From a virus, in IMG/VR virus record IMGVR_UViG_3300022928_000019, positions 1 to 64,000 of that record: a DNA stretch of 64,000 nucleotides; one strand, written 5' to 3'. The position numbers were made by a program, and so were the translations under genes. Positions 1 to 64,000 of the stretch are shown one piece after another. A model generated the notes under the pieces. That model was given only the letters and a program-made list of their open reading frames with translations. It searched no databases and was not told the origin of the DNA. The stretch's first letter is position 1. The number at the start of each line of letters is the position of its first letter.

Positions 1-11
1 ATAAATCAGTA

Positions 12-1058
12 GTGGATGGATACACGGAAATCTCATCTCCAGAAAGATTCTATGACAGGGCGAGTTCATTTCTTGAAGACAATTTAGGAACTTACACAGG
101 AAATATTGTTTCTCGTTCTGGAAACTCCATTAATGCTGGCTCTTATGATGTAGTGGTAGATGATCAAGCGACAGATGTCTTTGCGTTTGATGGCACTACA
201 ATCACTATCAAAACCGACTATTTTGTCGGAAATATACAAACCACTGGAAGCATTACCCTAAAGAATAATGCAGGAGTTCTTGGAACTTACGGGCCTAATA
301 CTGTCCTTCCTTGGGAGGTTACAAATGTGGAAGCAACTGCTACCCTGCAACTTTACAATATTACTAAAGTCCGAGAGGTTGAAAATGGAATAGTGACAGG
401 AACGGCAGGAAGTAAAGTGACTGCCTCTGGTACATACACAGGACAAGAAGTGAGCGTAGGCGACAACATCCGTTTACGCATTACTTGCCAAGCAGGGACA
501 TCAGCATTCCTCCCTTATGAGACATTTGGCGTGGCAACGAGCGTAGGAATTAGTTTCATAGCTGATCAGCAACCAGATACGATCTACAATCAGAATGGCA
601 TAAACGCAGACAACCTCACTACCCTATCTGCCGATTACCCAAATGTTCAGATCGACATTTCAGATGGGGATGGGATCGCAGATGCCAGAGAGTTCTATGC
701 ATTCTATGTAAAGCAGACCACAACATCCACTGGTATTGAAAAATGGTTTGGTGCAATCGATGCGATTGATCACATGAACTATCGAGTCAATACTGCAATT
801 TCTGACATCAAATTACAGAACAGGGGTAACACTCCACTGGTAATTTCTGGTGCTAGAATATTCCGTGACAATGGAACAAGTATTCTCCATGCGGATGTCG
901 GAGACCAACCTATGACTCAAGACAATGGCGAACTGATCCAGTATATCAAAGGACAAGTGGATAAGTCTTTAGAAATAAATCTGCCTCCTGCCATTGCAAG
1001 TGACCCAACTATTAGTGGAATTGATAAGAACTCCAAACTAATCCCAGCTCTTTTGTAA
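12..1058 (+). CDS. Virion structural / tail-fibre-like protein, C-terminal part (probably starts before the window)
   Basis: T/G/S/D-rich beta-type sequence; frame is open to the window edge; stop overlaps next ATG (TAATG). Confidence 0.6.
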   Translation: MDGYTEISSPERFYDRASSFLEDNLGTYTGNIVSRSGNSINAGSYDVVVDDQATDVFAFDGTTITIKTDYFVGNIQTTGSITLKNNAGVLGTYGPNTVLPWEVTNVEATATLQLYNITKVREVENGIVTGTAGSKVTASGTYTGQEVSVGDNIRLRITCQAGTSAFLPYETFGVATSVGISFIADQQPDTIYNQNGINADNLTTLSADYPNVQIDISDGDGIADAREFYAFYVKQTTTSTGIEKWFGAIDAIDHMNYRVNTAISDIKLQNRGNTPLVISGARIFRDNGTSILHADVGDQPMTQDNGELIQYIKGQVDKSLEINLPPAIASDPTISGIDKNSKLIPALL

Positions 1059-1645
1059 TGTCTACATCTGTATTCACAGTAATTGGGCAGAGAGTTAGGT
1101 CTCTTATAGATACAAAGCTTGATAAGTCAGGAGGCTCGATCAGTGGCACACTAACTCTTGCTGTCCCTCCAACAGATGCTACACATGCAGTAAATAAGTC
1201 TTATGTAGATAATGCAGTAAGTGACTTTGATGTGTCGGGCTATGCTCCCCTAGATGGTGCTACATTTACTGGTCCCGTTGCCTCCACCACCTTGACTTCC
1301 AATACACTTACGTTGGATGGTACTGATGTAGGCATAGAAGAGGATTTTATCGGTGGGGCAATAGCATCAGATGATGAGGTATCTGTAAAGAAGACCGAGT
1401 TTGAGGCTATGGCAAATGGCAACATAGCCTCCTTTACAGGGAACACAAGTGCCTTACCAACAACTGTTATAACAACTGTATATACAGACCCCACAGAGAT
1501 AAGCTACAATCTGGAGAGACAGAGAGACGAAAGTACAAATACGATTGTAAAGGTAAAGATTACTCGAGCATCTGAAGGGGCATCAGAATTTCTAACGAAC
1601 GGAGGGTCTTTTAGGGTAGGAGAGACCCCAATAACCTTCTATTAA
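1058..1645 (+). CDS. Tail fibre-associated protein
   Basis: KLDKSGGSISGTL...PTDATHAVNKSYVD and YAPLDGATFTG motifs typical of phage fibre repeats. Confidence 0.7.
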   Translation: MSTSVFTVIGQRVRSLIDTKLDKSGGSISGTLTLAVPPTDATHAVNKSYVDNAVSDFDVSGYAPLDGATFTGPVASTTLTSNTLTLDGTDVGIEEDFIGGAIASDDEVSVKKTEFEAMANGNIASFTGNTSALPTTVITTVYTDPTEISYNLERQRDESTNTIVKVKITRASEGASEFLTNGGSFRVGETPITFY

Positions 1646-1660
1646 ACAGCATCCTTTTTC

Positions 1661-1696
1661 TTGCCGTTTATTGAGTAACCTAATAATGTAAGTAAC
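1661..1696 (+). promoter_or_regulatory. Sigma70-like promoter overlapping the GTAACCTA-N6-TAAGTAAC motif; probably leaderless
   Basis: TTGCCG(1661)-17 nt-TAATGT(1684); motif at 1675-1696 is followed directly by ATG at 1697. Confidence 0.6.
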
Positions 1697-2518
1697 ATGA
1701 GCATCAATCCCATCACATTTGGAGTACCTTCATACGATCCCCCATTTAGCGTAAGCACAGGAGATGTAGATAATCTCAAGCTAAGATCTAAAGAAATAGC
1801 ACCGCTTAGCCATGAGTCTTTAGATGAGAATTTTTGCAATTTAGCTAATAAAATCAACGAGATTTTAAATCTTGGAATTTCAGATGTAACAATCACCGGG
1901 GGAGTCATCTCTGCTGCGAACCTCCAGGTATCTGGATCAGGTGTAATATCCGTGTCGGGTACAGGAGTGATTAGTCATGCTAACAGAACTGCAGCAAGTG
2001 GTTACAATATAGCTACACTTGATGGCACCACGGATAAAGTAGTTAATGGATTGATAGCTGACTCACATGGTCATGTGACTGGAATTAAGACTAGAGTTAT
2101 AGATTTATCTCCTTATGCAACTACTGACTCCCTAAGTAATTATGCAACTACTAGCTCCCTAAGTAATTATGCAACTACTAGCTCTCTAAGTGGTTATGCT
2201 ACTACTGACTCCCTAAGTAATTATGCAACTACTAGCTCTCTAAGTAATTATGCAACTACTAGCTCTCTAAGTGGTTATGCTACTACTGACTCTCTAAGTA
2301 ATTATGCACTAACTACCTCTCTAAGTGGTTATGCTACTACGATGGAGTTGAGTACTACAAATGGTAATGTAAACAGTAATACCGCGAACATATCCACTAA
2401 TGCCACGGACATAAGTACTCTTCAGACTTCTATTTCTACATTAGATACTGAAAAGTTAGATGCAGCTGCCTTAAGCTTTGACTCTGGAACTGGAGTTTTA
2501 ACCATAACCACATCCTAA
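1697..2518 (+). CDS. Tail fibre protein with YATTxSLSN repeats
   Basis: PLSHESLDENF N-terminal anchor-like motif, DSHGHVTG fibre motif, 9-aa repeats, coiled-coil C-terminus. Confidence 0.7.
   Translation: MSINPITFGVPSYDPPFSVSTGDVDNLKLRSKEIAPLSHESLDENFCNLANKINEILNLGISDVTITGGVISAANLQVSGSGVISVSGTGVISHANRTAASGYNIATLDGTTDKVVNGLIADSHGHVTGIKTRVIDLSPYATTDSLSNYATTSSLSNYATTSSLSGYATTDSLSNYATTSSLSNYATTSSLSGYATTDSLSNYALTTSLSGYATTMELSTTNGNVNSNTANISTNATDISTLQTSISTLDTEKLDAAALSFDSGTGVLTITTS
2114..2340 (+). repeat. 27-bp coding tandem repeat, about 8.4 copies, with an 81-bp higher-order period
   Basis: tatgc(a/t)actact(gac/agc)tc(c/t)ctaagt(aat/ggt) read directly. Confidence 0.95.
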
Positions 2519-2538
2519 GCTAATAGGCTATAAGCCTC

Positions 2539-5250
2539 ATGGCGTTTGAGTTTACAGAATCTGAGAAATTAAAAATCTCAGCGATTACAGGAGGTCAAGG
2601 TGGCTTAGCTGTATTGACTTCTAGGCTTGGATTAGAGCCTATTCCTAGCGATGCAGTCGAGAACCAGCTGCAGCGTTGGATAAAGTATATCGAGGCTGAT
2701 GCCACTTTAAAAAAGATGGCATATGAAACCAAGGATGCAGATGGTACTATCTGTTGGGCATGCAGGAAAAAGAAAGAGCAACTTGGGAGGAACGGTTCAT
2801 ACGGCCCTATTAAGTTAAATGACTATAGGGATTCAAACGGTAATCTTGAACGAAGCACTTTGGCTGCATTAGAGGCAGCAGTAGTAGGATATGGTCATTA
2901 TCAAGAATACGGAAAGAAAGAGGGTCGTAAGCTTGCTCCAATAGTATCCGATATGGATTCAAATTTTGAGGAGATAAGAAATTCTTTAAATGAATACCAG
3001 TTAGATTCTACTCAAGCAAAATCAATGATGTTTACTAGATTTAAATCCTTAGGCGGATTTAATGAATGGAACCGAACTGTAGATAGATTTAAAAATGCAT
3101 TTAGTGCCAAAAAAGGCTCTATTTCAGATAGTGCTGCTCATGCTTTTGTCTCTGTTAATCCAGAAATTGCAGCCAATATCATAAAAAATTATGCCACATA
3201 TAAGGCAGGTCAAGGCAGAAGAAGGGTAGGTTTTGTATTTAATGATGAAGCTAATGCAGCCTTTGATGCAATGTTATCGGAATCTGGCGATCAGTATGTA
3301 CTTAAGAGTGACTACGAAATAGATGAGCTTACTAAGCTAACTACTCCATATGATTTTGATAGAGGAAGTAGGTATATTGGTAATACAGAAAAAGGTGCAT
3401 TTGATAGCAACGGACATTTAAAAGAAACCGATTCATATGTAGTGGCAGCAGATTCAGGGAAGTGGTTCTCTCACTCTAAGCTTGGTTGGATGTTACAGGC
3501 AGGAACTGAAGACAATTGGCATTATTCAACTGACTATGGGTGGCTCTACATGGACGATCCTGGAGTTGAGGATCGCTACCAATCAGATAGTTGGATATGG
3601 AGTTCAAATACAGATCAGTGGATGTATCCAATTGTTGGTGGTAAAGAAGGTCAAAGTTTGTATTTCGCAACAAATAGTAAGGGCAAGGATGATAAAACTC
3701 AGTTTCTTTATATTGATACTGATGGTTCTACAATGGGGGACGATAACAAATACTGGGTTCACGATGGCGAAACATGGACTTCCCTCAATAATGACGGTGC
3801 ATCTCTAGATTTAGTACAAGATAGAATTGATTTGATCGTTGATTCCGAAGGATTCGTAGACCAGGGAAATGAAATAACTGAGGAGTTAATATCCTTTGCG
3901 CCTGATGGTAGTTACCTAGATGACAAAATAGATGCGATTGCGGCTGAAGTTGCTAAGTCTGATTTGGAGTTTAACGAATACATGGATGAGCAGTTTGATA
4001 CTGTTGCTAGACCAATTGATTATACACCAGCAGGAAGTGTTTCTTCCGGTATTGATGAATCTAATGGAGAAGTTGCAGACCCTATTTCTTACGATATAGA
4101 TGGGGCATATGGAGTAGATGCTGCACTTCTCACTGATTATCAATCGAGACTTAATGAAGTCGCAAGGGATATGCGTTACAAGGGCATTAATGAGGGTCTT
4201 ATACCTAGCTTAATTAAAAAGACTGAGCTATATAAAGATCTTATGGATAGCCTAGGAGGCAGTGATGCTTCCGACGCTGGTCAATTAGTGGATGCGATGG
4301 TTCAAGCTGCAGCTGAGAAAACTGCACAAGATACTAATGTAGCAAAGAACATAACAATGTTTGATTCTAGGGGTGGTGCTATGCTTGACCCAATGATGAG
4401 TCTAGATGAGAAACTTTCAGTAAGGACAGCTAAGCCAAGTAGGTATGCAACTGCAGAGGATGTTGAGAAGGGATATGCCCAGGGGGTTGGTGAGCTTATT
4501 AAGAACCCAGACTTCGATCCAACTTTATCTTATTACTTTGAGTATAGAAATCCTGAGACAGGACAACTAGAGACTAGAGCATTTCGTCCTGACATGGCTG
4601 GGAAACAGCCATTTATGGAGAACCAAGAGCGTCTAATTGATGGTTCTAATGCAGTCATAGATAGTCATATGGATAAAATTTTTAACAAGGGTGAGGATGG
4701 TCTTTCTGACTATGAGAGAAAGCTTAATAAAACGATTAATTTATTAAAGCAGGAAGGCTTGATTGCAGATGAAGGTGGTGATGATCTTTACACCAAAGAG
4801 GGCATGAAGCAGCTGAATTATATCTTTGGTGACGATGAGGATTCTTACACTGGTAAGCGCGAAGATTACAACGAGATGAATAAGTTTCTTCGTGAAAAAC
4901 AGAATTACTATCAAGGCTTATCAGAACAGGAAACATTGGATAGGTCAGCTAAATTGATCTCAGCAATCAATGATACTGAGCCTGTTTCAAATGCAAGGGA
5001 GAGGGCAGCCCAACGCATGAGGCTTGCTAGGTTCGGTGGTGATATAGGTTCTGGTGATACTTTGTTTGATAATAGTCTGAAGGATAAAGTTAATCCTGTT
5101 AACCTAGATAACATAACCGGGGAAGGTACACTTTATACTAACGATCAAATCCAAGAACTTGGGATCGGTGGTGGCCTTGCTAATGCACCTACAATGAGTG
5201 ACGAACTTAAGCAAAACCAATACTCTAAAAATCTTATACTTCCCCAATAG
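2539..5250 (+). CDS. Virion protein with Trp-rich domain (903 aa)
   Basis: Long ORF in the late operon; WFSHSKLGW...WHYSTDYGWLY...WIWS...WMYP segment. Confidence 0.65.
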   Translation: MAFEFTESEKLKISAITGGQGGLAVLTSRLGLEPIPSDAVENQLQRWIKYIEADATLKKMAYETKDADGTICWACRKKKEQLGRNGSYGPIKLNDYRDSNGNLERSTLAALEAAVVGYGHYQEYGKKEGRKLAPIVSDMDSNFEEIRNSLNEYQLDSTQAKSMMFTRFKSLGGFNEWNRTVDRFKNAFSAKKGSISDSAAHAFVSVNPEIAANIIKNYATYKAGQGRRRVGFVFNDEANAAFDAMLSESGDQYVLKSDYEIDELTKLTTPYDFDRGSRYIGNTEKGAFDSNGHLKETDSYVVAADSGKWFSHSKLGWMLQAGTEDNWHYSTDYGWLYMDDPGVEDRYQSDSWIWSSNTDQWMYPIVGGKEGQSLYFATNSKGKDDKTQFLYIDTDGSTMGDDNKYWVHDGETWTSLNNDGASLDLVQDRIDLIVDSEGFVDQGNEITEELISFAPDGSYLDDKIDAIAAEVAKSDLEFNEYMDEQFDTVARPIDYTPAGSVSSGIDESNGEVADPISYDIDGAYGVDAALLTDYQSRLNEVARDMRYKGINEGLIPSLIKKTELYKDLMDSLGGSDASDAGQLVDAMVQAAAEKTAQDTNVAKNITMFDSRGGAMLDPMMSLDEKLSVRTAKPSRYATAEDVEKGYAQGVGELIKNPDFDPTLSYYFEYRNPETGQLETRAFRPDMAGKQPFMENQERLIDGSNAVIDSHMDKIFNKGEDGLSDYERKLNKTINLLKQEGLIADEGGDDLYTKEGMKQLNYIFGDDEDSYTGKREDYNEMNKFLREKQNYYQGLSEQETLDRSAKLISAINDTEPVSNARERAAQRMRLARFGGDIGSGDTLFDNSLKDKVNPVNLDNITGEGTLYTNDQIQELGIGGGLANAPTMSDELKQNQYSKNLILPQ

Positions 5251-5252
5251 TT

Positions 5253-7214
5253 ATGAGCCTAGGTTTATTTGATCAATCAAATCCTCATACCCCGACATTA
5301 TTCGAGGAACGTAAAAAACGCTACGATGATGATTCATTTTTCACCAATCAAGGCTTTGATTTGCAAGGAGAGAACAGTTACGATTGGATGCCTGAAGGCA
5401 CGAAACTATTTTATAACAAAGATAGTAATCGATATGGTTTTAAGGATATGTCTGGTGCTGGCTATCAGGCTGACGCAGGCAACTTACTAAAAGATGGATC
5501 AATCGATGGTGACTTATTTAAGAAAGAATATGATTCTTTGAGAGACAGAGGCAAAGCGAAACTCACGAGTGATCGCTTTTCGGAAATGTACCCTTACTAC
5601 TCAGCAGAAGGTAGGGGGCAAAGTAATCTTCATGCTGGATCGCTGCGAGATAAGCCATTTGCTGGGACTTATTCTCAGATCGGCGCAGATGATACTTATG
5701 GTGGTTATAATTTAACAAACCGCAGGCGTGGTAGTGGCTTCATTACGGATGTAAGGGATAACGATGGTAATGTATTACACTCTTATAGTTCACCTAGTTC
5801 CAATCATTTTGGTGGAGCTTTAGACTGGATCGACAATCATAGAAAGAATGAGTACTCAAACCTTAATGGGGCTTTACAAGAAACTGATGCAGGTACTTCA
5901 GTCAACTCAAACCTCGAAGGAGCCTTGGCTACTCAGCCTACTGCATCGGAGGTCATTACTGAAACAATTAGTCCTACTGACTTATCTTTAGAAACCATCG
6001 ACTACAAAGGCCTCCCCGCTGCAGAACAGGCCTTACTAATTGAGCAAATTGAGGATGCTGCCACGAGGCATGATTGGCGAAGTATGGCAGCCGAGGATAA
6101 GTTCAATTTACTCAAGGAATACCTGCCTAATCTTACTAGTGCTAGATTGGCTGTGTTAACCGAGCAAATTACTGATGCACAAAGCGCGTATAATATTTTA
6201 ATTCAAGGTTCCCTCACTAAAGAGAATGAGATCACCAAGGCTTCTTCTGATCTAGCTCAAGCTGAGATGGACTCAAATCTTGCTAGGTATAGAAACATTA
6301 CTGATACACTTAGGGGAGACAGGCTAAGTTCAGAGCGAGCAGGAGAAGGTAGAGGAAATAATTTTGCAGATAGACTTTTACTTCAAGCAGAGATGAGTGC
6401 TGCAGATAAGTATGAGCAGTTAGAGAATGCCTCTAAACTATCAGATGCACAACGTAAGTATGGTGCTACCGTTTCAGGGGCAGGAGAAAGGGCAGAGGCT
6501 GTTAAGCTTCTCGCAGATACAACCCTAAGTAATAATGTATCACAGGTTGCACTAGAGGAGAAAACTTCGATATTCCAAGCCCTGCAGGACAAAGCCACCG
6601 CACAGCAGGCAATAGCCGATGAATTAGCTCAAGTATTAGGCACTACTCAGGAGAAGACATTACCTGCAGTTAAGATGGCAGAGTTGATCATCGAACAGGC
6701 ATCTCAGGAGGGCAAGATGGAGATAGCCAATGCAGAAGAAAAGAGTGCGGCAGTAATAGATAGTGCAAGGGAGCTATTATCCAACTCAAGCCTACTCCAG
6801 TCGCTTTCTGAGCAATTGGGAGACGAAGCCCTTGTATTAGGCGCAGAGTACACCGAAGAACAGAAGGACTTCGTGCAGAGGATACAAAATCTTAAGAACA
6901 TTCCTGGTCTCGTTAATGCTATTCTTGATAGAGTTCCTGCAGATATGTTCGCAGTCTACACATCTCTGTACGAGCAGATTGGTGCTATTTGGGCTGCTGG
7001 TGTTGTTGCTGGGCTAGTGGATCAAGATGGGTATTTAATACCTGACACTTCGTTTGCTGAGACCGTAGCAGGAGATTCGGCATTTGAAGAGTTGTTTGCA
7101 ATACAGGAGCAATCAGGAGAAGATGGAGTAGAGGGTGCAGTAAATACTGGAGTTGATATGTTGGGAGATGTAATTAATGGACTATTTAAAAACTTTGGGA
7201 AAGGAGACGAATAA
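5253..7214 (+). CDS. Putative internal virion (ejection) protein
   Basis: 653 aa, Ala/Glu/Gln-rich helical, located before the giant virion protein. Confidence 0.55.
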   Translation: MSLGLFDQSNPHTPTLFEERKKRYDDDSFFTNQGFDLQGENSYDWMPEGTKLFYNKDSNRYGFKDMSGAGYQADAGNLLKDGSIDGDLFKKEYDSLRDRGKAKLTSDRFSEMYPYYSAEGRGQSNLHAGSLRDKPFAGTYSQIGADDTYGGYNLTNRRRGSGFITDVRDNDGNVLHSYSSPSSNHFGGALDWIDNHRKNEYSNLNGALQETDAGTSVNSNLEGALATQPTASEVITETISPTDLSLETIDYKGLPAAEQALLIEQIEDAATRHDWRSMAAEDKFNLLKEYLPNLTSARLAVLTEQITDAQSAYNILIQGSLTKENEITKASSDLAQAEMDSNLARYRNITDTLRGDRLSSERAGEGRGNNFADRLLLQAEMSAADKYEQLENASKLSDAQRKYGATVSGAGERAEAVKLLADTTLSNNVSQVALEEKTSIFQALQDKATAQQAIADELAQVLGTTQEKTLPAVKMAELIIEQASQEGKMEIANAEEKSAAVIDSARELLSNSSLLQSLSEQLGDEALVLGAEYTEEQKDFVQRIQNLKNIPGLVNAILDRVPADMFAVYTSLYEQIGAIWAAGVVAGLVDQDGYLIPDTSFAETVAGDSAFEELFAIQEQSGEDGVEGAVNTGVDMLGDVINGLFKNFGKGDE

Positions 7215-9898
7215 TGCCAATAGCAGTTATGGATCCAGGTCAGATGATAAGGCCGAAGCAAGTAGTCGCACCAGTTGCCCCTTCTGCTGGCTCTGGCATA
7301 ATGTCTCCTGGCACACCTATTAGAGTTGACCCTAAAGGCACTGCTCGCCAAGCAGCACGAGATAGAATCTTACGTCGGCAAAGAGTTTCAGATGCTGAGC
7401 TTGCTCGTCAGCAAATGATTGAAGATGCAATCCTAGCAAGAAGACAGAAAATAGAGGACGATAAGTATTTAAGGCAGATACAGATCGATGATGCCGCCTA
7501 TGAAGATGAAAAATTTTTAAGAGACCAAGAGTACAAAGATGAGAGAGCAGATGACATTGCTAGAATCAAAAGAGGAGAGGATTTAGCTGACGATATAACA
7601 AATCGAGGTCGTGTTTTATCGGATAGAGATGACCTCCGAGGCTACAAAAGAGAAGTCCTTGAAGATGAAAGAGGCTATAATAATGATCAGCGTGATGAAA
7701 AGTATAGAAGAGAAGATGCCCTGCGTGATGAAAAGTATAGAAGAGAAGATGATCAGCGTGATGAAAAGTATAGAAGAGAAGATGAGGTAGATCTAAAAGA
7801 CTACAATCGTGGTGCTACTGACCGAGATCAGCAAAGAGCGAAGCATAAACTCTGGGTAAAAGAGTCTAAGGCTAGACTTAGGGAGAGTCGGTTAACGCAA
7901 GAGCAGATAAAAAGTGATGCACTTTTTAAAACTAAACAACTATATGCTGAGTTTTTAAATGATGTTGCATCTAATGAAGAAACTAGCGGTTACAGAGAGA
8001 GGCTAGATGCGGTCATTGATTCCCTTAGTGTAGAAGAAAAGGCTTTGCAGACCTACGCTATGGAAAGAACCATTGGGGCATTGAATAGCGCCATAGAAGT
8101 ATACATAGATGTAGGCTTAGATTCTGACGAAAGTGAAGAGTGGTTGGAGAATCTGTTTTCCCAAGCAGGACTTCAAGAAGTCACTGAGATTAGCACTGAA
8201 ACTATAGAGGAACTGGCCTTTAAAGTTATGTCACAGGTTGAGGCTGATTCAAGTATAGCTTTGGGAATTGCTCCTCTTACTGAAGTAAAGACTGCAATTG
8301 AAGTTGCTGCTAGAGATCAGAAGTTACTAGTTGAGCAGAAAAAGCAATTCGAGATTGCTCGATCAAAAGTCTCAAACGAGGCAATGGATCCTAAAGCAAT
8401 CGAGTACATGAAGAGAGCATTTAGGACGAAGATCGGTAACCTAGGTGAGGATGCATTTGAGGAAGTTGAATCAAAGACAAAGTTAGATGAAGATGGTAAG
8501 CCTCGAGATATTCCTAGTGATAATCCAACAGAAGACGTAGGTGGTAATAGCATCGATAAGGATCCTCCTCTAGTAACAAAGGGGGACACAAAAGCCTTCC
8601 TTGATGACTTGGGCAACGAGAACCCTACGGAAGAGGCAATTAAAGATACTGAGGATATTGACGAATCCAATAGCTCTGCAACCATTGCCCCTGCCCCTGA
8701 GGGTGCATCAACCTTTATTGAGCCAAATGCTACTGAGGGTGAGTCTAATAGCTCTGCAGTAATTAATCCTGGTGCATCATCTTTCATAGATGAAAATGCG
8801 ACAGACGATGACAACATGACTGAGCCTGATGACTTCGATCCTCGATCCATGACCCTTAATGCAGTTGATCTTGCTGGTAAAGGAATAGATGTTTTGGACA
8901 GAATGGCTAATACCCAAGTAGATGTTGTTGGGCCTCTTACGGATGCAGCAGAATTTGTAGGAGAGAATGCAGAGATTATTGCCCCGGCTGTAGTTGCTGC
9001 TCGTAAACCACTCGGAAAAGGAATTAAGAAAGGTTACGAAGGTCTTGAGAATGTAATTGGGAAAGCGGGAGATGCAGTTGCGAACACTGCTCCAGTTCAA
9101 GCTTTAACTGCACCAGATCCTAGCGTTGGAAATATTGATGATTTAGTTCCAGATGTTGACCCGAATAAACCAGTTGCACAGAGATGGAAAACTCCTGATG
9201 GTGTGGATGTAACAGGGCAAAAGGGAGTTTCTAATGCAAGGCCAGTAAAGGTCAGTAATCTTATGTCTGAGGAATCAGTAGGTAGGGCTAATCAACTTCT
9301 AGAGAGCAAGGGATTCAAGCCATTTACTGAACCACTGCCCGATGCAGATCCTAATAAGAAGTTAGATTTAAAACAAAGAGCCGAATGGCAGTTAAGGTTC
9401 AGAGATCACATTAACCAACAAGTGGCAAGCGGTCGTACTACTTTAAGAACTAGGTTAATGAATGCCTTAAAGGCAATGAAGCCAGGAATGCCACAGGGTA
9501 AACTCGGTAAGTTTTTGAAAGTTCTAGCGCCTGCTGCTACTGCATATGAAGTGATTGCACTTGGTAAGGATATTTACGAGTTACTTAGTAGAGAAGATCC
9601 TGAAGCTGCTCAAGCAGTAAAGGAGCAACTTGAGGTAGAAGAGGCAGGTATTATAGCAGAGGAAAGTATGGCTCCGATCACTGAAGAGATTCAGAACTCT
9701 ATGGGTACTTCAGAAGAGGTTTCCATGCCAATTGAAGAAATGAATAACTCTGCAGACTTTTCCTCTGGTGAGGCTGGAACTTACAACCTTCCACCAAACT
9801 TAGCCGAGGCGCTAAAAATGGATAATTTAGAAAACTTAGAGAAGAAGGATTCTCTTTCTTCTAACGAGATGGTTGACCTAATAATGGGAAGCCAATGA
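7214..9898 (+). CDS. Putative internal virion (ejection) protein
   Basis: 894 aa; R/D/E-rich charged helix N-terminus; coupled by TAATG overlap. Confidence 0.55.
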   Translation: MPIAVMDPGQMIRPKQVVAPVAPSAGSGIMSPGTPIRVDPKGTARQAARDRILRRQRVSDAELARQQMIEDAILARRQKIEDDKYLRQIQIDDAAYEDEKFLRDQEYKDERADDIARIKRGEDLADDITNRGRVLSDRDDLRGYKREVLEDERGYNNDQRDEKYRREDALRDEKYRREDDQRDEKYRREDEVDLKDYNRGATDRDQQRAKHKLWVKESKARLRESRLTQEQIKSDALFKTKQLYAEFLNDVASNEETSGYRERLDAVIDSLSVEEKALQTYAMERTIGALNSAIEVYIDVGLDSDESEEWLENLFSQAGLQEVTEISTETIEELAFKVMSQVEADSSIALGIAPLTEVKTAIEVAARDQKLLVEQKKQFEIARSKVSNEAMDPKAIEYMKRAFRTKIGNLGEDAFEEVESKTKLDEDGKPRDIPSDNPTEDVGGNSIDKDPPLVTKGDTKAFLDDLGNENPTEEAIKDTEDIDESNSSATIAPAPEGASTFIEPNATEGESNSSAVINPGASSFIDENATDDDNMTEPDDFDPRSMTLNAVDLAGKGIDVLDRMANTQVDVVGPLTDAAEFVGENAEIIAPAVVAARKPLGKGIKKGYEGLENVIGKAGDAVANTAPVQALTAPDPSVGNIDDLVPDVDPNKPVAQRWKTPDGVDVTGQKGVSNARPVKVSNLMSEESVGRANQLLESKGFKPFTEPLPDADPNKKLDLKQRAEWQLRFRDHINQQVASGRTTLRTRLMNALKAMKPGMPQGKLGKFLKVLAPAATAYEVIALGKDIYELLSREDPEAAQAVKEQLEVEEAGIIAEESMAPITEEIQNSMGTSEEVSMPIEEMNNSADFSSGEAGTYNLPPNLAEALKMDNLENLEKKDSLSSNEMVDLIMGSQ
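7690..7783 (+). repeat. 33-bp-period coding repeat x3 (RDEKYRRED)
   Basis: gcgtgatgaaaagtatagaagagaagat occurs three times. Confidence 0.9.
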
Positions 9899-10299
9899 AT
9901 AATGCCGAGTTCAATGAGTGGGCTAAATCTTACCTTAACCAAGTAGAGACAACCAAGCTTAAGCCTTTCAATCCTCAGGAATTACTTGATAATCAAGAGA
10001 GGATTCAGGATAAAAGAGACAATCATCTTAAGCACAATATTGCTAGTGGGTCTTTAGGTTTAGCAGGGACTGCTCTTGCGTACACCAATCCAATTGCGGG
10101 TACTGCCTTGGGGCTTTCGTCATTCCTTCCCCAAATAAAACATAGGGCAGAGAACGCAGGAGACATGAGCTTGGGGTATGGCCCAAGTATATCTAGTCCA
10201 GATCAATTTAAAAACCCCAACGAGAGAGAAGATTACTACCGAACAGATAGTAAATCTACTGCTCCACCAGCACAAATAATTGCACCAAAAATGCCATAA
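9895..10299 (+). CDS. Hypothetical protein with central hydrophobic Gly/Ala segment
   Basis: ATGA overlap with the upstream gene; SGSLGLAGTALAYTNPIAGTALGLS. Confidence 0.6.
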   Translation: MNNAEFNEWAKSYLNQVETTKLKPFNPQELLDNQERIQDKRDNHLKHNIASGSLGLAGTALAYTNPIAGTALGLSSFLPQIKHRAENAGDMSLGYGPSISSPDQFKNPNEREDYYRTDSKSTAPPAQIIAPKMP

Positions 10300-10304
10300 T
10301 CTTT

Positions 10305-10326
10305 ACAACCTAGATATCTAGGTTAC
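10305..10326 (+). promoter_or_regulatory. GTAACCTA-type motif (palindromic copy)
   Basis: ACAACCTA GATATC TAGGTTAC, 9 nt before ATG at 10336. Confidence 0.7.
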
Positions 10327-10335
10327 AATATAAGC

Positions 10336-13300
10336 ATGGCAAGCAGCATTATCGCTAAATATCGGGAGCATTTAGCCTCTCAAGGAAAAGACTCAACTCA
10401 AACTACCGATAAGGATCTAGCATTGGAGTTATACTCTGCACTCACTGAGCAGAAGAAGGACTTCGAGAAGTTTGCCGAGAACAGAGGTGACCCTGAGTTT
10501 GCACAACTTGTAAGAGATGCCTACGAAGAGAATAAAACCTTTAAGGGCAGTGCAGTTGATTCCATACCGGCAGAGTATTACAATCGTAAGACAGGTCTGC
10601 AGAGAGGTCTATCGGTGGGTGCAGGTGCAGTTGGGATGGACGATACTGCTAGGGACTTGATGCGAGACGCTAATCGAAACGAACGCAAAGCTAACAAGTA
10701 TCAGAAGAATATATTTAATGACATACAGATGATCGATGATCCCATCGATGGTCTTAAGTATGTGACTCAAGCTATAACAAGCACTGCAGTAAGTGTCGTA
10801 CCCGACATGGCTTTATCTCTGATTACAAGAGGAGCAGGAGGCAAGATTCAAAAGAGCCTAGAGAAAGGCGGGAAACTCAAGGATGTTCGCAAGAAACTTG
10901 AGAAGACCATGGGAGAAGGCTATGGCAAGAACATAGGTACAGTAGCAGGTGCATTTGGAACTTCTGCAGTCGAGAACACAGGTCATGTCTACGGAGACTT
11001 GTATGAGTATACCAAGCTAGATCCTAGCGATGAGAAGTATCTGTCTCCTAGTGAAGCTCGAGCATTATCAATGGTAGGTGGTGGTGCTTCTGCTACACTA
11101 GATTCCGTTCTGCCTGTATGGTTGGTGGGTAAGTTGTCTAAGAGCATTGGGGCAGATGCTGCTCAGAAGGAAGTCACCAAGATGTTTAATGGCATGCCCG
11201 AGGGTATGGTTCTATTGGCAAAGGGTACTGCTGGGGAGGGCGTGACCGAGGGTCTTCAAGAAGTTGTACAGATGCTCACAGTCAAGTATCATACTGACGA
11301 GGAGTGGTCTCCGCAGGATTGGAACAGATTGATAAATGCATCTGTCATGGGTGCAATTGGAGGTGGTGCAGTAACAGGTGGTACGGCTGCTATAGGAAGA
11401 ATGCTTGAGGCTCCTGAGACTAGACCATGGGATCCTAAGCTTGAGGAGGTGGACACAAAGAAAGAGCGTGAGGAGATAAGGAATCGCAATGCTCTAAGGA
11501 GATATGCAGACCTTGAGGTCGGTACAATTGTTAGCCCTGCAGGATCCGACAAGCTTGCCCGAGTGGTATCAAAGAATGAGGAGGATTCAACAGTAGTAGT
11601 AGAGTTCAGAGACGGACTCACTCAGCGCATGGATCCAACAAAGCTTAATGTAAAGCAGGATAAGAAAAGGGTAATTAAAGAAGAAGACCTGGAGAGCTTT
11701 TCAGATCAGAAGCTAGAGGAATTAAAAATATACTCACCGAAACTAACCTCAGCTATTGAGAAGGAGCAGGAAAGAAGAAACGTTGAGGTAGAGAAAGATA
11801 ACACACTAAAAAGATTAGACACTGCCATAGAGGTATCTGAAAAGGGCAACCAAATCATAGCTGTAGATAGCTCGAGCAAAGAGCGTATACACTCAGCAAC
11901 ATTTACCGAGGAGGATGGCTTACTTGTACTAGATAACGAGTCTAAGGATAGCGAGAACGATCAAAGGGGAGACCAGGCAAGAGAACTTATACATAAGCAA
12001 TTAAAAGCCAAAGCCAAGAAACTTGGTATGCCCTACAAGATTGGGGACGTTATCGAGTATCCACTAAGCGCTAGTGAGATTAATCAGATCGACTCAAAAG
12101 CTGATTTGCTTGTCGAGTATGGCAGACTTAGGGCTAGATACAATCTACTTGGCAGGAGGGAACCTGAGACTGAAGAGCGTTTAATCGCTCGAATGCAAGA
12201 ACTAGGCATGATTAGCCTAGACCGAAACAACAGGCCAATCCTTGGGGAGGTAGAACTAAAGAAGGGTAGTAATAGTAGGTTACTAACTACAAATCCTGAA
12301 GTTGCGAGCGTACTGTCGGGTTCAATATTTACCGACTTGGAGGCAAATCTTGTTGGCTATGAAGATACACTTAATGCCTCACAGATAAACGATAAGTTTA
12401 TTCTTAAGGAAGCAAAAGCAATGCTAGGAGATATGGCTGAGACCATTGATGGCCTTAATCATTCTGATGTTGCTAGGATTGCAGAAGGAGCGACCGAGTT
12501 ATTTAAGAAGCACTACCTCGATGAAGATGGTGGGTGGAAGGCCGGTAAGACAAGAAAGGACATCGAAGACGAAGAGGCAGAGAGGCAAGAGATTGCCTTG
12601 ATGCGTAAACAAGAGTCAAAAGATAGATTCGATTTAATCAAACCGCAAGTTGGTAACTTTGTACAAATTGCAAAGGGACAAGCTCCTCAAAAGATTACAA
12701 GTGTAGATGAGGAGAATTTTACTGTTAGAACCACAGAGGGTGGGGATAATGACATATCAGCTAGATCCATAATTAGGCAGGCCGAAGAAAGACCACTTGA
12801 GAGAAATGGTGAGTTTGTTACTGAGCTTAATAGCGGAAAGGTAAGAAAGAAGGTCGTAGTAACAGGCAGTGATACAAATGGGGAGTATCGAGGAAGGAAG
12901 TCACTAACTGTAACTTTTGAGAAGAATGGGGATATCATATCGGTTACCGATTCCGAGAATAATTACTACTCCGATGCCAAGGGACTGTCGGTTGATGATG
13001 ATGAGTTTCAATCTACCTTAGCAAGTATTACGCTCACTAAGGTTGAGCAGAAGGATCCACCAACCCCTAAACCACAGAAGGTTGCTGATAATATTTTTAG
13101 GATCGGTAACACAATCGAGGGTTCAGTGCTTCAAGTTAATGGATCCAAAAAGATTGGTAAGCATGAGTTAGTCCCAGTACTCACGGATAATACAGGTCGG
13201 GTCTCGGGCATCAAGGTTGGTGATGAAGAACTGACATTCGATGATCCTGTTCCTGCAAGTGAGTGGGTTGAGACTGCTAGGACTAAGCTTAAGGCAGAGG

Positions 13301-16300
13301 GCATGTATGGAAGACAGACCTTGAAGCCCACTCGTGTATTCAGGAAGCCAAAGAATGAGCTATTGTTTAGGAGCAGAAATGACTCCATCATAACTCCTCC
13401 AATAAATATCAAAACAGTTGAGGTGGATGAAGAGGATCCTGCGAAAGGGTTCGATGAGCTTTTAGCTGATGTAGATAAAAGCAAACTTAGTGAGAGCAAA
13501 AGCACTAAGACATTGATAGCCCTAAGGTACTTCTACCCAGGGTCTGATCAGCCAGCTATTCTTTTGAGAAGAGTAGCATCCTCTAAGGGGGATGTTGTCA
13601 TTAGGGATATGAAGCGTAAGGGCGGTAAGACTTTAGACCCCCTTACAGATACATCTAGTTATTCCATTAAGATGAATAGCGATCAATATTATGATGCGCT
13701 AGAGGGTGACGAGAGAATTGAGCCAGTAGCATTATTAGAAGTAACAGAAGAGGTTAATGTAAATACCGACTTTGATACGGAGCAGGAATTTAACTTAGCA
13801 CTAGATCCATTCTTGGATAAGTCTAAAGTAAGGCTAGACCCAATGGGTATATTGGAGGGCATCGATACTTCTATCGAGCAGACGGATGACCCCGAGGTAG
13901 AGGAAAGACTTAGACTCCAAAGGAATAGGATAGAGACCATGGTTCAGGATGAAGATGGTCAATTCAATCCACTGCTAGAAATCTTTGGGTTTGTTCCTGA
14001 TAATACAATTTCCTCATTCAAGGAAGAGATCGAAAAGAGGCTTCCGGCAATTAAGGATAAGCAATTAAAAGCAAAAGGTAGGAAGATACTTAAATCCGAT
14101 CAACTTAGGATACTTGATGTTACTGAGTTCTTGGGTGGTATTGCTGAAAAGAAAGGTTCTTGGCGAGTAGGAATAAGAGCCTTGGGTGATAATGGTGAAG
14201 AGTATCAGTCTTTAGATAAGGTTATTACCACAGCTCTAAATGAATTCTCAAAGAGAGGGTACAAGCCCCGAGCGGAAAAGGGTACAGGCACGGATGCAAT
14301 GTCTCGGGCAGTAACCTCACTGCTAGATGATGAGAGAGTTAGTGATCAGACTGGAGATAAAGGATTTAGTGACTCGGGTGACATCCAGGATGAAAATGAT
14401 ATTGAGGGCAGTCAGCTACAAGATTCTATAGAACAGTCAGAGGCAGATGAGGTCACCTTAAATGATGGCTTGGACTCATACATGGGAGATGGTGGCGATG
14501 AGCAACCCATGGTTATCAGTGATGTGGAAGAGCCTATCGATCAGATTTACGTGGAAATGGCAGAGAATGCCATCGCTAATCCGAAGGTCAGGCCTGAGGA
14601 TAAGGAGCAGATAAAGTTTTCACTTTCGGTGTACAAGAACTCTAATCCTACTGAAAGAGAATCTAAGAGAGAAGAGCTTGTTATGCTCCTAGTTGAGGCA
14701 ATTAATATGGCTAATTCTGAGTCTGTTGGTGAGATTGCAAGTACCCCTGATGTAATAGAGAGGGAGATAGCATCTTCAATAGAGAAGCCTACATCGCCTC
14801 CGCCACTAGCCCAAGAGTTGATCGAGGAGAACTCAGTCTCACTTCAGAAGTTTTTTGGTGGTGCAGTCATGGATGGCGAGCCGATACGGCTAGAGGCATA
14901 TATCAATCGAATGCTCAATACCATAGTGGGTGAGGGTTCTGTTGATTCAGATATCTTAGACATGGCTCAGCAGTTAATGTCCCATCCTTATGCCAAAGAC
15001 CTTAATGTAAAGTTTGAGTCTTGGGACAACTTCAAGAAAGGTGTCAGTTCGGACGGTAGGAATGGTAAGATCACGAGGGCATATCTGCGTGGCAACACTA
15101 TTGTTATGGGGCCATTCTATAAGCTTAAGCTAGATAGTGACTTAACTGCTGATGACCATATAAGGGTCACCTTGCTCGAGGAGATTGCCCACAGTGTTTT
15201 AGACAAGGCAGTAAATGTTGCTGTTCTCACCAATAGGCTAGGAGAGTTGCCTGCTGATGTCAGGGGAGTCATATCCAAGGAGAAGGCAGACAAGCTATAT
15301 AGAGAGACTGAAGAAATCATGTCTTGGCTCAGAACCCAAACGGATGGCAGGTACTACCAAGGGCTACTGAATAAAAAAGAGTTTTGGGCAAACTTTGCAA
15401 CTAATCCTGACTTCAGGAAATTCTTAAATCGCCCGATGCCACCTCAGTTAAGGCGTAAGTTTCAGTCTAGATTCGAGAGAGTAATAGACTGGCTCTTAGA
15501 TTTAGCTAGCAAGATTTTCGATGCCGACTTCACTAGACAAGCTTCTACCTTAGATGTTATCAGAAAAAGATACCGTACGGTATTGCGTACGGCTGATAAG
15601 TTAGCAGCAGCTGATGTTGACATATACGCTACAATGAACAGCGAGAGCAGGGGGAACATCAACTCTGACCTCGGAATAAATTACAATATACAAGATGGAA
15701 AAACCCAAGATAAAACCTTTTCGTCCCTCCCGAAAATTATTGCCACCACGGAAAACCTCAGCGGAAGAGATGGCAAAGATTCCTTCTACCGTGCCGCTGT
15801 CGATAGCGGATACGAAATCACTAGACAAAATCTTAGGAAAAAGCTCGAAGGACTCCCACAAAAAATAGGCACCGAGCATGGTGCGTACTTTGATCACGAT
15901 GCAGGTCGTGCAATCAAGGTAACTAGGATTCCTGAAAGCATGATGTCCTTCGGGCATTTTTACGATGTCGGGAGATACATTAGGGATAAGCACAATATGA
16001 ATCTCCTCTTTGGGGATGATATTCAATTTGTTGGTGTTAGCCCTAGGGAAGACGGAGATTATGCGATCATCACATCACAACCTTTAATACTAGGAAGGGA
16101 AGCTACATCTGATGAGATCATAGCAGATTTAGAGGGCAGGGGGTACAAGATAACAATGACCCCAAATTGGGAGGACAATGGGGCTACCCAGGAGATCAGT
16201 GCTATTTCCGAAGATGGAACAATTGAACTATCTGATATTGCTCCCAAGAATGTTTTAGTCGATAACGAAACTGGCGAGCTTGCTTACATAGATGTTCATG

Positions 16301-19300
16301 TTGAAGCTCCTAACGATTTAGCATCGAGGGTTGAGTCAGCAGATACGTTCGATCCTGAAGAGGCAAGTGTAGCCCAAGGTACGATCCGCGCGCATATGAC
16401 CGCACTAATGGATCTCGGTAATGTAATTTCTTCTGCTCTAACTGAGGTGGGGGAAGAGTCCTCAATGTCGGTTGAGAAAATTAAGGAATATCAGGTCGTA
16501 AAAGACGGAAGCACACCCGAGGTTATTGCTAAGGTGCTTGCGGATAAGGCAGCCTCGGTTGATGAAGTTCTAGCTCAATATAGACAAGCTCTTCCTGAGC
16601 AGTCTCAGGCTACTGCAGGCTTAGATAATATCAACAATCTTGAGTCCATAGCAAATAGAGATACTGCTGCGAGAAACCTAATGAAGTTGCTAGTAGGCAC
16701 TAGGGAGAGTGCCTCTGATCTACTAGGTTCCTCACTTAAGAATTATGAGAAATTGAACTCTAAGTTAGAGAGTTCATCAGATGCAATAGCTAGGCTTACA
16801 TCCCCTAAGACAATGTTTGATGCAAGTAAAACTCAACGCCAGTTAGCCAAGGCAATGAGGGATTCACTTTATAAGCAGAATGACTCGGGTGAAGGTTCGA
16901 AGGTTAATTCATTTGAGGCTGCATTAATAGCTGAAGGCAAAGATATAAATCTCACGGACTTTAGGAAACTGAGGGGAATGGAGATCGATGAGGGCAAGCT
17001 ATTTTCCCTGTTAGAGAAGCTGTCAGTCGGTTTTAAGGGGGTAAGGTTCATCGAGCAATTAACAGCCGAGGAAATCTTTGATGCACTTACCCCCATGAGT
17101 AATGCTCATTCTCTCGTCACTAATTCAGATCCAGATACAGAGCTAGACCAAGCAGTAAAAATTGGCATTGCCCTAATCCTTGGAAGGGATCAGAGGAACT
17201 CAGTTCCCCGCAGTGCATTTACAACAAGACTAAGGTTAGCTAAAGGAGAAGTCAGTCATGAGATAGCAGATGCAGTTAGGCTTATCAAGGATGCTGCAAA
17301 TGGTAGACCTGTCAGGGATATCAAGGATAGATCCATGAGGTCTATTATTGAAAATGTTAAAAGCATCAAGGCTGACATTGATGAATATAAAGCTGACCTT
17401 GAGAAAGTTAAGGAGGAGATACGAGTAGGAGAGATACACTTAAAGGTATACGATGAAAGAATAGCTGACCTTGACGAGTATTTTGAAACCTCTGCCCCAG
17501 TAGAACTTAGAGAAGGTGGGCAATACTCTATGCTCGAGATTGATGCCGATGGAAAACTTCAAGAAACATTATTTACATTCCGACTAGGAAATGGGGAGAG
17601 TTCCGAAGAGGCAAAATATACTGCAGCCAAGGCATCTGAACTTAACAAGATAATGCAGACGGAGTCTTACAAACAAAAGTATGGGGGGACTCCAATGGAT
17701 AGGTATTTCAAGCAACTTGTTACTGAGCTAAGAAAGCCTAATTTTGGTATTCAGTATCATACTGCTCACGTAGGGTTTCTCCATGCAATGGCTCAGTCCC
17801 TACAGGAAAGGCTGTCAAATCTTGGCCCTGCAGGAAAGCTAGCAGCCTCACTTCTAAATACATACAATAGAGACTATAATGCCGAGGTAGGAGCAATATC
17901 CTCACAAGGTAAGAAAGTATCTAAGGCAATCAAGAGGCTTCATGGGGAGATGGCAAGGGAGTCGGGCGAGAATTTAAATCAGTTCATAAAAGGTTTTGGC
18001 TCCAAGATGTTCGACTGGTTCAACGAAAGACCTGACCTACAAGGACAAGAGGAGCAAGCGATCAATAAGGTTTGGTCTGACTTAAAGAAGGAAGATCCAA
18101 CAAGGCAGTACACTGAGGAAGGTAAGCGAGCCTTGAGGGCTTACCTAAAGCAATGGGGTATACAGAACGATAACTTCAGGAGACTCTATAAGAAGTACGA
18201 CATAAAGGTTGAGGACGAGAATGTACCTCGTGGTGAACTAGCCCTAGGTGTAGATTCTCCTAACCTATTCAGAGACTTCGTTGAGCAGGGTGTTTTCACA
18301 ACCCCACGTAAACTTAATCGCACAAAAATATTTCGAGTCGTATCACTTCTAGATAGTAAGTTCGCAGAGAAGGATTACGTAGATGAGGAAAGTGATGGTA
18401 ATTTCTTCGGGAAAGCTCTTGCAAGCATGCAAGAGGCTAGGGCTTCAGGAGTAGACATGGAGGAAAGCTTTCAACAGATCTTCGGTAAGTCAGTCAGCCC
18501 TGAGTTGTCTAGTCTGTTCTTCAGTCCGATTTTCAATGGTAAGTCTGCACACAATATCCCATTTGTATTACAATCGCAGGACAACGAGGGCCGGAAGAGC
18601 AAGCGCATATTACTTCCCGAAGAACTCCAAAGAGCATGGAGAAATGCAGATGGAAACAATGAGGGTATACGAGTTGCAAATGCGATCCTTTCTTTATCCA
18701 AGATCATTCCTGGTTCTAATGAGGACACCCTATTTAATCTTGTTGGTCAGATGAAACATAGGGCAAGTGCCTTGATAAAAGTTGAAAGAGAATCTAGGCA
18801 GGAGGATACAGCAATCGATAATAATGCTGACCTAATGAGGATGCTTAAGGGTTCTGACTTTCATCATTCGATTCATGGTCGAGCATTGTACAATGTTTTG
18901 CCTGGTGAGTTCTTTGAGTACGAGATGTATGATGAGACATCTTCCTCTCAGCACTTATCAAAAATAATGATGACTGCTCACTTTGGTCGCAAGGGTGAGA
19001 AGCTTGCCGACAACTTCAAGGCAATCAAGGAGCAGTATGTGGCATCGAAGGATGCGTATGCAGATTATGCACAGGCAGCAGGCGTATCACTTAGGGGAGG
19101 AAGACCTCCATCTAGGAATATTTTCGGGTATGCTATTAAGGTTAGGAAAATAAAAGCCGAGATGGCAAACAGAGGTAAGGATCCGAATACATACTCAGAC
19201 CTAGAGACTAAAGCTAAAGCTTTTTATGAGGCTGAAAACTCTATAGCTGCAACGAGTGCTGCATTCACATCAAGGAGTTCCAACAATGCAGATCTTTCTA

Positions 19301-21234
19301 TGGGGCTTGATGCACTTAGGGCATTAGCATTCGGATTGGTTAACACCATGAAGGGTGCATGGACATCTATTATGTCTATGCCTGATATCGTAAAGAAGAT
19401 GGGTCTTAATCCTACTGCATTTAGGACTCTTGGGGGAGCAGTTAAGAACTTACCTCAAGAGATAGCAGGGTCATTCTTGGAGTCATTTGGGATAGAGATG
19501 ATTAGACCTGATAAGTACAACGAAGAACTTCGTGATATGTATGGACGCGAGCAAGGCATGCTAGGGTTCGATGAGTTTACTACCGAGATAGGTAAGGAAG
19601 GTTCACTTGGGGCAGGGCAAGGGACTTTTAGGAAAATCGTTAATGTAGTACAGGGTCTCTCTCAAGCAGGTGGAAGTATGAGATCCAAGACTAGCGTTAA
19701 CTTTATTCCAGGATCTGTACTAACGCCATTCACTGCCCCATTTAGTTATCTTGCTCAGGCAGTTAATAAATCCATTTCCTTATCCATGGCAGAGACAATA
19801 GAAAGGTTTGTCCTTAGGGCTGTTGAGGCAATGGAAACCAAGGGCATAACGATAGACAATAATACCTTTGAGGTATCTGCCAAAGACCTTGGATACGAAG
19901 ATTCCAAGCTAGACTCCTGGGTCTTCGGTAGTGTGGACATGGTGGAGAAGCTGAACCAAAGACTGACTGCTGAGGGTATGTCATTTGCTCAGCTTGCACA
20001 AGACTACAGGAGAAGAAAGGAACTAGATCCTAATGCTAAGGTTCTGAGTGTAGATGCAGTTAGGGCTTCCCAGAATATTGCTATGTCTGAGGTGACCTAT
20101 GATACTATGGCCGGTAAGCCATCGGCAGCACTATCGGGAGTTGGTCAATTTTTCTCTCCTCTCCTTAGCTGGTCGGCATCTTCCTATAGTAAGGGTCTTG
20201 ATCAGATGAGAAACAAGGAGGGTCGTCTTGCTATGAGGGAGAGTGTTAGGTATATGCTCACTGCCTCGGCATGGCTCATGCCTGTTGGTATTGCCTTCAC
20301 TATGTTTATGGATTGGTGGGATGAGGAAGTACTTGGTAAGCCGTCATCTCTTAGAAAGGTTCCACCAATAGCTATGGTTCCTGGAATAGGTACATTTATG
20401 GCAATGACTGACCCAAGGTATGATGTTGCTGCTATGCTGGAAAGGGCAGCTCGAGCAAATAATATACTTGGTCTCGGGCAAGAGTTTATAACTCCTATGT
20501 TAGTCGGGCAACTTGACCCATCTTCCTTGGGTGCAAAGTTCGATCCTACCCGAAGAGTGCTTGGTATCTCAACTGTTATGAATGCCTACGCTGTGGCAAC
20601 TAACTACTTCAACGCTATAAGGACAGGAGGAAAAGAAGAAATAGTACCAGACTATGCTACAGTTGTCAGACCATTAATGTATCTAATGGGACTCAATGCA
20701 GTAATACAAAATACCCAAGCAGCAACAAACTTAACAAGCATAGAGGATATAGAGCCAACAGGCTTCATGACCAACGAAAGGCAAGTAGCTGACATCACAG
20801 GAATGAGGAACTCATTTAGGGTATTCGCAAAAGCCATAGGCATGGAGATGAGAAGAGGAGGAATAATGCAATTCTCGGCTACTGCCATGGGAAATGCTCT
20901 CAAGAGAATGGAAAGGGCAGCCTATGCAAACGATAGGCAAGCATTTAAAGATGCCTATAGGAGGGCTATCGAGCTATCTCAATCTGATGATAAACGAAAG
21001 GATGTATCCGATAAATTCAAGAAAAGACATATTCGCAATGGTGTCACTAGGTACTCAATGAGTGATGCAGACATACAAGCTATACTATCCGTGATGGATC
21101 CTGACCAAAGGTCAAAAATCCTCACTGCAATGAGGAATCACGATTTTTATCTTAAAGCTATTGGAGGCACACCATCCAAGCCAAGAAAGGATGTAGGTCA
21201 GTATAAAGAGGCGCTTAGAAAGCTTGCGTTATGA
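10336..21234 (+). CDS. Giant polyvalent internal virion protein (3632 aa) with a degenerate metallopeptidase-like domain and a Ser/Thr/Tyr kinase-like domain
   Basis: EGVTEGLQE ejection-protein-like N-terminal region; TLLEEIAH...KEFWANFATNPDF (about 15170-15430); GTEH..AIKVT..LLFGD..TSQP..SDIAPKNV..YID (about 15865-16295). Confidence 0.85.
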   Translation: MASSIIAKYREHLASQGKDSTQTTDKDLALELYSALTEQKKDFEKFAENRGDPEFAQLVRDAYEENKTFKGSAVDSIPAEYYNRKTGLQRGLSVGAGAVGMDDTARDLMRDANRNERKANKYQKNIFNDIQMIDDPIDGLKYVTQAITSTAVSVVPDMALSLITRGAGGKIQKSLEKGGKLKDVRKKLEKTMGEGYGKNIGTVAGAFGTSAVENTGHVYGDLYEYTKLDPSDEKYLSPSEARALSMVGGGASATLDSVLPVWLVGKLSKSIGADAAQKEVTKMFNGMPEGMVLLAKGTAGEGVTEGLQEVVQMLTVKYHTDEEWSPQDWNRLINASVMGAIGGGAVTGGTAAIGRMLEAPETRPWDPKLEEVDTKKEREEIRNRNALRRYADLEVGTIVSPAGSDKLARVVSKNEEDSTVVVEFRDGLTQRMDPTKLNVKQDKKRVIKEEDLESFSDQKLEELKIYSPKLTSAIEKEQERRNVEVEKDNTLKRLDTAIEVSEKGNQIIAVDSSSKERIHSATFTEEDGLLVLDNESKDSENDQRGDQARELIHKQLKAKAKKLGMPYKIGDVIEYPLSASEINQIDSKADLLVEYGRLRARYNLLGRREPETEERLIARMQELGMISLDRNNRPILGEVELKKGSNSRLLTTNPEVASVLSGSIFTDLEANLVGYEDTLNASQINDKFILKEAKAMLGDMAETIDGLNHSDVARIAEGATELFKKHYLDEDGGWKAGKTRKDIEDEEAERQEIALMRKQESKDRFDLIKPQVGNFVQIAKGQAPQKITSVDEENFTVRTTEGGDNDISARSIIRQAEERPLERNGEFVTELNSGKVRKKVVVTGSDTNGEYRGRKSLTVTFEKNGDIISVTDSENNYYSDAKGLSVDDDEFQSTLASITLTKVEQKDPPTPKPQKVADNIFRIGNTIEGSVLQVNGSKKIGKHELVPVLTDNTGRVSGIKVGDEELTFDDPVPASEWVETARTKLKAEGMYGRQTLKPTRVFRKPKNELLFRSRNDSIITPPINIKTVEVDEEDPAKGFDELLADVDKSKLSESKSTKTLIALRYFYPGSDQPAILLRRVASSKGDVVIRDMKRKGGKTLDPLTDTSSYSIKMNSDQYYDALEGDERIEPVALLEVTEEVNVNTDFDTEQEFNLALDPFLDKSKVRLDPMGILEGIDTSIEQTDDPEVEERLRLQRNRIETMVQDEDGQFNPLLEIFGFVPDNTISSFKEEIEKRLPAIKDKQLKAKGRKILKSDQLRILDVTEFLGGIAEKKGSWRVGIRALGDNGEEYQSLDKVITTALNEFSKRGYKPRAEKGTGTDAMSRAVTSLLDDERVSDQTGDKGFSDSGDIQDENDIEGSQLQDSIEQSEADEVTLNDGLDSYMGDGGDEQPMVISDVEEPIDQIYVEMAENAIANPKVRPEDKEQIKFSLSVYKNSNPTERESKREELVMLLVEAINMANSESVGEIASTPDVIEREIASSIEKPTSPPPLAQELIEENSVSLQKFFGGAVMDGEPIRLEAYINRMLNTIVGEGSVDSDILDMAQQLMSHPYAKDLNVKFESWDNFKKGVSSDGRNGKITRAYLRGNTIVMGPFYKLKLDSDLTADDHIRVTLLEEIAHSVLDKAVNVAVLTNRLGELPADVRGVISKEKADKLYRETEEIMSWLRTQTDGRYYQGLLNKKEFWANFATNPDFRKFLNRPMPPQLRRKFQSRFERVIDWLLDLASKIFDADFTRQASTLDVIRKRYRTVLRTADKLAAADVDIYATMNSESRGNINSDLGINYNIQDGKTQDKTFSSLPKIIATTENLSGRDGKDSFYRAAVDSGYEITRQNLRKKLEGLPQKIGTEHGAYFDHDAGRAIKVTRIPESMMSFGHFYDVGRYIRDKHNMNLLFGDDIQFVGVSPREDGDYAIITSQPLILGREATSDEIIADLEGRGYKITMTPNWEDNGATQEISAISEDGTIELSDIAPKNVLVDNETGELAYIDVHVEAPNDLASRVESADTFDPEEASVAQGTIRAHMTALMDLGNVISSALTEVGEESSMSVEKIKEYQVVKDGSTPEVIAKVLADKAASVDEVLAQYRQALPEQSQATAGLDNINNLESIANRDTAARNLMKLLVGTRESASDLLGSSLKNYEKLNSKLESSSDAIARLTSPKTMFDASKTQRQLAKAMRDSLYKQNDSGEGSKVNSFEAALIAEGKDINLTDFRKLRGMEIDEGKLFSLLEKLSVGFKGVRFIEQLTAEEIFDALTPMSNAHSLVTNSDPDTELDQAVKIGIALILGRDQRNSVPRSAFTTRLRLAKGEVSHEIADAVRLIKDAANGRPVRDIKDRSMRSIIENVKSIKADIDEYKADLEKVKEEIRVGEIHLKVYDERIADLDEYFETSAPVELREGGQYSMLEIDADGKLQETLFTFRLGNGESSEEAKYTAAKASELNKIMQTESYKQKYGGTPMDRYFKQLVTELRKPNFGIQYHTAHVGFLHAMAQSLQERLSNLGPAGKLAASLLNTYNRDYNAEVGAISSQGKKVSKAIKRLHGEMARESGENLNQFIKGFGSKMFDWFNERPDLQGQEEQAINKVWSDLKKEDPTRQYTEEGKRALRAYLKQWGIQNDNFRRLYKKYDIKVEDENVPRGELALGVDSPNLFRDFVEQGVFTTPRKLNRTKIFRVVSLLDSKFAEKDYVDEESDGNFFGKALASMQEARASGVDMEESFQQIFGKSVSPELSSLFFSPIFNGKSAHNIPFVLQSQDNEGRKSKRILLPEELQRAWRNADGNNEGIRVANAILSLSKIIPGSNEDTLFNLVGQMKHRASALIKVERESRQEDTAIDNNADLMRMLKGSDFHHSIHGRALYNVLPGEFFEYEMYDETSSSQHLSKIMMTAHFGRKGEKLADNFKAIKEQYVASKDAYADYAQAAGVSLRGGRPPSRNIFGYAIKVRKIKAEMANRGKDPNTYSDLETKAKAFYEAENSIAATSAAFTSRSSNNADLSMGLDALRALAFGLVNTMKGAWTSIMSMPDIVKKMGLNPTAFRTLGGAVKNLPQEIAGSFLESFGIEMIRPDKYNEELRDMYGREQGMLGFDEFTTEIGKEGSLGAGQGTFRKIVNVVQGLSQAGGSMRSKTSVNFIPGSVLTPFTAPFSYLAQAVNKSISLSMAETIERFVLRAVEAMETKGITIDNNTFEVSAKDLGYEDSKLDSWVFGSVDMVEKLNQRLTAEGMSFAQLAQDYRRRKELDPNAKVLSVDAVRASQNIAMSEVTYDTMAGKPSAALSGVGQFFSPLLSWSASSYSKGLDQMRNKEGRLAMRESVRYMLTASAWLMPVGIAFTMFMDWWDEEVLGKPSSLRKVPPIAMVPGIGTFMAMTDPRYDVAAMLERAARANNILGLGQEFITPMLVGQLDPSSLGAKFDPTRRVLGISTVMNAYAVATNYFNAIRTGGKEEIVPDYATVVRPLMYLMGLNAVIQNTQAATNLTSIEDIEPTGFMTNERQVADITGMRNSFRVFAKAIGMEMRRGGIMQFSATAMGNALKRMERAAYANDRQAFKDAYRRAIELSQSDDKRKDVSDKFKKRHIRNGVTRYSMSDADIQAILSVMDPDQRSKILTAMRNHDFYLKAIGGTPSKPRKDVGQYKEALRKLAL
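15695..15868 (+). CDS. Candidate nested +1-frame ORF (57 aa) just upstream of the kinase domain
   Basis: Hand translation MEKPKIKPFRPSRK...DSHKK*; TACAAT at 15682-15687 lies 7 nt before the ATG. Confidence 0.35.
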   Translation: MEKPKIKPFRPSRKLLPPRKTSAEEMAKIPSTVPLSIADTKSLDKILGKSSKDSHKK

Positions 21235-21653
21235 GTGACAATAAAAAGTCAGGTACTTACTATGAACAATTATTTATATGCGAGTGCCTAAATAAGGGAA
21301 TGGATGTTTCAGTACCCATAGGTGACTACAACCAATACGATGTAATAATAGATACAAGTAAAACCCTCTTTAGGGTTCAGGTTAAAGGTACAGCAAGTAA
21401 AAGGAGGGACAGAAGAAGTGGCTATAGTATAACCACAGGAATGGGTCGGCATACATCCAAAAAGACTAGGTACCAGGATGATGCATATGATATACTAGCT
21501 GCTCTTGTTATCAGTGATGGTTATCAGTATTGGTATATAATACCCAAGGATAAAGTTGGCACAAATTTAACACTAAAATTATTCCCATCTCCGGACAGTA
21601 AAGCAAAGTGGGAGAAATATAGACATGGGTGGGATTTAATTTGTAAGATGTAA
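21231..21653 (+). CDS. PD-(D/E)XK endonuclease (I-Ssp6803I-like family)
   Basis: E..F...L..G..VS.P.GD...YDVIID...RVQVK...YD.LA...WYIIP. Confidence 0.8.
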   Translation: MSDNKKSGTYYEQLFICECLNKGMDVSVPIGDYNQYDVIIDTSKTLFRVQVKGTASKRRDRRSGYSITTGMGRHTSKKTRYQDDAYDILAALVISDGYQYWYIIPKDKVGTNLTLKLFPSPDSKAKWEKYRHGWDLICKM

Positions 21654-21671
21654 CCTAATAATCTAGGTTAT
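21650..21671 (+). promoter_or_regulatory. GTAACCTA-type motif
   Basis: GTAACCTA ATAATC TAGGTTAT, 7 nt before ATG at 21679. Confidence 0.7.
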
Positions 21672-21678
21672 TTTATAT

Positions 21679-21810
21679 ATGAAGTGTCCAGTTACCAAAA
21701 AAAATTGTAGCAACCCCAAGTGCAAAAGTGGATGCATGATGAAAAAGAAAAAGGCCAATGCATCTAAAAGGGGCAAGCCTGCTCGTAAGATCAAAAAGAA
21801 GGGTTACTGA
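21679..21810 (+). CDS. Small basic Cys-containing protein (43 aa; not in ORF track)
   Basis: MKCPVTKKNCSNPKCKSGCMMKKKKANASKRGKPARKIKKKGY; follows the motif and is coupled to the next ORF by TGATG. Confidence 0.65.
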   Translation: MKCPVTKKNCSNPKCKSGCMMKKKKANASKRGKPARKIKKKGY

Positions 21811-21902
21811 TGGCCTGTGGATTATGTGGAGGGAAACGTAAGGTTTCCAAGGGAAGACCAGTCAAGAAGCTCAAGGTAAAAAAGAGGCGTGGCAAGGGCT
21901 AG
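21810..21902 (+). CDS. Small basic protein (30 aa; not in ORF track)
   Basis: MACGLCGGKRKVSKGRPVKKLKVKKRRGKG; stop-start overlap with the previous ORF. Confidence 0.55.
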   Translation: MACGLCGGKRKVSKGRPVKKLKVKKRRGKG

Positions 21903-22128
21903 AAGAGTATACAAGTCTGGTAGAGCTAAGTCAGAGTATGATGCTTACCATGGCAAGGCCGAGCAGATAAAAAGAAGGTCTGCTAGAAATAAGGCTCGAA
22001 GGAAGGCTAAGTGTAAAAAAGGACAAGAGGTTCACCATAAGGACATGAATCCTAAAAACAATAAGAGGAGTAATTTAAAATGCGTTTCCAAGAAAACGAA
22101 CAGAAGAAAACAGCCGAAGAGAAAATGA
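21889..22128 (+). CDS. Small basic HNH-like protein
   Basis: EVHHKDMNPKNN..NL...NR HNH motif; YHGK..QIKRR..RNKARR N-terminus common in phages. Confidence 0.7.
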   Translation: MARARRVYKSGRAKSEYDAYHGKAEQIKRRSARNKARRKAKCKKGQEVHHKDMNPKNNKRSNLKCVSKKTNRRKQPKRK

Positions 22129-22328
22129 TGTCTTCCTATCACGAACAGGTTGATGCGTTTTCTATGGATCTTGATAACCTAATAGCTAGGTATCAACAGG
22201 AGTTCGATTTGACTGTGGAGACAATGGTCGGGTGCTTGGAGTGTACGAAGACTGCATTAGCTCAGCCAATGATAATAGATATGGGTAGTGAGATGCTAGA
22301 TGATGATGAGACCGAGACTCTAAACTAA
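22125..22328 (+). CDS. Small acidic hypothetical protein
   Basis: Likely ATG at 22125 overlapping the upstream stop (the ORF track starts at 22080). Confidence 0.6.
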   Translation: MMSSYHEQVDAFSMDLDNLIARYQQEFDLTVETMVGCLECTKTALAQPMIIDMGSEMLDDDETETLN

Positions 22329-22351
22329 CTAACAACCTAATAATAATCATC

Positions 22352-22750
22352 ATGTTCGGTAGAAAAAAAAGAAAAAAAAGAGCAAGAGCTAGAAATGCTG
22401 CTGCTAGAAATACTGCTAAGAATAAAACTAGCAATAAAACCAAGCAAGCACCGCCTCCCCCACCTCCTAATTTCGACACAAAGGCAGTAGAGAAACAGAT
22501 TAAGGGAACTTTTAAGAAAAAAGGCTTAGGGAAACTTAAGTTAAACGCGCCAAAGGGTACTCCTAAAGCAAGTCCCAAGAAAGCAAGTCCCAAGAAAGCA
22601 AGTCCCAAGAAAGCTATTACTCCAAAGCGTACTACTCCAAAGCGTACTACTAGAAACTCGAGAGCAACCAGGGGTCTTGTTAATAATGCAAGAGGAAGAG
22701 CCATGAGAAGCCCAAAATTTCGTTCAAGATTCGGACGCAGACGTAGATAA
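22352..22750 (+). CDS. Histone H1/protamine-like basic protein with SPKK/TPKR repeats
   Basis: TPK-ASPKK-ASPKK-ASPKK-AITPKR-TTPKR; K/R-rich throughout; 15-bp repeat at about 22565-22615. Confidence 0.7.
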   Translation: MFGRKKRKKRARARNAAARNTAKNKTSNKTKQAPPPPPPNFDTKAVEKQIKGTFKKKGLGKLKLNAPKGTPKASPKKASPKKASPKKAITPKRTTPKRTTRNSRATRGLVNNARGRAMRSPKFRSRFGRRRR

Positions 22751-23070
22751 TGGCCAAGAGATCTAAGAGGTCTCGCAAGAAAGCTTCCCCTAAAGCTTCC
22801 ATGAAGTGTGGGCAGGTCAAAAAATCTAGTAGACCTGGCAAGAAGATAATGAAGAAGTATTGCACTGGCGGAAAAGAAAAGCTAGTGCATGCAGGTGCTA
22901 AAGGGTATGGTAATAACTATTCTCGTAAGGCAAGGTCTTCATTTAAGAAAAGACACAAATGTGGAACTGCAAAGCCTGGGACTGCAAGGCATTTAGCATG
23001 CACTGAACTTTGGGGCGGGAAGGGTAAGAGAAAAACTTCCTGCCCCAAGGGGCGTAAGTGCAAGGCATAA
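22750..23070 (+). CDS. Basic Cys/His-containing phage protein
   Basis: KLVHAGAKGY...RSSFKKRHKC...LW pattern seen in aquatic phage hypotheticals. Confidence 0.65.
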   Translation: MAKRSKRSRKKASPKASMKCGQVKKSSRPGKKIMKKYCTGGKEKLVHAGAKGYGNNYSRKARSSFKKRHKCGTAKPGTARHLACTELWGGKGKRKTSCPKGRKCKA

Positions 23071-23282
23071 TGGACTACTACATTCTCATAGGAATTGGTG
23101 TGGCTCTTTCAGTGTTAGGATTTTTCCTGAAAAGAATGAAGGAGGATATTGATATCGTGAAATCTAAGAATGCAAGAGTCGAAATCAACCAAGCAAGAAA
23201 CCACGAGAGAATCAATAACTTAGAGAAGGTAGTAGAGGATCGGAGAGAAGATATTAAAAGGCTATTCGAGATTATGAAGTAA
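23070..23282 (+). CDS. Single-TM plus coiled-coil protein (holin/hemolysin-like)
   Basis: YYILIGIGVALSVLGFFL TM segment then coiled coil; ATG overlaps the upstream TAA. Confidence 0.5.
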   Translation: MDYYILIGIGVALSVLGFFLKRMKEDIDIVKSKNARVEINQARNHERINNLEKVVEDRREDIKRLFEIMK

Positions 23283-23833
23283 TGGAACAGTCAAGCCCAT
23301 CCTCTAAACCTGATCCAACACTTATAGAACCCCGGAGGAATCTCAAGGAGTTTATAGTCTGGGATCAAAGTTCTACATCACCACCAATACTACCAGAGGG
23401 GTATAGCCCTGGCTCAGCCGAGTCTGATAATTTAGCGACAGCGCAATACTTGGATTTGACAAAAAAGATGTCAGATGGTGACCCACTATGGGAGAATATA
23501 GTCGAATTTGTCGATATTACTGGCGTTGCTTCATATGATGATGCATGGCGAGCATACGAAGATTACAAGAATGGTGATATTGGTGGGCTAGAGTTTATGA
23601 TAGAAGGGGTGGGTGCTTTGCCTGTAGTTGGAAGAATAAAAAAAATTATCGCAACGAGTAGGATGGCCAACAACCCCCTACAAAGGATGACTGCCAAGGC
23701 AATAGATACCTATGGGAAAGCAAGAACCCCTGTAAATATTATAAATAAAGGAGATGCATTACAGGATATAGATGAGGATCAGAATAATGGGAGGGTATCA
23801 GATACTCTTAATAGGTTGCTTTATGGAAAGTGA
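23282..23833 (+). CDS. Hypothetical protein
   Basis: 183 aa; VDITGVASYDD...GALPVVG motif resembling pre-toxin-like helical hairpins. Confidence 0.6.
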   Translation: MEQSSPSSKPDPTLIEPRRNLKEFIVWDQSSTSPPILPEGYSPGSAESDNLATAQYLDLTKKMSDGDPLWENIVEFVDITGVASYDDAWRAYEDYKNGDIGGLEFMIEGVGALPVVGRIKKIIATSRMANNPLQRMTAKAIDTYGKARTPVNIINKGDALQDIDEDQNNGRVSDTLNRLLYGK

Positions 23834-23853
23834 GTAAGTGTTTTTCCATCTAG

Positions 23854-24894
23854 TCACTTATGGACATAGCCTTCGGTTGTCTTGGTATTTGAGTGACCGA
23901 CTGCCTTACCAATATCCTCTAGGCTTAATCCTGCTTTATCTAATCTAGTAATACAAGAGTGCCTAAGGCAGTGAAACGACCTGCCATATATGTCTAATCT
24001 CTCGCACAACCTTTTGAAGTAAACACTAGGCTTAGATCTAGTCTTTGGGTTGGTTATAATATCATGCCATTCAGGAAAGCAGTATACCTTATCTTCAACA
24101 TCTATCTCACTGAGTACTTGTTGTATTATGCCCGAGCCAAAGTACTGACTAGTAGTATCAATTGATACCAACTTGTCTCGCTTTATCGTCCATACCACCA
24201 TCTTCTTTCTATTCCTAATGCTGTCCCACTCAAGGGATGCAATGTCTGCTAGCCTAAGACCTGTCCAATAGGATATGGCAGTAGCCTGTCTAAAGAAATA
24301 TGGTGCATTCTTGATTATTTTATCTACCTCTTTCTTGAGGAATATATCTCTTTCCTTGGGGGTCTTTTGTTTGTGGGTAAGCTTGGAATTGTCTATCTTA
24401 AGAAACATAAGTGGGTTAGTCATTACATACATCTTTATCTGAGCAAAGTTCCATAGCTGACTCATGGTTGATTTACGTAATGCCCTCATGCTTAATGAGG
24501 TTCCATCATTCTTATTCAAATAGTCGTAGATATCTTTTTCAGATATACTAGCAATTGGCTTATCAATACATTTGTAAGCCTTGCCGAACTGCTCGTATAT
24601 CGATGTCATCGTGTAGATGGAATTCTGTGATGTTGCACTAAACTCCATGTGCTTCTTGTATTCCTCGACAACATCCCAGAACTTCATGGACTTACTGCCT
24701 ACGATCTTTGTTATAACATCAGCAGATAAAACGCCTAGCTTACCAGCATCCTCAAGCTCTGATATCCTAAGATCTTTCACGAGCTTGTTTGCTTCTTTGC
24801 GATCCCTTGTCCTCAGGTGGGTGGATCTCAATGTGCCATTGATATCCTTGTACTTGACTGAGTAGTCACCGCTCTTGTTTTTCACTATTTTCAT
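23854..24894 (-). CDS. int: Tyrosine recombinase/integrase 1
   Basis: TGLR, K, HCLRH, VGH, TEGY: full catalytic set. Confidence 0.93.
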   Translation of the reverse strand: MKIVKNKSGDYSVKYKDINGTLRSTHLRTRDRKEANKLVKDLRISELEDAGKLGVLSADVITKIVGSKSMKFWDVVEEYKKHMEFSATSQNSIYTMTSIYEQFGKAYKCIDKPIASISEKDIYDYLNKNDGTSLSMRALRKSTMSQLWNFAQIKMYVMTNPLMFLKIDNSKLTHKQKTPKERDIFLKKEVDKIIKNAPYFFRQATAISYWTGLRLADIASLEWDSIRNRKKMVVWTIKRDKLVSIDTTSQYFGSGIIQQVLSEIDVEDKVYCFPEWHDIITNPKTRSKPSVYFKRLCERLDIYGRSFHCLRHSCITRLDKAGLSLEDIGKAVGHSNTKTTEGYVHK

Positions 24895-24918
24895 TTTGTT
24901 ACACTCCTATGGGTTAGG

Positions 24919-27168
24919 TTACACATGAGCAAGCTCTAAACTCTTAGCTTGCTTAGCGAGTTTGTCTCGCAGTTCCATCCACTCGAGTTCCATCTCTATC
25001 TCACTCTTAGTCTCAATGAGATCCTCATCAAAACTAAGGAAGTGGTCAGCCATTATATCATCAACACTACCATCTTGGTAATCCACTGGCACATACTCGC
25101 CTAGTATGCACATGGTGGCAGCGTCTCGCTTGTCTGCTAGCTTGTCAAACATGGACTCCTCAATTGTATCTTTGCTAAGAAGCACAGTAATATCTGCATC
25201 CCTCTTAGAGTTTACTCGGTACACCCTACCTAGGGCTTGATGGAATGACCCATAGCTCCATTCGAATGATCCGATTATCATATTGGGGCAATCAGGAAAG
25301 CTATGTCCAACTGCACACTTAGCACCCATGAGCAGTACTTGTGTATCATGCCTCCTGAATTGATTAGCCTCCCGAGCATGGTCTGATGCATTTGAGTCTA
25401 TCCTAGAGAACGAAACATCTGCGTCCTCTAGTCTGTTGGACAGTTCATCTGTCTGACCTATGCATGATGATATATGAATGACCTGCTCACCTTGTGATAT
25501 GTACTTATGTACAAGCTCGAGCGTGGTGATAAGCTTGGGATTGAAGTTAGATGACACCACTCCTTCATTAAATGATCTACCTGCAGGATCTGCACATATA
25601 CCACGTAGCCTCTGCAACTGAACTCCATAACATGTCTTTGGATCCTTGTATGGTATATTCTTAATATCTAGGTTGTGGGCATATAGTTTCTTTTGGGCAT
25701 ATCCCAATGGCACTCTGAGTGTCTTTACATTACACTTAACTACATCAGGGTTACATTGCTCCTTGGATATGAAAGCAACGAGTGACTTAAGGACTTTGAG
25801 TAATCTCTGAGCCTGACTGATAATTGGACTAGTCTTAATACATGAGGATCCATTTCCCCTGATAGCCTCCTCGGTGTAGTCTCTCTCACGTGTAAGGAAT
25901 GTGCTACAAAATGTAGCCTCATCCTCTAGTGCATATGGCCACCTAGGATTACTCTTCTTGCCATGAAACCAATTCGGTACTGCGAGCCATCCTAGTATAG
26001 GGAATATGTTCGGTAGGATATTAGGTATGGGTGTAGCAGTTAAGGCATACCTATACTTAGGTTGAAGTCTAATGATTGCCCGAGTTATCGCTGAGTCTAG
26101 TGACTGCATGATGTGAGCCTCATCGAGCATAACACAATCAAAGTGGTGTCCTGCTATGCTAGATAGACTAGGCTTCAGCACACAAGTGAATCCATTGTGA
26201 GTTTGCCCGATGCCACAATGATATTCGTTATCTACCGATGGAGGGTTATCGGGATCCCATGGTGCATTGTAGCCAAGGTCTCGCATCTTTGACCTAAGCA
26301 ATCTCTCACGATCCTGTGCTGCCCATGATCTAGGTATAGTTTCTATACCACCATTGAGGAAGAATGCAGTCGGGTAGGTTATATAAACACCTGTCGGCAG
26401 TGTGCCATCACTACGAAGATGTTTGTAATAGTCATCAGCAGAGAAGATTGTACGCACTTTTGTGTCGGGTGAGAACTTAGCCATCTCTGCGATCCATTGA
26501 GCGGGGTCATACTTCTTCAGCCTACCATCGGAACTTTTGACAGTACCCTTGGGTGCTACCAAGAGAGTACGCCTAGCATTCTTTAGGGAGTTCAATGCGA
26601 TTGCCATGCATGTCTTACCTGTACCTACATCTCCACACACTAGTGCCTGATCAACACATGCCACTCGAGCAATGTAATCAAGCTGACCAGGATAGAAGGT
26701 AAAGTCATTTATTTCTTCTAGTACTCTGCATTTATCCTTAATCCGATTGAATGCCTTGGGTCTAAGTTCAGCAACAGTCTTAACCTCGGGCATCTCAAAG
26801 AAGTCCCACATCTGAATAGATGTAAGTTCGTAATCTCCAATAGGATTATCCCGAAAAACGAACTGCCTCTTTCTGTCATCAGTGAATGCATATCCGGCAT
26901 CAACGCCCGATCTCTCGATGTCATGATCTACCACATAGGTTCGACCACTCTTCTCGGTGTGCATCTTCTTCTTGGACACTGGTCTAGTGTATGAATACTT
27001 GAGTCTCTTAAAGGTGTAATCTTTACCTGCAGTTACGCGAGGTAACAATGTCTTGGTCTTAGAGCTAGGTGTTTGCTTAGCAGTCAAGACCTTCAACTCA
27101 TCCACCATCCCGACCAACTCATATGGGGTCAGAGGGAGTAGGGGAGGAGAGGTATACTTATACTTCAT
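24919..27168 (-). CDS. SNF2-family (SF2) helicase
   Basis: DVGTGKT, DEAH, LTATP, QALGRVYR motifs. Confidence 0.92.
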   Translation of the reverse strand: MKYKYTSPPLLPLTPYELVGMVDELKVLTAKQTPSSKTKTLLPRVTAGKDYTFKRLKYSYTRPVSKKKMHTEKSGRTYVVDHDIERSGVDAGYAFTDDRKRQFVFRDNPIGDYELTSIQMWDFFEMPEVKTVAELRPKAFNRIKDKCRVLEEINDFTFYPGQLDYIARVACVDQALVCGDVGTGKTCMAIALNSLKNARRTLLVAPKGTVKSSDGRLKKYDPAQWIAEMAKFSPDTKVRTIFSADDYYKHLRSDGTLPTGVYITYPTAFFLNGGIETIPRSWAAQDRERLLRSKMRDLGYNAPWDPDNPPSVDNEYHCGIGQTHNGFTCVLKPSLSSIAGHHFDCVMLDEAHIMQSLDSAITRAIIRLQPKYRYALTATPIPNILPNIFPILGWLAVPNWFHGKKSNPRWPYALEDEATFCSTFLTRERDYTEEAIRGNGSSCIKTSPIISQAQRLLKVLKSLVAFISKEQCNPDVVKCNVKTLRVPLGYAQKKLYAHNLDIKNIPYKDPKTCYGVQLQRLRGICADPAGRSFNEGVVSSNFNPKLITTLELVHKYISQGEQVIHISSCIGQTDELSNRLEDADVSFSRIDSNASDHAREANQFRRHDTQVLLMGAKCAVGHSFPDCPNMIIGSFEWSYGSFHQALGRVYRVNSKRDADITVLLSKDTIEESMFDKLADKRDAATMCILGEYVPVDYQDGSVDDIMADHFLSFDEDLIETKSEIEMELEWMELRDKLAKQAKSLELAHV

Positions 27169-28049
27169 GCTGCCTCCTTATGTTTCTTTACTTTGTATAT
27201 GATCTTAGGATACCGACCTTGGGCGTCAGGTATCGGTGGGATAAGAATATCTTGCCCCTGTTTGTTTACGAAGTAGTCGCTATGCAAGGTACGCAAGTGA
27301 CCGACTCTGCCATTTTTAAGCGGACTAGATTTCTTCTGTCCATTTTTTTCTTGGTATTCCCTAATAACTTTAGGCAAGTAGACCACGCGATAGAGTGATT
27401 GCTTTGAGTCTATCTTGTACTTCTTCTTGATCTGCTTCATTACCTTCTTGTTGCTCCGATCAATTCTACTTGGAGCAAAGTATGGTATAGCCGAGTAGTT
27501 GATTACCTTGAGTGCCATAAGCACAGTCTCCATTACTTTAATGGCATTATCATCATAGCCTGCGAACTCTATGAACTCTGAGATCTTCTTTCTGAGTTCA
27601 CCCTCGCCACACTCACTCGGTAGGTTGCCTCGGATATGCCCGGATGGATGCTTGATTGTGTATATGATTACATCATCAAACCATACAGGTATTCCTGTTG
27701 CATCTGGCCCCCACTGCATTGACAGCTTGCAGAGTAATTCCTTTGCTGCTTCATCCTCCAATTTGCATGCATATTCCCAAGCATGTTGAATTAAGTTTGC
27801 CTGGTGTCCCTTGCTAATAACTATCTCATGGTATTCCTTATCCTCGAACTTAATAGTCAAACTTTCGCTAGGCCACTTTGACTTAGAAAAGTTATTTGTA
27901 ACATGGGTTGCTTGCATGGCATCTGTCACGCTTTTATCTACGAGCATAGTTTGCCCATAGTGGTTATTCCATACTTCATTGATAATACCTACTGCAGTGG
28001 TTGAATCATCATACTCTGCACCTTCACTTCCGAATATTCTCTCAGTCAT
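27165..28049 (-). CDS. Hypothetical phage protein
   Basis: 294 aa; C-terminal R.GHLR motif; AGAAAGGA upstream on the minus strand. Confidence 0.65.
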   Translation of the reverse strand: MTERIFGSEGAEYDDSTTAVGIINEVWNNHYGQTMLVDKSVTDAMQATHVTNNFSKSKWPSESLTIKFEDKEYHEIVISKGHQANLIQHAWEYACKLEDEAAKELLCKLSMQWGPDATGIPVWFDDVIIYTIKHPSGHIRGNLPSECGEGELRKKISEFIEFAGYDDNAIKVMETVLMALKVINYSAIPYFAPSRIDRSNKKVMKQIKKKYKIDSKQSLYRVVYLPKVIREYQEKNGQKKSSPLKNGRVGHLRTLHSDYFVNKQGQDILIPPIPDAQGRYPKIIYKVKKHKEAA

Positions 28050-28085
28050 CTCTCATCCTTTCTTTGTTGGTTGTTTAAAATAAAT

Positions 28086-28252
28086 TCAGTCGGGGGCAGG
28101 TTTTTGGTCATCACGTGGATTTGTTGCCCACGCTCGCATTATCCCTTGCGACCTTGCCCGAAGGCTTCTCCACCTTAGATGCACTGAATATAGATGCACC
28201 TAAGGCTCAAAATGGAGGCATTAAAGATCGCTCCCTAAGAACCCCCGACTGA
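28086..28252 (-). ncRNA. Candidate structured ncRNA (about 167 nt)
   Basis: Perfect 11-bp closing stem TCAGTCGGGGG/CCCCCGACTGA, internal cUUCGg hairpin, multibranch helices; motif copy 3 nt upstream. Confidence 0.6.
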
Positions 28253-28255
28253 TAT

Positions 28256-28277
28256 GTCACCTATGATACTAGGTTAC
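28256..28277 (-). promoter_or_regulatory. GTAACCTA-type motif upstream of the candidate ncRNA
   Basis: Minus strand reads GTAACCTA GTATCA TAGGTGAC. Confidence 0.65.
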
Positions 28278-28517
28278 TTTCTTGTGAAGAGCGTAACCCA
28301 TGCAATTCTTATTCGAGTCCCACACTAGAAACATTTGCCCCTGCTGTAGTGCGACAGTCGTCAGAGGTATTAACTCCTGAGGAAGATGTAGACTATTAAA
28401 CCTTAGTGCTATGTCCTCGGCTAAATCACCATCTTGCTTGACGGACTCTGTTTCAAACACCTCATATGCTTTATCAATATTAAACGGAGGTGGTTTAAAT
28501 TTTTCTAGCCTACTCAT
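28269..28517 (-). CDS. Hypothetical protein
   Basis: 82-aa ORF coupled by ATGA overlap. Confidence 0.6.
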   Translation of the reverse strand: MSRLEKFKPPPFNIDKAYEVFETESVKQDGDLAEDIALRFNSLHLPQELIPLTTVALQQGQMFLVWDSNKNCMGYALHKKVT

Positions 28518-29011
28518 GATATAGCCTTATTAAGTATCCTTGCCAACTCATCCTTTACTATAAAGCGTACACGATCTTCTGTCAGATTATTGTTAAGAAG
28601 AGTAGCAATGGCATTGAGCCTAGGGTCAGGTCTCGGGCTATTGCGCTGCCTTGGAGGCTGCGGTGGGGTATCCTCATCCTCATCCTCATCCTCGTCCTCT
28701 TCCTCGTCCTCTTCCTCCCAAACTGCCTCGATTGAGTCACGACTTATGTTTGGTTCTGCTAGTTTTGCAATGGGTACTAGCATCTTGTAGATCTTTTGCT
28801 TGGTTGAGTGGATCTCGTCATCCCTCATGTCCTCATCCTCAGCCCAGTCATCACCGAAGAAGCTCTTTAATAGTTCTCCCTCGTCTAATACCACTGACTG
28901 AAGTGAGTCACAGTCGGCATCAACGTTTTCTTGAAGCCATTGGTTAACCGCATCCCTAGCATTAGGGTTAGCGCGTTGTAGTTTTAATATTTCTTTGTAG
29001 TAGTCACTCAT
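28514..29011 (-). CDS. Acidic hypothetical protein
   Basis: Poly-E/D tract; motif copy at 29015-29036 directly upstream. Confidence 0.65.
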   Translation of the reverse strand: MSDYYKEILKLQRANPNARDAVNQWLQENVDADCDSLQSVVLDEGELLKSFFGDDWAEDEDMRDDEIHSTKQKIYKMLVPIAKLAEPNISRDSIEAVWEEEDEEEDEDEDEDEDTPPQPPRQRNSPRPDPRLNAIATLLNNNLTEDRVRFIVKDELARILNKAIS

Positions 29012-29032
29012 GATGTAATACAGGTATATAGG

Positions 29033-30505
29033 TTACATTATAAAATGTGCAAACAAAATTCTGTATGCACGTTCAGCTTGGGTTGGCACAATGCCATTAC
29101 CCAAAAGTCTTAGTCTTGGAACTCGCTGAGCCATGACTTCGGGAGAAGCGTAGTATTCTTTGGTAGTCCCATCAGGGATTCTACCCATGTAGGGTTGAGC
29201 TTCCCCGACTGTGAAAGAAGAGCTAGGTCTCTGCCCAAGCATTTCTGATTGGATTCCACTGATGTCCTCGCTCCCTCCACATGATCCGATGCTTGAGGGG
29301 TTCCCCATGTGCTGGCTACCTTCCGCCCCAATGTCTCCTGGGATCCCTCGGGTACTGTCCCCATGGTATCCTTCCAATCCCTCGACATTGGAGTCGGCCA
29401 CTTCTGCATTGTCTCCACTGCATCTCTCAGCTTGGGAGTCCACTTCTCCCCCTTGGCATTCGTCCGAATGAATCGTCCGTTCTCTAGGGTCACATTCGGT
29501 GCTAGTCCTCCCTCGGCATCGACTGTCCTCGGTGTGGGATACATTATCTCGGGGTTCATCTCGGGGTTCACTACATCCTCCCTCAGATTCTTGCACCCTC
29601 CCTTCTTCTTGTTCCGAGCTAGTGCTTCCCCTGTCTTCGGTGGGAGTACATCCATCGTGTTGGGAGTTGCCCAACTCTTCAGTGCCACTGCTGACAGACT
29701 CGGACTCTGCCTGTTCTTCTCCGACTCGGGAGTTCCGTCCGTCTTCCCTGTCCTCGGGGTAGGCCATGATGACTCTTGGTTCTTCCCATCCGTACTGAGC
29801 TTCCCCTGGACGTGAAGGCCATGTACCTGCTCGCCAAGGTTGCTTTTCCCCCGATCCGTCATGCAAGCTCGGGAGTCTTGCTCTTTCGGAGTCCCCCAAC
29901 CTTCGTTCAATTTCAGTGTCAGGGTTTGTGTTACGGAAGAGCATGAAGACTCGCTTACGTTGGTGAGGCGCGCCTTCTTCACTCGCACTGACCAATGTGA
30001 ACGCACCCTCGTAACCAATTTTTTCCATGTATCCCATGACATATTTGAGAACGCTTGTGTCCTGCTCGCCACCGAACTTACAACTGATGATCCCTTCGAC
30101 ATTTTCGAGGGCAACCCAGTTTGGTCGGCAAAGCTGAACTCCGTCTGCAATGAAGGGGAACAAGTGCCTTGGGTCTTCAGTTCCCTTCCGAATGCCTGAC
30201 GATGAGAAGGGTTGGCAAGGGAATCCCGCAGATAAGATGTCCACGCATCCACGGAACTTTCCGTATGGGAACTCTTTAACATCCGTAAAGATAGGTGCTT
30301 CAGAAAGTTCACCCTCTTCAATCTTCGCAACCAAGTTGGCGCAAGCGTATCCTTCCCGTTCCACGTATGCGATTTCTCGCAAGTTTGGGAATAGTCCTCG
30401 AAGTCCTCTCCCCATCCCTTCATATCCACTGCACATAGAGAGGTGAGTGACGACGTTCTCGGTAAGTATACCCTGTAATTGTTCTTCTTCATAATCTAGA
30501 TTCAT
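29033..30505 (-). CDS. C5-cytosine DNA methyltransferase, alpha polypeptide (motifs I-VIII and X)
   Basis: SMCSGYEG (I), GFPCQPFS (IV), ENV (VI), HQRKRVF (VIII), RLRLLGNGIVP (X). Likely start is MNLDY at 30505, right after the motif at 30507-30528. Confidence 0.9.
   Translation of the reverse strand: MNLDYEEEQLQGILTENVVTHLSMCSGYEGMGRGLRGLFPNLREIAYVEREGYACANLVAKIEEGELSEAPIFTDVKEFPYGKFRGCVDILSAGFPCQPFSSSGIRKGTEDPRHLFPFIADGVQLCRPNWVALENVEGIISCKFGGEQDTSVLKYVMGYMEKIGYEGAFTLVSASEEGAPHQRKRVFMLFRNTNPDTEIERRLGDSERARLPSLHDGSGEKQPWRAGTWPSRPGEAQYGWEEPRVIMAYPEDREDGRNSRVGEEQAESESVSSGTEELGNSQHDGCTPTEDRGSTSSEQEEGRVQESEGGCSEPRDEPRDNVSHTEDSRCRGRTSTECDPRERTIHSDECQGGEVDSQAERCSGDNAEVADSNVEGLEGYHGDSTRGIPGDIGAEGSQHMGNPSSIGSCGGSEDISGIQSEMLGQRPSSSFTVGEAQPYMGRIPDGTTKEYYASPEVMAQRVPRLRLLGNGIVPTQAERAYRILFAHFIM
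29110..30492 (-). CDS. Overlapping alternative-frame methyltransferase beta polypeptide (W.TP repeats plus motif IX)
   Basis: 460-codon same-strand open frame with WGTP/WPTP/WATP/YPTP repeats ending in LNPTWVESLMGLP. Confidence 0.75.
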   Translation of the reverse strand: MKKNNYRVYLPRTSSLTSLCAVDMKGWGEDFEDYSQTCEKSHTWNGKDTLAPTWLRRLKRVNFLKHLSLRMLKSSHTESSVDAWTSYLRDSLANPSHRQAFGRELKTQGTCSPSLQTEFSFADQTGLPSKMSKGSSVVSSVASRTQAFSNMSWDTWKKLVTRVRSHWSVRVKKARLTNVSESSCSSVTQTLTLKLNEGWGTPKEQDSRACMTDRGKSNLGEQVHGLHVQGKLSTDGKNQESSWPTPRTGKTDGTPESEKNRQSPSLSAVALKSWATPNTMDVLPPKTGEALARNKKKGGCKNLREDVVNPEMNPEIMYPTPRTVDAEGGLAPNVTLENGRFIRTNAKGEKWTPKLRDAVETMQKWPTPMSRDWKDTMGTVPEGSQETLGRKVASTWGTPQASDHVEGARTSVESNQKCLGRDLALLSQSGKLNPTWVESLMGLPKNTTLLPKSWLSEFQD

Positions 30506-30598
30506 TGTAATATAAAAATATAGGTAACATTTGTTAGCGATAGAGCGACATTGCCATAAGGACAACCCCCACCCAAAATAGAATAATTAGTAGGTCAT

Positions 30599-30991
30599 TC
30601 ATTTTGCCCACACCATTGGTAAGATTAGCCATGCACGAGAGGCATTTAATATGGGTTCACCCTTATGCGTTACGAAGCTCTCGTTTTCCATCGGGTTGTA
30701 CTTTACCCTTTTCCATGTCTCATCCCCCAAAGCCCGAATAGACGTTGGGTTCGGGTGAAGGATTCCCCTTAGCCATGCATGAACCTCCTTCCTCTTGTTA
30801 GCCACTACCTTTAGACGAGTCTTATCTCGAACAACAAAAGAAGGCTTATCAAGGTGAGCAATATCGGCATGAGCCTTAACCAAACCATCCTGACGAATAC
30901 TCCAGCAATCCTGATGCAGGTTTCGATACACATCAAAAGGTCTATTAAAATCCAAATGATAACGTGGGTCATGTTGTTTTAGTAGTTTCAT
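30599..30991 (-). CDS. Conserved phage early protein
   Basis: VYRNLH...WSIR...V..H...FVV...KEVHA...YNP pattern widespread in phages. Confidence 0.7.
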   Translation of the reverse strand: MKLLKQHDPRYHLDFNRPFDVYRNLHQDCWSIRQDGLVKAHADIAHLDKPSFVVRDKTRLKVVANKRKEVHAWLRGILHPNPTSIRALGDETWKRVKYNPMENESFVTHKGEPILNASRAWLILPMVWAK

Positions 30992-31293
30992 ACTTCCTCC
31001 AGTGATTCTAAGATCTTGTCGTGGTCTAGCTTTGCTGCGATAGACTCCAAGACTTTGTCGTGATTAGTTATAAAGTGAGAGATATCTGATTCCTCGTCAT
31101 GTAGCAGAACGCTACACAACTTGGTTACTCGGATATCCTCCACATAGTCAGGGCAGTGGTGGGTACTACTGATACTTCCATAGTCGTAGTCGAATGAATC
31201 GTTGCCGACACCGAACTCAGCAGTTCCACTCACTGTTACATTAACACCGAGGACATTCATTTCTTCGTCCTCAAACTCATACTCATAGCTCAT
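30988..31293 (-). CDS. Acidic hypothetical protein
   Basis: Motif at 31295-31316 directly upstream. Confidence 0.65.
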   Translation of the reverse strand: MSYEYEFEDEEMNVLGVNVTVSGTAEFGVGNDSFDYDYGSISSTHHCPDYVEDIRVTKLCSVLLHDEESDISHFITNHDKVLESIAAKLDHDKILESLEEV

Positions 31294-31341
31294 AGTTATA
31301 TAATATATTAGGTTACAATTATTGTCGCTAAAAAACGTAGG

Positions 31342-31599
31342 TTATTCCTCGTCTTCGTCTTCGTTACGGATAGAGTCATAATAAATAGCATCTTCATCTA
31401 GTTTAGTGACAATGGATCCATGTCTATCAAACTCTAGTCCGAGTCTATCCATTATGATGTTCATTGATAGCTTCACATCATCCTCTGTTGGTTCTCTATC
31501 CTTGGGTTCATTGCTTTGGAGGTCGGCTGCCCATTGATGGACAGCCTCCCACACTACTTCTACTGATTCTCGTACACTGCCGTGCGTAGGTTTACTCAT
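31342..31599 (-). CDS. Hypothetical protein
   Basis: 85-aa ORF in the early operon. Confidence 0.6.
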   Translation of the reverse strand: MSKPTHGSVRESVEVVWEAVHQWAADLQSNEPKDREPTEDDVKLSMNIIMDRLGLEFDRHGSIVTKLDEDAIYYDSIRNEDEDEE

Positions 31600-31769
31600 G
31601 ATTCACTTTCCTCTTCATCTATTTCAATGCAATAGTCATGTACGCCAGCGTCATAGCCTTGCTTATAATGGACTCTGTTTATATCGTTATGGTCATAAGG
31701 ATTTTCTTCCACGCCATGTTCATAGCCATGTAAATATCCTATTTGGTAAGCTTCTGTTTTATTACTCAT
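31596..31769 (-). CDS. Small protein with Y..GY..G...NPY...Y..GY pattern (57 aa; not in ORF track)
   Basis: MSNKTEAYQIGYLHGYEHGVEENPYDHNDINRVHYKQGYDAGVHDYCIEIDEEESES; AAAGGAAA upstream. Confidence 0.6.
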   Translation of the reverse strand: MSNKTEAYQIGYLHGYEHGVEENPYDHNDINRVHYKQGYDAGVHDYCIEIDEEESES

Positions 31770-31781
31770 AGTTTTCCTTTC

Positions 31782-32408
31782 TTATTTTAGGTTAGTTATT
31801 TTATCCATTACTTGATCGAATGTCTTGCTACCGAATCGTAGCATTTTAGCCGTTATCTTTCTCTTTGCATAGTTCTTGAACTCCCAAGAGAACAATCCAT
31901 TAGCTACGCTGAATGCGAAGTACATAGGATCTTGATTCCATCCTCTCCTAGTGTGCTTGACATCATTATCGAAACACCAATCGACTGCTTGATCAACCAT
32001 CCTACAGGCTTTACACCATGCATCGATCTTCTCTTTGTCTGTGTTGGTCGGGAGAATATGATACCCTCCACACTCTATGAAACAACCAGTCTCGGAGTTA
32101 AGCGTGGAATCCAATATGATAAACTTGCCCTTTGCACCTGCATTTATTTTTGCATAGTCAAAGCAATAGAAGTCATCACCTGATCCACACGCATAGTAGA
32201 GATGCCCATAAGGACTTGTAAGGTTGTATAGCTCAATGTCATTAATCTTATAGTGTCCTTGGTCATCCTGTGGTATGAGCCATGGTTTCAGACTGCCATC
32301 TCTGTGGTCGTAAGGATCAAGTAATCGCTTGTCCTCACTCATTGGGTAGTCTGTTATGTGACATTGGTATGCCACCTTGCTAGTTCCTAGGTCTTTGTAG
32401 TATCCCAT
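31782..32408 (-). CDS. Hypothetical protein
   Basis: 208-aa ORF in the early operon. Confidence 0.6.
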   Translation of the reverse strand: MGYYKDLGTSKVAYQCHITDYPMSEDKRLLDPYDHRDGSLKPWLIPQDDQGHYKINDIELYNLTSPYGHLYYACGSGDDFYCFDYAKINAGAKGKFIILDSTLNSETGCFIECGGYHILPTNTDKEKIDAWCKACRMVDQAVDWCFDNDVKHTRRGWNQDPMYFAFSVANGLFSWEFKNYAKRKITAKMLRFGSKTFDQVMDKITNLK

Positions 32409-32410
32409 TA

Positions 32411-32686
32411 TTAGTTCTCCGTTTGCAGTTCATACTCAACATCCTCAGCACACATCCTAATCGTACCAAGCACTCCCTGGATTTCAGCTAGAGCTTCTCT
32501 TGCGGTCATCCACCCTTCTTCACCCCTTGGGTAATGGTTACGCCCATGGAATGAATGACTAGGTATCTTTTGGATAGCACTATCAATAGCAGAATAAAAC
32601 TCCTGCCACTCATTTATTAATGTTTGTTTGTCATCACCATTCATATGTACGAATGGCATGACTGCGTCCTTGTATATGTATTTCAT
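32411..32686 (-). CDS. Hypothetical protein
   Basis: P.VHMNG...L...HGRNHYP conserved phage pattern. Confidence 0.65.
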   Translation of the reverse strand: MKYIYKDAVMPFVHMNGDDKQTLINEWQEFYSAIDSAIQKIPSHSFHGRNHYPRGEEGWMTAREALAEIQGVLGTIRMCAEDVEYELQTEN

Positions 32687-32688
32687 TA

Positions 32689-33114
32689 TTAGTCCTCCGT
32701 TTCTATTCTAGTTGGTTCATGTTTGATTTCTTGTGGTGCATGATACCACTGGGTGTGTTCAACAGTTCCTTTCTCAAGGTCATATGTGAAGTCATCACCA
32801 TAGTCAGTGCCATCACCGGCCCCATTGTAGTACCCACCAGGGTAGTCAGCCCAACGATCAATCATATCCCCGGCCTTTTGGACGGCAGCCTTGGTAAGAT
32901 CTCCATGAGGCTTACCATCAAGCAGAATATCATCATGCTCGTTGATATCACCATAGTAGTATCCCTCATCGGATCCACCTGAGTACGATATCGTGAACTT
33001 AATTACGCCATGCTCCTTGAGGTAGTTTAATAGTTCCTTGGTCAATGGCTTAGGCCCATTGCTCCAATCCCACTCTTCTTGTCCTAGGTTAATGCTTGGT
33101 TTGTCTTCACTCAT
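32689..33114 (-). CDS. DUF6878-like protein
   Basis: ISYSGGSDEG motif; likely start MSEDK at 33114, coupled to the upstream gene. Confidence 0.6.
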   Translation of the reverse strand: MSEDKPSINLGQEEWDWSNGPKPLTKELLNYLKEHGVIKFTISYSGGSDEGYYYGDINEHDDILLDGKPHGDLTKAAVQKAGDMIDRWADYPGGYYNGAGDGTDYGDDFTYDLEKGTVEHTQWYHAPQEIKHEPTRIETED

Positions 33115-33485
33115 AGTATTTCTATCTCCTTTTTGGTTTTGTAGCCGACTTTTAACATCCAATCGGCAGGTTGTTGTTTGATTCCCCTTAGCCAATCTTG
33201 TGGCGTGGGGATAAATCCGCAGTCCTCCATCACATGTTGCTCGGCAACTAGCTTGGTAGGTACTATTCTGAATTTGTCTCCATTATCATCTTGATCAATT
33301 AATATCTCGTGACCGAGTATGCTACAGCACCACTCAATCCCGGCGCTATGATGTCTTAATGCGCGATGAGTCCAATCACCTGTAAAGGCTTTGGTCTCAT
33401 CGAACCAGTTATGTACATAAAGATATTCATCGGGTTCTCCTCCGAACTTCTTTGCTGATGATTCTGCGTGTTTATATGGTGTCAT
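33111..33485 (-). CDS. DUF6915-like protein (His-rich, possibly metal-binding)
   Basis: HAESSAKKFGG..H.WFDETK..HRALRHH..GI..AEQHVMEDCG.IPT..DW. Confidence 0.75.
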   Translation of the reverse strand: MTPYKHAESSAKKFGGEPDEYLYVHNWFDETKAFTGDWTHRALRHHSAGIEWCCSILGHEILIDQDDNGDKFRIVPTKLVAEQHVMEDCGFIPTPQDWLRGIKQQPADWMLKVGYKTKKEIEIL

Positions 33486-33616
33486 TTATTTTCCTCCTTT
33501 AGTAGTTCTGTGTATCTTCTGATGAAGTGCCTAGCTGCGTAGTACTCCTCTGTGGTAAGTTCATTCTTTCTCCACATAGATTCAGCTTCAGCTTCTAGTT
33601 TCTCTTGTATATTCAT
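33482..33616 (-). CDS. Small hypothetical protein (44 aa; not in ORF track)
   Basis: MNIQEKLEAEAESMWRK...; its 3' end carries the AGGAGG SD for the next gene. Confidence 0.5.
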   Translation of the reverse strand: MNIQEKLEAEAESMWRKNELTTEEYYAARHFIRRYTELLKEENK

Positions 33617-33649
33617 ATATTTGATCCTTCCTATCATCGCCCCCAACCG

Positions 33650-33681
33650 TAGTAGCAACCTAGAGAACTAGGTTACTACTA
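33650..33681 (-). promoter_or_regulatory. Motif copy embedded in an extended hairpin
   Basis: agtagcaacctag-agaa-ctaggttactact. Confidence 0.6.
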
Positions 33682-33693
33682 GGGGGGTGTTTG

Positions 33694-34488
33694 TTATCCC
33701 TGAATATTAAACTCTGCTGCTAACTCTTCGAACATCTTGTCCCATGTGGAACTGCTCTCGTAGTAGGTGAGGGCAAAGCGTATAGCCTCATCTCTTGCAC
33801 TATGATTTTCCCAAGATAGAAGCTCGGTGTGCAACTGAAACACGGTATAGTTGTTGCCCCATGCCTTAATCTCATCCTTGAGTTCCTCGGGGATTGTTTC
33901 CTCGGGTAGTAGTTTTGCTAAATCCCTAAAGTGACAGCTAAGATTCTCGGCATCGCAAAGGTCACTATCGGGTGATGAGACATCAAGGCACTCCTCTATA
34001 GCATCAGGCTCACAGAATTCGAAGTCTCCTTCCCCTGACTCCGTTGCATTGACAAGTAGTTGCCTAAGAGGGTCTGGGGTAATCTTATCGGATGTCTCTT
34101 TCTCTAGTGTATACTGGAATTTCTGAAGTATACCATCTACCTCTTCTCTACTCTGCTCTAGTTCTTCACATGCACTCGTGAATTTGTCTCTAGCCCAATT
34201 ATACTCACAAGCCTTTTCGGAGTACCAAGACTCTAGTTCATCGTATGCTTCCTCTAGGTCGTTGTACTTTCTAGAAGCATTATCTTGTGCGTCGATGTAA
34301 TCCTCGATGCCCTTGCGTTCCTCTGCGGTAAGAGTCAAGCCATACTCTCGGCATGCCTTCTCAGCTTGGGCTATTTCCCTGAGCCTCGATTCGTTGGCTT
34401 CTCTTATCCTCGCTTCCTCGGCTTGTTTAAGTAGCTCTTCAGAGCTTGCGTTAACTACTGCGGTTTCTTGGTTATTTTGATCACTCAT
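33694..34488 (-). CDS. Highly acidic coiled-coil protein
   Basis: 264 aa, E/D-rich. Confidence 0.65.
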   Translation of the reverse strand: MSDQNNQETAVVNASSEELLKQAEEARIREANESRLREIAQAEKACREYGLTLTAEERKGIEDYIDAQDNASRKYNDLEEAYDELESWYSEKACEYNWARDKFTSACEELEQSREEVDGILQKFQYTLEKETSDKITPDPLRQLLVNATESGEGDFEFCEPDAIEECLDVSSPDSDLCDAENLSCHFRDLAKLLPEETIPEELKDEIKAWGNNYTVFQLHTELLSWENHSARDEAIRFALTYYESSSTWDKMFEELAAEFNIQG

Positions 34489-34506
34489 GGTTATATCTTT
34501 CTTATG

Positions 34507-34758
34507 TTATTTGGTTATTTGGGTTACACTTAGTTCCCTTGTATTGCATTTAATATCAAGGGTTATATCGTCCTTCTTGAATCGGAGGACGAAAGGTTTC
34601 TTTTTGAAATGGATGAACTCACCGCCATCCTTCTCTACTGCTTTGCGAGCATGATCTTCATAGTCAGACCAATCCTCGTACATCCATTCATCTCTCCACC
34701 TATCGAAGAGATACTCAATGGTTCCAGTTAGTTTTTTGGCTAATTCTTCAGCACTCAT
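34507..34758 (-). CDS. Hypothetical protein
   Basis: YL.DRW.DE..YED..DY conserved phage pattern. Confidence 0.65.
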   Translation of the reverse strand: MSAEELAKKLTGTIEYLFDRWRDEWMYEDWSDYEDHARKAVEKDGGEFIHFKKKPFVLRFKKDDITLDIKCNTRELSVTQITK

Positions 34759-34961
34759 CTGTCTTCATCCTCCTTGTCGAAGTATTGGGTTACGAAGTAA
34801 TGGTAATCAGAGCTACACTGCTTGTCTGATGCTGCATAATCGAAGGCACCCTCTTGCTCTTTGAACATACCGATCACGCCTTTGAGGCTACCATCGAATG
34901 GGCAGGTAAGAACTATCGCCCATCTATTACTCGGCTTGCACTTGCACTCGCACTCAGTCAT
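34755..34961 (-). CDS. Hypothetical protein
   Basis: 68-aa ORF in a coupled series. Confidence 0.55.
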   Translation of the reverse strand: MTECECKCKPSNRWAIVLTCPFDGSLKGVIGMFKEQEGAFDYAASDKQCSSDYHYFVTQYFDKEDEDR

Positions 34962-35394
34962 TGTGTATACCCTCCCTTGCTTCTGCTACCTCGATGCCCG
35001 ACTCCTCATCCTCATCCTCACCCTCATCTGATGCCGTGCCTCCCTCCTCATAGTGGTAGTAGTTCTGCTTGCGAAGGAACTTGGCACACTCAATCCATAG
35101 CTCATTAGATATGAGAGGGATAGTGAATGACTCACGAGATCCATCATGCTCTAGTCGCTTCTTCTCTTCGGCTAGTATCTCTTCCTCCTTGGCAATCACT
35201 TGATCGGCAAACTCATTGATTGCCTGGATGATGAATGGCCCGATCATCGGGTTAGTGTAGTTGCAAAGGTATCTGAGATACTCACCATTGCTCATGCTAC
35301 CACCCATCTCGGGGTCTTGTGACTTGATTGGTTTTCTTTCCACAGCGTGTAAGCCTGGAATCCTTTTAAGTTTAATGTTACTTGGATCACTCAT
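34954..35394 (-). CDS. Hypothetical protein
   Basis: Likely start MSDPS immediately after the motif at 35395-35416. Confidence 0.6.
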   Translation of the reverse strand: MSDPSNIKLKRIPGLHAVERKPIKSQDPEMGGSMSNGEYLRYLCNYTNPMIGPFIIQAINEFADQVIAKEEEILAEEKKRLEHDGSRESFTIPLISNELWIECAKFLRKQNYYHYEEGGTASDEGEDEDEESGIEVAEAREGIHND

Positions 35395-35412
35395 GTTATT
35401 CATATATCTAGG

Positions 35413-36120
35413 TTACGCTAACGCCATAGCGATAGCTTTGTTTTTCTTAGCACCATGTGGGTTGATCCACACAGACTTAGCGTTCTTGTTGTTGCCATCA
35501 CACAGTCCACAATCCTTACACTCCTTGCCATGCGTATCGGATAGGCATTCGATTGTATCGATTGGGCGTACAGGTGAGACATGGAAGTATCTAAGACCAA
35601 GTGACTTTGCAGCCTTGCGAGAATCCTCCGTCTCAGTACTAGCCATAAAGTACTTACCATACTCAGTAGCTAGGGTAGGGGACATCATATGCCAATCATG
35701 GAAGTATCCTGTCCAACCGGCACAATGGTCAGTCACCATCTTAATCTTCTGCAAGGGAATGATACTAGGGTTACCATAAGCACCGAACCTCACATACCGA
35801 TTACGGAATGCTACCTTATATGCACCAAGGGCAAGGAAAGGATAGCTACCCTTATGGTATGACTTGTACACAGCCATAGGTGCTTGCCCTACATTGACAT
35901 AGCACCCATTGCCATCAGCGAATGGGCATCCATTGCAGTTAGTCTTAGCATCTAGTCCTGTTGCAACAGACTCAACAGGATTGGTGAATCTATTTAAGAT
36001 CCATATCTGAGCCATGTTACCTGTCTTAGCATTAGCTGACTTCCAAGTAACGATAGCTACATAGTCATCGTCCTCATAGATACAATGCCCACCACTTGTG
36101 AATGAATTTTTTACATACAT
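35413..36120 (-). CDS. Cys-rich Fe-S / radical-SAM-like phage protein
   Basis: NAKTG, C..CP....CYV, VRFGAYGNP, GY.H.W, C......C..C.LC....H; AAAGGAGG SD. Confidence 0.6.
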   Translation of the reverse strand: MYVKNSFTSGGHCIYEDDDYVAIVTWKSANAKTGNMAQIWILNRFTNPVESVATGLDAKTNCNGCPFADGNGCYVNVGQAPMAVYKSYHKGSYPFLALGAYKVAFRNRYVRFGAYGNPSIIPLQKIKMVTDHCAGWTGYFHDWHMMSPTLATEYGKYFMASTETEDSRKAAKSLGLRYFHVSPVRPIDTIECLSDTHGKECKDCGLCDGNNKNAKSVWINPHGAKKNKAIAMALA

Positions 36121-36297
36121 AATTCTAGTCCTCCTTTAGTTTAGTGTTAATGAAGTCATAGGTTATCCCATGCTTCTTTGCTTGGTTTACTGCTATTTGT
36201 GTAGCCCTCTCGTGTGCATCAGAGTCTGACTTCTTAGCTATGTAGCTGAAAGAATACACGAGTTGCTTGTCCTTGATAATTGATACTTCGATAGTCA

Positions 36298-36612
36298 TCA
36301 GAACTCCGTATTTATAACTACTCCACCATCATAGCTAATGACTGTCGTATGATTACTTAAGATATCAATGATTTCATCATCATCATACTCTTCATCTTCA
36401 TCAAAGAGATGCTCGTAATCATTTTGCAGATCACCTATCGAATTGTAGTCAGAGTATTGGCAATCAAGTGCCACTACATCTAACTCATAGTTAGGGTCTA
36501 CGTCCTCGAGGAAATCATATAGAGCCTCGAGTCCTCTTAGAGACCAAGAGCTTCCCCTTGCTCGCTGATCGAATGCGTTAACGAATAGTCCTTGTGTTAT
36601 TGTTTGTATCAT
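36298..36612 (-). CDS. Acidic conserved phage early protein
   Basis: F..AF...R...S..GL.ALYD.L....ELDV.A..C.Y pattern; strong SD. Confidence 0.7.
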   Translation of the reverse strand: MIQTITQGLFVNAFDQRARGSSWSLRGLEALYDFLEDVDPNYELDVVALDCQYSDYNSIGDLQNDYEHLFDEDEEYDDDEIIDILSNHTTVISYDGGVVINTEF

Positions 36613-36627
36613 AATTATTTTCCTCCT

Positions 36628-37074
36628 TTATTTGTTGTGATAATGAATGCCCGCATGCCCTTTGGTGTAAGCCTTTGCATCTTCTAGTGAACTGAATCCA
36701 CGATAGATGGATTCCACGCAGTCCTCTTCTCTGTCAGGGTAGTACTTGACTACATCGAATGTTCCATCCTCTTGGTCTGTTACATAGTAGTCACCTTCCC
36801 AAAGGTTAGGTCTTCTGAATCCGTAATGGTATGCTTGCACAGACCAATCACCATTCAGCCCACACTCTTGCCAAGCGAAGTAATCAAAGATCCGATCAAT
36901 CGAATCCATCAATCGATTATGGTGAGAGTATTCGGTTACCAACTCCATGCCCTTGACATGCTTGTCGTGCATGTAATCTTTATGAATACACCCAAGTTCG
37001 ATGAGCATAAGATTCTCATTTAACCCTTCGGCTAATGTCTCAGATATTGTCTCTATGTAGTATGTAGGATTCAT
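36628..37074 (-). CDS. Hypothetical protein
   Basis: Motif at 37077-37098 directly upstream. Confidence 0.6.
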   Translation of the reverse strand: MNPTYYIETISETLAEGLNENLMLIELGCIHKDYMHDKHVKGMELVTEYSHHNRLMDSIDRIFDYFAWQECGLNGDWSVQAYHYGFRRPNLWEGDYYVTDQEDGTFDVVKYYPDREEDCVESIYRGFSSLEDAKAYTKGHAGIHYHNK

Positions 37075-37077
37075 ATG

Positions 37078-37278
37078 TTATTTATTATTCTTGGTTACTT
37101 TATGGTAGTACTCACGAGCATCCTCGTAGTTGAATGTATTGATAAGCCCACGCTTGGAATGGGTGACGATAGCTATTTGCCAAGGCTTAATGTTTGGATA
37201 CTTGTGCTTGGCTATCTTGCCTAGGTAGTACACATAGTTATCCACCTTCTGATCCATTTGAGCATTAGTCTCAATCAT
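37078..37278 (-). CDS. Hypothetical protein
   Basis: GGAGGT SD; ATGA coupling. Confidence 0.6.
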   Translation of the reverse strand: MIETNAQMDQKVDNYVYYLGKIAKHKYPNIKPWQIAIVTHSKRGLINTFNYEDAREYYHKVTKNNK

Positions 37279-37997
37279 GCTACCACCTCCTTGTAGAAGG
37301 TGTAAAAGTCACCGATTGGTACTTTCATATTGAAGGCTTTGCCTCCACTCCCACTCCCCTTGCTATTAGCTCTACTAAACCACTTGGTTACCTCGATATA
37401 CTCACTGCCGATAGAGAACCACCACTCTCCATACTCAGCCCCTCGAGCATCAATAGCAGTGTAGACCCAACCTTCAGTATCTTTATTCCATGTTGCCCAC
37501 TCTGGAAAGCGCTTGGCTACAAGCCCGAGCCTTTCCTCCATAAGCAATCGAACCTTTTCACCATGAAAATCTAGATGATTGGGGTGAAAGGAACTAGCTA
37601 AGTACTGAGGGTCACCGAAACAACTCTCACCATAAGCAATGAGGTTGTTGACCCACTTGAACAAGCCACACTCACCCTCGAGTATGGCATCGTTGCCCAT
37701 GATTAAGGCATCATCTAGTTTATCATCGGCATTGCGATCCTTGTGAGCCTCGAGTAGATGCTCATCATATGGAAAGCCAAACCAATGAGTGGCTTTATCC
37801 CCACAAGTAGTCCCAATGTAGTATTGGAACTCAACGATATAGTCATTGATAACATCCATGCACTCCTCGGCACTTAAGTCACGAGCTTGTGATGAACTGA
37901 CATAGTCTAAGTGCCTAAGCATCTTGCGTGTAAGTTTGATAGCCTTGGTTTGCAAGGTCATCTTTGGGTAAGGTTTGTATTTGTATTCTTCAGTCAT
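37275..37997 (-). CDS. Hypothetical protein
   Basis: AAGGAGGT SD; 240 aa. Confidence 0.65.
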   Translation of the reverse strand: MTEEYKYKPYPKMTLQTKAIKLTRKMLRHLDYVSSSQARDLSAEECMDVINDYIVEFQYYIGTTCGDKATHWFGFPYDEHLLEAHKDRNADDKLDDALIMGNDAILEGECGLFKWVNNLIAYGESCFGDPQYLASSFHPNHLDFHGEKVRLLMEERLGLVAKRFPEWATWNKDTEGWVYTAIDARGAEYGEWWFSIGSEYIEVTKWFSRANSKGSGSGGKAFNMKVPIGDFYTFYKEVVA

Positions 37998-38006
37998 GTT
38001 ACCTCC

Positions 38007-38777
38007 TTAGTTGAGTGTTAATTTCATTTGATTAGGGTGATCCCTAAAGACATAGAGCATGCGAGGCTCATCCTCGCAGTCGAAGTGTGCAGTAGCCTCG
38101 GCATCAGTGATGCGTGATATCTCCCATGATCCTTCGATGATTGACTCACCGACTGCTAGATCCCTAGCAATATCGATGACCCTATCCTTGACATAGCATT
38201 CCCACATAGCTTTCTGAATCTCGGCAGATGATGGGTAGCAACCCTCGCTATGGTAGTACCCATTCTCATTGAGATAGAATGCAATGTCATCCCAATCATC
38301 GAAGTCCTCACCGACATTGAAGTCATCATCGTACTCCAATTCAATCAGTTGAAGGAGATCCTCGTACTCACGCCTCGAGTGATCTTCTTCATCTAGGCAA
38401 GGATAATTGGCTAGCGATGCTTCAATCTCCTCACCCATCTTGAATGCCTCCTTGTCATTGATATCTACAGATAGATACTCAATCCACCCACATAACCAAT
38501 GACCCACACGAGTAATGTCATAGGGTAGCTCGGCATCTTCAAACATCTGCACCGCACAATCCCAATTAGAATTGGTGAGCATAGATGAGTCACGATTCCT
38601 ACCGAGTACACAATACAAGGTATCACTAGGCTTCTCGCCCATGTAGTTGCTCCAAGAATCGAAGGCACTTGGACTGCCTAGTTCATCAATTAGCTTAGGT
38701 AGGTTGGTAGAAGGAAAGCGCTTAGCAAGATAGGCATCAAGCTCAGCACCTTCAAGTTTGATATTATTTTCACTCAT
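38007..38777 (-). CDS. Acidic conserved phage early protein
   Basis: RDS....SNW...HW.CGWIEY...L.NYP.LDEED.S.RE pattern; motif at 38781-38802 upstream. Confidence 0.7.
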   Translation of the reverse strand: MSENNIKLEGAELDAYLAKRFPSTNLPKLIDELGSPSAFDSWSNYMGEKPSDTLYCVLGRNRDSSMLTNSNWDCAVQMFEDAELPYDITRVGHWLCGWIEYLSVDINDKEAFKMGEEIEASLANYPCLDEEDHSRREYEDLLQLIELEYDDDFNVGEDFDDWDDIAFYLNENGYYHSEGCYPSSAEIQKAMWECYVKDRVIDIARDLAVGESIIEGSWEISRITDAEATAHFDCEDEPRMLYVFRDHPNQMKLTLN

Positions 38778-38781
38778 AATG

Positions 38782-39219
38782 TTATTTAGTATAATAGGTT
38801 ACGTTTAGTTGAAGTTTGGTAGGGTTATAGTCGCGGACATGGAACATTAGTTCATCACCAACTTTAACTCCATCCCATGGGGCATCATCTTTATGTAAGA
38901 ATCCCATACGCCCATGATCTAGATCAATCTGCCAACCATCACCCACATAGTCATACACCATCCCACGTACATCCTTACCAAGGATTTCCTTGAGCTTGCG
39001 TGTATAATCCCATTCCCCTCGGTGATACCATATGTTGGTTTCGTATTGATACTTTACTCCGTTAGCTTCACATAACTCACGAGTATACTTCTCGGCATCT
39101 AACTTAACCTTGAAGTAAGGAGTCTTTACATAACACCTACCACTCCCATCATCTATGAAGATAGATCCGAAGTATCCTCTGTCTTCTCCATCCTCTAATT
39201 TTGTAAATAAATTTTCCAT
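38782..39219 (-). CDS. Hypothetical protein with possible S1/OB-like C-terminus
   Basis: GMVY....G..IDL...GFLH.....KVGD.L...V pattern; motif at 39220-39241 abuts the ATG. Confidence 0.6.
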   Translation of the reverse strand: MENLFTKLEDGEDRGYFGSIFIDDGSGRCYVKTPYFKVKLDAEKYTRELCEANGVKYQYETNIWYHRGEWDYTRKLKEILGKDVRGMVYDYVGDGWQIDLDHGRMGFLHKDDAPWDGVKVGDELMFHVRDYNPTKLQLNVTYYTK

Positions 39220-39346
39220 GTTATATAGATATATAGGTTACTTTTAGATTATGCAGCACATTTCTAGTACTACCGCGATGATGCAGACTAGGAAGCCTCC
39301 ACCTAAAACAATTTTGTCCATGGTACTACCCATGAACTGAGGGTCA

Positions 39347-39487
39347 TTAGCATTCTTCATGTAAGACCCTCCTCACTTCAGCTTCATCGTTACGTTTGAT
39401 TGCATCCACAACCATGCCATTTTCCATGGCAATATCGGGATCAATAAAGAACTCACCACATATGGCGAGGAATGTTAAGTAGTTCAT
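39347..39487 (-). CDS. Small hypothetical protein (46 aa; not in ORF track)
   Basis: MNYLTFLAICGEFFIDPDIAMEN...; GAAAGGAAA upstream. Confidence 0.55.
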   Translation of the reverse strand: MNYLTFLAICGEFFIDPDIAMENGMVVDAIKRNDEAEVRRVLHEEC

Positions 39488-39529
39488 AGTTATTTCCTTT
39501 CGTTGTTTGGTTAACGTTGAGTCGAATTT

Positions 39530-39574
39530 AAAAAGTAAAGCCCATGCCCAAGGAATAAGCCTCGGACATGGGCT
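39530..39574 (-). terminator. Intrinsic terminator
   Basis: Minus strand agcccatgtccgagg-cttatt-ccttgggcatgggct followed by TTACTTTTT. Confidence 0.75.
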
Positions 39575-39582
39575 GAAAGTTT

Positions 39583-39640
39583 ACGTCTAGGTGACGTAGT
39601 TTTAACGTAGTTATGACGTAGTTCACACGTAGTTCTAACG
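39583..39640. repeat. 11-bp-period direct repeats, core ACGTAGTT x4 plus degenerate copies
   Basis: Cores at 39594, 39605, 39616 and 39627. Confidence 0.9.
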
Positions 39641-40217
39641 GATGAGCTACATCGGGTTGCATTGCGATAAGTATGAACATCCTCTAGGGAATACATACTA
39701 TACTGCTTCCATGTGTTGACTATTCTAACCCCTTCGCTCCATGACAGAGAGACCTAGTTTGTTCCGAGTAGTCATTGACAAACTAAATCCGAGGCACGCC
39801 TCCTATCGATCAGATTACACACTCTTTCGCATACATGAATATCCTCACGGCTCCTTACACGCTTCGTCTGCTTCCACGACTCACCCCGAACCACTTCGGT
39901 TGGCTACTCGCTTTGTGACTAGGCTACACATTCGCCTTGTATGGTACTTGCCTGCTCGAAATCGAACCGCTCACATGTGCATAGCTTTGTAAGAGCTAGA
40001 GCATGGTCTACGTCCGTAATCCCGAATTGACAGCCTCAGTTTTTCACCCTTGGCACAGGTACTTTTTTGAAATGGAAAAGCAGAAAACCATGAGAACTAA
40101 AAAACGAAGTTAGGCATTGATGCGTTGCACGTCTCACCGAGACACTAAGCACAATCTGTGCGTCTCACGCTAGCCTAGGTTAGGCTTAGTTTGCTAAGGT
40201 GGTTTATATATCATGGC

Positions 40218-40245
40218 TAGGTTAGGTTAGGTTAGGTTAGGTTAG
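40218..40245. repeat. (TTAGG)n pentamer repeat, about 5 copies
   Basis: taggttaggttaggttaggttaggttag. Confidence 0.9.
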
Positions 40246-40673
40246 AATTCTAAGCCCATTGCCTCGCGTTGCTCGGGGGTAAGGTTTGCTACAATTCTCT
40301 CGAGTTGATCTAGCCTTGTAGCTTGTTTATTAATCACGTCTTGCTTTGTGATCTTGGGCTTATTGATAGAGATATTTAGCTTATTAGACGTCTCAGAGAT
40401 CTTGTCAGTCACGCCGTCTTGCAAAGCTTTGTTTACCATTGCAATTGTAACCGCGTCTCGCATGGTTTTCTCACCGCTTAGAACATTATGAACGGCTGCA
40501 GTTAAAGCTTTGCCTTTCAAGAGCGGATTTGCTTTGCGAAGGTTTGCTTTTATTTCTGAAGCGCTAGCACCTTGCTTGCCGAATACAACTTCGTGTCGTA
40601 TTACTTTGCCGTTTTTATTTAAGACTTCACGACGTGCTTGGGTATGGGATTGAATTAAGGATAGGTTGCTCAT
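40242..40673 (-). CDS. First early gene, basic hypothetical protein
   Basis: 143-aa ORF starting the minus-strand early block. Confidence 0.65.
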   Translation of the reverse strand: MSNLSLIQSHTQARREVLNKNGKVIRHEVVFGKQGASASEIKANLRKANPLLKGKALTAAVHNVLSGEKTMRDAVTIAMVNKALQDGVTDKISETSNKLNISINKPKITKQDVINKQATRLDQLERIVANLTPEQREAMGLEF

Positions 40674-40736
40674 TGTTATTTTGATATTTGATTGATTAAT
40701 ATTTGCGCCATAATTGACATACTATTTAATGCCATG

Positions 40737-40815
40737 CATACCCATTGATTATCAATGACTTATGGCATAAGTGTTACCTAATGACCATTAGGTTACAAAG
40801 GGGGGTGCCGGGGGG
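40737..40815. promoter_or_regulatory. IHF-like sites, motif variant and G-runs at the strand divergence (possible terminus/pac region)
   Basis: TATCAATGACTTA (40750-40762) matches WATCAANNNNTTR; GTTACCTA-N8-TAGGTTAC; G6-TGCC-G6 at 40800-40815. Confidence 0.45.
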
Positions 40816-40894
40816 AAGCAACCTGGCGTCTTATACAATTATATACACCCTTTCTGAACTTTCTGGGATCTGATCCGATTCGGGTTTATAGGAT

Positions 40895-40930
40895 TTGACC
40901 GAATGAAAGAAACCTAGTAAACTAAGTAAC
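40895..40930 (+). promoter_or_regulatory. Sigma70-like promoter overlapping the motif
   Basis: TTGACC-17 nt-TAAACT; GAAACCTA GTAAAC TAAGTAAC; same geometry as at 1661. Confidence 0.65.
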
Positions 40931-40941
40931 AGCATTGATGA

Positions 40942-43233
40942 ATGAATCCAGCAATAGAACAGGCACGAGCTATAGCCAGGGCAGAGGCATCCAGAATTGC
41001 AGCACAGGCGAAGGCACAGCAGCAAGCAGCAAGCGATGCTGCTCGAGAAGCTGCACAAAGAGCAGCCAACGAGGCTGCTAGGCAGCAAGTAATAGAGGCA
41101 TCAAGACAGGCAGCAATAGACCATGCAAAAAACCAAGCAGCAGAGCAAGCAAGACTACAGGCAGCAGAGGAAGCTAAGCGTATTGCAACAGAGCAAGCTC
41201 AGCAAGAGGCAGCAAGGGTAGCTCAGCAGGAGGCAGATAAGAATATGGATTTTAATGCATCTGATCGTTTTAGGGACTTTAACGATAATTATGGAAGTGA
41301 TTATGGTTCATCATACAACTACACCGATACTTATTCGGCTCCCTCATACGACACATACACACCATCATTTGATACCTTTGATTACCTAGATACGATAAAC
41401 ACTTATGATGCCTTTGATACTGCATCAAACTATGCAAATTCAGTAGCATTAGATAACTACAACTACTCGGATAATGTAAGTGACTTTCTAGACACATACG
41501 ATTCGGACTACTTTGACCCCAACACATATATTGATTTAAGCACAGACGCCATCGATACTGACTTTAGTCAATCAATCATAGACAATTCATACGGAGGTGA
41601 TTTTGATGCAGGTCTAGATATCGGGCAGACCTTCGATTATCTTGACGGAGTAGATATTAATTCTGACGACTTTAGTAATTACGATGCATCTACTCAGTTT
41701 GCAGCACAAGATGTTAGCACATTCGATGAAAAAGAATTAGATATTCTTAAGAGTGTTGGAGCGATTGAAATTAATGAAGATGGTGCAGTAACTGACTTTG
41801 ATTCACAGAATGCCCTTAGGCAGATTGAGGATCAGTTAATTGAGTATAGAGGGGATCTTTCAGATGAAGAAATTACTAATCTGACTAGTTTAAGAAATGA
41901 AATTCTTGCTGCTGAAGATTTAGGCTTGGATGCATTTAGCATTGATATAGCAGATCAGCCATCATCTGCGCTCGCAGGTGAGGGCGGCTCGGTCGGTCTA
42001 GTAGGCACTGATTTCAGCAATAAGTTCTTGTTCTCTGGTGATCCGGATTATGAAGAGAGTAAGCTAAACTCTCTCAGTGCTGGTTACATTAACGAAGGCA
42101 ATGCTGCAAAGAATAGCCAGATATATGGCAATACAGGTGGCAAATTTAATATTTATGGTGAGCCAGTAGACATGAGGACTAACCCTGCTTTACAGGGAAT
42201 GAGTTTTCAGGCTACACCGAACGCAGCTGGATCGGTCATCCAGGGTGTAGACACATTCACTGATTATCTTCGTAACGGAGCCGGAATGCTCCTTAAGCCA
42301 GTTAATTGGCTTTCTGATGGCATTGGAGGTGGCTTGGATGCCATAGGTGGTGCTTTGGGTAACAACCCCATAGGTAGAGGCTTCTCGAGCTTTGGTAACA
42401 TCGTAGACAACACAGGTGATTATCTTTTTGGTAGTGGTGATCGAGATAGTTTATTAGGCACTGTTTTCAATGTACCCGATAACCTTACCAAAACGGTTGC
42501 AGGTGGGCTTTCAGGGAATTGGGACGTTGCGAAGCAAGGATTAAAAGGATTGGTTGCTGCTCCCTTTGAATTAGCAGGTAATGCGATAAGCGTTCCTGTT
42601 GCGATTGCTAAAGATGTATTTGGGGTGGATGATATATCACTTAGTGTTGGTGGTGGTTCCGGAGGCGGTGGAGGCGGTGGGGGTCGCAGGATGCCTAGTC
42701 GTCAAGCTCCACAGAGAAAGAAGATAAGCAGGGTACTTGGCTCAGGAAACTCTAGGGAGGGCATCAGTTCAGTGAGCGGGTCTACGGTAGGATATGCAGG
42801 CAATGAGTATGATATGTCTACTGCTAGTGGTCAAAAATCGCTCCTTAATGATTCTGACTTTCCCACACTTGCTGACGCTATTGCTCAAACTGGTGGCAGT
42901 AGTTTATTGTCCGATGATCAAATTAGGGGTCTCGTAGGTATGGGTAATTCTCCTGGTGCAGGGCCTAGCTCAGGTACTGCTGATGACCCGATTGGATCTA
43001 CTGATGTAGACAGAAGTTCTTTAGCCGAAAAATTTGAAGAAAAACAGGGTGGTGAAAAACCTAAGGTAAAGAAGACTGCCCAAGTCGAGAGCATAGAAAA
43101 CATTATAGACAAGTTAGCTAATGGATCTGTTAGAAAAACTAAAGCTGCTCCTGCATTACCTACTACTTCTACCGGGAGCGAAAACTTGGATATATTTGAC
43201 AATGATGCGCCTTTGATTGGTGAAAAGGATTAA
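40942..43233 (+). CDS. Low-complexity 763-aa protein, possibly virion-associated
   Basis: A/Q/E coiled coil, D/Y/S-rich block, Gly-rich amphipathic block, poly-G. Confidence 0.7.
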   Translation: MNPAIEQARAIARAEASRIAAQAKAQQQAASDAAREAAQRAANEAARQQVIEASRQAAIDHAKNQAAEQARLQAAEEAKRIATEQAQQEAARVAQQEADKNMDFNASDRFRDFNDNYGSDYGSSYNYTDTYSAPSYDTYTPSFDTFDYLDTINTYDAFDTASNYANSVALDNYNYSDNVSDFLDTYDSDYFDPNTYIDLSTDAIDTDFSQSIIDNSYGGDFDAGLDIGQTFDYLDGVDINSDDFSNYDASTQFAAQDVSTFDEKELDILKSVGAIEINEDGAVTDFDSQNALRQIEDQLIEYRGDLSDEEITNLTSLRNEILAAEDLGLDAFSIDIADQPSSALAGEGGSVGLVGTDFSNKFLFSGDPDYEESKLNSLSAGYINEGNAAKNSQIYGNTGGKFNIYGEPVDMRTNPALQGMSFQATPNAAGSVIQGVDTFTDYLRNGAGMLLKPVNWLSDGIGGGLDAIGGALGNNPIGRGFSSFGNIVDNTGDYLFGSGDRDSLLGTVFNVPDNLTKTVAGGLSGNWDVAKQGLKGLVAAPFELAGNAISVPVAIAKDVFGVDDISLSVGGGSGGGGGGGGRRMPSRQAPQRKKISRVLGSGNSREGISSVSGSTVGYAGNEYDMSTASGQKSLLNDSDFPTLADAIAQTGGSSLLSDDQIRGLVGMGNSPGAGPSSGTADDPIGSTDVDRSSLAEKFEEKQGGEKPKVKKTAQVESIENIIDKLANGSVRKTKAAPALPTTSTGSENLDIFDNDAPLIGEKD

Positions 43234-43633
43234 GGAATTCTTAAGAGTTGTTAGGGAGGAGCGTGGGTCTATTAGCCTACCTTCTGCAATACTAGTTTTA
43301 GCAAGGCTTACTATAAAGCTGTTGCCTTATTGGTATCTTGCCAAAAAGCCCGAGAAGCTTGAATGGATGAGGAGGTACAAGGTATGTTATAACTGCCCTG
43401 TATTCGATCCCGAACTTAAGAGGTGTAGACCTTACGGTAACTCAGAGCAAGGGTGTGGATGCTACACTCCTTTCTCGAACTTAGTTTATGATGAATGCTG
43501 GGGAAGAATTAACTACGGAAAAGCTATCGGGTGGTCAGTCCATGATCACGAGTCGTGGATTGTCCGTATTCGTAATGGACAGAGAGGTATCTCTCGAAGG
43601 GGATCAGTGGAGAAACGAGACTGGACTATTTGA
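43217..43633 (+). CDS. Cys-rich small protein (putative Zn-binding)
   Basis: R...CYNCP....C......CGC......C..W; start and end uncertain. Confidence 0.55.
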   Translation: MVKRIKEFLRVVREERGSISLPSAILVLARLTIKLLPYWYLAKKPEKLEWMRRYKVCYNCPVFDPELKRCRPYGNSEQGCGCYTPFSNLVYDECWGRINYGKAIGWSVHDHESWIVRIRNGQRGISRRGSVEKRDWTI

Positions 43634-43742
43634 TAGCCTAGAAGAGGCAGTAAAGGACTGCTTGAGGCTCGAGGTTGAGGCAAATGCACCCGAAGACCTT
43701 AAGGGTTTATATGATGTTAGTATACAGTTAGACGCCAAGTGA
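43488..43742 (+). CDS. Hypothetical protein
   Basis: Overlaps the previous ORF; GTGA coupling to the next. Confidence 0.4.
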   Translation: MMNAGEELTTEKLSGGQSMITSRGLSVFVMDREVSLEGDQWRNETGLFDSLEEAVKDCLRLEVEANAPEDLKGLYDVSIQLDAK

Positions 43743-44056
43743 AGGGTCTGAATGCTCCCGATTACATCAGGGAAATAAGAGCAGTAGAAGGGGAGGGGGA
43801 AGTTTATTTAAAGTACTACTCTGAACTCATGGGTTATCAAAATATCGGGCTTAGATTAAGCAAAACAGGCAAATTGCCAAATATCCCTACAAAAGCCGAC
43901 AATATGGCAGATGCTACGCTATTGTTAGAGGCATGGAACAAGTGGTTAAGAAAGGAATCCATACATTCATATGGCAGTCAGAAGAAACGCTCATCATCGC
44001 GGAAGTCAAAGGACAAAACTTCGACTGGAGAACCTTTTTTCACCTTTATGAGTTAG
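43739..44056 (+). CDS. Hypothetical protein
   Basis: 105-aa ORF. Confidence 0.55.
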   Translation: MKGLNAPDYIREIRAVEGEGEVYLKYYSELMGYQNIGLRLSKTGKLPNIPTKADNMADATLLLEAWNKWLRKESIHSYGSQKKRSSSRKSKDKTSTGEPFFTFMS

Positions 44057-44120
44057 GACATGAATATGTCTTTGCTGTTATGCCACACCTTAGGAACTTC
44101 ATAGATATACATGCAGAAGA

Positions 44121-44426
44121 ATGAAAAGAAACACTCCACTAAAAAGAAAAAAGCCGATGAGGAGGGTATCCAAGAAGAGGCAAGCAGAGTCCAAAGAATA
44201 TTCGAGGAAACGCTCGAGCTTCCTAGCCACATTGCCATTATGCGAGGTCTGTGCAAAATCAAAAAGTACAGACATTCATCACCGAAAGGGAAGAGGCAAG
44301 TATTACCTAGATGAAGGTACTTGGCTTGCAACATGCCGAGGATGCCATGATCGGATTCACAGGAATCCGACTTGGGCTAGGGAAAAAGGCTTTATACTAG
44401 ATCGATACGTCGATAAAAATCAATAA
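44121..44426 (+). CDS. HNH endonuclease
   Basis: CEVC...DIHHRKGRG...WLATCRGCHDRIH. Confidence 0.85.
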   Translation: MKRNTPLKRKKPMRRVSKKRQAESKEYSRKRSSFLATLPLCEVCAKSKSTDIHHRKGRGKYYLDEGTWLATCRGCHDRIHRNPTWAREKGFILDRYVDKNQ

Positions 44427-44468
44427 TGTAACCATGTATAGAATTATATGTTCACAGCTCATACATGT

Positions 44469-44669
44469 TCATAGCTCATTATCATCTTCCTCTAGGGAAG
44501 TGCCTTTGAGCCTTCTGATATCTTCTGTTGCTTGAACGGCTTTTTGCCGAGCATCAGATTCGACATCGATACATAAGTTACGCCATTGCTCTAACGAGTG
44601 AATTCGATCCTGTACCGTCACCCCAAGGGTGTCGGGAGCATAATCCCCATATGTCAATGCATACGTCAT
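44469..44669 (-). CDS. Hypothetical protein
   Basis: 66 aa; motif copy at 44711-44732 upstream. Confidence 0.5.
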   Translation of the reverse strand: MTYALTYGDYAPDTLGVTVQDRIHSLEQWRNLCIDVESDARQKAVQATEDIRRLKGTSLEEDDNEL

Positions 44670-44731
44670 TTAGATAATTGGTTATCAATACAATAACCAA
44701 TTTACCTAAAGTAATCAAGATAAATAGGTTA

Positions 44732-45790
44732 CTAAGTTATCCCGTAAGTTCCTTTTTGAGTGTCGTAGATAGATAAAGCTTCTGCAGCGCTTAAAGCTTT
44801 ATTCGTGTATACATCTACCTGCCCAATGTGACCATGAAAGTTTACACCCTTGAGAGTGTAATACTGTCTGCCTCCAATCATAAAAACATCATTATTATAC
44901 CAGTTAAAGGTAGTATCAGTTCTCCCTATGTAAGGTCTCAACCTCTCCTCGTCAGTGAGACCTGCAGTTATAGTTGTCTTTGACTCATATTGTCCATCAA
45001 GCCATAGATCAATAGATCCAAGTGAATTACCAGGATCTATGCTCCAAGCCATATGGTGCCATGAATCTACGACAAAATCACTAGCTAATTGTGTTTTTAA
45101 AACTTTTGCTGTGACGGCATTACTGTTTCCACTCATCTGTACACCTGCCCCAGTGAATGTTGTGCGAAAACCGTGAGGGTTGTACTTATAGCAGGTTAGC
45201 GAAAATACGGTGTCATAAGAACCCATACTAGCAAAGTTGCTCAAAGGTTCCATTGATACTAAAATGCCATTATTGAGGGTAGAAAAATACCCATTTATTC
45301 GCAGACTATCGCAAAGGAGATACTGGCTTCTCGTACTATGATCGAGTCCATCAGCAAGGCCTAAGTTTGGCTTAAACCAAATAGATCCAGATTTTGGCAC
45401 TTGTTTTCCCACGGAGGTATACTCTTCTCCAATTCCTTTATTTGAAAGGAGGTTGATACTGTTTTGAGCAGGCGAGCCAGCATTGTTCGCAGTTACATGA
45501 CCTGGAAAGAAGACGGTTCCATCTGGTTCCACTGTGAATTCCTTTTGTAGACCAAATGTCGCAGGACTGAAACGAATACTTTCGGTAGTGTCAGTAATAG
45601 GAACACTTACAGTATTTCCTGCATTGATGTCGTCTATCTGTGATGCACTAAGATTACTTGTGTTAAATGCATAGTGTTCTCCGGCGGGGGCTGAAGTGTA
45701 TACTGATGATCCGTTGTAAACTAGTTCGTTTACCGTATTCCCATTGTAAGTCAAACTTGTGACGTCGACCCCATTGTATTTAATTCCCAT
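44732..45790 (-). CDS. LamG/concanavalin-A-like domain protein (putative receptor-binding protein)
   Basis: SIWFK, WHHMAWS, LWLDG, IGGR, FHGHIGQV.VY..ALSAAE; likely start MGIKYNG. Confidence 0.75.
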   Translation of the reverse strand: MGIKYNGVDVTSLTYNGNTVNELVYNGSSVYTSAPAGEHYAFNTSNLSASQIDDINAGNTVSVPITDTTESIRFSPATFGLQKEFTVEPDGTVFFPGHVTANNAGSPAQNSINLLSNKGIGEEYTSVGKQVPKSGSIWFKPNLGLADGLDHSTRSQYLLCDSLRINGYFSTLNNGILVSMEPLSNFASMGSYDTVFSLTCYKYNPHGFRTTFTGAGVQMSGNSNAVTAKVLKTQLASDFVVDSWHHMAWSIDPGNSLGSIDLWLDGQYESKTTITAGLTDEERLRPYIGRTDTTFNWYNNDVFMIGGRQYYTLKGVNFHGHIGQVDVYTNKALSAAEALSIYDTQKGTYGIT

Positions 45791-45831
45791 AAGGTTTATT
45801 TTAAGCTTAAGCGAATCTGTTATCAAGTATA

Positions 45832-46299
45832 TTAAGTAACATTAAATGCCTTCAGATTCCTTTGGTCTAGGCAGTATCCTTTCCCATGACCCAAGTCCTT
45901 AATATTCTCTTGTCGAATCAAGTCCTTCTTCCATGCCCAACCTTTAATGTCTACCGACCTTCCATCGACTATTGCGAGTACATAGAAGTCAATATCTTGG
46001 TTAACTTTAAGTGTACTTAGAAGCCTAGCATTAGGGTAGTTAGATGATTTTATATCATACCTATTCCCTTTAAGAACTCCATCGTAACTTCCGCTTCTAG
46101 CTTCGGGAGCAAAGTCAGGGAAGCAATTAAACTTCTTAGCGAATGCATACTCAGCTACTGCTCCCATTACATCTGCTTCCGAGCCATCTTGTTTCCCCAT
46201 CTTGGCATCCTTTACGCCTGTGCCTCTACTTATAAGGCTCCTCATCCTGCCTAGGATTTGGCAGAGGTTGTACTCTGCTTCTGTAAGCTCTAGTTTCAA
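45832..46299 (-). CDS. Phage PD-(D/E)XK-like protein
   Basis: G..AEYAFAK...D......DIKS....L......D.YVL....GW. Confidence 0.6.
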   Translation of the reverse strand: MKLELTEAEYNLCQILGRMRSLISRGTGVKDAKMGKQDGSEADVMGAVAEYAFAKKFNCFPDFAPEARSGSYDGVLKGNRYDIKSSNYPNARLLSTLKVNQDIDFYVLAIVDGRSVDIKGWAWKKDLIRQENIKDLGHGKGYCLDQRNLKAFNVT

Positions 46300-46829
46300 A
46301 CTATTATTTCCTTATCAATTTGATCCTCTGGTAACCCACACTCACTTGAGTGACTATCTTCTAATGGCTTAAAGCTATCTCTCTTGATTCTCCATACCTC
46401 TCCCCCTAAATCGTGGATCATCTTTGCCTCATTCGGGAATCGGATGTCATCTACTACGCATCTGAAACATTGGTGATCTGTAGCACTTGCCCAGGCTATT
46501 AGGTCTGCGATCCTGTCGTGAACAGGAGCGATCCATATGTCTGGATGCATCGCTCGTCCCCACTCAGTCCCCAAGGTCTGTAAACAGTGCCTAGCTGTTA
46601 TGCCCTCGGGGAACCCTGGAATCTGTTCTTCCTTTAAGTTGTATAAATACTTTGAGGGTATGATTACCTCCAGCATCTTCTTAATCGGTAAAGAAAGACT
46701 TAAAATTTCTCCGCCAATCTTTTGCGCGAATGTTGTTTTACCAACACCTTTGGGGCCGGTAAGTCCTATTACTGAGGGGAGGGTAAATTCTTCTGAATTA
46801 ACTGCCTCACTGATCTTATATGTCTGCAT
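46296..46829 (-). CDS. Deoxynucleoside monophosphate kinase
   Basis: GLTGPKGVGKTT, R..LQTLGTEWGR, DDIRFPNE, HSSE. Confidence 0.9.
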   Translation of the reverse strand: MQTYKISEAVNSEEFTLPSVIGLTGPKGVGKTTFAQKIGGEILSLSLPIKKMLEVIIPSKYLYNLKEEQIPGFPEGITARHCLQTLGTEWGRAMHPDIWIAPVHDRIADLIAWASATDHQCFRCVVDDIRFPNEAKMIHDLGGEVWRIKRDSFKPLEDSHSSECGLPEDQIDKEIIV

Positions 46830-47014
46830 ACTTTAAATGGTTTTTTTCCTGCCTTTAGTTTAGGGCCAATTTTAAAATGGAAATACTCACATGAACATTC
46901 ACCGAATCCGTCATATTCTTCTAGATCCACTAGATGTACATTTTGTGGGTTTTGGAGTGATGTTAAGAGAAACCTTTGTGCCTCAAGATATTGTACCTCA
47001 AATTGAGTACTCAT
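46769..47014 (-). CDS. SWIM zinc-finger protein
   Basis: CSC..F...CRH motif. Confidence 0.7.
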   Translation of the reverse strand: MSTQFEVQYLEAQRFLLTSLQNPQNVHLVDLEEYDGFGECSCEYFHFKIGPKLKAGKKPFKVCRHIRSVRQLIQKNLPSPQ

Positions 47015-47237
47015 TGTTTCTTAGAAAACTAGGTTTCACTCTGGGAATACCTGTTCCTATTCTTTCGCCATTTTTATCCCAACCGCGGATTTGATCTTTT
47101 GCCCAGAATTTATCTACTGCTTGATCAATCTCTAACCTTATTTTGTGAAACTCCCCGGGCGAGAAATAAAGGGGCAGGGGAATTTCCCCCGCCCCATATG
47201 ACCCTACCCCAAGGTCATGAAGTAGATTCTTGTCCAC
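46998..47237 (-). CDS. Hypothetical protein
   Basis: Coupled series. Confidence 0.5.
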   Translation of the reverse strand: MDKNLLHDLGVGSYGAGEIPLPLYFSPGEFHKIRLEIDQAVDKFWAKDQIRGWDKNGERIGTGIPRVKPSFLRNNEYSI

Positions 47238-47454
47238 CTTCGATTACCTGAAGCTTACTTTTAAGCTCTAGGTTTTCTACCTTGGTGGCAATTGCCTCAA
47301 TTTTCTCCAAAATAGACTCAAGTCTTTGATACGCCTCGCTTCGAGACATGGCATTATTTCCAACAACATTAAGCTTTTGCTCCAAAGTGAGTGAGTCCCA
47401 CTTTTTAGCTGCTTCTTCTTCTGCAGTTTGTTCTTCTGTTTTTTCTTCGCTCAT
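47215..47454 (-). CDS. Hypothetical coiled-coil protein
   Basis: Coupled series. Confidence 0.55.
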   Translation of the reverse strand: MSEEKTEEQTAEEEAAKKWDSLTLEQKLNVVGNNAMSRSEAYQRLESILEKIEAIATKVENLELKSKLQVIEGGQESTS

Positions 47455-47639
47455 TGTGCGTTTTTTACTAGTTGATAAATTTTCGAGATTGGTAGCCTAA
47501 CTATAGCTTTTGCTGTCCTACCTTTCGGTTTGAAATCAATGGTCTGAAGCTCGGCATTGAGCGTGACAATTAAGTCACGCCCATTGCCGTCATCAGAGTT
47601 AGTTTCTCTCGATAGGTTTTTGAGAAGTTTTGTAGCCAT
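47451..47639 (-). CDS. Hypothetical protein
   Basis: RET....R.LIVTL....I.F.PKG.R pattern. Confidence 0.6.
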   Translation of the reverse strand: MATKLLKNLSRETNSDDGNGRDLIVTLNAELQTIDFKPKGRTAKAIVRLPISKIYQLVKNAQ

Positions 47640-48040
47640 CAGTAGGGTACATCCTCGTCATCTTCAGGGACATTAACTGCTACCTTAGCAGGAGCCTTAG
47701 GTGCAGCAGCATTATCATCCTTATTACCAGCTGCAAAGCCGAAGCTCATTGGTTTCACAACGAACTTAACTTTACGCTGTGGTTTACCATCCTTGCCCTC
47801 AAACTTGTCCTGTTTGATGTCGGCATCTAGATAAACAGCATCGCCCTTTTTGGCATACTTAGCGATGTAGTCACCAGCCTGTCTCCATGCCTCGAAATCA
47901 TAAAAGGAAGCAGTCCGCTCACCTTTAACTGTTTCGTTAATGGCTAGGCTGAAGGTACACAGGGTAGCATCGCCAATCGTTTTAGTTGTAGGATCGGCTG
48001 TTAACCGTCCCATGAATTGTGCTTTGGAGTAAGAACTCAT
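47639..48040 (-). CDS. ssb: Single-stranded DNA-binding protein
   Basis: GRLTADP, FSLA, AW, KKGD; acidic tail EDVPY. Confidence 0.92.
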   Translation of the reverse strand: MSSYSKAQFMGRLTADPTTKTIGDATLCTFSLAINETVKGERTASFYDFEAWRQAGDYIAKYAKKGDAVYLDADIKQDKFEGKDGKPQRKVKFVVKPMSFGFAAGNKDDNAAAPKAPAKVAVNVPEDDEDVPY

Positions 48041-49308
48041 GATAATTTGGGTCGTGGTGTGAATTTTTGGATTTTTGGTTTAAAGCAGACCTCGACGTCA
48101 CCACACCGTCCTTGGCGCTGCTTACTTATTGAAATTACTGTTTGATCGGGGTCATCATTCTGCCTCCATAGAAGAGCAACCACATCTGCATCCTGCTCAA
48201 TGGCTCCCGACTCCCGAATATCGGAAAGCCTAGGCTTACGATTTAATTCATCTGCACCCCGATTTAGCTGACTGAGCATTATAATCGGAATATTAAGTTC
48301 CATTGCTAGTGCCTTCATGGATCCTGCGATCTCGGCAACCTGTTGTTCACGAGGCATGCGAGGATCAATAGCTGACATCTTTTGCGCATAATCTACTACG
48401 ATAAAATCCAATCCTTTACGCGCTAGCTTCCTAGCTTTGGATCTTACTTGGGCTGAGTTGATCATACCTCTGTCATCGATCCAAAAATTCTTAGACTTCA
48501 TCCACATCATAGCTTCCTGATACTTGTTTAAGTCCTCAGGTCTTGCTGTCTTGTCTATTATGTATCCTAATGGAACTTCAGATACATTAGATATGAGTCT
48601 TTGCATGACTGCTTCTGCCTTCATCTCTAAACTAAAGAATAAAACATTCTTGCTGTTTTTAAGTGCAGATAATGCTAGTTCGCATCCAAATGCAGTCTTA
48701 CCTACCGAAGTTCGTGCTGCCAAAACTACAAGGTCACTTGGCTGCCAACCAAATGTCATGCGATCTAATTCGCCTATACCTGAAGGGATCCCCGACATAC
48801 CATCAACTTCCATTCGTTTTTTTATGTTTACCCACATAGAATCCACGACATCGGAAGCTGATCGAGTCGGATCCTTAGTTTCGAGACTCATGCTAGTTAA
48901 GTCACGATCAGCTGCCTCTATAATAGAGTCAGTGGGAACTTGCTCATCGATGAGGTCACTGACCTCAAGAACGATTTTACGGAGTTGCCTACGCCTAAAG
49001 TCGTCTTTGCACTTCTCAAAATATCTATTAAATCCTGTGCTAGTGTCGCAAGAATGGATGATGTCAGTCACCCACGACCGCTCCTCGGAATCAAATTGAA
49101 GCATAATATCCACATCGATTACTTCACTAGTTTTGTCGCAGTCCTGAACAGCCAGCCAAAGTTGTTGGCAGTGAGGGTCAGAAAACCACTCCGTGGAAAC
49201 ACCAGCATCAATGCAGTCATCAATCAAATTAGCATCTTTCAACATGGTGCTAATAAGACCCCTCTCAGCTTGGTAATCAGTTTTTATCTCTGTTGTCGCA
49301 AAATTCAT
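48037..49308 (-). CDS. dnaB: Replicative DNA helicase DnaB
   Basis: AARTSVGKT, FSLEM, VDYAQ, LSQLNR, RESGAIEQDAD, KQRQG. Confidence 0.96.
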   Translation of the reverse strand: MNFATTEIKTDYQAERGLISTMLKDANLIDDCIDAGVSTEWFSDPHCQQLWLAVQDCDKTSEVIDVDIMLQFDSEERSWVTDIIHSCDTSTGFNRYFEKCKDDFRRRQLRKIVLEVSDLIDEQVPTDSIIEAADRDLTSMSLETKDPTRSASDVVDSMWVNIKKRMEVDGMSGIPSGIGELDRMTFGWQPSDLVVLAARTSVGKTAFGCELALSALKNSKNVLFFSLEMKAEAVMQRLISNVSEVPLGYIIDKTARPEDLNKYQEAMMWMKSKNFWIDDRGMINSAQVRSKARKLARKGLDFIVVDYAQKMSAIDPRMPREQQVAEIAGSMKALAMELNIPIIMLSQLNRGADELNRKPRLSDIRESGAIEQDADVVALLWRQNDDPDQTVISISKQRQGRCGDVEVCFKPKIQKFTPRPKLS

Positions 49309-49819
49309 CTATATAAAGTTGGTCAATTTCGTTAATGTCTGTAGTGCCTCTGTATTTCTCAAATACAGGCTTTCTGTTATTTGAAGCCCAATCCATGAAC
49401 TCATCGATGGACACATTTTCTTTTTTGTGACTGATGACAGGCCTCCATTCAGCATTATTTCTAATCCATGAGGTAAGGCACTGCCCCCATTGCTTTATGG
49501 GGTTTTTCCCCATGACCCACCCTTTAGCTTCATAGTGGCTAAAGAAAAGTTGAGCTTTAGGTTCAACTGGCTCAGGAATGTCCTTTGATTTAAAAAACTT
49601 AACTACCTCTTCTAAGTTTTTAGGCTTATTTCCTTCACCCAATGTTTTCTCAGCCCTTGGCTTACGAGTACGCTGTGGCTTAACTTCAACCTTAATCTCA
49701 GGATGGTAGCTAGCTAGTGCAGCAAGAAACAAACCTTGTCGATCTAGACCACTAAAGTCAGACAAAGCATCAAGCCTAGCTTCAATGTTAGGAGATAGTC
49801 TAATTTCTAAGCGCTTCAT
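49277..49819 (-). CDS. Putative replication initiator / helicase loader
   Basis: F..HYEAKGW..G..PIK.W motif; immediately upstream of dnaB; RHH-like N-terminus. Confidence 0.6.
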   Translation of the reverse strand: MKRLEIRLSPNIEARLDALSDFSGLDRQGLFLAALASYHPEIKVEVKPQRTRKPRAEKTLGEGNKPKNLEEVVKFFKSKDIPEPVEPKAQLFFSHYEAKGWVMGKNPIKQWGQCLTSWIRNNAEWRPVISHKKENVSIDEFMDWASNNRKPVFEKYRGTTDINEIDQLYIDEFCDNRDKN

Positions 49820-50237
49820 CTTCCACCTCCCTTAGCCAAATATAAATACCTGCATTCTGTGATCTTATCTTTTGAATCTGCAGATCCACGACTTGAGCAT
49901 CCGAGTTGTAAAAAAGCAACTTGCCCATGCAGTCCTGAAACATTTTGACCAAATTGTCAGCATCAGGCTTAGTAAAGTGCCAAGTCCAACCCTTATCTTT
50001 GACTGCTCGTTTCTCAGACTTAAGAAAAGGGAACTTATAAATGATTGTAAGTGCCAAAGGGCCTTCCAGAGGTCTCTCAGGAACATAAGGCATGAGGAGG
50101 CTAGCAAAGTCTGCTTCCTGTTGCTTTCCCTTGGCGGTGGTATACGAAAATGGGATTCCATTCTTTTTAACTCCTACTCGTTTTGATGATTGTGCAGTGG
50201 ATCTCGGTGGATTGCATCTAATGGTAAATGCCTTCAT
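49800..50237 (-). CDS. rusA: RusA-like Holliday junction resolvase
   Basis: KPDADNLVK...D.......DAQV. Confidence 0.9.
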   Translation of the reverse strand: MKAFTIRCNPPRSTAQSSKRVGVKKNGIPFSYTTAKGKQQEADFASLLMPYVPERPLEGPLALTIIYKFPFLKSEKRAVKDKGWTWHFTKPDADNLVKMFQDCMGKLLFYNSDAQVVDLQIQKIRSQNAGIYIWLREVEDEALRN

Positions 50238-51316
50238 GCTGCCGAAACCGACTTTGCTTTTTCCTTACGGAACATGACCTGTTCCAACCGTGTGCGAAGA
50301 TCCTTCTTTGCATCCCCCTTAGACTGATCAGTATGCTCAGCCCATATCTTTATTAGGTCTGGTTCAGAAATCTTCGTAGCTTGGAGGAATTCCTTAACAG
50401 GTAGATTCGCAGAAAACAGAATTTCAGACGCACCCACAGCATCAAAGGAAGTAACACTTCCAGTATTACGCAGCTTCCAACCAGGAATATCAATACCACT
50501 CTCAAGACGACCTTTCGCAGTCGATTTAACGCTTTTGCCAAACCTTTCAATAAGTCCGACCCGCTCCATTTTTTCAGCCAATTCTTCGTTTGAAATATTT
50601 TCCATATCAGTTTCTTTATCAATTTCATCTTTAATTAATTTAAATGCAGCAGGGCAGTGTGCTAGAGCCTTGCAGTACTTGCATTGTAGGTGACCTGCGG
50701 TCATCGGTGCATCCTCTGCCTCTACCTCGATAGCTAACTTTCTTAGTTTAATTGCTAGCATGTCAGATAGATCACGACCCATTACTCCCTGAGTCCACTT
50801 TCCAATGGCAGGTTGTAGAAGAGCTACCCTCACGCGTTTCACCTGGGGGTAGTTTTGCATCACAAGTGTAGCATAAACCTGCAACTGCTTATTCTTCGAC
50901 GCCTCTTCGTAATGACCATAGAGCATTTTGTAATCGATGACGCTGGCATCCTCTCCATCGATTTCTAGATAATCGATCTGACCAGAGAGGACACCAATGC
51001 CTTCATCATTGAGTAACCACAACCTAAGTTCCCTAATCACTTCACCCTGCAACCCAAAAATCTTGGTTACTTCTGCCTCCATTCTTCGGCACTCTTGAAT
51101 GATGAACGCATGACTAGAATCAAGTATATCATCAATCGGAGTTCCGTTTTCCATATAAGAGTGCAATTCTGTGCCTTGGGTTGCATCGGATGTGTCGTAA
51201 TCCTTAAATTTCTGTGAGGCTTTAAAGCGAGCTTTGCACAGCATATTTTCGTAGACTGATGAACCCGACATCTTCGGGACACCCTTCCAAGCTCGCTCGT
51301 TTTTTACTATTCCCAT
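50234..51316 (-). CDS. PD-(D/E)XK exonuclease (DUF2800/Cas4-like)
   Basis: GTELH, GQID, IDYK, NKQL..YA, QCKYCKA...CP. Confidence 0.85.
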   Translation of the reverse strand: MGIVKNERAWKGVPKMSGSSVYENMLCKARFKASQKFKDYDTSDATQGTELHSYMENGTPIDDILDSSHAFIIQECRRMEAEVTKIFGLQGEVIRELRLWLLNDEGIGVLSGQIDYLEIDGEDASVIDYKMLYGHYEEASKNKQLQVYATLVMQNYPQVKRVRVALLQPAIGKWTQGVMGRDLSDMLAIKLRKLAIEVEAEDAPMTAGHLQCKYCKALAHCPAAFKLIKDEIDKETDMENISNEELAEKMERVGLIERFGKSVKSTAKGRLESGIDIPGWKLRNTGSVTSFDAVGASEILFSANLPVKEFLQATKISEPDLIKIWAEHTDQSKGDAKKDLRTRLEQVMFRKEKAKSVSAA

Positions 51317-51774
51317 CCCGACAAATCCGCCACTTTGTCAGTTTTAGGCTTAGGTAATGCCCATTTAGGTAATGTAGGTGGAGTAACAATCCTACGATTT
51401 TCGACAGCTACCCACTTCACAGGAAGATAGTAAAGATACCTTCCGATTCCCCACTTAACAGCTGCACGTTTAAATGCATCACTGATTCCACCCTTAACAC
51501 CCTCGATGTTAGTGTCTCCAGCCCCATCGACTTTAGACACCCATCCATCACCAATATTTAAAGAAAGAGTGCATAGAAGCCTGCCCGTTTTGGTTTCGTA
51601 GTAATCGTCTGACCAATTCTCAAACCCAACCACATCATCGAGTCGTTTCATTACGTCTCTTGCATCAATGTAAGCTAATGCTGAACCTTTTTTTCCATCT
51701 TTAGTCATTTGACCAACGCGCCAGTGTACTACCTTCTCCTCGAACGGAGCCTTCAATCCTTGATAAATATCCAT
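51307..51774 (-). CDS. sak: Rad52/Sak-family single-strand annealing protein
   Basis: AYIDARDVMKRLD.V.G..NW, KGGISDAFKRAAVKWGIGRYLY. Confidence 0.92.
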   Translation of the reverse strand: MDIYQGLKAPFEEKVVHWRVGQMTKDGKKGSALAYIDARDVMKRLDDVVGFENWSDDYYETKTGRLLCTLSLNIGDGWVSKVDGAGDTNIEGVKGGISDAFKRAAVKWGIGRYLYYLPVKWVAVENRRIVTPPTLPKWALPKPKTDKVADLSGWE

Positions 51775-51983
51775 TAGGCTTCCTCCAATTCTGTTAGTGC
51801 CTCAACTTCTTTTTTGAGGACGCGCTGATATTTCGAAAACTTAGTCTTATAGGATTTCAAAACTCCTTTTTTGACCAAGTGTTTCACACTGCGAAATGAG
51901 TCGAAACCTAGCTTGGTTGCTGCCTCGGTAAGGCTGTAGGTTTCGTTCAATCGCACTATCCCATTCACTTTTGTACCACTCAT
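51774..51983 (-). CDS. HTH DNA-binding protein (excisionase/Cro-like)
   Basis: YSLTEAATKLG....V..LVKKG.L; likely start MSGTK (track start is 52037). Confidence 0.65.
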   Translation of the reverse strand: MSGTKVNGIVRLNETYSLTEAATKLGFDSFRSVKHLVKKGVLKSYKTKFSKYQRVLKKEVEALTELEEA

Positions 51984-52159
51984 TGAGTTACCCTTTTGGC
52001 GGTTAATGACACCTCGGTCAATAGATAATATTCGCAAAGTGCAAAAAAAATTAGCAATCTGTTAATTTTGGTGTAATAGGGTGAAAATAATGTATTGACT
52101 TTAGTAAAAAAATATTTCCTTTAGTAGGTCTTAACAATTAATTAGTTCCAGAAATCCCT

Positions 52160-52384
52160 ATGAATAAATCAGATAAATCAATAGGCATTCGCGTTACTGA
52201 CGAATGTTACCAAAAAATCCAAGAGATGTGCGAAAGACTTGGGGGAATACCAATTAATAATTTCGCACAAAATTCGATTGAGACTTGCATCGAAATGCTT
52301 GAATCAAAAACTTTAACAACACCGAAGTGGATAGCAGTAGGTCGTTATTCATTGGAATTTACAATAGGAAACAAATTGAAATGA
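52160..52384 (+). CDS. Ribbon-helix-helix regulator (putative repressor)
   Basis: IGIRVT...Y..I..M..; divergent from the HTH gene across an AT-rich spacer. Confidence 0.55.
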   Translation: MNKSDKSIGIRVTDECYQKIQEMCERLGGIPINNFAQNSIETCIEMLESKTLTTPKWIAVGRYSLEFTIGNKLK

Positions 52385-52698
52385 ACCGAATTGAAGTGCA
52401 GCTTGCTAGTGATAAACAAGTATTAGAATTTGATGAACCTGTAAAGTCAGTCGAGATTCTTAATTCTAAATATTACTTGAAATCGTATATCCCTCTAGCT
52501 GCTCTTTTTGTGGGGCTTTTAATCGGACATATATATTCAAAACCTAAAGGATTGGTATATGATCCTCTCACTCATCGGTGTATACCTAAGGCTACTGCTA
52601 AACTCATGTTAAATCATGGATTGCATTGGTGCCGTGAACATAAAAGATTGGAAAAGAAATATGATTCTCCCAATTTCCCTGTACTAGATTTTGAATGA
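52381..52698 (+). CDS. Membrane protein (possible lysogen-expressed gene)
   Basis: One TM segment YIPLAALFVGLLIGHIY; ATGA coupling at 52381. Confidence 0.5.
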   Translation: MNRIEVQLASDKQVLEFDEPVKSVEILNSKYYLKSYIPLAALFVGLLIGHIYSKPKGLVYDPLTHRCIPKATAKLMLNHGLHWCREHKRLEKKYDSPNFPVLDFE

Positions 52699-52980
52699 TT
52701 ATACTTAACTTAAAAGTATAGTACTTACTTTACCCAAGGCATTGCCTCCTTAAATCCCCCCCCTATAGTCCCCCCCCTTTGATGGTTCCATGCCAAGTCG
52801 GAAGATGAGTAAATCCGTACGCTTTTACTCATTCACAAAATACCCAATCGGAACTTTAACGTAGTTTTAACGTAGTTCATACGTAATCCACTAATTTCGG
52901 TAGTTGGAATTTGTTATATAGGTATAGGCATAGGATATAGACATAGTCATAGATACAGAATCAGATTCAGATATATAAAA
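52699..52980. other. Candidate replication origin
   Basis: Non-coding; C8-TATAGT-C8 (52756-52777), ACGTAGTT 11-bp repeats (52859-52888), run of ATAGNN/CAGA hexamer-like repeats (about 52919-52977). Confidence 0.45.
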
Positions 52981-52985
52981 ATTTG

Positions 52986-53026
52986 CAAGCGATGGCTAAA
53001 GGGGGCCGGCTTTAGCCATCGGCTTG
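52986..53026 (-). terminator. Hairpin terminator downstream of integrase 2
   Basis: gatggctaaag/ctttagccatc stem, followed by a T-rich run on the minus strand. Confidence 0.7.
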
Positions 53027-53041
53027 AATGTCAGTATTTAT

Positions 53042-53968
53042 CTAGCCTACAGGCCGAATCTTGAAAAAGTTTACTGCATCTTTTTTCTCGGCTACAGAAC
53101 TGCAGTAATGTCGGTGAAAAGTTTTATAATTTGAATGACCTGTGTACCTCATAGTCTGCTCCATACCCATGGTAAAGTATGCATAGGTGCAGAAGGTATG
53201 ACGCATCGCATCATGGGCAATTCTACCGAAATATCTGCGCCTTGCGATTCGGTAGGCATTGTAGGTGAATTTTTCCCTTATCCCATATTTCCTAACCCAT
53301 GATATTAGATTATCAGGAAGATCATGGAGTACCCGAGTCGTCCGAAGCTTAGAATTTGCACCGAGGATATAGAGCTTCTTACCTTGCAAATCTAAATCCT
53401 TACTTTCGATTTTCAAGGACTCGTATGGTCTGACACCTGCGAAAAGTTGTATGGCTATTCTGCCTTTAAACTTATCGGGCATTTTATTAAGTAGATCCTT
53501 AGCCTGGTTAACTGACAGAATCTCAATGGGGTTCTCATCTTGTAAAACCTCAAGGATTTTAACATTGGTAAACTTTCTTTCGGGGCAGAAGCCTTGGTCT
53601 CCACACCAATTCAGAAAGCCACAAACATCATTTCTGTGACCGATCCTAGACCATCTCCCATCGAAACTTTCAGCAAACCGTTTGACATCTTGCCTAGTTA
53701 TTTGGTCAACAGTTTTACAATCTGTCCAATTTAGGAAGCTAGTAAGCCTAGTTTTATAGGTCATCAAGCTTGCTTTACGGAGGTTCCTTTGACCGCATGC
53801 CTTCATATACATAAGGTATGCATCAATAATGCTCACATTATTGCATAACCCATTAGCCTCTTGAGGCTTATGAGTGGTGGGAGATGGCAGATTCGAACTG
53901 CCGACCTCATGCGTGTCATGCATGCTTGGAACCCCCTTTTTGAATAGGTTCAAGAAGGGAATTTTCAT
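53042..53968 (-). CDS. int: Tyrosine integrase 2 (attP inside the 5' part of the ORF)
   Basis: AGVRPYE, SK, HDAMRHT, TGH, HRHY; start uncertain. Confidence 0.9.
   Translation of the reverse strand: MKIPFLNLFKKGVPSMHDTHEVGSSNLPSPTTHKPQEANGLCNNVSIIDAYLMYMKACGQRNLRKASLMTYKTRLTSFLNWTDCKTVDQITRQDVKRFAESFDGRWSRIGHRNDVCGFLNWCGDQGFCPERKFTNVKILEVLQDENPIEILSVNQAKDLLNKMPDKFKGRIAIQLFAGVRPYESLKIESKDLDLQGKKLYILGANSKLRTTRVLHDLPDNLISWVRKYGIREKFTYNAYRIARRRYFGRIAHDAMRHTFCTYAYFTMGMEQTMRYTGHSNYKTFHRHYCSSVAEKKDAVNFFKIRPVG
53875..53926 (-). other. attP core: 3' half of tRNA-Val(GAC)
   Basis: Minus strand catgc-atGACac-gcatg-aggtc-ggcag-TTCGAAT-ctgcc-atctccc-ACCA; no D arm or 5' acceptor strand. Confidence 0.85.
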
Positions 53969-54031
53969 TGTGTTACTTAATTATTTTGTTTACAGGTTGT
54001 TGTTTCCAATGTCAGTATTGGAGAATCAAAA

Positions 54032-54248
54032 TATGAAGGATGAAGATATTCTAAATCAGGTCGAACCAAAACTTAAAGAGTACTATTCAACATTTCTGTT
54101 AGTTGGATTTAAAGCAGACGATGGTGAGATTAGTTGCATCGGAGACATGGGTTGTCCTAAGGAAAAATTTAACGAAAATCTTAAGCTAAGACCTTTGCAT
54201 CGACAGATAGCTAGAATGATTAAAAGAGAAAATGAGAAAAATACGTAA
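54032..54248 (+). CDS. Hypothetical protein
   Basis: Likely start MKDED; overlaps the next gene. Confidence 0.55.
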
Positions 54249-54624
54249 AGGCTGGGCATGCTTTGACGAGTTTCCACCGATATTCGTAAGGCTTTTAGCA
54301 CGAGAAAAGATTCGCAACAAGAACGGAAAAACTAGTGCAGTTAGAGTTCTCACTGATGAAGAAATTGCGATCAATTCAGGCATGGATCTATTTGATGTTC
54401 AATCTATCTCACAGATGCACGACTGGTCTGATATAAGCGTTGGTGAGGCTAAAAGGTTTTGCCAAGGCTGCAACTTCGATTTATTTGACTGGCAAGTGAG
54501 AAATGGTGCTTATGCATTAGCTTCAAATGGAAGCTTTGCGTATCTTCGAAGTAGTCCTGATTGGATTAAAAAATATAAACCAATGCTAATGTCATTTTTC
54601 AATGCCCAGACGAAAAAAGTATAG
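54232..54624 (+). CDS. Hypothetical protein (possible HTH)
   Basis: LTDEEIAINSGM....V..IS. Confidence 0.6.
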   Translation: MRKIRKGWACFDEFPPIFVRLLAREKIRNKNGKTSAVRVLTDEEIAINSGMDLFDVQSISQMHDWSDISVGEAKRFCQGCNFDLFDWQVRNGAYALASNGSFAYLRSSPDWIKKYKPMLMSFFNAQTKKV

Positions 54625-55270
54625 TACCGAGGAGTTAGCTACTGCGATGCGACGTCATGACGGCAACTATGCCGATGCAGCTAAAGAGTTAGGCATGACT
54701 GAGGGGAATATGCGAGAGCGTGTTCGTAAGGATCCAAGGGTTAAAAGTATTTGGCAAGTAGCCGGGAACCAAGGACACGAGCCTTCCGATGTTGAACTTA
54801 TGGTCAGGAAAGACCCTCCACCTGCGCCAGACCACAAAGAGTTTCTAGGAGCATTAAAGGAAAATGGTAAGGAAGAGTTCATGGGTGAACTCGAGACAAT
54901 GCTTAGGAACCCTGAGAACATTGAGAAGTTAAAAGTATTTCAGAACCTGAAGGGTGGCATCGGGCAACTAATGTCTAATGCCTTGGATGTAACTCAGAAA
55001 ATAGCCATTCGACAGAATATGGCTTTATTTGAAGTAGGGGAAAAGCTACGAGACGATATTTCTAGTGGGATATTGGATCCCGAGGAGGAGATATTAAGGA
55101 CTAAGCTATTTCTGCAGACGACCGAGCAACAAGGTAAATTTTACGACAGGTTACTTCATGGTTTAGACTTGATGATTAAAATGTCAGAAAGGGATAAAGT
55201 TAAAGAAAAGAAAAAGCCTGGATTCAGACCTTTGAAGGAGATGCAAAGTGCCGAGGCTAAAGAAGATTGA
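54602..55270 (+). CDS. Putative terminase small subunit
   Basis: N-terminal HTH (GNYADAAKELGMT), directly upstream of TerL. Confidence 0.6.
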   Translation: MPRRKKYSTEELATAMRRHDGNYADAAKELGMTEGNMRERVRKDPRVKSIWQVAGNQGHEPSDVELMVRKDPPPAPDHKEFLGALKENGKEEFMGELETMLRNPENIEKLKVFQNLKGGIGQLMSNALDVTQKIAIRQNMALFEVGEKLRDDISSGILDPEEEILRTKLFLQTTEQQGKFYDRLLHGLDLMIKMSERDKVKEKKKPGFRPLKEMQSAEAKED

Positions 55271-56786
55271 TCCTAAAGCTTTCCTCGATGCCTTTACCGA
55301 GGATGAAGAGGTTGGAGCAGAAGAAGAAATATGGTCTCCTTCTTTGTCGGGATCCCAAAGTGAACTTTTTAATTCTACATCAAAGTACATTTTAGCGTAT
55401 GGAGAACGTGCTTCGGGTAAGACTTTTGTATTGGGTGGGCATAAGCTTGTTAGGCATTGCTACGAAAACTTTAATGCCTTGGCACTAATTATAGTTGGAG
55501 TTAAGTCACAAGCCACACAGGGTGGAGTTTGGCACAAATTGCAGACCGAAGTACTACCCGAGTGGAAAGAGGGTTTAGGGATAGACTATACAGACGAAAA
55601 GATGGACTTACAGAAAGCTCCATATATTGATATTCAGAATCGATATGGTGGTTGGTCGAGGATAAGTCTTATGTCTGCTCCATTCGGGACAATGCTTATT
55701 GACCGGATCAAAGGTTTTGAACCTAGTTATGTCTTTGTCGATGAGCTTACTAACCTAGATTCTCCCTCTTACTTCGAGGCTGTGGTTCAACAACTTGGTC
55801 GTAGGCAAGGCATTGAGGGAATCCAACAGTATTGCGCTGCATGCAACCCTGACGGGCCAAGTCATTGGGTGTATAAAAGATTCTTTGAATCACCGCTAGA
55901 CGATGAAGGTAATTATAATCACGATTATCATGTAGTACATGTAAAGATAGCAGAGAACGAAAAAAACCTTCCTGAGGGTTATTACTCGCGAGTAATGCAG
56001 GCTGTTTCAAATGACCCAATCGAGGCGAAAAGGATGCTAGAGGGTGAATGGATAGATAGACCATCGGGCGATGCTTTATTAGCTCCCTACTTTTCGAAAC
56101 CTCTTCATGTTAAGGGAGATGCAAAATCAGGCATAATCCCTAACCCTAGTTTCCCTATAATAATTGGATATGACCCAGGCTCAGTAAATAATGCTATGGT
56201 GTTTATGCAGTGCCTAATTGGTAAGGAAAAAAGCATGTGGATAGTGTTCGATGAATTGATTTTTATTAATCAAAAGATTCCTTACACGAAAATTGTTCCG
56301 TATTTGTACCGGAAGATGAAATACTGGAATAATTTGGTGGGTACAGACTTCAAATACATCCACATCTCAGACAACTCTGCATTCAATCAGTATCGTGCAA
56401 AGACAGGCTCTTATGACGTGAAGGACTTTGAGGATATATCTAAGGAGAAATGTGAAGTGTTCGGCTTGGAGCCTATTCGAATGAAGGCAGCACCAAAGTT
56501 TTCGGGGTCTGTTGAGGGCCGAGTACGGCTACTAATATCAAAGTTAGTTCAGGAGGAAATTGTATTTTCTGCACAATGCACGGATGTAATCAAGAGTGTA
56601 AGGAATCTTTCTTCTGATAAGAGTAAAGATGGCAAATACGATCCTAGCTTGGCTATGAAGCCAAAGAGAAGTGTATACATTCATTCATTTGATGCGCTGA
56701 CCTATCCCATTATGTTTTATGATGTTAAGACAACTATGCCTACGCCCAATGTAAGGACATCCTCAATAATAGAAATAAATGCTTGA
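55248..56786 (+). CDS. terL: Terminase large subunit
   Basis: GERASGKT Walker A, VFVDE Walker B, CNP, GYDPG, HSFDALTY. Confidence 0.93.
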   Translation: MPRLKKIDPKAFLDAFTEDEEVGAEEEIWSPSLSGSQSELFNSTSKYILAYGERASGKTFVLGGHKLVRHCYENFNALALIIVGVKSQATQGGVWHKLQTEVLPEWKEGLGIDYTDEKMDLQKAPYIDIQNRYGGWSRISLMSAPFGTMLIDRIKGFEPSYVFVDELTNLDSPSYFEAVVQQLGRRQGIEGIQQYCAACNPDGPSHWVYKRFFESPLDDEGNYNHDYHVVHVKIAENEKNLPEGYYSRVMQAVSNDPIEAKRMLEGEWIDRPSGDALLAPYFSKPLHVKGDAKSGIIPNPSFPIIIGYDPGSVNNAMVFMQCLIGKEKSMWIVFDELIFINQKIPYTKIVPYLYRKMKYWNNLVGTDFKYIHISDNSAFNQYRAKTGSYDVKDFEDISKEKCEVFGLEPIRMKAAPKFSGSVEGRVRLLISKLVQEEIVFSAQCTDVIKSVRNLSSDKSKDGKYDPSLAMKPKRSVYIHSFDALTYPIMFYDVKTTMPTPNVRTSSIIEINA

Positions 56787-56792
56787 CCTTTT

Positions 56793-56814
56793 GTAACCCA
56801 AAAGATTAAGTAAC
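56793..56814 (+). promoter_or_regulatory. GTAACCTA-type motif
   Basis: GTAACCCA AAAGAT TAAGTAAC, 3 nt before ATG at 56818. Confidence 0.65.
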
Positions 56815-56817
56815 ACT

Positions 56818-57018
56818 ATGCCGATTATTACTATTACTGGAGAATTAGACGAAGAGGCAATTAATGCGCTTCCTTCATTAGAGCATAATGACAATATTAC
56901 AATTACTTTGACTGCTAATGTGGATGGAAAGGTAACAACTGAGGCTGGAACTATAGAGTCTTACATAATCGGGCAAGCAGGTGCAGAATTCTCAGTCGAT
57001 AACATAACCGTAAATTAA
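56818..57018 (+). CDS. Hypothetical protein
   Basis: 66 aa following the motif. Confidence 0.6.
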   Translation: MPIITITGELDEEAINALPSLEHNDNITITLTANVDGKVTTEAGTIESYIIGQAGAEFSVDNITVN

Positions 57019-57019
57019 G

Positions 57020-57295
57020 ATGCAAGACTTAGTACAATTGAATATATCCGAACCTGAAGTCTCTGAATTATTTGAGGGAATTTCAGCAGGAAGTAAAGTA
57101 AAGCTTACCCTCGAAGTTACGGTTTCAGAGTTAGATGACGAAAGGTTCATTGCTACTATCGATGAAGTCCATGACAATGTGAGTTCAGAAGACGATATCG
57201 AAATGGAAGATGAGGATGATTACGAGGATGATGACGAGGATGATGACGAGGATGATGAGTACGAAGAGGAAGAGGACGAAGAAGAGGAGTCTTGA
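57020..57295 (+). CDS. Very acidic small protein, possible paralog of the preceding gene
   Basis: Similar beta pattern (KVKLTLEVTV vs NITITLTANV) plus a D/E tail. Confidence 0.6.
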   Translation: MQDLVQLNISEPEVSELFEGISAGSKVKLTLEVTVSELDDERFIATIDEVHDNVSSEDDIEMEDEDDYEDDDEDDDEDDEYEEEEDEEEES

Positions 57296-57623
57296 TAAGT
57301 ACTCTCCTGCAAGTCTAATAATCAAAGCTCATTATAACGAGGTTGGAGTAAACAAGGTTTGGAACCGAAATCGTATACAGAGGTTAATAGGATACCTCCG
57401 TATCACAGAGGAGGAACTAGTATCTTTACTGAACTCAAACATATCTGCCTTCAAGGCCTCTTATCTAAGAGGCTCAGTTACTGGCCCCTGTGCATTACTC
57501 CTAACAGTCTTAGAAGCCACATACATGAGTGAGTTCATAAAGGACTCAATTCCAGACATATTTAACTTTTATGGTACATCCCGACATACTCAAAAAGACA
57601 GGCACGACACAGCAGCGCCTTAG
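57292..57623 (+). CDS. Hypothetical HTH-like protein
   Basis: Likely TTG start overlapping the upstream stop. Confidence 0.5.
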
Positions 57624-59880
57624 GGAAGTTTTTACCTGCAAAAAGTCAGACTCCAAGGATTGGAAGATCAAGGAGAGATTGACTGATTTAGTACGCAGTC
57701 GTGTACATGAGGGCATTTATCATTCATGTAAAAATCACTCTCTGTACCTAGCAGTCGATTTAGCATGGGACTCTCTTCCTATTAATAAGTTTTCGATTCC
57801 GTTATTACAGTACGCACAGGGAAAAATAAATATTCAGCAGTGTGCCACAAAGCTAGATGGAATAGATCCCGAACTTGCTGAGCAGTATACTACATATGAT
57901 GATGAGGGGACAGTTAAAGATATTAACTTACTTCGTCTGTATGAGGTGACTGTAAATATTATTCGGTCGTACATAACGCGGCGAGTTGCTGCGCAAGTTA
58001 GTAGGTTCAGCAATCTATATCCTTACCTTAAATTCGATGCAAGAGGTACAGACACTCCATCTAAGGTTAGGGCAGAAGTATTGTCACAACGCGTAGAGAT
58101 GATGACCGAACAGTTCGGATTTAGAACAAAGTTCGAGCAGGCTATAAGATCTATGTTTATGTATGGCTATGCGATTATGTTTCCGTCTGAGCCTTGGACT
58201 AGGAAAGTTCAGTGGCGTGAAGATGAGGATGGGGACTTAGAAAGCTATGTTGAGAAAGAGGGTATACACTTTGATTTGCCACATCCTACTAGAACATTTT
58301 GGGATAACTCAGAGCCGATCTCTGCTATAAATACTGATCTTGGCCCTAATTGGATTGGATATTGGGATATCGTAAGGTTTTCCGATGTGAGGGATGATGC
58401 AGCATATTGGAATCTAGACGACATTGCTTACACCAATAGCTTGCATGGCTTAGTTAATTCATACAAGGATTTCTTTGATTACTACTTTGATGGATCTGTT
58501 TTAGCTTTTCCAAAGAAGACAGATTGGTTTCCATTTAATAACGACAGGACTTCTAGTAAGGGAATTTATGCTGGGGAGGATGAAGATAAAGCAATGTTTG
58601 TTTCTACTATCTTCATGAGGCTTAACCCTAAAGCAGAAGGATTAGGAGACTACCCATTTGATTGTTGGCTCAAGCTAGTCGTAGCTAGTGATGAAACAAT
58701 TATCTATGCAGAATGGATGCCTTCTCTACCTGCTATTTATGGAGGCATCAATCAAAACGATGACCGAATGGCTAATTGCTCTTTTGCTCATGACCTGATG
58801 CCATTCCAAGATCAGCTTAATAATATAGTATATTCTATGCTGCATCACATGAAGGTTTCAATGTTTAAGGTCATGATGATTGATCAAGATGCCTTAGATC
58901 CAGATGTTCAGGAGTACCTGCAAGATTCACTAGCAGAAGACACATTCTACCAAAAGCCTAAGGCTGTATTTTATTCAGGTGCTAGGGCAGCTGACTTAGG
59001 CATAGATACTAAGAATATTCTTACCGTGGTAGACGCATCCAACGAGTTATCACAGGGTATAAACAATTCACTGAACTCTTTGTTTCAGCTTTTGAGCTTA
59101 GTTGAGAAGCTAATGATTCTGTCTCCTCAAGAATTAGGTCAGACAGCTGAGCGTGAAATATCAGCCACAGAAGTCTCGGAAATTGCTAATAGTACAAATG
59201 CAATTTACTCCTTTATATCTCAAGGCATTGATGACATGCGCGCTGCAGCAAAGAAGATGATCTACGAGCATCTTGTTACCTGTTCTACAACAGAGTTCAA
59301 TGTTCCTGTTAAAAAGAGATTCACTTTAGCTTCCATAACAGAAGCAGGTTTAGAGATAGAAGATACTGGGGATCAAGATGAGAATCCCAAAGGCAGAAAC
59401 ATTATAGGATTACCGAGCAACCTCGTACACGAGTATTTATTTACAAGTCGAGACGGATCGGAGCGGACACAAAACATACAGGCAGCAGGAGCATTGACTC
59501 AGTTATTCCAGCAGATTATGTCGGTTCAGCCTATTGCTGAGGCTTTGGGCAAGGAGCGTATGTTTGAAATGCTGAATGAGATTTTTAGAATGTCGGGTGC
59601 TGGGTATGATCTAAACTTAGAGATGGATGAGGCAGACGAGGCTGAAGAATTAAGCATGCAGGACGAGCAATTTATGGCTGAGCTTAAGGTTAAAATGCCA
59701 CAGATTGAGCAAATGCTCATGATGTTATCTCAACAAATAGGAGGTCAACCAGGTCAACCAGGTCAACCAGGTCAACCAGCTCCAGGAGGAGAAGGTATGC
59801 CTATGCCTATGCCTATGCCACAGGGTGAACCGATGCCGGCTGAAGGGCAAGCTCCCCCACCCGAGCAAGCACCAGTTTAA
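57571..59880 (+). CDS. Portal protein
   Basis: 769 aa after terL; P.QDQLN, SATEV motifs; P/Q/G-rich tail. Confidence 0.8.
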   Translation: MVHPDILKKTGTTQQRLREVFTCKKSDSKDWKIKERLTDLVRSRVHEGIYHSCKNHSLYLAVDLAWDSLPINKFSIPLLQYAQGKINIQQCATKLDGIDPELAEQYTTYDDEGTVKDINLLRLYEVTVNIIRSYITRRVAAQVSRFSNLYPYLKFDARGTDTPSKVRAEVLSQRVEMMTEQFGFRTKFEQAIRSMFMYGYAIMFPSEPWTRKVQWREDEDGDLESYVEKEGIHFDLPHPTRTFWDNSEPISAINTDLGPNWIGYWDIVRFSDVRDDAAYWNLDDIAYTNSLHGLVNSYKDFFDYYFDGSVLAFPKKTDWFPFNNDRTSSKGIYAGEDEDKAMFVSTIFMRLNPKAEGLGDYPFDCWLKLVVASDETIIYAEWMPSLPAIYGGINQNDDRMANCSFAHDLMPFQDQLNNIVYSMLHHMKVSMFKVMMIDQDALDPDVQEYLQDSLAEDTFYQKPKAVFYSGARAADLGIDTKNILTVVDASNELSQGINNSLNSLFQLLSLVEKLMILSPQELGQTAEREISATEVSEIANSTNAIYSFISQGIDDMRAAAKKMIYEHLVTCSTTEFNVPVKKRFTLASITEAGLEIEDTGDQDENPKGRNIIGLPSNLVHEYLFTSRDGSERTQNIQAAGALTQLFQQIMSVQPIAEALGKERMFEMLNEIFRMSGAGYDLNLEMDEADEAEELSMQDEQFMAELKVKMPQIEQMLMMLSQQIGGQPGQPGQPGQPAPGGEGMPMPMPMPQGEPMPAEGQAPPPEQAPV

Positions 59881-59883
59881 TTT

Positions 59884-61203
59884 ATGAGCGAAGAAAAGAT
59901 TGAAGAACAAGTAGAGGAAACGCCAGCGGTAGATGCTCCTGAGGAAGAGTCTAGCAACCCAATTTTCGATGCCTTATTTAAGGCAGTTGAAGAAGAGGGT
60001 ACTGAAGATGAGGCAGAGCAAGAATTTGTTCCACCGCAGTCTCTCCATGGTGCTTTACATGAACTTGAATCAGAAGAGCCATCTGAGCAATCGGAGCAAT
60101 CAGAACCAGAACAACCAGAAGAATCTGCAGGCAAAGAAGTTCAGCAAGAGGCTTCATCTAGTCCAAAGAAGGTTAAACGAAAAAGAAGGGTAGTTGATCC
60201 TGTATTTGATAGTCCACATAAACGACCTACAAAGCAACCTACAGAACCACAAGATGACCTTACTGGTTTAAACTCAGATGAGCGTAAAAGATATGAATTG
60301 GCAAAGTGGGCTTCTGAAAACCTAGAAGGATACAAGAATAAGCATAAATCCTATCTTTCATTTTTTAGGAAGCACCAAGAGTTTCTTAATAAAAAGCTAT
60401 CAGATGACCCCGAATCTGATTTATCTCAAGATAGTGAATATAGGAGTTTTTTGGTTCAGAATCAGCCAGCATTTAATGTTGATGAGGTTAAGGATAAAAG
60501 AATTACAACAGAGGCAGAAAAGAAAGCTCTCGATAAACTTCAGCCAGAGCAACAAAAACTTGAGCGTCAGATCAAAGCCTTAAGGAATGAGCCTATTGCC
60601 AAAGAACTTAAAGCGAAAAAGAAGAAGCTAGTCTCTGATAATATCCCTAAGGAAGTAATGGATCTTTTTAGATCTAACCCCAATTTTTCTAAGACACATG
60701 CTTTAGAAGCAAAGATTGTAGACCGTGTTCTTGGAGATGCTTATTCGATGATTGATGCATTTTATGATATATCTCATGAAATTGCAGATTATAATGAGAA
60801 AAATCCAGTTCATGTTAAGCTCTCGAAGTGGATCGATAATGAGCAGACAAACTACATTAATTCTGGTAAAACAAAAAAGGGAGGTCGTCTTTTTGTAAGA
60901 AGAGAAAGATTCCCAGGTGTCCCAGATGCAGAGAAGTCAAAGTATTATACATTTTCGGATGATGATGTTATGAAGCTTCTAGCAGCACGAGCAGGGCAAA
61001 GTGTTGATACTCAGATCAAAAAAACACTAAAGAATTTGCAAGAGTCTGGGTTCGTTAGGGGAAGTGGGGGCAAGGCAAGTCCTGCCCTTGAACCAAATCC
61101 ATCTCCTTCGCCTAGGAGGTCACCTTCACCTAGACCTGGGCCTTCGGCGCCACAGGCTGAACCTAAATCTGACAACCCAGTGATATCCCTTTTGGGACTA
61201 TAG
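59884..61203 (+). CDS. Putative scaffolding protein
   Basis: Acidic N-terminus, helical core, located between portal and capsid. Confidence 0.6.
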   Translation: MSEEKIEEQVEETPAVDAPEEESSNPIFDALFKAVEEEGTEDEAEQEFVPPQSLHGALHELESEEPSEQSEQSEPEQPEESAGKEVQQEASSSPKKVKRKRRVVDPVFDSPHKRPTKQPTEPQDDLTGLNSDERKRYELAKWASENLEGYKNKHKSYLSFFRKHQEFLNKKLSDDPESDLSQDSEYRSFLVQNQPAFNVDEVKDKRITTEAEKKALDKLQPEQQKLERQIKALRNEPIAKELKAKKKKLVSDNIPKEVMDLFRSNPNFSKTHALEAKIVDRVLGDAYSMIDAFYDISHEIADYNEKNPVHVKLSKWIDNEQTNYINSGKTKKGGRLFVRRERFPGVPDAEKSKYYTFSDDDVMKLLAARAGQSVDTQIKKTLKNLQESGFVRGSGGKASPALEPNPSPSPRRSPSPRPGPSAPQAEPKSDNPVISLLGL

Positions 61204-61311
61204 ATCGATCTTTTGGTAATCAATTAACAGCCATGCTTGCTGTGGATTTATAGAAAAATACCAAAAGATCAGTAGTTCAGCTTTTTTTGTAAAAGTTACG
61301 CTATTTTGAAT

Positions 61312-61333
61312 GTAACCAATTAATCTTAGTTAC
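61312..61333 (+). promoter_or_regulatory. GTAACCTA-type motif
   Basis: GTAACCAA TTAATC TTAGTTAC, 8 nt before ATG at 61342. Confidence 0.6.
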
Positions 61334-61341
61334 AAAACATT

Positions 61342-63204
61342 ATGGCAAACGAAATACAAAGTTCAGGACAATTTACTACTTCTGGTTATCAGAACACGCA
61401 GATGTCAGTACCAACTGCATCTAATGCTAGTTCTTTAATCCCGGGTGGTGGATCAGGTTACGAGGCACTTCCTCGTATTATTAAGGTAGATAGCTCAACA
61501 GGCTGCACCCTTACCAAGGCTCATGTTAAAGGTTTAACACCTGGCGAGTTCGAGGCACTTGGAAATAAGGAAGTTGACCTTGCTCGTGTTATTGCCTCTG
61601 CAGCTGAGGCTAAAACTCTTGGCGTTGAGGAGCGTGGACTCGCAACCTTGCTTACATCCTCTGTTCAGAATATTAAGCCTTTAATAAATAAGCAGAATAT
61701 CGCAGAACAATCGATTATTCTTCCTTATGTTCAGCGTCGTCAGCGTTCAGTTATCAATGCTAACTACTTTGCCGTAGAAGGAGGGCTTGCAGCAACTTCT
61801 TCAGATGCATATGATGCTTCTTTTAGCAGTCAATCTGGTGACTACAAAGTAACTGTTAACTTGGGTGGTTCTGATTGGGTAACTCCTCTTCAGAATATTG
61901 AGCGTTACTTCCTCCCTGGTGGTTATGTTATCGTTAATCACTGGACAGCAGCAGGTGCTGTTCAAGAAGTACAGTTTATGATCGTTGGGGCTGCTAATGC
62001 AGATGCAGGTAGCATTGCTAAAGCAACTGTTATTCTTCGCCCTACTGGAAAAGATATCCCTGCATCGGCAGCATTCTCTACTCTTCCAGCTGGCGTTCAA
62101 GCAAAATGGCAGCCAACTGCAGGTATCCTTCAAACGATTGCCAACAATGTAAACGACTATGAGTCGTGGTGTCGTAACCAACCAACTGACCTGAGCGTAC
62201 GTCTCTTGGTTAACTGGTTGCAAACCACTCGTGAATCTCGTGAGGTCAATGACTCTTACAAGAAGACCCTCGAGTCGATTATGTCTGGCAAGGTTAATCC
62301 TTATCTCTCTTCCATGGTCTATCAGCCGCTTCAAGAGCAAAACAAAATTGCTTCCAAGATTAGCCAAGATCAATGGACACGATCCGTATGGTACAACCAA
62401 GCCATTAACGACGCTCAGAAACCTGAGACTTACATGAATCTTCCTGCGGTTACTGACCCAGAGGACACCAATTGTACACTCGAGTACAAAGCCAACGCAC
62501 TTGGTATTAAGTCTCTGCTTCGTGAAGGTAATCGTATTAAGGACAATGCTGGAAATGCCCTTGACCTTGATTCTCTCTTCTCTGACTTGTACCATCTCAA
62601 GCGGAATCGTGAACAAGATGGTGATACTATCTCAACCATCGATGTCATGACTGACCGTTTGACTGCAGTCAAAATCTTTGAAGCTTTCAATTCTTACTAC
62701 AAGCTTCGTTACGGTTGGGAAACTCAGCGTAATGCCAACATCAATCAAACGATTGAGCATAACGGCATCATACTTTTCAACTACAATGTTTACGACATTC
62801 CTGATGTTGGAGTACAATTGGCAGTCTTCCATGACCCAATGTTCGATGACTTCTTGAATGTAAGTGCTGGGAAAAAGTATCTTCTCGATGGAACTCGTTC
62901 TGGGGACGATGTATTCAGTGGAGACGATGCAGGATTCTCTCAAGCTACAAGTCGTATGTTGTGGCTCGTTGACTGGTCTGACGTAAAGATCGGTATTGCT
63001 GGAACCAACAGCATTACTCGCACTCAACCTCATCCTGAAGTTGATCGCTTGTATAGCTGCCGTATGGACTCTGTGAAACGCACATTCAATCTGCGTTCTA
63101 CAAAGTGGACTACCATGATGGATCGTCCCCACCGTCACCTCATCATCGAGAACATCTCCGATGAGGTACAGTTTACTATCGGCACTACGACCCACAAGTT
63201 CTAA
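61342..63204 (+). CDS. Major capsid protein (putative, unusually long at 620 aa)
   Basis: Position after portal and scaffold; high-expression-type codons (CGT, AAC); followed by a terminator. Confidence 0.75.
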   Translation: MANEIQSSGQFTTSGYQNTQMSVPTASNASSLIPGGGSGYEALPRIIKVDSSTGCTLTKAHVKGLTPGEFEALGNKEVDLARVIASAAEAKTLGVEERGLATLLTSSVQNIKPLINKQNIAEQSIILPYVQRRQRSVINANYFAVEGGLAATSSDAYDASFSSQSGDYKVTVNLGGSDWVTPLQNIERYFLPGGYVIVNHWTAAGAVQEVQFMIVGAANADAGSIAKATVILRPTGKDIPASAAFSTLPAGVQAKWQPTAGILQTIANNVNDYESWCRNQPTDLSVRLLVNWLQTTRESREVNDSYKKTLESIMSGKVNPYLSSMVYQPLQEQNKIASKISQDQWTRSVWYNQAINDAQKPETYMNLPAVTDPEDTNCTLEYKANALGIKSLLREGNRIKDNAGNALDLDSLFSDLYHLKRNREQDGDTISTIDVMTDRLTAVKIFEAFNSYYKLRYGWETQRNANINQTIEHNGIILFNYNVYDIPDVGVQLAVFHDPMFDDFLNVSAGKKYLLDGTRSGDDVFSGDDAGFSQATSRMLWLVDWSDVKIGIAGTNSITRTQPHPEVDRLYSCRMDSVKRTFNLRSTKWTTMMDRPHRHLIIENISDEVQFTIGTTTHKF

Positions 63205-63242
63205 GCGCTAAGCCTCTCACATCTCACATCACTCATGACGGT

Positions 63243-63281
63243 CGGGAGGCACTGCGTATGCGGGGCCTCCCGATCTATTTT
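63243..63281 (+). terminator. Terminator after the capsid gene
   Basis: tcgggaggc...gcctcccga stem followed by TCTATTTT. Confidence 0.7.
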
Positions 63282-63289
63282 ACAAAGAT

Positions 63290-63685
63290 ATGAAGTTACA
63301 TTTTGAAAACGCAGATATTAAGTATAATGGATTTGATAGTTTTATCAGAGTCCAAGTAGGGGCTTCCTGGGAAGGCATTGCAGAGGTTGAAGATAAGCTT
63401 GGCAGTGACCTAGTTGAAATCCCTGGCGTAAGTGAGCTATCTGATTCTGATTGGGATTGGTATAAAAAAAAATCCGTAGAGGATCCAGTAGCCTACCGTC
63501 AGTTCGGAGTAATCAAACAGGATTCAACTCAAAACCCAAATGCCGTGTATGCTCAGGAAGCTGGAAGTCCTACGGATACTCCTACTTCGGGTGACAGTGA
63601 AGTCATTGAAGTAGAGGTAGAAGATGTAGCTCCACCTACTGCTGAGGAAGAACCACCTACTCCGAAAAGGAAAGGTAAGAAGTAA
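63290..63685 (+). CDS. Hypothetical protein
   Basis: 131 aa after the capsid gene. Confidence 0.65.
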   Translation: MKLHFENADIKYNGFDSFIRVQVGASWEGIAEVEDKLGSDLVEIPGVSELSDSDWDWYKKKSVEDPVAYRQFGVIKQDSTQNPNAVYAQEAGSPTDTPTSGDSEVIEVEVEDVAPPTAEEEPPTPKRKGKK

Positions 63686-63834
63686 TGGATCAGCACACTG
63701 CAGTCGGGACATTCGGCTGGGTTTGCTCTTGGGGTCTTGCTGAATTTCATTTGATTGCAGCTAGCTCTGCTGCAACACTTACATGTGTCTACATGATACT
63801 GGCGATTAGATCCAAACTGAGGGATACTAAGTAA
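63685..63834 (+). CDS. Small membrane protein, holin-like (49 aa; not in ORF track)
   Basis: MDQHTAVGTFGWVCSWGLAEFHLIAASSAATLTCVYMILAIRSKLRDTK; TAATG overlaps at both ends. Confidence 0.5.
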   Translation: MDQHTAVGTFGWVCSWGLAEFHLIAASSAATLTCVYMILAIRSKLRDTK

Positions 63835-64000
63835 TGAACACTATTTCCATAGATGCCGTAGGTAGGGACAAGCTATCTGCATCTGCTTTTAATATACCAG
63901 TCGCAGTAGTATCTAACCGTTTGGCAACATTCGAGCATGCGGCCTTCTCGGGTGTGTTTCAACAGACTGCAGCCGGAACACTTCCCTCATATAGTGCTAA
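63834..64000 (+). CDS. Partial CDS running off the window
   Basis: MNTISIDAVGRDKL..., open to the edge. Confidence 0.55.
   Translation, partial: MNTISIDAVGRDKLSASAFNIPVAVVSNRLATFEHAAFSGVFQQTAAGTLPSYSA

Follow-up and report, generated by a model that had tools for sequence, protein, structure and literature searches.

The minus strand of an uncultured phage record encodes, at 28086..28252, a 167-nt RNA that is almost certainly a real, conserved structured RNA of a new family. The best explanation for this stretch, to which, with its proposed mode of action, we give a probability of about 0.5, is that it is the gene of a folded non-coding RNA whose family is absent from Rfam and was seen here only in uncultured phage contigs. 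The fold contains a closing helix (P1), a three-way junction, a P2 arm with a size-variable domain, and a P3 arm. It is supported by a folding z-score of -5.07, covariation, and a covariance-model score of 174.9 bits for the only copy in the 72.9-kb record. An earlier note on this DNA had read a compact multibranch RNA from the minus strand, and the homologues and their strong covariation bear out a conserved structured RNA.

The DNA analyzed here, referred to as the window, is a 64,000-nt stretch corresponding to bases 1-64000 of the 72,883-base virus record IMGVR_UViG_3300022928_000019, which is rated 96% complete. A comparison of the record with 50,697 deposited phage records gave no DNA match, near or distant. 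The window encodes DnaB, SSB, RusA, a Rad52-like protein, a PD-(D/E)XK nuclease, a large terminase and a portal-like protein, genes that indicate a bacterial tailed phage.

Fold, covariation and conserved nucleotides

The RNA has a minimum free energy of -70.9 kcal/mol, compared with -49.5 +/- 4.2 in 200 dinucleotide shuffles, none of which folded as well (z -5.07). The opposite strand of 28086-28252 folds at z -4.08. The RNA strand is the window minus strand because about 20 cells in the helices are G.U pairs, including an invariant G.U that closes P3, and these would be A-C mismatches on the other strand. There is no open frame common to the homologues, and in one of them (L042) no sense-strand frame is open across the core; we therefore reject the possibility that the stretch is coding sequence. 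ARAGORN finds no tRNA or tmRNA gene in the 64 kb, in agreement with the earlier note, which could not match the RNA to a tRNA.

The complementary segments previously listed for 28086-28252 are all present on the minus strand. They include an 11-bp terminal stem (TCAGTCGGGGG/CCCCCGACTGA), CTCCA/TGGAG around CCTTAGG.../...CCTAAGG-type arms, GCC-TTCG-GGC, and CGTGG/CCACG. As helices they fared differently: the terminal stem (here P1), the UUCG-type hairpin and the CGTGG/CCACG hairpin covary, and GGTC/GACC and GCA/TGC are not conserved pairings. GGTC/GACC is replaced in our model because GGTCGC is the 3′ strand of a covarying P2 helix with GCGATC.

The elements follow each other in the order P1, J1/2, P2 with its variable domain, AAGGGATAATGCGA, the P3 hairpin, GATGACCAAAAACCTG and the P1 3′ strand, all on the minus strand. 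The 5′ strand of P1 (nt 1-11, 28242..28252) pairs with its covarying 3′ strand (nt 157-167, 28086..28096), and the sequence of this helix is different in every lineage. J1/2 (TTCTTAGGGA, nt 12-21, 28232..28241) has two T residues and a final GA that are invariant in the long forms. The P2 strands GCGATC (nt 22-27, 28226..28231) and GGTCGC (nt 100-105, 28148..28153) covary and enclose the variable domain (nt 28-99, 28154..28225), which is about 72 nt long and has two arms in the window form. The first, P2a (nt 36-85), has CTCCA/TGGAG around a hairpin, and the second, P2b (nt 88-97), is the covarying hairpin GCC-TTCG-GGC. This domain is reduced to a single 4-bp hairpin in the 102-nt form from viral contig L018.

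The conserved strand AAGGGATAATGCGA (nt 106-119, 28134..28147) contains invariant columns. T115 and G116 are the 5′ side of a 2-bp mini-helix, and G118 and A119 form the non-bulged side of a kink-turn-like loop. The P3 hairpin (nt 120-140, 28113..28133) is composed of the invariant G.T pair, 5 bp and a 9-nt loop, GCAACAAAT. It is followed by the conserved strand GATGACCAAAAACCTG (nt 141-156, 28097..28112), which contains a GAT bulge, GA, the 3′ side of the mini-helix, and AAACCTG.

Sequence conservation is concentrated outside the helices. Of the 178 columns, 41 do not vary among the eight long forms. Of these, 33 are unpaired: four in J1/2, the others in the two strands beside P3 and in the loops of the P2b and P3 hairpins. 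Identity to the window sequence is 83-98% in the core, 37-59% in the variable domain and 18-64% in the P1 columns. In the L005 lineage the core is about 85% identical and the neighboring protein is 37% identical. An additional AGG/CCT helix at the base of the P3 arm appears in RNAalifold and single-sequence folds; both of its sides are invariant and therefore show no covariation.

Covariation among homologues, without which the earlier note would have given up its proposal, is strong. We realigned the sequences with a covariance model (R1) of 170 positions and 28 pairs, and counted pairs in an alignment (A5) of the eight long forms fitted to R1, leaving out the short form L018. Standard pairs are formed in 91.9% of 223 cells and 24 of the 28 modeled pairs have a change on both sides, in alignments whose fitting to the model favors pairing and which draw on 8-9 distinct sequences, some of them close kin (L007/L005). 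None of 500 column shuffles reaches any of five covariation measures for the long forms. When the 3′ partners are slid by 1-3 columns, 32.7-44.6% of the cells are paired and 5-7 pairs have changes on both sides. With the short form included, 90.8% of the cells are paired and 22/28 pairs are compensated. An unfitted MAFFT alignment analyzed with RNAalifold recovers P2, P2b and P3, with compensation in 13 of 26 predicted pairs.

Compensatory changes occur in all five helices. They affect 11/11 pairs of P1 (79.3% of cells paired in eight sequences), which in most lineages has a small internal loop between an inner 5-bp part and an outer 4-7-bp part. All cells are paired in the other four helices, where compensation is found in 6/6 pairs of P2, 2/3 of the P2b tetraloop hairpin, 1/2 of the mini-helix and 4/6 of P3.

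The loop beside P3 resembles a kink-turn, which is defined as a 3-nt bulge followed by G.A and A.G pairs (PMC5061560). The strand 3′ of P3 has the 3-nt bulge GAT (GAA in L022) followed by G, A, C, C, A, and the opposite strand reads T, G, C, G, A before the G that closes P3. The signature, a sequence criterion and not a 3-D kink, is present in seven of the nine distinct sequences; the exceptions are L007, with A at 1b in place of the key G, and L005, with A at both 1b and 2n. Helices flank the loop on both sides: the C helix is P3, in which four of six pairs covary, and the NC side is the 2-bp mini-helix, where the pair two steps beyond the G.A pairs changes from T-A to G-C in 3/8 sequences. 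Position 3b is C, a base that permits kink-turn folding in metal ions alone (PMC4382518). The loop is kink-turn-like, as judged from sequence, and not a proven kink-turn. In several riboswitches, such as SAM-I, a kink-turn swings a loop toward the junction (PMC4316175), and a kink at this site would bring the conserved P3 loop back onto the junction of the phage RNA.

Homologues and gene contexts

Using blastn, pattern scans and model R1, we find nine distinct sequences, including that of the window, in uncultured viral and metagenome contigs. Several loci are identical in sequence (L011=L006; L009=L002=L003=L013=L014; L005=L016; L015=L017; L018=L019; L042=L044), and the window, L007 and L022 are represented once. 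As single queries, the 294-aa and SNF2 proteins encoded next to the RNA retrieved nothing in viral contigs; an alignment of relatives of the 294-aa protein (A1) retrieved four viral and seven metagenome loci. Among the regions upstream of these, blastn matches nt 88-161 of the RNA at 94.7% identity in L011/L006 and nt 105-157 at 85-88% identity in L009/L003/L002, L007 and L005. A pattern scan with the core added viral contig L015. Its collinear counterpart L017, a contig of a metagenome-assembled genome (MAG) labeled as an archaeon, is also a member, as are viral contigs L022, L042/L044 and, with the short form, L018/L019. Viral contigs L020, L021, L023, L037-L041 and L043 were rejected, as the covariance model gave no match or at most 14.2 bits. 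Each of six virus or MAG records that we searched whole contains exactly one copy.

The strict core pattern, applied to one genome for each of 185,579 species, hits only contig L017, which is collinear with phage L015, and none of 60 relatives of its MAG carries the RNA. No homologue was found in cultured phages or E. coli; a 30-nt match inside an Aeromonas phage gene (E=2) was taken as chance. Four loci with relatives of the 294-aa protein (L004, L010, L008 and L012) have no RNA match. In L004 and L010 the 294-aa homologue lies behind a coding region and there is no RNA within 3 kb. The sequence of L008 ends 19 nt upstream of the protein match and is uninformative.

In the window the RNA lies among genes on the same, minus, strand. 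On its upstream side is a C5 DNA methylase gene (29033-30565), and a 165-aa acidic ORF and then an 82-aa ORF lie between the methylase and the RNA. Downstream is an A-rich spacer (28050..28085) that contains neither a terminator nor a copy of the promoter-like motif described below. The spacer has a Shine-Dalgarno-like sequence, AAAGAAAGGA, which is kept in L011, L009, L007 and L005. It precedes the 294-aa ORF (27165..28049), which is followed by genes that Pfam identifies as a SNF2-type helicase (24919-27168) and a tyrosine integrase (23854-24894).

The 294-aa protein belongs to no known family, with no match in Pfam or PHROG and ten relatives at 39-81% identity. Its sequence matches no PDB chain, and its AlphaFold model (pLDDT 71.4) matches no PDB fold at E <=0.001. 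The most suggestive fold match is AcrVA2 (7ci2_A; probability 0.84, TM 0.32, E 0.035), a lead only.

We distinguish four gene contexts. In context (a), found in the window, L011, the L009-type loci, L007 and L005, a small ORF ending in GYALH is followed by the motif, the RNA, the AAAGAAAGGA spacer and a 294-aa homologue. Further downstream are a large ORF and a 346-aa ORF, which Pfam identifies as SNF2 and integrase only in the window. In context (b) (L022) the RNA is followed by an 828-aa SNF2 protein and then a 346-aa integrase. Context (c) (L015/L017 and L042/L044) has a DpdA-like gene, assigned by a Pfam match on L017 only, then the motif, the RNA, a palindromic motif copy and a 351-aa integrase. 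In context (d) (L018/L019) a single nucleotide separates the RNA from a 16-bp hairpin with a T-run, after which small ORFs follow. One of the two context (d) contigs is a record of 194.5 kb that carries PhoH and a sigma-factor-like gene.

Genes downstream are on the same strand in all four contexts, and an integrase is in the downstream unit in three of the four. The RNA is a mobile module of its own that usually heads a unit ending in integrase, and no single neighbor is obligatory, as indicated by the four downstream contexts and by the 294-aa homologues without the RNA in L004/L010. The suggestion that the RNA is a structured leader for the 294-aa, SNF2 and integrase genes therefore holds in part: the position in the window fits, and elsewhere the RNA and the 294-aa gene occur apart from each other.

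Putative start signal, terminators and metatranscriptome contigs

A 22-nt motif composed of GTAACC, 12 AT-rich nucleotides and TAAC ends 0-3 nt before the ATG of nine window ORFs; in two more copies the distance to an ATG is 8 and 17 nt. In the copy beside the RNA (GTAACCTAGTATCATAGGTGAC, 28256..28277, minus strand) GTGAC replaces TAAC. This copy stops 3 nt short of P1, a spacing within the range seen at start codons, as had been claimed. Related copies precede start codons in the relatives G005 and G002. The distance from motif to P1 is 3 nt in L011 and L009, 4 nt in L042 and 5 nt in L007/L005; the L015 copy is degenerate, and no copy precedes the RNA in L022 or L018.

A loose regular expression for the motif matches 20 times in the window, which is not above mononucleotide shuffles (mean 9.8, maximum 21), so the case for the motif rests on its placement before start codons. 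From this placement the motif may be a promoter. Positions 7-12 resemble a -10 hexamer by reading rather than by scan. A start about 7 nt past this hexamer would fall in TAAC, which would give near-leaderless mRNAs and an RNA that begins a few nucleotides before P1. A scan with the sigma-70 consensus finds nothing beside the RNA in the window. In L018 a 9/12 promoter-like site ends 5 nt before P1, a score not above shuffles.

A terminator scan of 27800-28600 gives no terminator-like site; the same kind of consensus scan missed the terminator in L018 that folding shows. The L018 hairpin begins 1 nt past P1 and folds at -24.6 kcal/mol (z -5.34).

Metatranscriptome contigs of 151-194 nt from four runs (at most three samples) cover 28079-28381 at a depth of 2-4.3 and are sparse elsewhere in 26000-31000; the runs were picked because they contain this stretch and the contigs have no DNA control, so that they are no evidence of transcription, of transcript ends or of level. 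The motif is spanned by four of the contigs (28096-28289, 28146-28296, and 28231-28381 in two runs), and some molecules, or contaminating DNA, therefore run through the proposed start. A pile-up of contigs at 28670-28720 is on a low-complexity acidic repeat that is matched by other organisms.

Known RNAs and possible functions

At gathering scores, the 4227 models of Rfam 15 give no match in the whole window, so the novelty that a known Rfam family would have removed stands. With E up to 10, 27900-28450 has four weak matches, the best of which is sR36 (RF01124; 19.6 bits, gathering score 55). At four homologous loci only two weak matches appear, both outside the core: one to RybB on the L018 terminator (23.1 bits, gathering score 40) and one to IS009 (15.6 bits, gathering score 117). 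The likeness to sR36, an archaeal C/D-box sRNA, consists of TGATGA and CTGA strings and the kink-turn-like loop. Unlike a C/D-box sRNA, the phage RNA has no guide regions, and the phage carries bacterial-type DnaB, SSB and RusA. We reject this assignment, as the D-like CTGA is lineage-specific, unconserved P1 sequence and the score is far below gathering.

The RNA is a new family, by Rfam comparison, within the known kind of phage-encoded structured RNAs. A survey of IMG/VR intergenic regions lists 8,495 unnamed structured-RNA candidates of 29-151 nt (PMC10690425), with which it shares orphan status, an intergenic site, phage-only spread and covariation support. The words integrase, k-turn and three-way are absent from the main text of that survey, which lists its motifs in supplements, and part of the phage RNA may already be among its candidates.

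We rank first a discrete RNA that may act through its folded, invariant core by binding a protein or a small ligand, a mode to which we give slightly less than even odds, far less than to the conserved structured RNA itself. This ranking is based on the long P1 that closes the ends, the invariant unpaired nucleotides, the changing neighbors, the terminator that bounds the RNA in context (d), and the second motif copy that bounds it in context (c), separating it from the integrase ORF (L015/L017/L042/L044). Antisense pairing and a classical riboswitch that opens P1 are less likely. Transcription would start at the phage's promoter-like motif, a few nucleotides before P1, which would make the RNA the first thing made from the unit. 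In L018/L019 it would end at the intrinsic terminator as a discrete RNA of about 140 nt. There is no terminator in the window, so here the RNA would also be the 5′ end of the 294-aa/SNF2/integrase transcript; since the 294-aa gene has a ribosome-binding site and no motif of its own, the RNA must belong to its transcript. Some features speak against a discrete mode. Nothing separates the RNA from the 294-aa ORF in the window, as would be expected of a cis leader, same-strand genes are downstream everywhere, and the terminator layout in L018 is that of a classic riboswitch or attenuator.

A cis-acting leader, which we consider possible but clearly second to a discrete RNA, would be a riboswitch aptamer or, like the put RNA of phage HK022, a polymerase- or protein-binding element, and would control the genes behind it. 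In most lineages these would be SNF2 and integrase, controlled by read-through or translation. It ranks second because the RNA is always promoter-proximal, always has genes behind it, and in context (d) has an aptamer-terminator layout, the terminator starting 1 nt past P1. As would be expected of a riboswitch, every context has same-strand genes 3′ of the conserved fold, and integrase is in the downstream unit in three of them. Invariant junction nucleotides combined with a variable peripheral arm are typical of aptamers, and the phage RNA has both, with the junction nucleotides unpaired and the arm variable in size. However, P1 is GC-rich and 11-14 bp long, and the P1 of a switching riboswitch is typically 4-8 bp. 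By eye, the P1 3′ strand has no alternative pairing with the Shine-Dalgarno region or the L018 terminator. The gene directly downstream varies among lineages, and in L015-type phages the RNA is set apart from the integrase ORF by a further motif copy, which also argues against a leader.

Riboswitch aptamers in which a kink-turn docks a loop onto a junction, SAM-I among them (PMC4316175), are like the phage RNA in that invariant unpaired nucleotides accompany a multi-helix junction, a kink-turn-like loop with 3b=C and a peripheral arm that varies. The phage RNA resembles none of them by sequence or model, its closing helix is very long and its downstream genes vary; nor is there a visible expression platform in the window or a known ligand.

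The put RNA of HK022 and the P4 CI and P1 C4 immunity RNAs are promoter-proximal phage RNAs that act on the transcript or the polymerase. Like them, the RNA described here is the first element of a phage transcription unit, lies in or beside a lysogeny module and is possibly released from a leader. Its fold, however, is larger and different, with no Rfam C4 match and no conserved target complement.

A new ribozyme class that cleaves or processes itself, and would so free the RNA or the downstream mRNA from the primary transcript, is unlikely, even with a highly conserved junction core and variable peripheral helices. Several small ribozyme classes were found in phage and integrase neighborhoods, a setting that fits the one seen here, and the RNA is joined to downstream genes in the window and is a separate unit elsewhere. 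Against this, no Rfam ribozyme matches even at E up to 10. In the hammerhead core three helices surround CTGANGA, a GAAA strand and a cleavage-site triplet. The base before TGATGA in the phage RNA is G, A or T and never the hammerhead C, and L007/L005 have TGATAA; with no Rfam hammerhead match, this class is rejected.

An antisense or guide RNA, whose variable domain would pair with a phage or host target, is very improbable. A variable domain beside a constant scaffold is compatible with such a role, for which the P4 CI and P1 C4 immunity RNAs and the IS110 bridge RNAs offer comparisons. In the window phage, nt 45-58 are complementary to a 14-mer in the sense transcript of the SSB gene (about 0.07 expected by chance), but this 14-mer sits in a paired arm. 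The longest genome-wide complement is 11 nt in both G005 and G002, which is the chance level, and the guide or antisense role raised in the earlier note is not upheld, since these two relatives have nothing of at least 12 nt. Among the 38 window ORFs a Pfam scan detected neither a reverse transcriptase nor an RNA-guided nuclease nor an IS110-type recombinase. IS110 bridge RNAs and other guide RNAs come with a cognate enzyme next to them (DEDD/Tnp recombinase, TnpB, IscB, Cas or RT) and pair with a target or donor. They are rejected on the basis of the neighbors (tyrosine integrase, SNF2, C5 methylase and proteins of no known family) and because there is no conserved contiguous complement of at least 12 nt.

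Least probable of all is a DNA-level site with an incidental fold (attP of the nearby integrase, an origin or a protein-binding palindrome): although the RNA occupies the only sizeable non-coding gap beside integrase in L015-type phages and its 3′ core of about 52 nt shows the conservation expected of an att core with its origin in a host gene, the compensatory changes in five helices and the roughly 20 G.U cells are strand-specific RNA features, the P1 3′ strand is unconserved where the 3′ end of a host gene would be conserved, and the search of one genome per species, like that of the 60 MAG relatives, gave no cellular copy of the core except the L015-collinear contig.

Phage structured RNAs with many invariant junction nucleotides are the usual source of new riboswitch, ribozyme and ribonucleoprotein classes. 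We regard it as doubtful, if worth stating, that this RNA is a sensor or catalyst of a new class, that is, a riboswitch, polymerase-modifying element or ribozyme that heads the SNF2-integrase (lysogeny) unit and reads a host metabolite or factor. In that case a temperate phage would decide integrase expression through an RNA reading of the host, and lysogeny control would be coupled to RNA sensing if the RNA responds to a ligand or host factor. If the RNA is only a stabilizing 5′ structure, it is still a clean new family for Rfam. Its position at the head of the SNF2/integrase module recurs, and it is compact, with a natural minimal form of 102 nt, a clear architecture, a kink-turn-like loop and a putative start signal of its own; the small size and clear architecture make direct synthesis and probing feasible.

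The RNA's 3′ boundary and the adjacent 294-aa protein

The structured RNA lies directly 5′ of an ORF for a 294-aa protein (27165-28049, minus strand), and other loci, among them L007 and L005, carry homologues of both RNA and protein. The protein homologue is 60% identical to the window's in L007 and 37% identical in L005. A comparison of these two loci at L007 242-300 and L005 2851-2910 shows that the RNA and its upstream flank are nearly identical, and that the sequences diverge sharply immediately 3′ of the AAAGAAAGGA ribosome-binding site. This abrupt change appears to mark a mosaic recombination boundary on the 3′ side of the RNA.

No PDB chain matches the 294-aa protein at the sequence level. 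The only suggestive PDB fold match of its structural model (pLDDT 71.4) is the anti-CRISPR AcrVA2 (probability 0.84, TM 0.32, E 0.035). The C-terminal 55 residues are basic and predicted to be disordered, yet many of the protein's invariant residues lie there.

A 22-nt motif at start codons

Many start codons in the window are preceded, at 0-3 nt, by the end of a promoter-like 22-nt motif (GTAACC, 12 nt, TAAC). Seven examples from the window are the minus-strand copies at 39241-39220, 38802-38781, 37098-37077, 35416-35395, 31316-31295 and 29036-29015, and a plus-strand copy at 1675-1696. The short spacing implies that the mRNAs may be near-leaderless or that the motif may be a phage-specific start signal. 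Some copies have a palindromic form (10304-10332, 33654-33678, and 40773-40796), and related copies also occur in the relatives G005 and G002.

Repeats and other ORFs in the window

Two non-coding gaps (39583-39637 and 52848-52891) each contain a cluster of three to four copies of an 11-nt direct repeat of the ACGTAGTT type. These clusters are iteron-like and could mark an origin or an array of operators. Within a 273-aa ORF (1697-2518), positions 2086-2382 (plus strand) carry eight tandem repeats of 27 nt (9 codons) each.

A giant predicted protein of 3,632 aa (10336-21234, plus strand) has no match in PHROG and is surrounded by large unannotated ORFs in a plus-strand run. A second integrase-like ORF (308 aa, 53042-53968, minus strand) has matches confined to the N-terminal SAM-like domains. 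Two genes upstream of the RNA, a 165-aa ORF (28514-29011, minus strand) contains an acidic E/D repeat; metatranscriptome contigs matching at 28670-28720 are unrelated and were drawn by this low-complexity run.

An RNA-bearing contig in an archaeon-labelled MAG

One contig with the RNA, L017, is contig 21 of a MAG (G001) binned under the label 'uncultured archaeon'. It is collinear with phage L015 across a DpdA-like gene, the RNA, and an integrase. The contig itself is probably viral, so the MAG label adds no evidence for an archaeal host.

Follow-up and report, generated by a model that had tools for sequence, protein, structure and literature searches.

The longest non-coding stretch of a tightly packed, temperate-type phage genome is probably a regulatory segment that acts at the level of RNA, predicted here for a novel phage lineage. 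In the reading that we prefer, which we hold as possible and somewhat short of an even chance, the minus-strand segment 39530-40245 would be the untranslated tail of the first leftward transcript and would act as a termination gate. What is shown is that the stretch is non-coding and conserved, that it occurs in RNA libraries, and that its terminator and its repeats exist. Phage genomes seldom contain long non-coding stretches, and a role is known for few of them. This one is better kept than the neighbouring gene, carries signs of selection on pairing, is found in environmental RNA libraries and sits where a temperate phage would decide on reading into its early genes. Should the stretch indeed be a gate, it would provide a new and simple layout for termination control, made of repeat arrays and a terminator, in an uncultured phage lineage; if the RNA acts in trans instead, a new phage RNA family would be added. 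Under any reading, the narrow set of known relatives limits the claim.

The window, that is, the whole stretch of DNA that was analysed, comprises 64,000 nt and corresponds to bases 1-64000 of a 72,883-bp virus record that is estimated to be 96% complete; the runs in which it occurs carry the label salt marsh. The lineage is novel. Among 50,697 deposited phage records there was no match to the phage by DNA, either with a distant blastn of 39400-40300 or with a megablast of 30000-50000, and none by two proteins, the 143-aa protein encoded next to the stretch and the terminase (tblastn). Scans of IMG/VR with three downstream proteins returned no relatives, and of three 19-20-nt probes taken from the stretch, one led to an already known contig only and two to nothing. 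A metagenome scan with protein alignment found nothing, and genome scans found no relative; a metagenome match to a 20-mer (L015) lies inside an unrelated 388-aa gene and was set aside as a chance match. The genes recognised on the plus strand include the terminase, a portal-like protein and a 3,632-aa ORF. Other recognisable genes encode an SNF2 helicase and a methyltransferase-like protein, and a replication and recombination block holds SSB, DnaB, RusA, a DUF2800 nuclease and Rad52. Minus-strand genes run from 40673 down to 23854 and plus-strand genes begin at 40942, and the following features set the frame for the stretch:

23854-24894: tyrosine integrase gene
40242-40673, minus strand: gene for a 143-aa protein, the first gene of the leftward block
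40674-40941: divergent control region, 268 nt between the opposed gene blocks
40773-40800, without strand: palindrome GTTACCTAATG-ACC-ATTAGGTTAC in the divergent control region, with the GTAACCTA word in both orientations

No credible coding sequence lies in the stretch. With two ORFs discounted, the minus-strand gap at 39488-40241 measures 754 nt and is the longest in the record, in which the remaining five gaps above 200 nt span 235-343 nt. Between 39480 and 40260 each of the six frames carries 14-21 stops, and since TAA, TAG and TGA are all used in every frame, no frame would be opened by reassigning any one stop codon. Two ORFs are longer than all others:

39511-39696, minus strand: longest minus-strand ORF, 61 aa, which crosses the repeat array and the terminator
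39741-39992, plus strand: longest plus-strand ORF, 83 aa

A PHROG search with both found no match. In a relative known as X17, a contig from a DNA run labelled estuary, indels of 1 nt and 2 nt occur within the stretch, and the differences, inspected by hand in the 61-aa, 83-aa and 40-aa ORFs, show no third-position bias. The earlier note had described this region as the longest stretch without a credible coding sequence and had held that conservation following a codon pattern would count against an RNA; the description is borne out on both scores, and the conservation seen is free of such a pattern. The GC content of 39645-40200 is 46.6%, at the 95th percentile of genome windows, as compared with 33-44% in other intergenic stretches. 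Read in the direction of the minus strand, the stretch is built as follows:

40218-40245, minus strand: (CTAAC)n microsatellite, period 5, 5.6 copies, 100% matches
40203-40229, minus strand: motif variant TAACCTAGCCATGATATATAAAC, with no start codon after it and identical in the relative L003
40128-40198, minus strand: 5' cluster of four small hairpins
40060-40112, minus strand: U-rich linker, with homopolymer deletions of 1, 1 and 2 nt in X17 (at 40079, 40105 and 40107)
39645-40059, minus strand: conserved core, G-rich on this strand
39791-39802, minus strand: hairpin GAGG-CGUG-CCUC
39750-39790, minus strand: long hairpin GGAUUUAGUUUGU...ACAAACUAGGUC
39615-39653, minus strand: hairpin in which GAUGUAG/UCAU is paired with two repeat words
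39594-39634, minus strand: array of four AACTACGT words (the repeat word also given as AACUACGU) at an exact spacing of 11 nt, directly before the terminator
39530-39574, minus strand: intrinsic terminator, a stem-loop (39539-39574) with a U tract

The site at 39539-39574 is a Rho-independent terminator. Its stem has 15 pairs, 9 of them G-C, and is followed by TTACTTTTTA; its local folding z-score lies between -6.8 and -7.9. Of the 17 terminator-like sites in 23800-43700 it ranks first in strength, and no other on the minus strand in these 20 kb is strong; the strong minus-strand terminator reported by the earlier note is thus confirmed. In X17 the stem is preserved, and the changes fall on three bases of the loop (39555-39557). 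Behind it lies a block of 16 kb with some 35 genes. In order, the layout comprises a control region, a single small gene, some 700 nt of conserved RNA between two arrays, and a terminator. We account for it best by a first transcription unit that is terminated and whose tail would serve as a gate. This first leftward unit would begin in the control region (40674-40941), take in the 143-aa gene together with about 700 nt of RNA and reach the terminator, which would end the first transcript. Factors bound to the repeats, on RNA or on DNA, could then decide on readthrough into the 16-kb block downstream. A self-contained switch is not visible, since the best pairing of upstream sequence with the 5' arm of the terminator (-18.2 kcal/mol) is no better than in shuffles (-18.9 +/- 2.5). 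With no such upstream pairing and no complementary target, control would need a factor; no antiterminator or RNA-binding protein was identified. Moreover, at about 650 nt the stretch far exceeds the need of any known antitermination site, and the length of the core is left unexplained by a gate alone, which keeps alive the reading of the stretch as an RNA that acts in trans.

That reading, the one taken by the earlier note, sees a free-standing non-coding RNA of about 650 nt with its own promoter (the motif at 40204-40229), ended by the terminator and acting on host or phage targets, e.g., as an immunity, decoy or anti-defence RNA. We regard it as somewhat unlikely. In its favour are, besides a length far above what a site acting in cis needs, the conservation, the compensatory changes, the sparing of pairs on the minus strand, the raised GC content and the RNA-library contigs, and the motif region with the first 70 nt is identical or nearly so in L003. 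The motif variant is indeed present where it had been described. However, it belongs to a genome-wide family, GTAACCTA-N8/9-(T/A)ATAAC, which elsewhere ends 0-3 nt before an ATG, in at least 8 places and in front of genes without a Shine-Dalgarno sequence, and a sigma-70 scan at 40204-40229 found nothing. The CTAAC microsatellite overlaps the stop codon of the 143-aa gene and yields five overlapping TAACCTA words, which together with one in a hairpin make six at the 5' end of the stretch. We read TAACCTA as a putative protein-binding word rather than as a proven promoter. In L014 the arms of the control-region palindrome are preserved and its spacer is altered, which gives it the look of an operator.

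The stoperators of Cluster A mycobacteriophages and the start-associated sequences of Cluster K (PMC9283540, PMC6550527, PMC3203893) offer a parallel. Like them, the GTAACCTA word stands in one orientation in short spaces before many genes and also in the control region, and it is six-fold at the head of the stretch. Unlike the mycobacteriophage sites, to which it is unrelated in sequence, it ends 0-3 nt before the ATG and takes the place of the Shine-Dalgarno sequence.

The RNA libraries bear both on transcription and on where it would start. They make up 6 of the 24 listed runs, and three of them, from three studies, were compared over 36000-44000. Contigs that show no differences from the window cover 39545-40027 in X11, 39735-40080 in X13, and 39599-39797 and 39894-40137 in X14, so that the stretch is present at 100% identity in three RNA libraries, as strandless contigs, which supports the earlier note as far as presence in these libraries goes. 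The 143-aa gene and a plus-strand gene of 763 aa are also partly covered by RNA-library contigs. X11 record 3 and X14 record 17 are contigs that begin in the 143-aa gene and run into the CTAAC repeat; past their aligned part they carry 53 and 34 more letters, which, if colinear, would reach about 40201 and about 40220. This suggests that the gene and the stretch are co-transcribed. It also argues against a separate RNA start, as does the lack of any RNA-library contig on 40138-40206; nothing points to a separate promoter or to a start at 40200, given two contigs that run from gene to repeat and a motif that elsewhere abuts start codons. Assembled contigs do not reveal the strand, the ends or the level of a transcript and lend no support to the timing immediately after entry that the earlier note had put forward; an RNA library may also contain DNA. 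Only the X11 contig ends at 39545. The contigs of the RNA runs cover nothing of 39204-39544 or 42399-44000 and almost nothing of 36000-39200, and such holes are not evidence. The placing of the stretch at the very start of the early region does not hold, since it follows the first leftward gene.

Further points weigh against action in trans: the stretch has no Rfam family and no signal of folding stability, and no opposite-sense complementarity of at least 12 nt was found anywhere in the phage genome. The immunity RNAs of the P4 CI type and the P1 c4 type have repeated complementary boxes in a leader or target mRNA. Neither hallmark was seen here, as the stretch contains no long inverted repeat other than the terminator and no opposite-sense match of 12 nt or more.

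The 143-aa gene itself, which is probably co-transcribed with the stretch under the gate reading, offers little by way of homology. In a search of 5.8 billion proteins it has 4 matches at E<=0.001, its own entry included, the others being three relatives, and it has no Pfam, PHROG or fold match. Its AlphaFold model reaches a pLDDT of 69 and a pTM of 0.41; no PDB match was found at E<=0.001, and the top structure matches, to MarR-type winged-helix proteins at E of at least 0.13, are a hint at most. A search of the Atlas with the protein gave no usable hit.

Two relatives bear on the stretch: X17, for which a partial list of differences is available, and an IMG/VR contig of 12,092 nt (L003/L014), which ends about 100 nt into the stretch. 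In the latter, the product of the 143-aa gene is at 82% protein identity, the CTAAC repeat has one copy more, and 73 of the 77 aligned columns after it are identical. Over the 723 nt of 39484-40206, X17 shows 45 differences along with 8 gap letters, and over the 461 nt of 40344-40804, which holds most of the 143-aa gene and the upstream region, it shows 76 differences; its DNA identity is 96% in the stretch and 83.5% in the adjacent gene. By these alignments the stretch is better kept than the adjacent gene in two relatives, and in both the transition from diverged coding sequence to well-kept non-coding sequence falls at one and the same boundary. The two are different phages, since X17 lacks a 2-nt insertion of L003. 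Within the stretch, the differences of X17 amount to 16 in 39530-39644 (the repeat array and the terminator loop), to 10 substitutions in 278 nt of the core (39645-39922) and to at most 13 in 39923-40206.

Such conservation could also reflect recent common descent, the stretch being a functionless spacer left by a decayed gene or brought in as recent mosaic DNA. The divergence between these phages varies from 3% to 17% by segment: X17 has 15 differences in 130 nt downstream (39358-39487), 171 in 1,956 nt over 36126-38081 and 14 in 443 nt in a coding piece (38250-38692), and as this last piece is as conserved as the stretch, phage mosaicism could explain the conservation. The missing stability signal and family match would be in keeping with a spacer too. 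Nevertheless, we consider a spacer very unlikely, given that two relatives switch from diverged gene to near-identical stretch at the same boundary, that three compensatory changes occur, that the record otherwise tolerates no gap above 343 nt, and that a decayed gene should not outlast its live neighbours in conservation.

The compensatory changes affect three hairpins in all, one in L003 and two in X17. The first lies in the 5' cluster, whose hairpins are CTTAG-CAAA-CTAAG, AGCCTA-ACC-TAGGCT (which contains the sixth TAACCTA), GAGAC/GCAC-AGATT-GTGC/GTCTC and GTCTC-GGT-GAGAC, all within 40128-40198 on the minus strand; the last two compete for GTCTC, since GTGAGACG is present twice in the cluster. 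Two substitutions in L003 turn the GCAC/GTGC stem into GTAC/GTAC, and the hairpin next to it gains a T-A pair through the 2-nt insertion. In X17 the pair 39800/39793 of the hairpin GAGG-CGUG-CCUC changes from G-C to U-A (pairing probability 0.98), and the pair 39644/39624 changes from C-G to U-A (probability 1.0) in the hairpin 39615-39653, in which the pairs at 39638 and 39626 are broken. Two of the three changes (G-C to A-U, C-G to U-A) keep a DNA palindrome equally well. The long hairpin at 39750-39790 is identical in X17 and hence uninformative.

A count of broken pairs was made for the ten X17 substitutions in 39645-39922 under three folding settings. On the minus strand 0, 1 and 0 of the 10 break pairs, where a uniform null expects 4.5-5.1 (P 0.0008-0.014). 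Under a stricter null that fixes the type of substitution and moves it only among sites of the same base, 2.7-3.1 of 10 are expected (P 0.008-0.10, with 0.10 in one folding setting). On the plus strand, taken as the control, 4, 3 and 3 of 10 break, close to both the uniform expectation of 4.2-4.5 (P 0.26-0.58) and that with types kept (4.5-4.75; P 0.19-0.50). Paired positions as such are not depleted of substitutions, as 4-6 of the 10 sites are in pairs, and the mean pairing probability of the substituted sites is that of the core as a whole. The signal therefore lies in the kind of change, compensatory or wobble-keeping (A to G and C to U), on the minus strand only, and the strand asymmetry rests mainly on wobble-compatible single changes. 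We take this as a modest indication, specific to one strand, that RNA pairing is under selection, drawn from ten sites in one relative.

The overall fold presents a different picture from that of a large structured RNA. The hairpins listed in the earlier note are present as written; taken together, they are no more than chance would give. The 671 nt of the minus strand fold at -200.5 kcal/mol against -194.1 +/- 7.4 in dinucleotide shuffles (z = -0.86, with 4 of 20 shuffles at least as stable), and the plus strand gives z = -0.25. Among sliding windows of 120 nt, 4 of 26 fall below z = -2, all of them overlapping the terminator, and the other 22 range from -1.68 to +1.41, so that no excess stability over dinucleotide shuffles is seen outside the terminator. 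Folding no better than shuffles is one of the outcomes that the earlier note had named as refuting its proposal. A duplicated sequence that it had pointed out, TGGAAGCAG, does occur in two copies; one copy is altered in X17 and the other unchanged, which gives no hint that the two are constrained together. The stretch contains two copies each of TGGAAGCA and GGAAGCAG, and the genome, counted over both strands, has 5 of each. A pairing of 39877-39893 with 39508-39524 was considered and rejected, as X17 alters one arm at 6 positions with 2 deletions and leaves the other arm unchanged. The best reading is a chain of small hairpins, not one ornate fold.

ROOL and GOLLD are often found in phages and prophages. 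They are described as large ornate RNAs (PMC12286853). The stretch is like them in being several hundred nt long, non-coding and phage-borne, and unlike them in its small local hairpins, its lack of excess stability and its lack of an Rfam match. At the gathering score the whole 64-kb window has 0 matches, and Rfam 15, with ROOL, GOLLD, OLE or any other family, has 0 in 39450-40300 at E up to 10; ARAGORN finds 0 tRNA or tmRNA genes in the window. A large ornate RNA of this kind is thus not shown, with the fold and the Rfam results against it, and the likeness raised in the earlier note does not hold up. It is conceivable, and in our estimate unlikely, that the stretch is the first known representative of a hitherto undescribed phage RNA family, about 650 nt in length, with small hairpins and protein-binding repeats, which would be made from the control region and act in trans, e.g., as an immunity or anti-defence factor or as a protein sponge, and not merely as a terminator leader.

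For the termination gate, the closest parallels come from terminated early transcripts that gate downstream operons, such as lambda N with nutL-tL1 and Q with qut and the tR' 6S RNA. In Gifsy-1, IsrK is reported to be a small RNA and, when its terminator is read through, a messenger (PMC4825925). The stretch resembles lambda and IsrK in its short first unit by a control region, its strong intrinsic terminator with a long operon behind, and its non-coding RNA between gene and terminator. It differs from lambda in that no boxA/boxB-like or qut-like element was recognised in it and no antiterminator gene was identified, and its length of 650 nt is roughly ten times that of the lambda sites.

Finally, the repeats invite a reading at the level of DNA, in which the stretch would be a replication origin, a recombination or attachment site or a partition site, the repeats being iterons and transcription incidental. 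The AACTACGT word occurs 6 times in the window against 0.85 expected, a count reached by 0 of 100 shuffles. Beside the four copies before the terminator there is a second array:

52855-52885, minus strand: GATTACGT, AACTACGT and AACTACGT at a spacing of 11 nt (the two AACTACGT at 52859-52877), 160 nt downstream of a 308-aa recombinase-like gene

The two arrays that frame the RNA, that of TAACCTA at its 5' end and that of AACTACGT before the terminator, look like multi-copy binding sites. Plasmid R1 parC has 11-bp repeats, and lambda attP has tandem arm-type sites. The AACTACGT arrays are like these in being direct repeats at one helical turn, in 3-4 copies at two loci, and the first is unlike them in lying inside a transcribed stretch directly before a terminator, with no partner gene identified. 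Such spacing of the four 8-mers would suit a DNA site, as would the position of the second array by a recombinase-like gene, where the colinearity with L014 ends (the block from 44732 to about 52850 is inverted relative to L014). Also in its favour, TAACCTA forms the control-region palindrome as well, the compensatory changes preserve DNA palindromes too, and attP must lie elsewhere than beside the integrase (23854-24894), where there is no non-coding DNA.

We nevertheless judge a DNA site improbable. As a candidate attP, the stretch lies 15 kb from the integrase and not beside it; as an iteron origin, it has the iterons and a GC content above the genome mean instead of an AT-rich sequence, and the genes found nearby include neither an initiator nor a partition gene. 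Allowing up to 1 mismatch, the stretch has no DnaA box, and the 21 in the window are as many as expected by chance. Pairs are spared on the minus strand alone, the plus strand showing no such effect, and it is the 550-nt core that is best conserved, the array region being the most variable part of the stretch in X17. There, two of the AACTACGT copies are unaltered, another differs at one position and the remaining one at three, with 4 changes in the 9 nt of the 3-nt spacers against 4 in the 32 nt of the words. Strand asymmetry, raised GC and a variable repeat array fit poorly with a site on DNA. Under the gate reading, the same arrays may offer the places at which regulatory factors, as we infer them, would bind.

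The two-copy AACTACGT pattern was also sought in IMG/VR, and the 10 loci found were set aside, since none shares a protein with the phage at E<=1e-4. At one of these 10 loci (L013), G-runs follow the repeats too.

The motif GTAACCTA-N8/9-(T/A)ATAAC, about 25 nt long, stands immediately before the start codons of at least eight genes, its 3' end lying 0-3 nt from the ATG. These genes are without a Shine-Dalgarno sequence, and AAGGAGG is found in other genes. Three roles are possible for the motif: repressor 'stoperator', start-associated sequence, or promoter of leaderless mRNAs. GTAACCTA is also arranged in inverted pairs, and in the pair of the divergent control region the arms are kept and the spacer is changed in L014, a 12,092-nt IMG/VR contig of a related phage.

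Occurrences of GTAACCTA
31315, 34509, 35415, 37097, 38801 and 39240, minus strand: GTAACCTA-N8/9-(T/A)ATAAC sites
61313, and 71387 of the genome, plus strand: GTAACCTA-N8/9-(T/A)ATAAC sites
40773-40800: inverted GTAACCTA pair, in the divergent control region
21659-21680: inverted GTAACCTA pair, beyond the final gene of the plus-strand structural block

Comparison with relatives reveals both an exchange and an inversion. In X17, a relative's contig from an estuary DNA run, 535 unrelated letters stand in place of a segment of which one junction, at 39232, falls within the GTAACCTA motif, which suggests that this motif marks mosaic boundaries. The replication/recombination block together with the 74-aa gene (44732 to about 52850) is inverted relative to positions 1-7900 of L014, and colinearity with L014 stops exactly at the second array of AACTACGT direct repeats (52855).

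Exchanged segment and other coding features
38692-39232: segment exchanged in X17, spanning the 145-aa gene plus the beginning of the 256-aa gene
52160-52384: 74-aa protein
40942-43233: 763-aa low-complexity protein, first rightward gene
10336-21234: 3,632-aa ORF, structural block

The direct repeats have a candidate binding protein in the 74-aa product, whose N-terminus, by our own reading, looks like a ribbon-helix-helix; a Pfam search with this protein gave no match at E<=0.1, and its identity in L014 is 84%. Within 23833-24919, the non-coding DNA next to the integrase gene amounts to just 20 nt on one side and 24 nt on the other, and attP would therefore lie elsewhere than beside this gene.

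The 763-aa protein, in which a Q/A-rich repeat head is followed by D/N/S/Y-rich and G-rich parts, shares only 36% identity with its L014 counterpart, against 65-83% for its neighbours there, and its gene is partly covered by contigs from RNA libraries. For the 3,632-aa ORF, a Pfam search returned no match at E<=0.01.

Both control-type intergenic regions carry paired G-runs (G6-G8, 4-6 nt apart), which L014 keeps.

Paired G-runs
40802-40820, plus strand: window
52758-52790, minus strand: window
about 7560-7590 and about 11400-11425: L014

Similar G-runs follow two AACTACGT words at about 500-540 of L013, an unrelated IMG/VR contig.
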